In this document: one piece after another, positions 1-44,527 of the stretch
Layout: every line of letters starts with the position of its first letter
Numbering within the stretch: position 1 is the stretch's first letter
DNA from: Macrostomum lignano
Lineage: Eukaryota
Length of the DNA: 44,527 nt
Reading direction: 5' to 3'
NCBI GenBank assembly: GCA_002269645.1
Contig: NIVC01004484.1
Span: forward strand, 1-44,527
Translations under genes and position numbers: made by a program
Notes under the pieces: generated by a model
Told to the model about the DNA's origin: nothing
Seen by the model: the letters and a program-made list of their open reading frames with translations, nothing else
Databases searched by the model: none

Positions 1-45
1 CACCAGAGCGCTGCATTATTTTATTTTAAATTTTCTTTTTAAAAA

Positions 46-1072
46 ATGACAGATCAGAAACTTAAAAAACTCTACTACAGCGACAAAGGATTCTTTGTAG
101 GAAAAAATGGCAGTCACCAAACTCGCAGAACTAAGTAAGGAACCAAAAGCTAAAGTAGAAAAGTGGCTCTCTAAGCAAGCTCTACAAGTCTATTTCCCAC
201 CAGTAAAATTTGAAAGGCCCCATTTCAGTATTTATAAACCTAATGAGGCGCACCAAGCAGATCTTCTGTTTCTCCCCAATGACTCGGCTACAAGTATGCT
301 CTCACAGTATAGACATTGCCCAGATATAAGGAAGCTCGCCCACTCAAGACGAAGAAGTCAGAGGTTGTTGCCAGCGCACTGCAAGATATTTATAAAACTC
401 TCCGCTCACATACCCCAAATCTTTATGACCGACCGGGTAAGGAATTCATGGGTGCAGTGAAATCCTTATGGAAAAGAAAACACAGAGATTCGCTATGGCA
501 GAACAAACTTGCACAGAGACCAGGCTTTTGTGGAAAGATTCAATCTAACTCTAGCCAAGAGGCTATTCACTAAGCAGACAGCGCAAGAACTCAAACTGAG
601 TGCGGGGCAGTACTATACCAAGTGGACAGAAAGACTCCCCACTGTTATAGAGCAACTGAACAATGAAGTCACACGCATGACTGGATTGAAACCGTCCCAT
701 GCAATTAAACAAGACACTGTCGAACTTAAGGCATCTCATAGAACAGACAACAACACGACAACCCCACACAACACGCACAACACAAAACACACCTCGAACT
801 ACCCTAAGCTTCCAGGAGTTGAATCACCATACATACTGACAAACTCTGAGTTTCTACGCTTTTTATATCTACCTGGAGAGCTAGAGAAGGACACCAAAAG
901 AAGAGCTACAGATCCATACTTCAGCCTTGATGTACATAAAATAGACAGACATTTTACCTCCGACTCCGGTGACTATTACTTTTTATCTCAGGCCTTTAAC
1001 CCTAAATCCCCCACGCGGTCATTCACTAGAGCTGAACTCCTAGTGATACCAGCTGACACAGAAATTAATTAA
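46..1072 (+). pseudogene. Maverick retroviral-type (rve, DDE) integrase, frameshifted as assembled
   Basis: ATG at 46 (MTDQKLKKLYYSDKGF) joins ORFs 107-460, 316-573 and 509-1072 across several frameshifts. Motifs PNEAHQADLLFLP (D1), GYKYAL-V-D--SRYKEARPLK, FMTDRGKEFMG (D2, needs one G restored at 435-437), HRDQAFVERFN (E), and C-terminal RRATDPYFSL...RSFTRAELLVIP. Confidence 0.9.
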
Positions 1073-1088
1073 AATATTAAAATAAAAA

Positions 1089-1532
1089 ATGACAAAGATT
1101 GAAACCAGAACCATCAATAAACTCAATAAAATCATTGAATCAAAGAAACCAGGTCTTATATCAATTAAAGGTGCAAAGTAAAATCGATCCCACGCAAGCA
1201 AATAGTTAGTGTAATGAGCAAAGACACAGCATCACAGATGAAAAGTCAGGAGGAATCCTACCATTAGCAGCTCTTATCCCAATCATTGCAGGCGCTGTAA
1301 GTGCCGCAGGTGGTGTAGCTGGAGGTGTAGCAACTGCTGTTAAAGCTGGTAATGATAGAGCCCACCAGCTTGAATTGCAAAAGATTGCAAGAGACAAAGG
1401 TATAACAATTAAGGCAGGAGAGGGCTGCCCGATCGTGATGATTGTGAGCATGAAAATTCTGTAAGCAAGTCTGACATTGTCAAAGCCATCATGACACTGC
1501 ACAATGCTGGGTTTACAATAATGCGGATGTGA
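1089..1532 (+). pseudogene. Adenovirus pX/mu-like core protein precursor (GGILPL motif), frameshifted; absent from the ORF track
   Basis: ATG at 1089 (MTKIETRTINKLNKIIESKK). The frame 1210-1464 reads KSGGILPLAALIPIIAGAVSAAGGVAGGVATAVKAG. A further shift near 1428 gives the C-terminus DRDDCEHENSVSKSDIVKAIMTLHNAGFTIMRM* ending at 1532. Confidence 0.7.
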
Positions 1533-1657
1533 TGAGGTTTAAAACCCCACTTTATCCAGCTTCATAAACCTAACGCTACTGATAGGGTGTAGAAACAGTT
1601 CAACTTTTCTATCAGGGTGGTCACCCTCAAAATTTTTTTTTTATTTTATAGAAAAAA

Positions 1658-4600
1658 ATGCCAAAAGCTAATCCAGCAAAAGATTTAGTCAACAAATATT
1701 TTTCAAAAGGCGTCTCATTTCAAGACAAAAGTAATTTACTAAGAGAAGCATGTAAACAAAAGTTTAACACCGACCCTGGTCACCTGGGAAGCTATGAAAA
1801 ACAGTTGGAAATCATCAAACAATTAGAATCCAACCAGTATGCGCCTATAAAAATCCTGCAAAGGAACACCAAGAGAGGAGTCGCAACTTAGTTAACAAAT
1901 ACGAAACTCTCACTGGTGAAAAAGCAAAGTACCCACAAAATAAGCAGGAACAAGAGAAATTAGAGCAATTAATCCATTTAAAAGAGTCGGAGCTTGCCAT
2001 TGAAGAGATTAATTTTGCACAGAGGAAGTTTACAGAACATTACATAGAGTACACAATCCCAATTAAGGATACCACCGCAAACATCTACGACTATAAAGAC
2101 AGCATCCAATCAGTTGTTGATCACACACTCAAAACACGCAAGACCTTTAAACTACAGATATCATTCAAGATTGCGTTTTATATGCCTGCGAAACCCACTG
2201 AGCATCTCGAGTATTACATGACAACAAAGGCAAAGCCATTCACACAACAGACACTGGATCCTTTCCTTCAAGATGTCAATAAGAAAATTGAAGCGTTTAC
2301 ATCCAGAGGTTCCGGATGGGTCGTGGGAGGGATTCAAAGAGCGACTGTCATGGTCATGAAATATGACCCACTTAAAGCCTCCTCTTATATAGAGCTCCCG
2401 CATAAGCTAGCCGGCAAAAAGCTTGCATAAATGTTAAAAATAAAGACAATTGCTGTGCCTATGGGCAGTTCTTTCTGCACTTCTTCATGATAGTGTCCTC
2501 ACCACCCCGAAAGAACCTCAAATTATCAAAATTATTTCAACTACTATCTCATCGAATGCGAAAAGAAGGGAATCAGGTTTGACAAAGGAGGCTTGGCGAT
2601 TTCTCAGATCCCAAAGCTAGAAGAAGTGTTTAATAACAAAATTAGAATCACAGTCTTTGAGTGGAGTGAAAAAACTGAGAAAGTTCAACCGGTCAGATGT
2701 AGCAAAGACGTTTTAGATCCTGAGGGAAAAGGCGGACTGAAGTGGATCTTCTAGTGATTGGTAATTTACTAGAGGAGGCTCACTATGTTTGGATTAAAGA
2801 TCTTTCAAGACTCATTCACAAGCAGTTGAATAATCATCACGAGGCTGTTGCCATCTGCCGCTTGTGCCTTAAGCATTACAGTGGACCTGAACGCTTTGAA
2901 AAACTAACAGAGCATGAATTATCATGCGAGGATCACCCGACAAACTGCTCTCTTCCTTCAGCTGAAGAGAAGTATCTCCGGTTTAAGAACTATCACAAGA
3001 TGGAGAAGCTCCCATTTGTTGTATATGCTGATTTCGAATGCTCAATCGTGCCGAAACTCAAAAAAAACTCCAACTCAAAAACATGTCCCCAATTCAGTAG
3101 CATATGCCTTTATTAATACAAAAGGACTTGTTGAGTATAATTATTTCTTTGGAGAGCAGTGTGTGGAGCAGTTTATTGCCAGAATGTTAGAGTTGCAAAA
3201 AGTGATTAGCACCCTTCAACCTGTTCCAATAATGATGACTGAGGAGGATGAAAATTTCCTATCAGCAACTCATTGCCACATCTGCAGGAAACATTTAACT
3301 TGCACTGATATTAAAAACCCCACCGTTAGGGACCACTGCCACTTTACTGGGAAATTTAGAGGTGCAGCGCATAACACCTGTAATCTAAAGCTAAAATCGA
3401 ACATTCATGATCTAACGATATTTTGTCACAACGCAAAGAACTATGACATGCATTTAATAGTTGAAAAAATCGGCATGATTCCAGACATACACCTTGATTG
3501 CATCGCAGAGAACAAGGAGAAGTTTAAGTGTGTTGATATTAAACAGGATAATTCGGGTACAGGTAAAATAAGACTGAAGGATTCATATCAATTTCTAGCT
3601 GCCAGTCTAGACGAACTAAGCAAGAATCTAAAAGATGAACAATGTACATATACAAAGATGTTTGCAAGTAAAATTAACAACAGTGATGAATCATTTAAAC
3701 TCCTGAGAACCAAAGGCTTCTACCCCTATGAAAATATTACTGGGTATCACGTATTTGAAGAAGGTTTACCACCACAGGAGAAGTTCTTTTCAAAGCTAAC
3801 AGACTCTGGAATCTCTGACAAAGACTATGAGCACGCGAAGCATGTCTATAATTACTTTAATTGTCAAAACTTCTTCCAGTATCACCTGCTTTACCTCTTC
3901 ACAGATGTGTTTCTGCTGGCCGATGTGTTTGAAACCTTCAGATACACCTGGTACACAGCATATGGCCTCGATCCAGCACATTATGTGTCTCTGCCTGCCA
4001 CTAGCTGGGAATCTTTGCTTAAAATGAAATGGGATCAAGATCCAGATTGGTACATTGAACTTCTTACAGACATTGACATGTACAATTTTGTCGAATCGTC
4101 AAAGCGAGGGGGAATCTCAATTTGCACATATGCAAAAGCAAACAACCCTACATTGATCTTACAATAAGGAGCAGCCCTCAAACTACATTACTTACTTGGA
4201 CGCTAATAATCTCTACGGGTGGGCGATGAGTCAAGATCTTCCAGTTAGAGATTTTCGATGGCTACCCTCATCAGAATTCAAACAGGACTTTTCATTGGCT
4301 GCCATTTATGAGGTTGATGTTTACATTCCACCAGAGCTTCACGACTATTTCTCTGACTTTCCACCCTTCCCAGAGAACATCAAGTGCCCGAAAATAATCG
4401 AAACTCCCAATGATAATAATGGAACTTGGCACCTGTCAGGAACAGAAAAAGAACATACAGAAAACTAACACAGAATCTAAACAACAAGACACGTTACAAA
4501 ATCCATTACAAACTGCTTCAGTATTTTATCTCACTTGGTTGCAGGGTCACCAAAGTTCACAGGGCTCTTACATTTACAGAGGAAGCGTGGATGAAACCCT

Positions 4601-5498
4601 ACATTGATAAGAATACCCAGTTTAGGACCAAAGCAACCAACGACTTTGACAAGAACCTCTTTAAGTTGGCCAACAACTCTGTCTATGGCAAGACTCTTGA
4701 GAATGAGCGGAAAAGAACAAACCTGAAACTTGTTACCTCATCAGAGCCTGCTGTTATTCAGGCAAATATGTCAAAGCCAACATTCAAAGAACTCCATATC
4801 TTTAATAGCTACTTAGGTGTGATCATATTTTACAAAACCAAGGTGACGCTGCGCAAGCCGATCTATACAGGTGTCACTGTACTCGACGAATCAAAACGTC
4901 TGATGTACCAGTTCTTCTATGGCATGAAGCAGCAGTACAAGGATAAAATGAAACTCTTGTACACTGACACAGACAGTTTTATTATGGACATTCAAACAGA
5001 AGACATTTATCAGGACATGCTGCAGCAAAAAGATTTGTTTGACTTGTCTGAGTATGATGAATCTTTCAGGACACAGAATGGCGATCAAGTGTTTGACGCC
5101 ACTAACAAGAAAGTGATTGGGAAAATGAAGGACGAGATTGCTGGTGACATAATCACTGAATTCATTGGGTTGAGAGCAAAGTCCTATTTTGTAAAATGTG
5201 AGTCGTCAGACCCAATTAAAAAATCAAAGGGAATTCCGAAACGTGTGGTTAGGAAGGAAATTAATGAAGCTGAATACAGAGACGCCTTGAATTGCAACAA
5301 AAAGACATCACATGAGTTCTCAAAGCTACAATCTAAAAACCATATTATTCACACAATTCAGCAAAAGAAGATTGGACTGTCAGGTGCAGATAACAAAGAT
5401 TCATTTTTGATGACAACATTAACAGTCTACCGTTCGGGCACTGGAGATTAGGTTTAGGAGGTGGAGTTAGATTCGGGCACTGTAGATTAGGAGATTAG
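1658..5498 (+). pseudogene. Protein-primed family B DNA polymerase (pPolB) with N-terminal terminal-protein region, frameshifted as assembled
   Basis: Pieces 1658-1891, 1880s-2430, ~2430-2740, 2742-3116, 2914-4167, 4196-4468 and 4426-5451, plus a final shifted tail (DNKRFIFDDNINSLPFGH... stop 5498). Motifs VVYADFEC (ExoI), FCHNAKNYDMHLI (ExoII), YLFTDVFLLADVFE (ExoIII), YLDANNLYGWAMSQ (PolA), KLANNSVYGKT (PolB), LYTDTDSF (PolC), KVIGKMKDE, FIGLRAKSY. Confidence 0.95.
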
Positions 5499-5555
5499 GA
5501 GGTTGGGTTTAGATTTAAGAGAAAGTTTAATAAACCTCATAAAAATGACATAAAA

Positions 5556-5957
5556 ATGACGACAAATAACTTTCTTGAAGATTTGGCTAACGAACTGGAA
5601 ATCCCAAACTTTAGAGGAATATTTATGAGGGACACTCTGCCTGATTTTCCTCTAAGAAAGGAATGCGGCATCATGAACTTTGACACCACCGATAAGCCAG
5701 GATCTCATTGGGTTTGCTGGGTGATTGATCCCGATCGCAAGCACAAGTGTTATTACTTCGATAGCTATGGGACGGCAGTACCAGAAGAGCTAAGAAATTA
5801 TATGAAGGGGAAAAATAATAAAAAAAATTATCGCTCAGACTTTATTCTCCAAGGTCTTAGCAGTGATATTTGCGGTGAGCTGTGCATGACTGTTTTGTAT
5901 GCAATGACCAAAACACGAAAGACCTACAAGGAAATTATTCTTGGCTGTGTTTCATAG
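5556..5957 (+). CDS. Adenain-like (C5) cysteine maturation protease
   Basis: GIMNFD...GSHWVCW (His), YYFDSYG (Asp), ILQGLSSDICGELC (Gln and Cys). Intact 133-aa ORF in the usual Maverick position after pPolB. Confidence 0.92.
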   Translation: MTTNNFLEDLANELEIPNFRGIFMRDTLPDFPLRKECGIMNFDTTDKPGSHWVCWVIDPDRKHKCYYFDSYGTAVPEELRNYMKGKNNKKNYRSDFILQGLSSDICGELCMTVLYAMTKTRKTYKEIILGCVS

Positions 5958-5961
5958 GGGT

Positions 5962-6620
5962 TCATTGTGCATTTCTCGTCGTCCTTCTTGCCGAATTTCT
6001 TGCCGACTTTCTTTCCACATAATGTTGAAAAACTTTCTCGAGTTCATTTTTCAGCTGACTCATGTCATCAGTACCGACCATGTTCAAGTTCATTCGAATT
6101 GATTGTTCATAAAGATCCTGAATGGTTTTGAACTCATCCTCTGAAATGAACTTATCCTCGATTGCCCTTGAAATGTACCCTATGATTGAAGTGTGCACCC
6201 CTTTCTCTTTTACTTGCTTCTCCTGTAGCTGCTTTAGTTTTTTTCGCCTGTTTCGCGCTACTGCTCCAGTAATTGCTGAAATAAGTCCACATGCAGCACC
6301 CACAGAGCCGAGCGGGATTGCGATTGGGGCTGTGATGGCTGGCAACACTGAGACAGCTGCAGCAGATCCAGATAGAACAGACACAGATCCTAGAATCATA
6401 TTGCTGTAGTCGAAAAATTTACAGTGGTTGTCATAGCGCTTAATTTTCTTTGTGTTGTGGAAAATATTTTTTTCAAGATCATCTCGCATTTTTTGAATCT
6501 CCACCAGTCGAAACTGTTGAGAGTTACAAGTAATGACGGGGTAGAGTTTTTGTTGCTCATATTGGGTGCACTAGGTGTTGTGGGAGCGTTCGGATCATAA
6601 AGAGAGTTTTGAGCATCCAT
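5962..6620 (-). CDS. Conserved Maverick hydrophobic/membrane-active protein (one frameshift near the 5' end)
   Basis: ATG at 6620 (MDAQNSLY..P..PSAP) joins the frame QQFRLVEIQKMRDDLEK (ORF 5962-6504). Long Gly/Ala-rich hydrophobic hairpin (ILGSVSVLSGSAAAVSVLPAITAPIAIPLGSVGAACGLISAITGAV), then a basic segment and ISRAIEDKFISEDEF, a pattern I recognise from Maverick proteins. Confidence 0.65.
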
Positions 6621-6727
6621 TTTTTAGGGAATTTTTAAAAAAAATCGGCAACTAGTTGGTGGTGGTTAGATTTGTTTTACGGTTGATTGCTTCGTCTGCA
6701 GTGACGGCAACAGGTCTCTGAATCTGC

Positions 6728-7458
6728 CTATTCATTATCTGTGAGCTCCATTCTACGCATGATCTCAAACAAGTCGGTTGGATCACTTGTTTCCCTTGTG
6801 GTCTGTGGTGCCTCTTCAGCGTCAATGTTTTTGAGATTATGCAAGCGTTCAAGACGACCGATTCTTCTCACCGATTTCTGCCATTCGGTAAAAACTAAAT
6901 CTACAAAGACTTTATTTGCAGTAATTCTTACTTTGATTTGATCATGCAACGCTGTTGACTGAGTCATGAACTCTTCTAAATTCCTCACTTTACCTGTGTT
7001 GGTTGCTACGTTTCTCTAATTCTATCATGCAATGCTGTTGACTGGTTCATGAACTCTTCTAAATTCCTCACTTTAACTGTGTTTGTGAAAACTCCTTCTT
7101 CAAGAATGCGCATCCGCCTATCAATGGAGTTTCTCAGAAGATTAACTGTCGATCTCAAGCCGTTGATTAGCGAGACTATCGAAGTTATTTCTGACCTTAG
7201 TTCATTAGTTGCGTTTAACAACGGCACATAAAGCTTATCACTTTCAAACTTCTGCCTAGCTACTTTAAGCCTGAGATCTTCCATGTTTATTTGCAACTGG
7301 TGCATGGAGCGCTCTAATTGTTTCAGTCTGTTTTTATTCAGTTTGATCTCTGGGATCTTTTCGTCGCTGTTGATATATCGCCTGTCAAGGATGGATATCT
7401 GAGCTGATGTAAGAGCGCTGTTGCCAGAAATGGATTCACCTGCAAAGTTTATCGACAT
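6728..7458 (-). CDS. Coiled-coil fibre/spike-like protein (ORFs 7006-7458 and 6728-6988 joined by one restored base)
   Basis: N-terminus MSINFAGES resembles the MSVD(I/V)FGRS starts of Maverick fibre-like proteins. Heptad-rich sequence. A 28-aa internal duplication (NT-KVRNLEEFM-QSTALHD-I) is spaced 83 nt apart, one short of 84. Confidence 0.55.
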
Positions 7459-7474
7459 CTTTTAATAGCAAATT

Positions 7475-8275
7475 TTAAATTACAGTTCTTTTTTCTTTGC
7501 TGATAATCACAAACTGGTAAGGCTGATTCCACTTGTCATAGCAAAGATTAACGAATTCCTCTTGTGAAATCTTTCTGCTTGAGTTTTTTGTTGGATTTAT
7601 GAAATAGGCAGGCGCAATGACCTCATTGTAAAATCTTTTTAGCCTGTCCTGTGGAATGGTTGGAAACAGGAGAATCAGATTGCAGTTCCCACGAATTGTT
7701 TTGTTCGGGAGCTCGAACCAATTCTGTGCAATGTAAATTACATTGCAATTGTTATGTCGCCCTCTTGTAAAATAGTTTTCTATCTGCTTCTGTGGGCCTG
7801 TCATACAATCATCAAAGACGATCAAATGCTTTCTCCCCTTTTCTAGCTCATCTGGTTGGGGTAGAAGTTTGGTCTTTGGATCAGCCTGTGGATCTCCATA
7901 GGTGAACACTTTAATGTTCTGCCATTTTTCATTGTCTTTGAGGTGCTTTGCATATTCAGCAGCTACAATTTCAGGGTTACTGGGAAGGCTCATTTGGTTA
8001 TTAAAACATGCAATAATGTCCTCTTTGTGCAGTTTGTTTTGCAATCCAGAAATCAACATTTTATACTCATCTTGATACAGTGTGGGAGAGTAGATGTGCA
8101 GAGTGTCATAGTCGATAAAGCCAGGTCTAAGAAGCATGTTAAAGACTCTGAATGTTTTACCTGAACCTGATGAACCAACAACAATGCATCTGAAGTGACT
8201 CGGAATTGACTCGTGATGAGAAAACTTAATCTGATTACGCGTCCAGTGAGGATTGAAGTCGTTTGAAAAGTCCAT
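7475..8275 (-). CDS. A32-like FtsK/HerA DNA packaging ATPase
   Basis: Walker A GSSGSGKT, Walker B LIVFDD, arginine finger FTRGRHNN, IYIAQNWFELP. Likely true start ATG at 8275 (MDFSNDFNP) after an AAAAA leader; the extension to 8368 only translates a tandem repeat. Confidence 0.93.
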   Translation of the reverse strand: MDFSNDFNPHWTRNQIKFSHHESIPSHFRCIVVGSSGSGKTFRVFNMLLRPGFIDYDTLHIYSPTLYQDEYKMLISGLQNKLHKEDIIACFNNQMSLPSNPEIVAAEYAKHLKDNEKWQNIKVFTYGDPQADPKTKLLPQPDELEKGRKHLIVFDDCMTGPQKQIENYFTRGRHNNCNVIYIAQNWFELPNKTIRGNCNLILLFPTIPQDRLKRFYNEVIAPAYFINPTKNSSRKISQEEFVNLCYDKWNQPYQFVIISKEKRTVI

Positions 8276-8313
8276 TTTTTCTATGATGAAAAAAAATTTA
8301 AATAATAAATAAT

Positions 8314-8376
8314 TTAGATGTGTCATTTTGGGACTTAGATGTGTCATTTCGGGACTTAGATGTGTCATTTTGGGAC
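8314..8376. repeat. 21-bp direct repeat x3 (TTAGATGTGTCATTTTGGGAC) upstream of the ATPase
   Basis: Copies start at 8314, 8335 and 8356, with one substitution in copy 2. Confidence 0.9.
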
Positions 8377-8403
8377 TAGTCTTGTACCCTCGGAAAGTAC
8401 CCT

Positions 8404-8793
8404 TTAGTCAAATTTGAAACCACTTCCTTTTTTAATGCTAGCTCTCATCTTCTCATAGACTGCAGGGTCCACACTGTCTGGATTTGGGGCCAATGGAGCC
8501 AGCGGGGCCAGTGGAGGCTGAATCTCTTGTTTAGGTGTTACAGTATCCTTTATCTTTTTGGCTGCTGTGGCTACACTGCCAGCCGCTTCGGCAACGTTCT
8601 TGATGTTCTCTTTGTTCTCTCCAATGACCTTAAAAATCTTGGCCCCCTGAGCGATCAAATCGGCAAGGCCATTCCCAGAGCGTTCTTTTCTTGGATAGTG
8701 GCCTGCAGGGAAAAGTCCAGATCCGCGTTTAATAAGATTAAGTTCCTCTTTGTCATAGTATTTGTCAATGTCTTTCTCAAAAATAATTGGCAT
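8404..8793 (-). CDS. Small Maverick core/lytic-type protein with three GxG motifs
   Basis: Probable start MPIIFEKD (ATG 8793 after AAAA). KRGSG, RSGNG and terminal KKGSGFKFD motifs, the amphipathic stretch LADLIAQGAKIFKVIG, and a Pro-rich segment. Confidence 0.65.
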   Translation of the reverse strand: MPIIFEKDIDKYYDKEELNLIKRGSGLFPAGHYPRKERSGNGLADLIAQGAKIFKVIGENKENIKNVAEAAGSVATAAKKIKDTVTPKQEIQPPLAPLAPLAPNPDSVDPAVYEKMRASIKKGSGFKFD

Positions 8794-8809
8794 TTTTACT
8801 TGAAATAAA

Positions 8810-10006
8810 TTATTTTTTGTTGAACCGCGAAAGCAGAAGCTCTCTCGCCCTCTTATCGATGTATTTTCTCTCAAGCATTTTGTTCAGAATGTTGACAAAT
8901 TCTTTTCTATTCTCGTCTTTCATTCCGGTCTTTGCCGCTCCTAGAAGAACCGCTACTCGCTTGTAGATTTCAGCTATTCCTTTTCCAGATTTGGGTGGTT
9001 GGTCTTGGGGTTGTGGAGTTGGTTGGGCTTGTGGCTGCTGGGGAGGTGATCCAAAAGACTGCTCACTTTCAGAGATGGAACTGTCATGTGGCGCCTGTCT
9101 TTGTTGAGGTGTGAAAACTCTTTGATTGATTCTATTCATTCGATCTGGGGAGATATTTTCTAGTTGTTGCCAATCTGTTGGGTTTTGTTTCTTATATTCA
9201 GCTACTTGAGTCGGATCTGCATTTTCCAGTTGCCTGAGTACTTCTGTGAAATGTTGCTGCTGCTGTGGTTGTGGTTGTTGTTGCTGTTGTTGTTGTTGTT
9301 CTAGATATTTTATGACTTCCGCCTGATCTGGCAAATCGAACCATTGTTTAAAGTGTTTGTACTTTTTGAATCTAGTCAGGTTGACACCGTTATCATACAT
9401 AAGTCTCAGGACTTCTGGGGCCTTTAGTATTTCTATATCTCTAGCAAGAGCAAAAGTCACTAGATCTCTATAGTTCTTTAGCTGTTTGTCCGAGATTCTC
9501 TCTTGGTTCTTGGTCATAAAAGTCAGTAAGGTTTCTGTGAAAGGAATGCTCTTAGTTTCCGAGCCTTTGACAACAGAAATATGTTTCTTATTTATGTCGA
9601 TATAATATTCCACTGGTTCATTATAAATGTTTTTTCTCCACATACTTATTCCAAATACATATTTCCCATCATGTTCGACACGCTCTACTGGTCCAAAAAT
9701 GTTATCTGTCACTTTTAGTTGTGATTGATGTGGTTGTGGTTGTTGTGGTTGCGGCTGTATCTGTGGTGCTTCTGGAATTTTGCCCAAAATCTTTTGCACT
9801 TGGGTTTCCTGTATGTCGTCGATAGTTTCTTTGACCTGATCAATATTTTTCTTAGCTTCTCCATACCCGGGTTTATGAAACTCTGTGGCTGCTTGGACAA
9901 ACTCATTGTAGGATTGTTGCTCCTTATTTATTAGCCCGGTAACTCGTTTCTCTGCTTGTGCTAGCTTCTCCAATTCAGATATCTGCTGTGTACTTTTCCG
10001 CTTCAT
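8810..10006 (-). CDS. Q/P-rich 398-aa Maverick conserved hypothetical protein (possibly PZ-like)
   Basis: Intact long ORF. N-terminal coiled coil, polyQ/QP tracts, and C-terminal KSGKG...VLLGAAKTG...EFVNILNKMLERKYI resembling the conserved tail of a Maverick core protein. Confidence 0.7.
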   Translation of the reverse strand: MKRKSTQQISELEKLAQAEKRVTGLINKEQQSYNEFVQAATEFHKPGYGEAKKNIDQVKETIDDIQETQVQKILGKIPEAPQIQPQPQQPQPHQSQLKVTDNIFGPVERVEHDGKYVFGISMWRKNIYNEPVEYYIDINKKHISVVKGSETKSIPFTETLLTFMTKNQERISDKQLKNYRDLVTFALARDIEILKAPEVLRLMYDNGVNLTRFKKYKHFKQWFDLPDQAEVIKYLEQQQQQQQQPQPQQQQHFTEVLRQLENADPTQVAEYKKQNPTDWQQLENISPDRMNRINQRVFTPQQRQAPHDSSISESEQSFGSPPQQPQAQPTPQPQDQPPKSGKGIAEIYKRVAVLLGAAKTGMKDENRKEFVNILNKMLERKYIDKRARELLLSRFNKK

Positions 10007-10036
10007 TTCTTATTTTATTTTATTTTTAGTTAAAAA

Positions 10037-11323
10037 ATGAACGACCCACTGACACCAGTTTTCTACAAAATTAACAAGCCTATTTTGAGTGATAATAGCA
10101 CAATCAAAGCGACTCAGGTAAGAGTTCCCAGTCAGGAAAATCAGAATGAAACTAATCTTGGTCCTGGTCAAACACTGACATTTACATACAATGGATGTTC
10201 GTCTTTGGTTAGTGTGCACAGTCTTAAGAGCGGCTTCCATATGACATTTCAATTCAAGACAAAGGGTGGTGCGGATGCGGCTCGTGCTAACGTTGACAAG
10301 CATGATGCGGATGTGGCTCTGATCAGTAACTTTTGGGCGTACATGTTCAAGGAGTTTAGTGTATCGAATGGGAGCACTGAGTTGGAGCGAATCGCCAACT
10401 TTGGAATTGTCTATGACGCTCATTGTTTGATCGAGAATCCTGATTTTATTCAATTGGGAAGTGGTGCGGGTTTTATTGCAGATGAAAAAGAAGGAGATAT
10501 CAATGACAGTGGCTATAAAAAGAGGAAGAAGAGATACAACTATGCATTGCAAGGTGCTGATGATGCTGCTAAGAACCCGCTGTATCGGTCTGTTGATGTA
10601 TTTGTACCATTGAGATTCATGAGTGGATTCTGTAATACATTTAATCGACTGACTAGTAACTTTAGCTACACCTTTAAGATGACTAGAGATGATCGCAGTA
10701 GAGTGTTGTGGACTGGGGCGGACCACACAAGGATGGAGGTGAAGCTAACTGGAATCGAGCTGTATTTGGAAGTCATTGAGCCAAAGACTGCACTAAAAGC
10801 GGATTATCTCAAGGCAATAGAGAAGGACATTGATGTTGCATACACGGCCTACATGTGTCGAGATGAGCGAAACGAAACTAGAACAAACATCTGCATCAAA
10901 GAGGGATCATGCAGCAATCCAAGGTATATCATTATTAATATGAGAAACCCAAATAGCATTATACGCTACATGCATGGAGACGTGCGGTCCATTCAGCATG
11001 AAATCAGTGATAATCTTTACCCTGCACTGCCACAAAATGGAGATTTCAGTCAGAACAAGATTAGCAAATTTTACAGCGAGTTGGTCGACTTGGCTGTGAA
11101 AGAGAACAATGGAATTGCTATCACTGCTCTCCAATATGGAACTCTATATCCGATGTTTGGCGCTGATGTGTCTGCCAGACAAATGCCTACTGATAACAGC
11201 CCTGTGAATATCGTGACTAACATTGAAAGGACTGCCGCAACACCCGTGGACCTGTACATTGTCTATGCATTTGAGAGGAAGGTGAAGCTTAACATGATCA
11301 ACAATTCATCCAGTAAAGTTTAA
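10037..11323 (+). CDS. Major capsid protein (double jelly-roll, PY)
   Basis: Intact 428 aa. Beta-rich sequence with VFVPLRFMSGFC, PRYIII, YPALPQNGDFSQNKISKFYSEL and QYGTLYPMFGADVS, typical of Maverick MCPs; lies immediately upstream of the penton gene. Confidence 0.88.
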   Translation: MNDPLTPVFYKINKPILSDNSTIKATQVRVPSQENQNETNLGPGQTLTFTYNGCSSLVSVHSLKSGFHMTFQFKTKGGADAARANVDKHDADVALISNFWAYMFKEFSVSNGSTELERIANFGIVYDAHCLIENPDFIQLGSGAGFIADEKEGDINDSGYKKRKKRYNYALQGADDAAKNPLYRSVDVFVPLRFMSGFCNTFNRLTSNFSYTFKMTRDDRSRVLWTGADHTRMEVKLTGIELYLEVIEPKTALKADYLKAIEKDIDVAYTAYMCRDERNETRTNICIKEGSCSNPRYIIINMRNPNSIIRYMHGDVRSIQHEISDNLYPALPQNGDFSQNKISKFYSELVDLAVKENNGIAITALQYGTLYPMFGADVSARQMPTDNSPVNIVTNIERTAATPVDLYIVYAFERKVKLNMINNSSSKV

Positions 11324-11343
11324 ATATTTTTTTAGGACAAAAA

Positions 11344-12207
11344 ATGGAAGCTATAGCCGAAAGACTAAATAACATTGTTTCACACTCTAAGGAGAGCATT
11401 CCTATTACAATAACTGGGCGAATTAATGACTCAAACGGGATGTTTGTTGAAAAATTAGAGCAGGCGATTCGCTTGGATCCAGGCGCTAATTACCATGTCT
11501 ATCTTAACGACTTCACTGGTTGGTCAAACGTTCCCAATGTGATGGCAGCAAATAATAAGTTTTATTACAAATGGAAAGGCGCAGCAGCAGACCCTGTGGT
11601 ATTCCATGTGAGCACGCAAAGTGTGGATACCTACAATAACTTTCTAGAAAATGTCTTTACTAAGAGAGGCCATTTTGAGACACCTGATGCGAGTAAGCCA
11701 GAAAAGAAACTGTTCCCTGTCAAACTAACCTATGATCTCACTGTAATGAGAGTGGTCATGCAAGTTCACAAAGATGCGGAGGTTGAGTTTAAAGATGACA
11801 CTTGGTATAGGGAACTGGGATTCGAGAAGAAAGTTTATAAGGCAGAATCCGCGGCGCGGACCGCCACTCAAGCATCGGGGACCGTTAAAATGGCCCGGGA
11901 AAATGTAAGCGGTTTGTTCTTAGCACCCAATATTGCAGACATTGTAAAGGGTTTGAATATTCTAATCAGAAGCAATCTCAGTCTTGATTGGGTATTTAAG
12001 GGAAAGCGAACGAATATTTTGTACAATATCTCCAACTCTGTAGCTGGAGGACAGATGGTGGTAGAGAAACCAAATCCAGTGAAAAGAGTTGTATTGAGTA
12101 ATAAGGAGATTCACGAGATTGTGCTACAGTTTGAGACTGAAGATGGGGTAGGTGTTGATTTTAATGGGGAAGAGTTTGTATTGACGTTGATCATTGAGAG
12201 AATGTGA
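11344..12207 (+). CDS. Minor capsid / penton protein (single jelly-roll, PX)
   Basis: Intact 287 aa. IRLDPGANYHVYL, SNVPNV..ANNKFYY, DIVKGLNILIRSNL, TNILYNI, EKPNPV, IHEIVLQFETEDGVGVDFNGEEFVLTLII. Confidence 0.88.
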   Translation: MEAIAERLNNIVSHSKESIPITITGRINDSNGMFVEKLEQAIRLDPGANYHVYLNDFTGWSNVPNVMAANNKFYYKWKGAAADPVVFHVSTQSVDTYNNFLENVFTKRGHFETPDASKPEKKLFPVKLTYDLTVMRVVMQVHKDAEVEFKDDTWYRELGFEKKVYKAESAARTATQASGTVKMARENVSGLFLAPNIADIVKGLNILIRSNLSLDWVFKGKRTNILYNISNSVAGGQMVVEKPNPVKRVVLSNKEIHEIVLQFETEDGVGVDFNGEEFVLTLIIERM

Positions 12208-12639
12208 GAAAATGCGTTCCCTTTTAAGTATGCTTGCCGAGAATAGAGTGGTATGAAAAAATGCGCGCATGTGTACTCAAAATCTCTTACCCCATTCTGA
12301 CAGTTTGTGGGCGCGGCCGTCTCGTGTGTGGGGGGAGAGGGGAGTGTATGTGTGTGGGTGCAGCGTGCGTGGGGGAGAGAGATTTTCACTTTAACTGAGC
12401 CCAGCCGAGGAAGAATTTCCTTGATTGATATTGGCCTTCGCTTCTCTTCTCTCCACACAAGTGTACAGTCTTGAGCACACTGGTTTCGGTTACAATCTCT
12501 CTTTCCACCATGCTTCTCCTTGGGGGGGGGTGGTGGGGGGGGTTTGTATTATATGCTTCTAATAAAGAAATAGGCAGACTGCTGAAAGAAATAGGAGAAA
12601 TTTGTTTCTAGCGGACGCTCGAACTCGCATCGTATCTTC

Positions 12640-12736
12640 GTAAGTAAATCCTGACTTACTTTAAACCATTTTCTGTAACTTTCAGTTGCTTTTTTAATTC
12701 TAAACTATTTAAAACACTCTACTTATATATTTGTAG
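12640..12736 (+). other. Candidate 97-nt 5'-UTR intron of the terminal ORF
   Basis: Donor TC|GTAAGT at 12640 and acceptor TATATTTGTAG at 12736, five bases before ATG 12742. Confidence 0.5.
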
Positions 12737-12741
12737 ACAAA

Positions 12742-13464
12742 ATGTTTAATGCAACTACAGCCAGAATCACCATGCAAGATCTCACAGGTTTTATCGATTC
12801 CATCGATCAATTTATTGTTGAGGAGCATAAGGATGACGTTAAAGACATGGTTCGAGAACTCTGGGAAAGATTATCTGAAGATGAAGAAAGGCATCTGCGA
12901 GTCAGTGAAGAAATGAAAATACGGAAGATGAAGGAAAGAGCCACGGATGTATTCCATAAACTTCGAAGTTCGCTTCAATATGAGAACGAGCAAGCGGCTC
13001 AGGCAGAGGTAATTAGTGAGGGGGAGTTAGAAGCCATCTGCAACGACATCACAAACCGAGGTCCTGTTGACAATGGGGTGCCGGAACTGCATGAAAACCT
13101 GGTTAAGCAGGGCCAAATTTACAACCGGCGAACTTGGGTGGCAGCATTTTTTCTTGGAAAAGTGTATGACCAATTTATTACGAGGCATCAGCAGACATTA
13201 ACAAGCCTGGCGGAACTGTTCAGCGTGAGTTACTACCACGTGCAATCCCGCCATAACATCTATACTCTGGTGACCGAGCTTCCACGGCTCCGCTTTTGCT
13301 CTGTTTCGGCTACATTCCTGCATGACAACTCTAGGACGATTCGGAGCGAAAGGTGGTGGCAAACGGATGCAGCAGATTGGCTAGATCCGACTCCCCCAAC
13401 AAGACCTCCATCGGCGGCTGAACTTCAGGGCCTTCTCGATGCTTACTGTGAGTTATCTGTGTGA
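12742..13464 (+). CDS. Terminal hypothetical protein (240 aa), unknown function
   Basis: Intact ORF with coding-like composition. Helical N-terminal half; C-terminal FFLGKVY...FSVSYYHV...IYTLVTELPRLRFC could be HTH-like. Preceded by the ACAAA-ATG context and a candidate 5'-UTR intron. Confidence 0.75.
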   Translation: MFNATTARITMQDLTGFIDSIDQFIVEEHKDDVKDMVRELWERLSEDEERHLRVSEEMKIRKMKERATDVFHKLRSSLQYENEQAAQAEVISEGELEAICNDITNRGPVDNGVPELHENLVKQGQIYNRRTWVAAFFLGKVYDQFITRHQQTLTSLAELFSVSYYHVQSRHNIYTLVTELPRLRFCSVSATFLHDNSRTIRSERWWQTDAADWLDPTPPTRPPSAAELQGLLDAYCELSV

Positions 13465-13699
13465 AATGAAGGAAAAAACGTGTGTATTATTGGCCCACCC
13501 AATATGTGTGAAATGAAGGAAAAAACCGTGTGTATTATTGGCCCACCCAATATGTGTGAAATGAAGGAAAAAACCGTGTGTATTATTGGCCCACCCAATA
13601 TGTGTGAAATGAAGGAAAAAACCGTGTGTATTATTGGCCCACCCAATATGTGTGAAATGAAGGAAAAAACCGTGTGTATTATTGGCCCACCCAATATGT
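13459..13699. repeat. 48-bp tandem array x5 containing the dyad TATTGG-CCCAC-CCAATA
   Basis: GGCCCACCC at 13492, 13540, 13588, 13636 and 13684; copies are near-identical with no spacers. Confidence 0.95.
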
Positions 13700-13799
13700 G
13701 TGTCTTGTGCTAAAAATAGCCAGAGCTTGCTGTGTAAAAAAGCACGCGACAGTGTGGAATGTGGAACGTGGGGGGGGGGGATTTTCTCAACTGTAGCTG

Positions 13800-13998
13800 G
13801 ACCAATATGTGAGGTGGTGGAAAAACCTTGTGTATTATTGGTAGAACCAATATGTGTGGGACAATGGAAAAACCTTGTGTATTATTGGTAGAACCAATAT
13901 GTGTGGGACAATGGAAAAACCGTGTGTATTATTGGTAGAACCAATATGTGTGGGACAATGGAAAAACCGTGTGTATTATTGGTAGAACCAATATGTGT
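13800..13998. repeat. 47-bp tandem array x4 containing the dyad TATTGG-TAGAA-CCAATA
   Basis: GGTAGAACC at 13840, 13887, 13934 and 13981; shares the TGTGTATTATTGG..CCAATATGTG core with the 48-bp array. Confidence 0.95.
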
Positions 13999-14281
13999 CC
14001 TGCGCTCTCCCCACTGCCTCTCTTTTATAAAAATATAGTACTAATGTGAATACTACCACTCAACTTTTTGCTGCAGATGATGAAGCTGCTGCTGTTGGAG
14101 ACGGTCAAGCAGCTATGGATGACTGAGCTCTTTTGAACAACTTAGCATTGATATTATGGACTTAAAGTCGCTAATCTAAATACACTCTGGTTGTAATTTT
14201 TAAGCCTCTTCTAACTTCAAAGCCTGCTTATTAAAATAAATGATAACTGAATCAACATATTCCGGTTTTTTTTGCCAATTG

Positions 14282-14840
14282 ACGAAGCTTCGTAAACTCT
14301 TTAATGAAAAAGCAGAAAATGCTAAAATATATTTTTAACCTAATGCTAGTAAAAGTAGTAGTTCAGAGTGAAAATTCTAAGCGACAGAAAATTTCAACTT
14401 ACGAAGCTTCGTAAACTCTTTAATAAGAAAGCAGAAAATGCAAAAATATATATTTAACCTACTGCTAATAGAAGTAGTAGTTCAGAGTGAAAAGCATAAA
14501 ATGCTAAAGTATATTTTTAACCTACTACTAGTAGAAGTAGTAGTTCAGAGTGAAAATTTTAAGCGACAGAAAATTTCAATTTATGGAGCATTGTAAACTC
14601 TTTAATGAAAAAAGCGTAAGATGCTAAAATATATTTTTAACCCACTGCTAATAGAAGTAGTAGTTCAGAGTGAAAATTTTAAGCGAAAGAAAATTTCAAT
14701 TTACGAAGCTTTGTAAACTCTTTAATGAAAAAGCATAAAATGCTAAAATATATTTTTAACCCACTGCTAATAGAAGTAGTAGTTTAGAGTGAATATCTTT
14801 AGCGACAGAAAAATTCAATTTACGAAGCTTCGTAAACATA
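14282..14840. repeat. ~120-bp diverged tandem repeat (~5 units) beginning with the palindrome ACGAAGCTTCGT
   Basis: Unit starts near 14282, 14401, 14582, 14703 and 14822, with a partial internal duplication around 14490-14580. Confidence 0.85.
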
Positions 14841-15032
14841 TAAAAGACAATCAAGATTCAGAGAAAATTTAGATTTTTTCAAAGGGTAAGGACCCTGCGC
14901 TGATGATTTAAAGTCTTAGGGATCTGGTTTCATGTTGCGAATTGAATGTGGGGATAAGAATGCAGATTGTTTTCTGATTGTTTCGAAGATGCTATGGGTG
15001 GATGTTGGTGTCAATGAACATAACAGGTGTTA

Positions 15033-17738
15033 CAAGGACCACTAGAAGTTACCGTTGTATCAGGACGCAACACTCGTAAATATTGCAAATTTATTTGAAG
15101 GCCCGCTTGTTTGCATTGCAGCTGAACTTTAAATGCTCATAACTCCGGACTGGTTGCACTTAAAAAGATATTTTTTTTCGCCAGGTTGCTCAAAATTTTA
15201 TTTTCTTTAACATGATGCAAAGTTTGGCGCTATATCTACATGTAGGAGCGGCGGGCGTACAGTAAAGTAACGGCAATACACAATATTTCATTGCATACAG
15301 AATGAATAAAGTTTCAGTTACTTCAATCATTGCCTCCTAGTCTCGATAAAGTAGCAGACCATACTTTATATCCTCCAGTTTGGAAGCTTTATAAAGCAGA
15401 TAATCTGTACAGAGTTGAGTAGGCTGCAAAGGCATTATATACACTTCACTATCAATAACCAGTATAATCAAAATCAGGAAGGCATAATATTTCCGAAATC
15501 TTGGCACACCTGCCCAACAAGGACTCCAACATTCAAAATCTTTCTTTTGTTGTTGAAATGAACAGTAGGAGTCAAATAAAACTTGTACAGTATCACAACT
15601 TTATTTTTATTCAAGTTCACATTCGATATAAGAATATCTAGTTTCAGAAAAATGCATGCGAAATTAGAAAACAAAGTTAAAAACTAACAGTAAGCCAATG
15701 TATTTTAAACAATTGAACCTTCATATCAATCAACAATCAAGTCACATTGTCAAAAAGTCTCTTAAAATCACAAAACATAATTAATTACAGTACTTCACTA
15801 TGGTAGCTCAGCAGACATTGATGGATGAACATCTAGATTGGATGACTCAGCACAACTGAAATGAAACCAATGTGGGATTAATAAATACATGCTTTGCAAT
15901 GAACAACAAAATAAAAGCCTTGTTTCTAGTTAATGAATATATTTTCTCTATAATCCAACATGTATGAAACAAAGTTTAGAATATCAAAATCATAGCTGGT
16001 TTAACTAACATGAAACTGACAAAATTAAGGTATATTGAATATAGATATAAAGGTGAATAGACAAGATATAAGAGATAAGAGAAGAGGAAGATGAGAGAGC
16101 AGAGAGGAAAGATGGAAAAGTAGAGAACAGAGGAAAGAGAAAAGACAAAGAGGAGAGGAAAGATAAGATAACAATGGAGAGAGAAGAGAGGAGAGGGAAA
16201 GAAGAGTAGAGAGCAGAGAATAGAAATAAGAGTTAAGATAAAAGAGGAGGGATAAGAGAGGAGAGAAGGGAGAGATGGCAAGATGATTTAGATGAAATGA
16301 AAAAACAAGAGAGAGAAAAGAGAAGTCTCAAAGAACCAGAGGGATTAAGAGAGGAAAAACATTTTTTTGCATATTGAAGGTACTAACTAACATAAGAATG
16401 TCATGTAAGTAATGAATATATATATGCCTATATAATTAATTATAAATAGAACCCTATATCTAACAAAATTTTCAACAAATTATCAAACCAATAGTGAAAT
16501 ATAGGAATAAAAATAAATAATAATAAATAATAATAATAATATATATAAAGATTAAAGATAACTGAAAGCCAAAAGGTTTTTTGCAAATAAATAATTCTGT
16601 ATTATTTTAATACAAAGAATTGCAAGCAAACAGAAACTGCCAACTGGTAATAAAAGAAAACTAAAGAAAAAAGTTGCAGCAATATAACTTCTAAAAATAG
16701 GCCTAGGACTAGGTGCTATAAATATCCATATCTTTAAGATAGTATGTAGTACATTATAGTATTATTGTTAAAAGTAGAAAAAAGTATTTTAGTAAAAAAT
16801 ACATTCAGAAATTAAAAAAAGCCAATATAATAAACTTTAGCCTTGTTGTTCCTAGGCCTATGTGAAAACAACTTCAATAGGCCCTATGCTAAATTATATA
16901 CTCAATACAAATTAAAGCATAGGTTAAGGGTTAACTATAGCAATATCTTATTGGTTGGATAGATTAAAAACAAATAGTAAACTATCATTTGACTTGTCTG
17001 ACACTAACATGTCATTAGGCCTAAGCATGAGTAGGTCCTATATGAGATTAGTCTTCAAGTCTTCCAATAATTGAATTTGGCATGATATATTAAACATATA
17101 TAGGGAAATTATTGATTTGACAATTTTTACCTTAAAATAACTAGATCTAAGTTAACAAGCTAGGCCTATTTTAAAACAATAATAGAATATAATAAATCAT
17201 GGTAGGCCTAGGCATAGTAGCTATAGGCCTAGCTGTTGTTAGGCCTACGCCTACTAGCTTTAGTGTGATAATGACAACTGCCATGACAGCAAAAAGCCAA
17301 AAGGCTAAGGTTAGGCCTATAAAGTTAGCATAATAATATACTTGTTAAACTACTTTTTTGTTGATAGTTAATTAGTTAGAAGCCCATCTGATCCTTTTCT
17401 CAAGCTTTGTCGAATTAGTAGTTCTAGCACTTAGCAGTATATGTCAACTGTCTGCATAAAACCTTGGCTTAGGAAATTCTAAAACGAGTTTCATATAGTG
17501 ATATAATTACTTAAAATATCTAGATTTAACAGATTAAAGCCTAAATAAAGTATAAATACACCTATTTATGGAGCTTCTGAGGCTCAAATGTAGTGCATGC
17601 TTCTTTAAAACAGTCAAGTAGAATACTTTTTTGAAGGCAAGTACCGATAAATACACGTAAACAAGCGGGCCTTCAAATAATTTTGCAATATTTACGAGTG
17701 TTGCGTCCTGATACAACGGTAACTTCTAGTGGTCCTTG
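15033..17738. mobile_element. Non-autonomous TIR DNA transposon (P- or hAT-type), 2706 bp
   Basis: 80-bp TIRs at 15033-15112 and 17659-17738 (CAAGGACCACTAGAAGTTACCG..., 1 mismatch). Perfect 8-bp TSD AGGTGTTA at 15025-15032 and 17739-17746. No transposase ORF inside. Confidence 0.92.
15975..16330. repeat. Polypurine (GA-rich) low-complexity tract
   Basis: Nearly pure A/G on the + strand; this explains the spurious L/F/S-rich ORF 15976-16281. Confidence 0.85.
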
Positions 17739-17765
17739 AGGTGTTAGTGGACATCTGTTATGCAC

Positions 17766-17980
17766 TGATTCTGTCAGGGATAATATGGATGGATTTAATA
17801 CGATTATGTTCGAAGTTTTCGGAGCAAGTGCGACCCCTCCACTTTTTCATGATTCTGTCAGGGATAATATGGATGGATTTAATGGGATTATGGAGGACGT
17901 TTTGTGAGCGAGTGCGACCCCCCTTTTTTTCTGATTCTGTCAGGGATAATATGGATGGATTTAATGGGATTATGGAGGAC
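17766..17980. repeat. ~83-bp tandem repeat x3 (TGATTCTGTCAGGGATAATATGGATGGATTTAAT core)
   Basis: Core starts at 17766, 17850 and 17932. Confidence 0.85.
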
Positions 17981-19520
17981 GTGAAAAATTTTGTCCCAGA
18001 AGCCCCCTCATGCCTTCTACTTTTTCAGTTGAGGTTATTGATGAGGAAAAAAATACTACAATCGTACTCACATGTCACCGAGCGACGAATCACAGTGTTC
18101 GAGTGTTCGATGGCCGCCTGGGCCACTCCGATTCGTAATGTGGCAAGACCGATAAATATCGGGATGCGCTTTTGCAGAAACCAGTGGGATAAAATGCAGG
18201 TTTAAAAGCAAACTTGTTCTAGATTATAAGCTACAAGTATGCTCGATAATAATAATAGCTAAATATGCAAAGGTTACTAGCAATCTTGTCTGATATTTAT
18301 AGTGAGCAGTAAATCGTTTTTAAACGTTTTCTTATTTTGGATTCAAATAAAGGACAACAAGAAATTTGACTGGTTTCTTTCGACAGTAACACTGTCTTGT
18401 ACATTACCACTCTTGATTGGTGGTAAACAATTCAATTCAAAGATGATAAGCAATTTGCCGATTATATTTATTGGGTAAATAACCGGCTGCACAATTTGTT
18501 GCTGTAGAGCAGTTGGATTTCCGAGTCAATGAGAGTGTGTGTTACGTATTTCAATTAATGCATTAAACTTAAGGTTAGTTTCCTTCCCCTAGTGCCATTT
18601 ATGTTGCGGGAATGTTGTACAAATGTTGACGCGCAACAAGTGGTAAACGTTGCTAGAAGCGACCGTTTGTCGCGCAAAACAACGTTGCAGAATGGTTGAC
18701 GCATCAACATTGCAAAATCAACATACATCAACATCTGTGCAACATGTAGTCGTCGTGTCTACTATTAGTAGTATCTAATGTATGTGTATTATTCTATATA
18801 CTACATATATTTCGTATCACTTTCATTCTATAATATACGACGACTCTACTATTACACTTGCTTATGTCTTTCTTTCGCATGCCATGCATTAATTTTGGAT
18901 TGTTGTTAAGGAACTTCTACCGGTAGTAACACTGACTACATAGTAAAAAATCTGTAGCTTGCACACAGGTTCAAAAATCGAGACTCCTACATCTTGAAAT
19001 AATACGAAAATACGGCCATGACTTAGCATTTGCTAAAAAGAATAAGTAAAATAGCAAAAAACGTTTCGATTTAAAGGTCTGCGAAGATTAGCTAATGAGC
19101 ACCATTAATTTTTTTTGTTTTATCGTAAACACATCAGATCAGACGGTTACCATTATAGTAGGTCAAGAAAGCAATAAAAATATTTACTACATTAGATGCG
19201 CATGATGTGTATCTTTGTGTGTGACTGCAAGCTGCAACCTGCAGTGTTTCTTTTAATGAATAAAAAAGTTAGCAGGAAAATAAGAGATTCGCAAAACTAT
19301 TATTAATGGCAACTGCTATTTGCATGCTGGCAAAACAGACATGTCGTTCAGAAAAGATGCAAAGATAACTAGAGATCTGATGGCGATGATTAAAAACAGC
19401 TATAGCCTCCAAAGAGATTCACCTAACCTAGAGCGAGTCTATACTGATCTTTGTTCTTAGAACTTAGAACAACTAGTTTTATTAAGCCACCAATCCCGTG
19501 AAGTCTGAACTCCTATTTAC

Positions 19521-22430
19521 TCAAAGTTGAGTAAGTGTACAACCGTCAACGTTGATGACTTCAAATCGTTGGCCGCCATTGTCATTATCTTCGCTGCTGT
19601 CGTGAGCGCCCTCGTCGTCAGAACTGCTGTCGCTCTCGCCACTTGCATCGCCGTCAGTGTTCATGTCTGCGCCGTCACCTCCGCTTTGCCGAGTGCTCCT
19701 TGGGCCTGCAGCCGAGTTCCGAAGTTCTCCAGTCGGACGCTGTGCGGACTGCTGTGAGCACCTTTTTCGGCGGAACCGAGTGCCTGAGTGGCGCAGATGT
19801 TCGCCCACCGCGGATTCAATGGCCTCGCCTTTGGCGTCTTTGTGAACACTCCACACGACGTCTAAAAGTAGGTAAATACTGCCCATTAGTTTTGCTTACC
19901 CAAAGTAGATTAGTATCTAGATATGGACGTACAGAATTGATATATATTTAACTAAGCAGCTTAAATACACATTTTATCATAGAAGAGACAAAATCCTAAG
20001 CACCATTATGTTGCTTACTTTTGATAAAAGGCAGCAGGCCAGTTGACTCAAAGCAATACTTGGAAACGCCAGAACGCTTGGCACCACGGAGACTGAACTG
20101 ATGAGCAAGCTTGTCATCCATGATGTGGTATAAGATATTAGCGACGGACTTCATTAGAGTTTTGCTGGTAAGCCGCTTGAAGAACAGAAACTGAAATGTG
20201 TGGAATGAATTCGAATGGTAGACTAGAAATTGAATTAATAAACTACAAGACATTACACATTAATAGTCATGTCTTGTAATGTGTTATATTCTCTCATAAA
20301 ATACATGCGGCAGTTAAGCGGCATCCAGTCGCTTTTGTAAATCGTGCAATGATAAAAATCATACAAAATACTAGCACTCACTGCATCATTTAAGCAGCCT
20401 CGATCACTTGTTAGTCGTGTGGCCCACTCAGTCAGTTTATCGACTTCGGTAAATGGCAGATCTTGAAGTATAGGCCTGTCGGTTGGCTGTTGGCCGTGCT
20501 GGGCATTGCTGGAGTTTGCACCTGTACTACGAGACGAAGAGTTCTGCAGAGCAAGAAACTGCAGGTGAAAGTCTTTCACCTCTGTAGCCAGGCCACAAAT
20601 CGCACCATGCATCGCGCGCTGGGTTGCTAAAATGAAGAAAATTATCGAGAAGATGTATCAGCCAGTCAGGGATAATAGTCAGTTAGTGACTCAAATAGAT
20701 TATTCTCTATACAAACCAGATGAACCTCCGAAACGTTAAGTACAAATTAAAAAGTGTAAATCGCAGCAAAACTCAGAATCATGCGGAGCTGAATGTTTAA
20801 TAGTGCATTACGCCATTTTAATTTAAATCGTAACTTTACTTAATTCTGGAAATGAAGAGCTCGGATTAGAACTTCTAAATTTTCTTATATCAGCGCCTCA
20901 GTAGCGAAAGAAATTTTTTTAGCTGGCTTACTTTCAATCCGCCGCACGGCTGTCACTAGAAAGTCCAATATGTCTGCACGGCTCGCGTCGTAAACGCCAA
21001 TCGCAGAGGCCGCGGCAGCTGCAGCAGAAGCAGGATGGTGCTGGATTCCATGCCCCATCGGAGAGGCCGCGGCAGATGCAGCAGAAGCAGGATGGTGCTG
21101 GATTCCATGCCCCATCGGAGAGGCCGCGGCAGATGCAGCAGAAGCAGGATGGTGCTGGATTCCATGCCCCATCGGAGAGGCCGCGGCAGATGCAGCAGAA
21201 GCAGGATGGTGCTGGATTCCATGCCCCATCGGAGAGGCCGCGGCAGATGCAGCAGAAGCAGGATGGTGCTGGATTCCATGCCCCATCGGAGAGGCCGCGG
21301 CAGATGCAGCAGAAGCAGGATGGTGCTGGATTCCATGCCCCATCGGAGAGGCCGCGGCAGATGCAGCAGAAGCAGGATGGTGCTGGATTCCATGCCCCAT
21401 CGGAGAGGCCGCGGCAGCTGCAGCAGAAGCAGGATGGTGCTGGATTCCATGCCCCATCGGAGAGGCCGCGGCAGCTGCAGCAGAAGCAGGATGGTGCTGG
21501 ATTCCATGCCCCATCGGAGAGGCCGCGGCAGCTGCAGCTAAATTGGTGCTGGTGCTGAAGCTGCCACAAGAAGACTGTGAAAACGGGCTCAGACTCGATG
21601 TAGTAGCATGAACTGCGCTTGCCAAGATGGCTTCATGTTGGATGGAAGCCAAATTCGAACTGCTGCTTATTGTCAAAGGTGGCCTCGTGCCATCAGGTTG
21701 AAACTTTGGTGGCGCTGACGACTGTCCAGCACTCCGGCTGTTACCCAGTGTAGAGGATTTGCTCTTTGTCGTTCTCTTTCGGCCGGTTTTTCGAGTCTCA
21801 ATGTCGAAATTCTCATTGTAATAGTGGTCGACAACTTGAATTCTTCGTGGAGCATCTATATCAGTAGAATCAACTTCTCCCCGACTCTCGTACCGCTTCC
21901 GCAGGTTGACAGCAGCGGGAAATTGATCTGCATGAAGGGGAATAGACACATGTACATGTACACTATATAAAATTACATCCTTTATTATTAGCTATGAAAA
22001 TTCGCTTTCACGTGGGACTTAGTCATCCCACATCTAATTAAACAAGAAAAAATATCAACCCCCCGATGTAGATAATAGGAGCCACATTGAAGTACTTTTT
22101 TCTAATGTATACAAGAAAATAGTACAATAATTGCACTTAAGACTGGCTTCATATGTAATCATAGGCATATCATATATAATCTACCTATTTGAAAATAATT
22201 CTGCATTAGCACATAAACTCACCTCTCGATCCAATGATGTCGACTTTGTAAGGCAACCAACTATCGTCTGGGACTGACTTCGACTGGTTTGTCAAGCAAG
22301 CCTTGAACTTTTTCAGGGGAGGGCACAAGACGCTGTCGCTGCCCTGAAGCCAGGAACGACGAACGATTTCAATTTCTTCAGTTTCATTGAAGCGAACAAC
22401 AACAAATGCATTCAGGTCGTTTAGACTCAT
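19521..22430 (-). CDS. CACTA second gene (TnpA-like, DUF4806-type), 5 exons
   Basis: Phase-consistent GT-AG model: 22430-22223, 21927-20932, 20626-20382, 20190-20019, 19861-19521. N-terminal FVVVRFNETEEIEIVRRSW...CPP; LPFTEVDKL; SVANILYHIMDDKLAHQFSLRGAKR..K.CF; EAIESAVGEHLRHS. Confidence 0.8.
21003..21540 (-). repeat. 57-bp coding tandem repeat x9 (PMGHGIQHHPASAA(S/A)AAAS)
   Basis: Nine near-identical units inside exon 2 of the DUF4806-type gene; the unit is stop-free, so the ORF track lists five overlapping ORFs here. Confidence 0.95.
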
Positions 22431-22929
22431 TCATAGACTTGGCCCGAATATGCTGAAATAAAAGTTGGAGGGAAACAAAGCAAAGTTAGAAAAGCTATCG
22501 GATCGGAACACATTTTCCTTTATTATTTTATAGTACTATGGGTGAAAACGCAACGCATATATTTCAGAAGCCTACCTTCACTAAAAATCTGTTAACAAAC
22601 AGCAAAACCATTTTGCGAAGCAAAGAAAACCATCTAAAAAGGGACTGTCATATATTTCGCATGTCTATGCCTAATCATGTCTAGGTCTATATGCGATTGT
22701 TGGAAAGAATTTAATATGAAAGCATGAAATTAGTGACAGCGTGAAATGATAGTATGTTCTTCCCACAAACATTTATATTTTCTAATATTACCTGCTTACT
22801 CAGTGGGAGTGGCTAAAAATGAAACCAACATTTGCTGAATGAGAAAGCAGCTAGCTAGAAGAAGTCAGACAGAGAGTTCATTCAGTTGCTTCCAAACATT
22901 TGCAGAGAAATGCTTGATGTGCGTAGAAG

Positions 22930-25900
22930 CTACGCACAGTCGACCAATGTATGTAAAATAGGGAGAATGCAGGAACGATTTTTGAGACTTACAAGCATCG
23001 CTTTACCATAGAAATCAGTCCATCGTACAGTTACGAGTGAGTTGCTTAAAGTATTGACAACGGAAATGTGCAGAGACATTGAGTCGAAAGTTTCGTCGTA
23101 GAGGGCGGTTTGCTGAATAAATTTCTTGCCAACGAAAATACAACCGACATCAGTAGAAATTATATGAGTGACTACAACTGCAAATCCATCTCGAGTTAAA
23201 ATATAGCAGTCTGGATTAGCAACAGATATATACGTTCCACGCAATACAAGACTAACTTTACGGTAAATACCAAATGTCTGAACTCCTTGCAATGAGAAGT
23301 CTACATTCGAAGATGCAATTGGACCGGAATATTCAAAAGGCGACTGAATAGAACACATGTGCTTAGGAAAAAAACCGAGAGTCACATCTCTCTCCAGAAT
23401 TCGCTTCACAGTCTGCTCGAGAGCAAAACGTGGACTGCGAACAAACTGGGTAATAAAGCGGATAAAATTTTCGCCCCAAAAGCAACTAAAACTATCCAAC
23501 GGACCACGTCGACGAACTTCTGAAGGAATATGAATTATTGAATGCACAGTGTACACGATAAACTCGTCACCCCAAATAATTGCACATTCATTAACAATGT
23601 GCTTTGCCAAATCTTCGGCATAAGAGCAGTACGTTTGACAAACCAAAGGATGCGACAATAGGAAAACAAACGAATGCAGAGAAAGAAATAATTGATACAC
23701 AGATTCAGGGACGTTTCCAGCTAAAACAATTGGCGCCAAGTACAAAATAAACAATCTAAACTCAGTTGCCTTCCAAAGACCCACGCACTCAATCGACCGT
23801 GGCTTTCGTGCAAAATCATGCGGAATGCAAGACGAAATAGAACACAGATCAGCACTTATCTGACGAATATTAGGTCCAGATGCTCGATGGGGCAAGCGTC
23901 CCTTACCGAGGAATTTTAAACATTTAGGAACAATACCCTCGTATATTAAGTGCATTGGATCCAGAGGAAAATCATGAACCATGTCGATGGGCAAACTTAA
24001 AAAAGGGCTTGGTAGAAGAACATGATTTGGGTATACATCACCTCTGAAGCCAAAGTCAGTTCGTAGTGCAGCACTTAGGTCAGAAAATGTCACTCTTCCA
24101 TTACAAAAGTCCCCTTCAACAGTGCACTTGTCGCAACCAAAGTATCCCCAACATGCTTTTGTTCCTTTTACAAAGCTGCGTGCTGGTGAATCGCAGGTAA
24201 TCATTGAAAGTTTAAAAGGTAATATGAGATCTGACTCTGAAGTGACAGTAGAGACAAATCCATCAGCCATCAAATCACGCAATTCAGTAATACAGTCGGC
24301 AAGAAAGTCCGAAGCAGAGAGGGGTTTGCCAGTTCCATAGTAAAGCCCGATTATAAAAACAGAATGAGACAAATTCGAAACTCTACCCAACACAGGCCAC
24401 AATGTATAGGTAGTGCTATTGTGCACTTTTGCACCATCAACAAAAAGGTGGAGGTTCAAGGAATCCAGACGAGAGCGTGATCCAATATTGCTCAGGAGAA
24501 AGTCAAGACCAGCTTTAACGCCAAAATGATAATATCGCCCTGGGTTGACATAGCGAAAAGTAAGCTCCCTTGGTGTAGTCATTAGTCCACGATAGTCAGC
24601 AGCTAGACCAGGAAACTCGTCTTGTAGATTCTGAAGCAAGTAGTTCACGCACGGCACTTCTGGGCCTGTTGCTTTAACCCAGTCTCGAAGCATGGCCTCG
24701 AGTCTCGCACATTGGTTGTCATCAGAATGAAGGGCTGATTCAATCGTTGAAGAAGTCAGGTTTCCTAAATGTAAGAAATAAATAGCTAGAGTATTATCAA
24801 AAACTATTAAAAAGATTATGCACATACTTGTTGATAAAATCACATTTTTACTCTAAATTTTTGTTTAACTTTCAAAGTTACAGAAAAAATTTAAGTTAAT
24901 TTATTTGTAAAGCAGAAATGAATAATGGATGGTGTAAGGTTCATATTCAGTTTAGAGGATCAAGCACACTAAGATGTCAATAAAAAGTGTTGAAAGCAAT
25001 TAGGGGTTATTATAAAAAATAGATACATTCAATCTTACCAACATCATCACTAGTCATCTCCTGGTATTCAAGTTCCATTTGAGACTCTTCTGTGGGCTCA
25101 GGAGCAGCATGAATTCCAAGCTCTGCCATAGGCTCAGTTGGCTGTTGACTTGGATCTTCAGTGTGACATGGGCAATGCAGCATAACTGCAGCTTCCTCGT
25201 AGCTTCTCTTAATATGTCGTTGGACTGTTCGCTTACTGGCTCCATGAACAGATGTTGAGGAAAAACCTAGACAAATTATAGAGAAATGGATGAAATGAAA
25301 GCCTCATAATTACGCCAGCATAATGAAGCCTTCTATGCCTTCAATACCTTGAGCAAGACCTAGCAAGAAACTGTCAGAGTATCAAGATCATACCCTTGAT
25401 AATGAGTACTCAACATAAGTATATGCTTATTGCAACATATATATAATATAAATTATAGCAAAAAATATGTTTATATTACAAATCTAATATACAATCCACA
25501 AATTTCCTAAAACTTGCATCTTGTGCTTTAAAGAAAATAATAATTGTTTAACAACATTGCAAGCTTTATTTTCTCCAAACAGAAGCATTATAGATAAAAA
25601 AATTTACTCAAAGTTTTGCCAAAAGCAAAAATAAATCAAGTTGACAATTATCATTATGAACAAATCCCAAATACACCAAATTCATCATTTAGCATAGCAA
25701 ACATTTTTATAGGCAAGGTTTGATTTAGGGTCTAATATAGTAGAACTAAAACTAATAAATATAATAAATAATAAAACTAATATAGGGTCTTTAGGAGCAT
25801 ATATAAAAATTAACAAATTAGGTTGAATACAAATAGCCAGCATTATATACTTTTAAGCTTGATACTCAAGTCTCTTGAATTTTGACTAGCACTTCATATC

Positions 25901-27160
25901 CAACAAATAACTTTTCAATAAATTTTGTTTTATTTAAATTAATTTAGCTATCATTAGCTAGTTATTAAATATAACATTTCTTATGAAACAATCTTATACC
26001 ATAGTCCAGAAGAAGGCATCTTGTACCCCAGAAATTTCTAGGGTACACTCAAGAAATTTAGCATACATTGGCATACACAAAAAGTGATTTTCTAAGGCTT
26101 TTGGCATATATGTTTAATATTTTTGTGACACACAAAGAATGAAAAGTTATGTTATTAATAATTGTTACAATAGTTGTCCATGCATACATTACTATAAAAT
26201 TTGATATAAAATTAATGCAAAACTGAATTCTGTTTTTTATAAGTTAAAAGTCATGATTTTTAACAAAAATGCACAAAGTTTACTTTTGTTTTTTTAATAT
26301 ATATAACATTATATAAATATAACTATAACTGTTATTTTTAGTTTTTAGCTCATCTCATTTAAATTAAATATCTAAATCACCCATCATGTTCCATCACTTA
26401 TTCCTAGCAATTTAGATGTTTTGTGTAAAGTATTATAAATGGTATATATTGGCATTAAAAGAATGTTGACAGTTTTTTTGTGGGGCACATATAGTGTTCT
26501 GAACTATAGATCTTATACAAAAAATCTATGATTTGCAACACTTTTTATTTATAGTTGAAATTTGCTCTTTAATCATTTCTAAGTCTATTTTACATCCAAA
26601 ATGCAAAAAAACTTATTGATATTTGCAATCTACACTTTAATCTTTATTTTGGCAGTCTTAGTCTTACTTCTTATAATAAAGGAATGTTTAGACAAACATT
26701 TTATGATATAGAGCAATAGGCCTAATATAGATATATAAATAGACTATACCAAATGGTATATAATTGAGGCAAACTTGAACTAAAAATAGTTAGTATATAT
26801 ATATATATATATATATATATAATCATATTTATACCAACAACATGAGTTTGTATTATATTTATATTATAGGGCCTAGCAACATATTATACTAACTAACCTT
26901 AAGTATTAGGCCTATACTAACAAATGTTTGGCCTAAATAAGGCTAAGCATAACATAATCAAAATACTTTATATATTAGATAAGCATAAAAAATATATATT
27001 AGAAACAGAGTTTCATTGCATTATTATTTACCTACAACAACTGTGTCTTCACTTAGAGTAGGTGCAGAAGCAGATGGCCCAGACAAAAATACAATATTAG
27101 ATGCTAGACCACTAAGGGCCTGGTCCTGATTATTTGCAACTTCAGGTTCAACTTGATCTT
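22930..27160 (-). CDS. EnSpm/CACTA DDE transposase, spliced
   Basis: Main exon 24764-22930 is intact: LFVDGAK..STTYTLWPVLGRV (D), ITCDSPAR (D), GYFGCDKC, LDPMHLIYEG, LWKATEFRLF, HSIIHIP, FSCFWGENFI (E). Upstream exons 25266-25039 (228 nt, phase 1/1) and one ending at 27032 (phase 1) fit the frame; the first exon and ATG are not resolved. Confidence 0.88.
26794..26822. repeat. (TA)n microsatellite
   Basis: Direct reading. Confidence 0.9.
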
Positions 27161-28250
27161 TGTCTATCTCTTGGGTAGTTTTGCAAGTTACAATCAAGTA
27201 AACAAAAAAAGCTATGGTTGTAATCCCAGGAGCAAACAAAAAAACTGGCATTCCCAACTTAATATAGTAGCCAGGCTAAGGCCTAGGCAATAATATTTTT
27301 ATGTTCTTTAAGTTTAAATTCAAGGGCTAGTGTAGTAGGAAGAGCTTTGCAACAACAGATTTTTATCTAATTAATTTTAGTTACGTTTTTGTATTCTAGG
27401 CCTTCGACTTATGCCAACTTTAAAGCTAAGCAAACATGCAATAAACCAAATAAAAAGCTAAACAAAAAGTCAAATAGAAAGTTAGGTAAACAGTAGGCCT
27501 AAATAGCAACGATTTTTTTTGCAGCTAGAAATCCGTGTCGATGTGCCTGACGGTAGAAATTAAATCAAGTTGGTTAGTAAAAACTGTAGCAGCTACATTT
27601 AACAAATCTTTACGTATACATTAAAGAAACAGATTCTTCTGAATTAGAATTACATAAATGAATAACTCCGTACAATTTTAATTTAAGGAGCTCCCGAATC
27701 TAAACGAGTTGCAATAATTCAATTGCCAGAAATTCACACATTTGAAATCTTTTTCTATATCAATGTTCCTGCAACAATTCAGCAACATTTTTATGTCAAC
27801 GTTGATGCCAAGCGCGCGCTGTCAACAACGTCAATGTTGCAGCAACTAAAGATGGCACTAGGGGCTTAAAAGGCAGAATGCGTCTTACCCAGTTATATGG
27901 CTCAATTTTACATACGTTTGGATCAATGGATCAAAAGCACGTTTTGGCACGACTTTGGATGAAATATTACTCAATATATGCTTAGCAACGGTAAAAATTG
28001 CAACACTTCATCAGTAGAAGCCTTCACCTGTTGTTTCAAGTCACAAGGTATTAAGAGGTTTAGTGTTCCCGTCAGCGTATATTTTGGTCCACCCTAGGTC
28101 CTGTTCAAGAATATATGCCAAATATAAGTACAAAAACGTCCATGTTTGGGATAAAGAATAAAAGTAGTACTTTGAGCTTCACTAGGTGGTAAACTTATTT
28201 TAACTAAAAAATATTTTAACTATATTTTTGTATCCATAATTACCAAGAAA

Positions 28251-28391
28251 AAATTCCAAGACATATCCTTGTGTCTAGCTATACTCTAAAGAAGACGAAA
28301 GAATTCAGGAGCATATGCACGTTTTGGCGTTGTGAGCTGAAAATATTGTAGAAAATAATGAACTGCAATGAGATAGACTCTCTGATGGATA
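28251..28391. repeat. Dispersed repeat copy; an inverted partner lies at 31331-31475
   Basis: The reverse complement aligns over ~140 bp (CATTATTTTCTACAATATTTTCAGCTCACAACGCCAAAACGTGC; AGCTAGACACAAGGATATGTC). A related fragment near 30080-30150 matches 28093-28160. Confidence 0.8.
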
Positions 28392-29697
28392 CTGCAATTG
28401 TCTTCAATAATTATTTCTTATAGCTCGTATAGAGGAAGGCGAAGCAAAGCTCGTTTGTTCACACCGACATCTTATTTGACTGATTTTACCGGCATGTCAA
28501 AAAGTTCTGCACTTACACAGCAAAATCAAATTATCTTCCCACTTTTTAATTAACTTCGAACTCCTTTTTGTCCTACATGAATTATACATGTACTGAAGTA
28601 CTATTCGACAAGTCTGAATTTGTTAAATATAAACTGACATAAAGTGATCAAAGCCATTCCGAAATTAGAATATCCAAAAAATAGTCAGACTACCTTCACT
28701 TACCTTCTCTGTCGGTAGTGTGCAGTCCGCTAGACTAACCAGTTTTCAAACCGGTTTTAAAGCAGCGCATTTCTATTCTCAAATTGTATCCTATTTATAT
28801 ACAGATTGTAGTATGGGTTGGTTCAACACGGACGCACTTGCACTGGGGAGATAGGCGGCAATGATAAAGGATATGGCGCAGCACCACAGCAATCTATAGG
28901 CCCAGGGGAGAGATAAGGGTTGTAATTTGCGAAGGATAGGGTGAGAGCGAGCACTTGCGCAAGGATTTTCACAAACTCAAAATTTCACAACGCCGAAAAC
29001 TACTGCATGGCTCTTGTTACAGTAAGTTTTCTGCGTTGTAAAAAGGTCCGCGGCAAGCTGGCGTAGGGCTCAGCCATGGATGTTGCTAAGCAGCGCTCGA
29101 ACTTGTTGAGCCGGGTAAATAATAGCGTCATTCGCACGAAAAGTGCAGGTGCAGGCTTTAGTTCGCTTTGCGCTCAGAGGGCCGTAGGCTATATCAGCTC
29201 TAGCCCCCACCCTTAGCCAATTTTGTCTGACGGCTTCTTACTCTCCGCTCTTCATGTACCTGTGTGCAACGTTAGTTGTCTAATCGCCAAACTGCTGCCA
29301 CAAAATGCCTCTGCGTTAACTGCCTTCACGGCTGAAAATACAAGCGAAACTGTTTTTTTGACGCGAATCGGCTGAGTGATAACCGCGAGTCTATCCAAGG
29401 CGCTTACTCGCATTTCTGTCCTTGGATTCAGAACTCTCCCCCTTCGTGGTGCGTCCCTGTTAGACTTAGGCAAGCTGTAACCTGGGTTTTTTAATTAAAA
29501 CAAAAAATTAGTAAGATGTGCATAACTTTGAAGGGAAAAGTGCAAAAATGAACTAGTTTCTTCATCAACACTAATATAGGCTTTCAATTGCTCGCAAGTG
29601 TATACACAATGGGGAGGTTGAATTTTACCGTCCCACTCTGCCATTTGATACGGTGTGCGATCCATTCGAGCTTCTGCAACGAAAAAATCGGGTCTAC

Positions 29698-29902
29698 GAC
29701 AATTGACTGCCACAATTTGACTGCCGACAATTTGACTGCCGACAAAATGACTGCCAACAAAATGACTGCTGACAAAATGACTGCGGCAATATGACTGCCG
29801 ACAATATGACTGCAGCAATTTGACTGCCAGCAAAATGACTGCGGACAAAATGACCGCCGAGCAATTTGACTGCTGAGAAAAAGACGGCGGAAATTTGACT
29901 GC
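29698..29902. repeat. ~15-bp degenerate tandem repeat (TTTGACTGCCGACAA), MULE-end-like
   Basis: About 13 units of (A/T)(A/T)TGACTGC(C)GACAA read directly. Confidence 0.85.
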
Positions 29903-31615
29903 CTTAAATACTACATGTAGCTCGTACATCCTTTTTATATATGCATTAATCATATTTATGCAGGACTAACAATTCGCACTTAACGAGCGAAGATGCAAGC
30001 TACAAGCCTAACCTATTGTTTCAAGTTACAAGGCAATAATTGTGGTCTAGTGCTCTCGTCAGCGCATATGTTGGTTCACTCTAGGTTCTGTTTAGAATAT
30101 GTCAAATACAAGTACGCGTACAAAAACGTCCATTTTGGGATAAACAATAAAACGGTTCACTTAGGCGTTAAGTGTAAGGGGCTGAACCCATCCTCTTGGC
30201 GCAATAATTTGCATACCTGTGTGTTCTTACAAATATTTTAGCGCCTTGCCTACTCGTATACATTTCAAAGGGTTCTGAGTTAACGCCTTCTTTAAAATAC
30301 AGTTCAAGGAGGTCTAGCTAAACGGTGCCTTATGTAGCAGTGCATAATCACTGGTTTGAAAATTTGATACATTTAAGTCAAAACACAGAATACAGGTGTT
30401 TTGCCAGCCAGCTCGTACTGAGTGAATTTATAAAAGAATTTGTATACAAAACAGTCGCTCACTTACTTTGCTAATTTGTTACTGGACGAATAACCGCTCA
30501 GACTAAGAGTGATTTCAAATTGGCAAAAAAACGAAGCTAGCTATCAGATATATACTGTATACAGCAAATGACACCCATTTTAGTACCTTGAAATAAGCCG
30601 AAAGATCTGCAGCATGGAAAAGAGTTCTTTTATTCGAGCCAGTAATTCTCTTTCCAGTTTGGATGATGAGATGGCGTCATTGTGGGCGTTTCAGCCATCT
30701 TATCTCCCTCACCCTCATCAAGCAACGAGCAAATGAACAACCCCTCCCCAAGGTCCATGACAGCCGAGATGCTAAAGCTCTCTATAGAATTCTTGCCATA
30801 TCTTACACTGTCTTTGATTTTCATCAAAGCAAATGTACGTTTGTACACTCTAAGTGTTCTATCTGCTAAGGGTTTTGGATGTAACAGTGCTCATCTCTGT
30901 ACTGACTCTAACAGTTAAGACGAAAGAATCCCTAGAAGCTCTAGAATAGCTCGTAGCACAATCCAACTCGTACTTGTGCGTCTTACCACACTCAGCTTTT
31001 CGGTTGAAAATGGTGCCACTTGCCTCACTTACTTGGCAAACAAGTGGATAAGTTCACGAATGTAAAAGTAGCAAAAAATTTCAGGCTGGGGAAACTAGCT
31101 TATCTTTATCGAGGTCGCTCTGTATGGCAGCTAACGCACATAGAGGGAGCATTGAAGGCTCGTTCACGCCACCGCCATCAATTGAGTCTTTAATCCACAC
31201 GACTGATGTAAAAGCAACGAAAGGTATGGACCAGCTAACTAGCTGTGCCATCACGCTAAAACCAGTCACATAAGATGTCGGTGTGGACAAACGAGCTTTG
31301 CTTCCTCGATACTTATTGAAGCCAAATGCAATATCCATTAGAGTCTACCTCATTACAGTTCATTATTTTCTACAATATTTTTCAGCTCACAACGCCAAAA
31401 CGTGCAAATTCCCCTTAATTATTTTGTCTTCTAGAGAATTAGCTAGACACAAGGATATGTCTCGGAATTTTTTTCGGCACCTATAGATAGCTAAAAAAGA
31501 CTGTTAAAATATTTTTTTCGCTATATCCGCATCAAAAAATTCTGCTCTAGCCAGCTGGCACTAGAAAGATAAATAGAGCTCCACCGGGTTGCCTGCCATG
31601 ACTGCCGTCGAAAGA

Positions 31616-31895
31616 TAAAAACGTTTAAATATTTCTTTTGTCTCTGTTTCTTGCCGAATATTTTTCAAGACGCCAAAATTCAAGTTTTCAAAGAGCTGAG
31701 TGAGTCTACACTGAAGCAATGGCACAATAGCCACTCGTGCCAGCCCACACAATACAGAAACGTTTAAATAATTTTTTTGTCTCTGTCTTTTACCGATTTT
31801 TTCCAAAACGCCAACCCTCCCATTTTTAAAGAGCTGAGCGAGTCTACACTGAAGCAATGGCACAATAGCCACTCCTGCCAGCCCACAATACACAA
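31616..31895. repeat. ~140-bp tandem duplication
   Basis: AAACGTTTAAATA...AAAGAGCTGAG(T/C)GAGTCTACACTGAAGCAATGGCACAATAGCCACTC..GCCAGCCCAC occurs twice. Confidence 0.85.
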
Positions 31896-32289
31896 TAGTG
31901 CGACCAAATTCTATCGCTCGGTCCAGCGATATGCTAGCAGCTATATTATTTTTTTTTCTTGGGCCTAGCTCGCAGGACATTACTTTTACGAGCGATATAG
32001 GCTCCAGAGATGCATTGCTAACTCGTAAGACCTATTAAATTCGCCCCAAAGATGATCCGAAGCTCTACTGAACAGGCTTTTTTGGTATTATCCAGGGGGG
32101 GGCAGCAGCTTCAATTGTGCGAGCAACTAGTTGGTTGCTTAAAGAAACAAAATTCGCAAAGCACTTTAAAACAGGGCTGTTTCTTGCTAACCTTACCATT
32201 GTGTGTCAGTTAGCTTACCGGGGCCCGCAGCTAGCGAGGTGGAAAATAAAATGCCAACTCCGCTAGCTTTGAGAACACGGATTTAAGGC

Positions 32290-32510
32290 ACGCATTCAAG
32301 CGGGGCGTACAGCGGTCCTAACTCTCCCATCGTCGGGTAGTGCACACTCTGTGCCTCGGGGGTTGACCATCATGGAATGATATTGTGCGACAAGCCCCGG
32401 GACGAATTTCGTGCACGAGGCCCACAAATTACTGTGGCCGCGTGCGGCCTGAGGTCGAACCTGGGTGCCTGAGTGCAAGAGTCGGACTTTTATAAGCATT
32501 TATGAGCCTG
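32290..32510 (-). mobile_element. Possible tRNA-derived SINE remnant
   Basis: The minus strand has a B-box-like CCCAGGTTCGACCTC preceded by GTCCGACTC. CACTCTGTGCC(T)TCGGGGG recurs at ~34048. The A box is degenerate. Confidence 0.3.
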
Positions 32511-33479
32511 CCATTAAAGTACCATTACAGACAGAGACAATGAGAGAAAGAGGGGGGCACAGTGGAAATTTTGCGCGAACTTGAGAATTTTCTGAGCATC
32601 TTCTGAGAATTTTCCGTTTAGAATTTGCAGCCCCTTCAATTTCAATGGAATAAAAAAGTGGTCCGATGCGGATACAAAAAAGGCGATGCGAGATAAGTGC
32701 GGGCACAATTTGTGTATAAATAGGATAGAGTTGAGAGCAGAAATGCGCTGCTTTGAAACCGGGTTAAAAAACTGTTGAAGCGTACTGCTCAACACTGCTG
32801 CGCTGCTTTCTGCTACTCGCTTCCAACAGCAGAGAAGGTAGGTGAAACTTTTGAAAATTTGACTGTTTTGTTTGGTTTTATCTATTATATTATTTATAAT
32901 ATACAATGGTTTATATTTTAACAAAGTTAGACATATTAAAAACATTATTGACGTAGGAAAAAAAGTTCTAACTTGGAAGAGGATTTGGTTTTGCTGTATA
33001 ATCGCAAAGATTATTGACTTCTGGGCTTGTTATTGTAGTTTTTGTTTTAAACAGCAGTTACACGTTATAGTAGAAAATCAGAGGGCGCGGTGTTTGATAA
33101 ATAATTGCTCAAGCTGTGATCTGCAACTGAGTCCTGTACTACAGCATATCATATCGCAAGTGGAAAAGATCAGAGTGTGTAATGAATATAAGAGATGCCC
33201 AGTACGCACATGTTATTAGAATAAGTTGGGTTTTTCAATTATTAGCAAAATTGTTTACCTAAGTAGATTTTAAAAAAGAGTTTACTCTTGCAAACTAAAC
33301 TAAAGGCAGCAGTTTTATTGTTTGGTTGTTAATATTAACCGGTCGTTGCATTTGACTTTAAGCTTATAACATTGTTTAGCAATTTGACGATCAATATTCA
33401 CATTTTTAATGCAGAACAATCCATTACTACAAACAATGCATTGTCTGTAGGATCGTCAAACAGAAAAAACAATGCAAAG

Positions 33480-33574
33480 AATCAGCGGTCGCAGCACGTA
33501 ACAACGATTTGTCTATGGCTCGCGCCTACCGGAGCTCGCCAGACAATCGTTGTCACGCACTGGGACCGCTGATT
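33480..33574. repeat. Imperfect 35-bp inverted repeat (hairpin/MITE-like)
   Basis: AATCAGCGGTCGCAGCACGTAACAACGATTTGTCT pairs with AGACAATCGTTGTCACGCACTGGGACCGCTGATT. Confidence 0.8.
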
Positions 33575-33705
33575 ATAGCATTTCCCTGTCAATTTGGTCC
33601 TAGAATCACTTAATTTAATCCGCAATAGAGAATTCCAATTCATTCTGCCGACACTAGAGATATGTCTATGGCCAAATATGCTGTTTCGTTCCATTCAATT
33701 TAATC

Positions 33706-33847
33706 CTGGGAGCACCTATTTCGCGTATTTGTTTTAAAAGCCGTTAATAAGCAAGAATGATTGACTCGGAAAGTAGCGCCGCCAGCTTTGTCACTGCTGA
33801 CGGGGAAGGAAATCAGGGAAGGAAATGCGCGAAATAAGTGCTCCCAG
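33706..33847. mobile_element. 142-bp MITE-like element with 25-bp TIRs
   Basis: CTGGGAGCACCTATTTCGCGTATTT ... AAATGCGCGAAATAAGTGCTCCCAG; no TSD seen. Confidence 0.55.
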
Positions 33848-34997
33848 ACTTATTTCTTTATTTAAAGAATTAAATAAATGCATATTTATCCATTGGCTTA
33901 ATGAAAGTCTTGCATTCAACTATAGACAGAAAAGAGCAATACTTTATACAGATTGAGCTATCCCAACCATAGACAGAAGGGAACAATAAAAATGTGGACG
34001 GCTTTTTTCGGCAGCAAATTAATCGACTTTCTAGTCGTCAGGCATGTACACTCTGTGCCTTCGGGGGGGGGGAGGGGTCGGACCTCATTGGTCACGAAAA
34101 AAGCCGTCAACATGCATGTATTGCTCTTAACCAACTAACTTAGGGGAATTCAGACAATTGCTGTACGAAATTAAGAAGCATTCTAGAAAATTCTAGAAAG
34201 GAATAGGGATTGACCTATTAAAATATAACATAAATAGAACATATCAGAGTAATATGCAATGTCTTAACACAAGTTAACACACTAAAAAGTCATAATAATA
34301 GTAATAATAATAGTAATAATAATAATAGCAATAAAAATAATATTAATACTAATAATAATAATGATAACAATAATAATTGCAGAAGGGTTGCGGGCACCCT
34401 CGCGTAACGCCTTCCGTGAAATCGTATTATAGCCAGTGGTAAGGCAATTTTTAGTTAATTACTATATTATTATTAATTAGTTATAGTCCAGGAGTTACCA
34501 TCACCGAATCAGAGTACTAGAGCCAAAGTTAACTACCTATATATTTACTTTTCCAGGTCGCTGTAAACCCGCAAAAAAATCAAAAGACAAATCGGAATAA
34601 GCCGGTAAGTGGCTGGCATTTGTTTTAGTTCAAAATTGAGTTATAAGAACGGAGCGTATCTAAATCTCGTTGCTGTTGTGTTGCACTTCTAGGAATTGTT
34701 TTTATCTGAGCATACTACTCTAACTAGTGAATTAGAGGTATTAGAGAATTAGAGATATACACGAAAGCTTTTTTTGGCGGTTGATGTACAAAAAGAATTG
34801 TTCCATTTTGTTAGTATAGAGTCTAGTCTAATTGGTACAACGACTACTCGTAGCTTGTCACATTTAGTCAGAGGCCTTGAATTCCTCGATAATGCCTTGT
34901 TGCAGCAGTTAATCGATCTCCTTTTGCATCGAATCGCTTAGAGCGGCGGCACTCTGCACAACCGCTCAGATATCGGATGCATCGCCGGGTTGACTTT

Positions 34998-35018
34998 CCA
35001 AATAGATAGATAGATTGC

Positions 35019-35060
<42 letters not shown>

Positions 35061-35742
35061 AATTTATTTATTGACTCATTGACTGATTAATTGATTGATT
35101 GGTAGATTAATTGATTGATCGATTGACTCATTGATTGATTGATCGACTGATTGATTGATTCATTCATTGGTGTAAATATACATAGATTGCTTTATTGATT
35201 GATTTTTGATTCACAGATAATTTGATAGATGAATTGATTGATTGATTAAATATTTGACTGATTAAAAGAAAAAATAGATATAAAGATTGACAGACTGATA
35301 AATTGATTGATAGATAGAAAGATTTATTGATTATTTGATTGATTTGATTGAATTTGGATTGATATTGATTGATATTGATTAATTATTGATAGTTGATTTA
35401 TTAACTGACTGATTAATTCATTGATTGATAGATTGTATTGAATGATTGATTGATTGATTGATGCATATATACATAGGTTATTTATTGATTGATTTATTGA
35501 TTAACAGATTGATTAAAAGATAGATAGATTAACGGATTGATATACTGATTGATTAATTATTGTATTGACTGAAAAGATTGACTGTTATATTGATAACAAT
35601 CAATATTAATTGATTATTGTATTGACTGAAATCAATTATTATATTGACTGAAAAGATTGATTGTTATATTGATAGATAGATAGATGGATATACAGATAGA
35701 TAGAAAGATTGAAAGATTGATTGATATACTGATTGACTGATG

Positions 35743-35780
<38 letters not shown>

Positions 35781-37947
35781 AAGAAAGATAGATAAATTGA
35801 TTTATTTATTAATTGATTAATATACTGACTGATTGATATAGTGATTGATTAATTGATTGATATACTGGTTAATTGATTTATTGATTTATTGATTTATTGA
35901 TGGACATAAAGAGTAACTGATTGATTGATAGATTAGATGGATAGAAAGATTGATTGATTGATTGATTGGTGTATTGATTGATTGATAAAGTAATTAATTG
36001 ATTGATTGTTTGATTGCTGAATATCGATCGATAGATTAATTTATTGTTTAAATGCTAAATTGACAGATTGATTAATTGATTTTTTGAAAGATAGATAGCT
36101 GAAAATAATGGTTGATTGATTGTTTGGGTGATGAATTGATTGATATACTGATATGCTGATTGATTGATTGACTGATAATATAATATATTGACTGATTGAA
36201 AGATAGATAGATAGATAAATAGACAAAAAATTGATTGATTGATTGAATGATTGATTGATTGATGTATATATACATATATTACTTTGTTGATTGATTTTTA
36301 ATTGACAGATTGGTTGATAGGTAAATTAATTGATTTATTGATGAATTGAATGATTTATATACTGATTGATTGGTTGATTGACTCATTGAAAGAAAAATAG
36401 ATAGACAGATAGACAGATAGATACATAAATAGATTCGTAGATGGATAGATAGATAGATTGATGAATCGATTGATTTGTTGACTAGTAGATCATGCTTGGG
36501 CGCAACCTAGGGATTCACTCGGCCGTTTCTATTGGCAACGCACACATGTAAGTCGCTATTGGACAGAATAGTAATCACGTGACTGATCTCAGCCAATAGG
36601 GACTCACATGTGTGTGTTGCTAATAGAAACGGCTGGGTGATTCCCCAGTTTGCGCATGTTTGTAATAGAATAAGTGATTAATTAATTGATTGATTAACTG
36701 ACTGATTAATTGATTGATTGATGTATAAATACGCTCGTACATAGCTTAATTTATTGATTGATTTATTGATTAACAGATCGATTGAAAGATAGATAGATTG
36801 ACCGATTGATATACTGATTTATTGATTGTTGATTAATAAATTGATAGATAGATAGATAGATAGATATATGGATAGGTAGATAGAAAGATTGATTTATTGA
36901 TTGATGAATCGATCGATTGATATATTGATTAGCTGATTGATTGACTGATGGATAGATAGATAGAATAGATAGATCGATAGACACTGGGAACAAGTGAATA
37001 GGTCGTTGACTTTATCTGTGGGTCGACCAAAACGAGAGAGCGAATCAGAATTTCTTGACGTTACGTCACGTTACGTTAATTACGTTAATTAAGAATTGCG
37101 AAACGTAACAGATAACTCAAATCAAATCAATAATCCCCCTAGGAATAAAATAATTACATCCTATTATATTATATCCTTATCCTAGGGGATTCCTTCCTCC
37201 TTCCTACGAAGCAAGGAGGCGAATGTATTCTCGAATGTATCGACAATAAATGGCTCTCGTAAATTCAATTAATCAACTAATTAACGCCAACAATAAAAAA
37301 ACTGAATCCGGTAAACGCTTACCAATTGGACAAGTGTGGTCCCTAGGAGATTAGTCTTCTTTATTGTTCCTTCAGAGTCTTCTTAGAGACCGCTCTGAGT
37401 CTGAATTTTTTATTCGGAATTTTACTTATATTTATAACAAAATTTGGAGAAAAACTGGTTTAAGATCGGATGTTTACTTAAGTCATTCATGTTTTATTAA
37501 GCGATTATGCATGTTTGAGCACTGCCATATATGGGATTGAGCAAATACAGCTGTTGGAATCCGTTTCTTTGACCAAACAGACTTAGGTCCTACGTAGGGT
37601 TCTAAGTCACTCTATTTGCGCGTGATTCTAGGTTGCAGTTTAAAACAGGCTTTCATAGAGTATTACTTTAAGTAGTGCAGAATTTTTTAATAACTCTCTA
37701 CAATTGATATACTGATTGATTGTTGCTTGATTAATTGATTTAGTGACTTATTATTGATTGGTGGATGTATAGTTAATTGATATATTGATATATTGATTGA
37801 TTGATTGGTTGGTTGATTGATTAATTTATGGATTGATTGATTGTGGGATTGATTGATTTATTTATGGATTGATTGATGAATTGATTGATTGATTGATTAA
37901 TTGATTAATTGATTGATTTATTGAGGGACTAATTAATTGGTCGATGC

Positions 37948-37981
<34 letters not shown>

Positions 37982-38070
37982 AATTAATTGATTGAGGGAC
38001 TAATTGATTGGTCGATGTATGATTGATTGATTGATTGATTGACTGATTGATGGATTGATTAATGAAATAG
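34998..38070. repeat. Large degenerate (GATT/GATA)n simple-repeat blocks
   Basis: Blocks at ~34998-36480, ~36670-36985 and ~37700-38070, strongly C-poor on the + strand. Confidence 0.92.
36499..36655. mobile_element. Palindromic MITE-like element embedded in the microsatellite
   Basis: ~60-bp imperfect arms (CTAGGGATTCACTCGGCCGTTTCTATTGGCAACGCACACATG... and its inverse) around a central TCACGTGA. Confidence 0.7.
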
Positions 38071-39329
38071 TTAATCACTTTTGTATGAAGTATCATCTGA
38101 GTACACACGAAATCGTTTTATTTTTGTACAGGCATTGAAGGCGCAGAAGGCGGATTTCGTTTTATTACTGGCTGAGAGAGCAGCAAAATGGCCGAGGGGC
38201 GTGGCGAAGGTGAGCTTGCTTGGCGATTATGTAGGGGTGTATTTCCAAATAAGATTTATGTAATATATCTTTTAAATTCACGTTTCGATGCCATGCAGCT
38301 AATTCATGTTGCTTTATGGCGATATTGTAGGGAAAGGCGCGGTCTAAAGAAATGACGGGTTACGAGTATTGCTTAATGTTTTCGTAAATGCATATGCAGC
38401 CCAGGATTTCCTTTGTAGGAATTATTGGACCAACGAGCTATCTACCTCGATTTAGAAATATTTCCGTTGTAGGAGAATTTAAAGGAGCGCTGTGAAAATT
38501 TTGCATACTTAGCTCGTAGGCAGGAGAAGGGCTAGCTAGAGAAATAAAAGATACACAATTTCTTTGAAGGTACTTAGGTAGCTAGGCCAAGAAGCGTCTC
38601 AGAGCTACTTGCGTCGCCCCAGAGTTGTTTCAGAGTTTTTGCAGGTAACACAGGTAAACACTCGTAGAAAAGGCGTAACTTAAGCTCGTAGACGACTTTA
38701 AAACGACTCCAAAAGTCGACAAAGAGTCACCCTAAACCCAATTTTATTTTCTGCGACTCCGAAGCGATTCTACATGGGCGATGCAAGTGACTCTGGAGCT
38801 TTTCTTTAACGACTCCGGAAATGTAAAACGGAATTCATTATTCACATCGCATTATAGTTGCACATTTTTATCGTGTATTTTGTTACACAGTCAGCTGAGA
38901 ATACATGTAAATATGTTATCAAAGATGTTATCAAACTCTATGTGTCTGTCTGAGTACAAATTGGTTGACTTGTACTCAGACAGAGTACAAGTCAACCGCT
39001 CAACCAAATGACACCCAATTTTGCACCCACCCTAAAAATCACTACCGAGAATGTCTTGAGTATCTTGAAATTCCTAAATTCGAATTTTTTCTAACTAAAA
39101 GTGCAAAAAACTGCAAAAAAGCGCATTTTTTCACTAAATCCTCCATAGCGTTGCTTCAATTTTACCAATCCTAATTTAATTTTTGATTCCAACATTTAAC
39201 AATCAATCTTTAACTATTTTGACACAATCCTGCAAAAGTTCGAGTCGCAAAGTTTCTTGACAACTTCTGACGACTGGTCTCTTCCTCCGAGGCCCCATTC
39301 TGCACGGTGGTTGCCCCCAGATATTTAAA

Positions 39330-40030
39330 ATTCTCCATCAATCACAATTCCTTCCTGCTTTGTCTTCACCATTCCCTGCCACCATTGTCTCGCTCTTTTC
39401 TTGGTAACTTTCATGCCAAACTTTCTTGAAGCTCTGTCCAGTTTCGTAGTCGGTTTTATTCAGCTCCTCATCTTTGACAATCAAATCAATGTCGTCTGCA
39501 AAACGCAAGTTGTTAATATTTATGCCTCCGCACCTCATCCAGTTTCTCTACCGTTTCTGCCATTATCCTTTCCAGGAACATATTAAGGAGAGTGGGTGAT
39601 AGGATACATCCTTGTCTCATTCCCACCGTTGCCCTGAACCAGTCACTAGATATTCTAGGTTTTATTCCTCCCATTTCTATCAATTTCTCCGCCCAGAACG
39701 CTTTTGTCTACGTTTGTTTTGTGATAATACGAGCCTACAGTTAGAGCTACAGTATTCTTTCTTTCTTTAAACCACCTCTTGGCTTTAGGTTCAGGTATTT
39801 CCTTCCCGCTCTTCTCCATCATCCATTTATTTTTTGCGTCATTCTGTCAGCTTATTATTACGAGCTATTTTATAGGCTTCTCTCGTGTTGTTCCCCTCAA
39901 AGTCGCTTTCCAACAGCATTGGTTTGTTCCTCTACCCATTCTTCTTTTGATTGTCTCAGTTGTCTTCGCACTTTCTTGATTCCCTTTCTGTACTCGTCCA
40001 TTTGCTTCTCTCCCTTATGAATGAATTTGA
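39330..40030 (-). mobile_element. Degenerate RTE-clade LINE fragment
   Basis: SDWFRATVGMRQGCILSPTLLNMFLE and NINNLRFADDIDL (RT motifs), plus upstream GNNTREAYKI linker-like sequence with stops. Confidence 0.8.
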
Positions 40031-40647
40031 AGTTGAACCCACTGATCCCTCATGAATTTGCGCCATATTGTCACCTCCAAAATCCGTTTCAAAATCCGCG
40101 GGTTTTAACAGTTTGTAGATGAATAAAACCAATTAGTCGAGTTGTGCCAATTTTATGATTTTTAGGCACAGGGTATGTACCTAGGATCTAAAATTAACAT
40201 TAATCAATAAAATTAATTAAATTACAAAATGTATGCTTGTATTTTTCTGTTCTAATTGCGTAGTCCTTAGAGAAAAGAGACATTTTAGGGTTGAAAACAA
40301 GGCTAGAAACAATTAAGATAAGCCGATTTTTATTTTATAACACAAGAGTTTATTTGGATCAATTCGAAAAACAAAATAATTGACAGGCATATTGCAGATT
40401 AAGTTGCTCTTACTCGATAAGACTAACCGCAGGTATTCAAGCACAAACAATTATTGTACGAAAGTAAGGAGCATTCCATACAAATTTATCATCAGGTTTT
40501 AGAGAAACAAAATAAATAAATGTTCCAGTGTATAGTTATAAAGTCTACAAGTGTGATTGTCACGAATTATTAAGTTGAAAATTTTGAAGTTAAGAAACCG
40601 TAGTATATGAATGTAGCTTATCACATTATCCTTTTAAGTATCAGAGT

Positions 40648-40996
40648 ACACGTTTCACTCCACGTTTCACTCCACGTTTCACTCCACGTTTCACTCCACG
40701 TTTCACTCCACGTTTCACTCCACGTTTCACTCCACGTTTCACTCCACGTTTCACTCCACGTTTCACTCCACGTTTCACTCCACGTTTCACTCCACGTTTC
40801 ACTCCACGTTTCACTCCACGTTTCACTCCACGTTTCACTCCACGTTTCACTCCACGTTTCACTCCACGTTTCACTCCACGTTTCACTCCACGTTTCACTC
40901 CACGTTTCACTCCACGTTTCACTCCACGTTTCACTCCACGTTTCACTCCACGTTTCACTCCACGTTTCACTCCACGTTTCACTCCACGTTTCACTC
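40648..40996. repeat. Perfect 12-bp minisatellite (CACGTTTCACTC) x~29
   Basis: Direct reading; it generates the HVSL/SETW/KRGV repeat ORFs. Confidence 0.97.
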
Positions 40997-41044
40997 ATAC
41001 TCTTCAAAATATGTTGCAATTGATGCTACGTATTTGTTGGCAGG

Positions 41045-41880
41045 TTAATTCTCTTGAGTTGACCTCCGGACTTCCTGGTTGTCACTGATATTCGAACCAC
41101 ATTCCGATTCGTTCACCATTGGTTCTGCGTCCGTCTGTAACTGAAGTGTGTCCTGGCGATCCAATTCTTGCTCCTTAAAGCACGACTCTTGAAAAGTTAC
41201 ATTTCGACTAATAAATACTGAGCGCGTTTTGTAGTCTAAACAGCAATAGCCTTTGCTAGTTTCCGAGTATCCAATAAATCTTATAAATTTTGAATTGAAT
41301 TTGTGACGTTTTTCTGCTGGCATGTGTGCGCAGTGCATGGAAACATATCCGAATACTCTCAAATGTTGCACGTTTGGCTTTTTGCCAGCCCCATATCTGA
41401 AATGGTGTCGCTGCTGACTGTACTGTTCATTGAATGGCTGCAAAGGTAAACTAGCTCTGCCCAGAAAGATAGCCTCTGCTCAAAATTCCTTGCCAAGGCC
41501 GGCATGCACAATCATTGACCCAGCTGCCTCCACTGAGTTCTTGTGTTCTGGAAAATATGGCAAAGTCGTTTGGTGAATGATTCCGTTCCGGGCACTAAAA
41601 GCTTTAAAATTGTCTGATATATGCTCTCAACCATTAAAAGTTTAAATAGCCTTGATAGATCTGCCTGCTTGGTTTCTGACTAGGGCTTGAAAATTCTTAA
41701 ATCAGTCCAAAATTTCCGAATTGTTTTTCAGACAGTAAATCGAACAGTAGTGCGAGCTATCATCAATGAATGTGATAAAGTATTTTGCTCCTGGATAGTA
41801 GCACAGATCGCTGTGAATCAGAGGCAATAGTTCGTTGGACCTTGAACTCTCACCCTTCGTAAATGGTTTTAGTGCATTTT
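41045..41880 (-). mobile_element. Degenerate Ty1/Copia integrase-SH3 remnant
   Basis: ELLPLIHSDLC, GAKYFITFIDDSSHYCSIYCLKNNSEI, NGIIHQTTLPY, F*AEAI, and KKPNVQHLRVFG...KRHKFNSK..FIGYSETSKGY, with frameshifts and stops. Confidence 0.85.
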
Positions 41881-42406
41881 TCACGTATGCCTTACAAAGT
41901 GAGATGTTGTAAGCCTTTTTTCTAAAGAAAATTCTCTTTAGAGAACGATAGATACACTCCTTTAGAAATAGACACATACATGTAGAACCAGAAACACAAG
42001 CAACACGAGGGAGCAGTTTTATTGGCACACACCAGCACAAGTTAAATTAATTCAAGTTATTTAATTCAAGTTAAATAAACTTTCACATTGGCACAAGCGC
42101 AGGTGTGCCAGTTCGGAAGCTTCAGTGCTTCAAATTAATTTCATCAATTGATTTGATCAGATGATAGGAGACTTAAAATATTTAACTTATCAGTGAATAG
42201 CCTTCAGATGTATAAAATTGTGCAAACGGTGGTGAAATTGATACGAGCAAAAACAATTTCCTATTGGCACCGGCTTAAATTTTATAGTCGTAGAAATCTA
42301 AACCAATGTTCAATACTTTTTGCACCAGATTTTTATCCAAATCTGGTCACGCGACCTAGCCAATTAGTAGCAACTGGCCCACTGGCTTTGTCATTTTTCA
42401 TTCCAG

Positions 42407-44511
42407 GTGAGTCGCCATCGGTGAGCAGGGCCATTGAAGACGCTCTTCGTCAGTTTCTGACTCAGGAAGATGCGGAAAAGTGGAATGACAAACTTCAAAA
42501 GTACGTGTCCGTGAAAAACGTGCCAAGCATTTTTCATCTGAGCTTTCAAAATGACCACGAGAGTTTTGCTCAGCAACAAGACAGCCAAGAAGAGAAAGAA
42601 ATGGCAGACCGTGTTTTAAGACAACTGGATGAAATAAAATCTGTTTTTGCAGAAAATAGAGATGCTATAGCGCAAGTTAAAAAATATCAGTCAAAGTACG
42701 AAAGCGCTAGAAAAGAACTTGAACAAAAGTTAGCACCCAACTTAGAAAAGAAGACTCATGCCCATGAACCGGAAAAATGCTGCTCAGTGGATATTAATGC
42801 TCTCTTGGAGTACCTGTTGACTCTGCAGTTAGAAGACGTCCAGATTCAACCCGAAGCCTGCGTGAGAGTTCCTAACAACTGTTCGGATCAAGAGAGTGAT
42901 GACGAAAAGGGAGCTCCCGTGCAGTGCAATGAACTCGACAACCAAGAAAACCAAGCTGGACACTTAAACAAGAAATTCGCCGAGTCTTCGAACTCGCCAA
43001 AATCTAGATTAACAACTGAAACAAGCAATGATGATGAAACGCTCTCTGAGAGTTCGGAATCGGAAAGCGAGGCTGAAGATGAAGAAACAACTCATAAATC
43101 TCTTGAAGTCGACTCGCACGAAAGTGAAGCAGAGCAAGAGAGACAAGCTCAAGAAACTTACACGGAAAAATCGGATTTGAAGGGTGCGCTTAAAGATTTT
43201 CCTAATTTGAGAGAGATGGTGGCTAAAATAGGAATGAGTGACTGGTTTCCAATGTCCATACCTTTCACGCAAATAATTAAAGTCGTAGCATCTAACAATG
43301 AGGCACCAGAGAGCCTGGAGCCAACTCAAACGTCCTGGTATCTACTAAGACAGCTTTTTAATTATAACGGGCGAGCTGTTAGGCCGGATTCCAGCATCCT
43401 TTTGCAATCAAAAATTAGTTTGCAAGAGGAAGAAGAGGATAATTCGGAGGAAGGAATCAACCCAATCGATGCTCTTCTCTGCTGCTACCTCTGCTGCGAC
43501 CAGGAGGTGCAGCAAATGCTTTGCAAAATTCTGTTTGCCTGCAAGTTGGCTTTTCCACTTATCTACCGAGATGAGAAGCACTCATTAGTGATGAGCAACT
43601 GGAGCCTGAGAGACATCATTCTCCAATTTCGAGATCCGAACGGTCAGTACGTCGAGACCAGTCTAGTTTCAGATTACCCGCTTCCAGTGGTGTCCTTTGT
43701 GAGGATCGGAGAGCTGCCTGTGTCCAAGTCCAAGCTGCTGAACTCTCTTATCAACGGCAGCAGTCATGAGACATTCTTTCACAGAGACTGCTCCGGCGGA
43801 CAAGCTCGAAGGCTTTGCAGCAACGGTCTGGTTGAGGCCACAGTGTTTCTGCCGTCGAAGACAAGCGCTTCTGCCGCCATGGTCCGGCCATTCTTGACAG
43901 CGAATCTTCGAGGAAACGTTTTAGAGTTCGATGAGCAAGCTCGCCTATTGGCCGAAGTCTCCCAGGTCATTGTAGTTTTTGTCGGGTTGGAAATACTTAG
44001 AGGGCAAGAGTGCTTGCAAAGTCTTCGGAATCTGAGAGAAAAAGCTGAGATCATTCTCGTTGTATTCAAAGAAATGGTCAGATCTACTAAAAGCAAGTCT
44101 CAAGAATACACCGAAGAGGAAAAAGAAATTGTTGCATCGTTGCCAACAGTAACAGCTTTTAGTGGAAGGAGACCAAAAGCGGAACGGGAGCTTCTCAGTG
44201 ACCTAAGTCGCGAGCTGGCTCAAAAGCTGGTCAATGAAGATTTAAATACAGAAATTCCGTTCGCGCAGCAACTCCAGCAGACCGATTTCGATAGTTTCCT
44301 AGGTGGAACTATGGAAAGTGCCGTCGCGCTGCTGAGTAAAATTGACGAGGCAGACCAGACAAACTTGGCACAAGAATGTTTGCCCCTGACGGCTCTGTGG
44401 CTAGAATACAGTCAACTACTACGAAAGGAGTACAATATCAAGTCTCCAGAAGAAATTGAGATTAGCTCGTCAAAAAGGGCCGGTATCGAAATAAGCAGAT
44501 CGAAATTCTGA
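42407..44511 (+). CDS. Very-large-inducible-GTPase family protein (GVIN/URGCP-like), large exon, partial
   Basis: INPIDALLCCYLCCD..VQQMLCKILFACKLAFPLI, WSLRDI, PVVSFVRIG...SKSKLLNSLI...HETFFHRDC.GG..RR..SNGLVE, ANLRGN, LPL..LW. Acidic N-terminal linker. Splice acceptor TTTTTCATTCCAG at 42406. The GTPase domain is not reached within the window. Confidence 0.85.
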
Positions 44512-44527
44512 AAGAATCAAAGACACT

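Follow-up and report, generated by a model that had tools for sequence, protein, structure and literature searches.

The 44,527-bp window analysed here, an entire contig of Macrostomum lignano, most plausibly carries one integrated copy of a large family of near-identical Maverick/Polinton elements with conserved, open capsid genes, which probably spread recently via free linear DNA in packaged form. The TIRs, the 6-bp target-site duplication (TSD) and the core gene set (Table 1) all agree with the Maverick/adintovirus-type identity proposed in a sequence-only reading of the same DNA. That reading suggested an unsampled host lineage; however, UniRef proteins of M. lignano are 97–100% identical to ORFs of sister copies and, judging from this sequence match, this flatworm, a model animal kept in the laboratory, is very likely the host.

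About 1.3 kb of the left end of the element (the TIR, an 80-aa ORF and a PLA2 gene) is absent from the window and is seen in a sister contig, C4675. In this contig, both the left TIR and the 6-bp TSD anticipated by the sequence-only reading are present, and the left and right TIRs of the insertion (C4675 against the window) are 99.6–100% alike. The right end, previously placed at 14,060, actually lies at 18,021, where the element reads CCTTCTACT followed directly by TTTTCA; the sequence past 14,060 is common to other copies, and the TSD starts at 18,022. The right TIR is split by a 2.7-kb transposon, presumably hAT-like by the usual criteria. The terminus of the family is AGTAGAAGG, and the TIRs, about 450–700 bp long, start with AGTAG (AG/AGT-type ends). 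Matching 6-mers flank the element at five further independent sites (C4261 and C1527 cover one site) and, in a separate count, in six of nine further two-ended contigs; they differ in the other three. A satellite as the target site was rejected, since all 30 outer flanks compared proved unrelated to one another.

Table 1. Features of the window (strand and remarks where applicable)
Feature	Positions	Strand	Remarks
Integrated Maverick/Polinton	1..18021		Left end cut off by contig start
rve integrase	46..1072	+	Three frames in window; second Asp motif split between two frames
pX-domain gene (adenovirus core protein X-like)	1089..1535	+	Frameshifted; domain in frame 1210-1464, PF05829 E 1.5e-7 (above cut-off)
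Protein-primed family B polymerase (pPolB) with endonuclease VII-like insert	1658..5451	+	Seven frames in window
Adenain-type cysteine protease	5556..5957	+	Open; PF00770 E 3.5e-4 (just below cut-off); H/D/C motifs
Conserved hydrophobic accessory gene	5962..6623	-	Split in window; 219-249 aa where open
Coiled-coil gene, variable length	6728..7458	-	Split in window; 241-317 aa where open; "fibre-like" by analogy only
A32/FtsK-type packaging ATPase	7475..8368	-	Open; PF04665 E 3.9e-6 (above cut-off); Walker A/B
129-aa ORF	8404..8793	-	Open; two K/R-x-G-x-G words
398-aa Gln/Pro-rich ORF	8810..10006	-	Open
Double jelly-roll MCP	10037..11323	+	Open, 428 aa; PF21738, predicted fold
Probable penton (minor capsid protein)	11344..12207	+	Open, 287 aa; named by position and size only
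Variable subterminal cassette	12432..14860	+	Minority of copies, either end of element
Predicted spliceosomal intron	12640..12736	+	GTAAGT ... TTTGTAG; just 5' of cassette ORF ATG; sequence only
Cassette ORF240	12742..13464	+	240 aa; family with predicted helix-turn-helix
48-bp and 47-bp tandem arrays	13458..13998		Nine TATTGG-N5-CCAATA palindromes, two different spacers
119/120-bp repeats with 18-bp palindrome	14276..14860		Palindrome mostly imperfect; one perfect copy 14819-14836
Right TIR, inner part	14863..15032		170 bp, 100% to C4675 left TIR
Non-coding transposon inside right TIR	15033..17738		80-bp TIRs; 8-bp duplication AGGTGTTA
Right TIR, outer part	17739..18021		Ends in CCTTCTACT
6-bp TSD TTTTCA	18022..18027	+	Identical six bases precede left terminus in C4675

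The MCP, the penton-position ORF, the ATPase, the protease and the two ORFs of 129 and 398 aa are all open frames, as originally described. In a Pfam search, the MCP matched PF21738 with an E-value of 4.9e-5, below the cut-off, and its structure model (pLDDT 91.8) matched double jelly-roll folds. The penton-position ORF and the 129-aa ORF showed no database match; the latter is predicted to be a protease-processed virion protein. Among the adenovirus-like accessory proteins proposed earlier, the pX domain is real, and its gene is open at 148–154 aa in several other copies, whereas the pVI-like and fibre-like proteins have no database match. The PLA2 gene (PF08398, E 3.5e-14) and the pX gene are separate and lie on opposite strands. 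A group I intron in the PLA2 gene was considered and rejected: none of 10 sources gave an Rfam match, and GGNCC is not avoided in the element core (18 observed versus 19.7 expected). Searches of Pfam and the Atlas yielded no match to gasdermins.

Exact termini occur 200 times in the genome; the counts of 635, 665 and 991 are those of candidates and were rejected as copy numbers. The family comprises 100 or more copies, inserted at sites that are unrelated to one another. The copies are 2–6% apart in substitutions and, together with the near-identity of the TIRs of the window insertion, this divergence supports the earlier view that integration was recent. The MCP matches scored, at least 98, are 97–100% identical; 94 contain no stop and 4 contain an in-frame stop. 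In comparisons that all have the window as one member and hence are not independent, pN/pS is 0.08 for the MCP (5 pairs), 0.09 for the penton (3 pairs) and the 129-aa ORF (3 pairs), 0.13 for the protease (2 pairs) and 0.17 for the integrase (5 pairs); for the ATPase it is 0.98, a value derived from no more than 5 changes across 2 pairs. By these sequence measures, the family is young, with virion genes under purifying selection.

High copy number at unrelated sites and the failure of an IMG/VR pattern search with the MCP to find any related viral contig would also fit a self-synthesising transposon that spreads within the genome, the capsid genes owing their conservation solely to a burst too recent for drift to have acted. 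We consider this explanation quite improbable: in the MCP and penton, about 5–7% of the synonymous sites differ compared to 0.4–0.6% of the non-synonymous sites, so that drift had time to act but its products were removed, and relatives of the MCP, at 71–77% identity, are present in metagenome assemblies.

The integrase and pPolB, in contrast to the capsid genes, are split in the window. The sequence-only reading held that both retain every catalytic motif; all six of the exonuclease and polymerase motifs searched for in pPolB are indeed present (by the usual motif patterns) but are spread over four frames, and the second Asp motif of the integrase is itself divided. In C4675, the integrase is a 345-aa open frame (PF00665, E 8.3e-9). 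For pPolB, PF03175 matched a single fragment (E 4.9e-10) but neither the 343-aa C-terminal frame nor, in other copies, frames of 992, 760 and 487 aa; PF02945 was matched at E 1.4e-4, below the cut-off. At the N-terminus of pPolB, the Cys and His patterns of an OTU domain, a trait of Beta adintoviruses, were found in three of three open frames of other copies, with no Pfam OTU match.

Between the window and C4675, 47 indels (of which 42 are 1 bp long and 28 lie in homopolymers, against a background of 32%) were counted alongside 21 substitutions; for another sister contig, C1660, the figures are 62 indels and 16 substitutions. This 2–4-fold excess of indels over substitutions makes assembly error a likely, albeit unproven, source of the frameshifts. 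Of the 31 window-private indels, 26 fall within 7 kb of the contig start; at 8 of the 31 sites, the window is the same as most other copies. From these alignments, most of the frameshifts in the window integrase and pPolB are likely to be errors of assembly close to where the contig ends. A high error rate does not hold for the whole assembly, however: the 5.8-kb frame of a LINE in C2918 is open throughout, and in non-coding controls gaps occur only about once per kb. Real decay may be widespread as well, given that pPolB is split in every copy examined across that region and that the median open frame is 431 aa among the best 100 of the 142 matches scored.

If the frameshifts are real, the family could represent a recently extinct burst, in which almost all copies are non-autonomous, the selection signal in the capsid genes comes from several exogenous founder viruses, and there is no present activity. 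Only 4 of the best 100 pPolB matches retain an open frame of at least 1150 aa, the other 96 lacking a full-length one; several copies carry secondary insertions and deletions; and the right junction of the window insertion was found in three of four runs that come from separate samples and studies, which shows that the insertion did not arise just now. An extinct burst nevertheless seems unlikely to us, considering the predominance of indels over substitutions between contigs of one insertion, with clustering at contig ends, the rarity of in-frame stops in the MCP, and TIR pairs that are 98–99.8% alike in six of nine copies.

Under the preferred scenario of recent spread as free DNA, and by analogy with known Maverick biology, the element would be excised or copied out and replicated from its TIRs by protein-primed pPolB; the ATPase would package the DNA into a shell of MCP and penton, which the protease would mature, PLA2 and pX-type proteins would aid entry, and the rve integrase would re-integrate the DNA. 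Because its right end is degrading, with a transposon inserted in the TIR, the window copy is less likely to act as a source element than to be passive. Ordinary and partly decayed as a single copy, it falls, as assembled, outside the "intact" class of Mavericks (PMC8097293), with its integrase and pPolB split and the right TIR interrupted. Animal Maverick particles were, according to that study, unobserved at the time; with at least 100 copies of recent origin, capsid genes under selection and a host that can be cultured, the flatworm family brings the particle question within reach of cultures and data that already exist.

The unusual part of the element is the subterminal cassette, or slot. 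Elements that are nearly identical to each other differ here in their version of one HTH-like gene: there are six divergent alleles, and four of these each have a distinct palindrome array behind them. The sequence-only reading recognised neither this variable cassette nor the existence of the family. The six allele classes occupy the same position and are 13–31% identical to ORF240. The ends of the predicted cassette intron are kept in C2918 and C96. An HTH Pfam match was detected in 4 of 10 members of the slot-protein family, the best one weak (E 6.7e-4); for ORF240 itself, a single-sequence search found no homologue, Atlas was uninformative, PDB matches appeared only at E above 0.02, and the structure model is low in confidence (pLDDT 36.6). 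In the openly available literature, no description of this family or of its cassette was found; repeat libraries or subscription journals may already list the family.

Together with its context, the TATTGG-N5-CCAATA palindrome was counted 81 times; the 12 contigs concerned all carry the ORF240 allele. Perfect 18-bp palindromes number three to four next to the 214-aa allele (C27, C186 and C1638) and zero to one in the ORF240 copies that retain the repeat. The slot is probably swapped between copies by recombination adjoining the TIR, and the predicted target of its HTH-like protein is the array of palindromes 3' of the gene, through which it would regulate transcription or replication at the element end. 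Such allele-specific pairing of a gene with an array offers a lead on Maverick regulation. An alternative that we regard as quite plausible, if not the favoured one, is that the arrays are hairpins or host-factor (CCAAT-box) sites for replication or transcription, or by-products of tandem repetition, rather than operators of the slot proteins. Indeed, CCAAT, a common host promoter word, is present on both strands; two of the six allele classes have no array; and in C4261/C1527, TCCTGT-N4-ACAGGA occurs twice with no slot gene found at that place. Against this alternative, the palindrome arms are constant and the spacers vary, and the array type switches with the protein allele, even where TCCTGG-N4-CCAGGA and TCCTGA-N4-TCAGGA arrays adjoin slot proteins that are 62–66% identical. 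An adenovirus-type NFI site was rejected for the TATTGG-N5-CCAATA array on spacing, relative to the NFI consensus.

A bolder version of the operator reading, which we hold to be doubtful, is that a still-active, particle-forming Maverick resides in the cultured flatworm and that its copies swap a module of DNA-binding protein and palindromic operator, with some alleles behind a heat-shock promoter. Near-identical proviruses would then receive different regulatory identities, like phage immunity regions.

The family shares with animal Mavericks/Polintons the AGT-type TIR ends, 6-bp TSD, pPolB, integrase, protease, ATPase, major and probable minor capsid genes and purifying selection on virion genes (Barreat and Katzourakis 2021, PMC8097293). 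Vertebrate Mavericks have a median of 8 copies, and the cases with 172–287 copies are all defective (PMC8097293); in contrast, the flatworm family, in an invertebrate host, has at least 100 copies, with MCPs that are 97–100% identical and have open frames. Our pN/pS values of 0.08–0.17, from closely related pairs, are far above the 0.001 of that study, the methods not being comparable. With Beta adintoviruses, the element shares a PolB whose match to pfam03175 is weak, as well as adenain, FtsK-type ATPase, rve integrase, hexon, a probable penton and pX (PMC8502044). In the same work, PLA2 fused to pX characterizes Alpha virion modules and gasdermin-like genes characterize Beta (Starrett et al. 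2021, PMC8502044); by gene features, the flatworm element has PLA2 apart from pX and no gasdermin match. It is set apart from Alpha adintoviruses by the unfused PLA2 and by the lack of an archetypal pfam03175 PolB (one weak fragment match), and this weak match would fit the divergent PolB class of Beta adintoviruses (group 1 Polintons).

A high copy number is by itself nothing new, since stony-coral polintoviruses likewise show large expansions in an invertebrate genome, with up to 1,676 regions (10.1101/2023.10.06.561300). Nematode Polintons share with the flatworm family gene exchange among near-identical elements and a nuclease insert in pPolB (PMC10748475); however, the nematode elements swap pPolB, whereas in the flatworm family the gene exchanged is HTH-like, lies subterminally and comes with a repeat array of its own.

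The Maverick/Polinton family represented in the window is young and numerous, with capsid genes under selection and a tractable host, and its most unusual feature is an allele-specific variable slot; the window copy itself is ordinary and partly decayed. The window is the entire contig C4484 of a 764-Mb genome, so the element is truncated at base 1. The sequence-only reading placed the right end at 14060, a position ruled out by sequence past it that is common to other copies; the true end is 18021, directly followed by TTTTCA. Upstream of integrase, the sister contigs C4675, C986 and C70 carry sequence that matches the window in inverted orientation in two blocks (14863-15032 and 17739-18022); thus, the right terminal inverted repeat (TIR) is split by a 2.7-kb non-coding element, which has its own 80-bp TIRs and an 8-bp duplication, and the terminus lies at 18021. 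The left TIR and 6-bp target-site duplication (TSD) that the same reading proposed to look for were both found in C4675, where TTTTCA precedes a left end that is absent from the window and consists of the TIR, an 80-aa ORF and a PLA2 gene (PF08398, E 3.5e-14).

The right flank of the element is shared with contig C1660; the window, C4675 and C1660 contain one and the same insertion. From 13767 onward, C1660 and C4675 carry the right-TIR transposon (window 15033-17738) in inverted, partly duplicated form, unlike the window, so that both could represent other haplotypes or copies from different subgenomes; hidden tetraploidy, as reported for Macrostomum lignano (PMC5704211), would explain a single insertion in three contigs. 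The right junction was assembled as one contig in three of four sequencing runs, from different samples and studies. Matching to C1660 and the run contigs ends at 18585, and a repeated element begins at 18586. The element core (1-12211) has a CpG observed/expected ratio of 0.58, the host part of the window one of 0.86. The nested inverted arms at 28206-31517 probably represent a foldback-type transposon.

Open frames and repeats in the window
Feature	Position	Strand	Observation
Protease	5556-5957		open frame
ATPase	7475-8368		open frame
Major capsid protein (MCP)	10037-11323		open frame
ORF behind MCP (penton position)	11344-12207		open frame
57-bp tandem array	21000-21538		within the repeated element
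Transposase-like frame	22930-24852	-	640 aa, open; weak DUF4218 match; within the repeated element
Long nested inverted arms	28206-31517		flank 15-bp tandem array (29697-29903)
Decayed copia-like retrotransposon fragments	41045-42046	-	SH3_retrovirus E 1.2e-20, weak rve
Host frame with URGCP-like domain	42157-44511	+	784 aa, open, truncated by contig end; PF25496 E 9.8e-53

As proposed from the sequence, the frames of MCP, the penton-position ORF, ATPase, protease and two further ORFs (129 and 398 aa) are all uninterrupted. The predicted MCP structure (mean pLDDT 91.8) resembles, in structure comparison, double jelly-roll capsid proteins of virophage, iridovirus, chlorovirus and adintovirus at 7-12% identity. 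A pX domain above the Pfam cut-off bears out the pX-like gene; the "pVI-like" and "fibre-like" labels are analogies for which the database matches sought gave no support. The claim that integrase and the protein-primed polymerase (pPolB) keep every catalytic motif is not confirmed: pPolB is spread over seven frames, although 6 of 6 motifs searched are present, and integrase over three, two of which share its broken second Asp motif. Frame breaks also affect the pX gene and two accessory genes.

The window differs from C4675 by 21 substitutions and 47 indels, and from C1660 by 16 and 62, respectively. Single-base indels predominate, contacting homopolymers in 28 of 42 (C4675) and 41 of 53 (C1660) cases against a background of 32%. 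As many as 26 of the 31 window-private indels fall within 7 kb of the contig end at base 1; C1660, which ends at the same place, has the same skew, and in C4675, which continues past that point, four private indels lie in the 1-7 kb stretch. A full-length open pPolB frame is found in 4 of the best 100 matches (median frame 431 aa). Because indels outnumber substitutions, touch homopolymers and cluster at contig ends, and some pPolB frames are fully open, the breaks in the window are probably consensus errors. Genuine decay, the less probable explanation, would fit the 8 of 31 window-private indel sites that match most other copies, the non-coding controls, with only about one gap per kb, and a 5.8-kb LINE frame that is fully open in the sister copy C2918.

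The genome contains 200 exact copies of the 24-bp terminus. At least 98 MCP matches, 97-100% identical, were scored, 94 of 98 without a stop, among best candidates only, a bias to good copies; pPolB has 142 scored matches. None of the outer flanks of the first 30 termini resembles any other (0 of 30). Among the contigs with these termini, nine have two ends, and the flanking 6-mers agree in six of the nine. In a separate set of nine two-ended copies that were fetched, the 6-mers agree at five more independent sites, C4261 and C1527 being one site; C744 has one mismatch, and the motif missed two left ends. Some insertions were assembled more than once, so there are fewer sites than copies. When the calculation is restricted to open copies of the same length, with 2-5 non-independent pairs per gene, pN/pS is 0.08 for MCP, 0.09 for both penton and the 129-aa ORF, 0.13 for protease, 0.17 for integrase and, on five changes, 0.98 for ATPase.

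In typical copies, penton is directly followed by the 80-aa ORF and TIR; at that point, the window carries a cassette (12432-14860) encoding a 240-aa protein (ORF240, 12742-13464). This cassette adjoins the right TIR in the window, C986 and C70 and the left TIR in C4828, C2918, C744, C96 and C172, facing the adjacent TIR in every one of these copies. Relatives of ORF240 (23-47% identity) lie between the 80-aa ORF and PLA2 of the same family in 9 of 10 fetched loci; the remaining stretch (C45) contains no core genes. Together with proteins from C1638, C2793 and C819, they align into six allele classes with a common helical core, and 4 of 10 members give weak HTH matches. A profile search with this protein family retrieved four of 5145 candidates, all UniRef Macrostomum lignano proteins, three of them matching sister-copy ORFs at 97-100% identity along most of the protein, so that this species is very likely the host. 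In C2793, the two frames merged in the UniRef entry lie on either side of a GT-AG gap. A three-unit heat-shock element precedes the C2793 and C819 alleles and is absent upstream of the window's allele.

In four of the six classes, the gene is followed by its own palindrome array (TATTGG-N5-CCAATA, TTTACGAAGCTTCGTAAA, TCCTGG-N4-CCAGGA or TCCTGA-N4-TCAGGA); the other two have no array there. TATTGG-N5-CCAATA with its context occurs 81 times on 12 contigs, every one with an ORF240 allele, the arms fixed and the spacers varying. Beside the 214-aa allele, 3-4 copies of the 18-bp palindrome are perfect, against 0-1 in ORF240 copies still holding that repeat, as if the palindrome decayed after replacement of its partner gene. 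We read the slot as a putative swappable regulator-plus-operator module, with an even chance that binding would be allele-specific.

The TIRs, TSD and core genes agree with the Maverick definition in the accessible text of PMC8097293, and the window copy, as assembled, falls outside its "intact" class. The adintovirus class is provisional: a weak pfam03175 match of pPolB points to the Beta PolB class, and PLA2, typical of Alpha virion modules in the sections available of PMC8502044, is present here too but is not fused to pX. Pfam and Atlas searches detected no gasdermin. The nearest MCPs outside this genome are 71-77% identical, with 101 matching clusters at E up to 0.001. In the excerpts covered, large Polinton expansions in invertebrates (corals) and gene swapping between close Polintons (nematodes) are already known, and Orthopolintovirales insertions are reported from a rhabditophoran flatworm (10.1101/2025.04.19.649669); in the literature searched, neither the family nor its slot is described.

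Several sister copies show further features. In C2918 (L006:2155-7947), the LINE, which has PHD-like fingers, PWWP, APE, RT, RNase H and a 2A-like DVETNPGP motif, interrupts the 398-aa gene without breaking its frame, so that the two form a single open fusion of 1930 aa. The 80-aa ORF lies inside an extended TIR (L018:4882-5124; the inner TIR of many copies), often at both ends; in some copies, the versions at the two ends are up to 12% apart, a divergence suggestive of exchange among elements. Internally deleted copies of ~6 kb (C4828; L001/L035), ~12 kb (C744; L007/L038) and ~14 kb (C1638; L024/L025) retain both TIRs; the TSD of C4828 is perfect, so these shortened forms probably either moved by trans-mobilisation or lost sequence after inserting.
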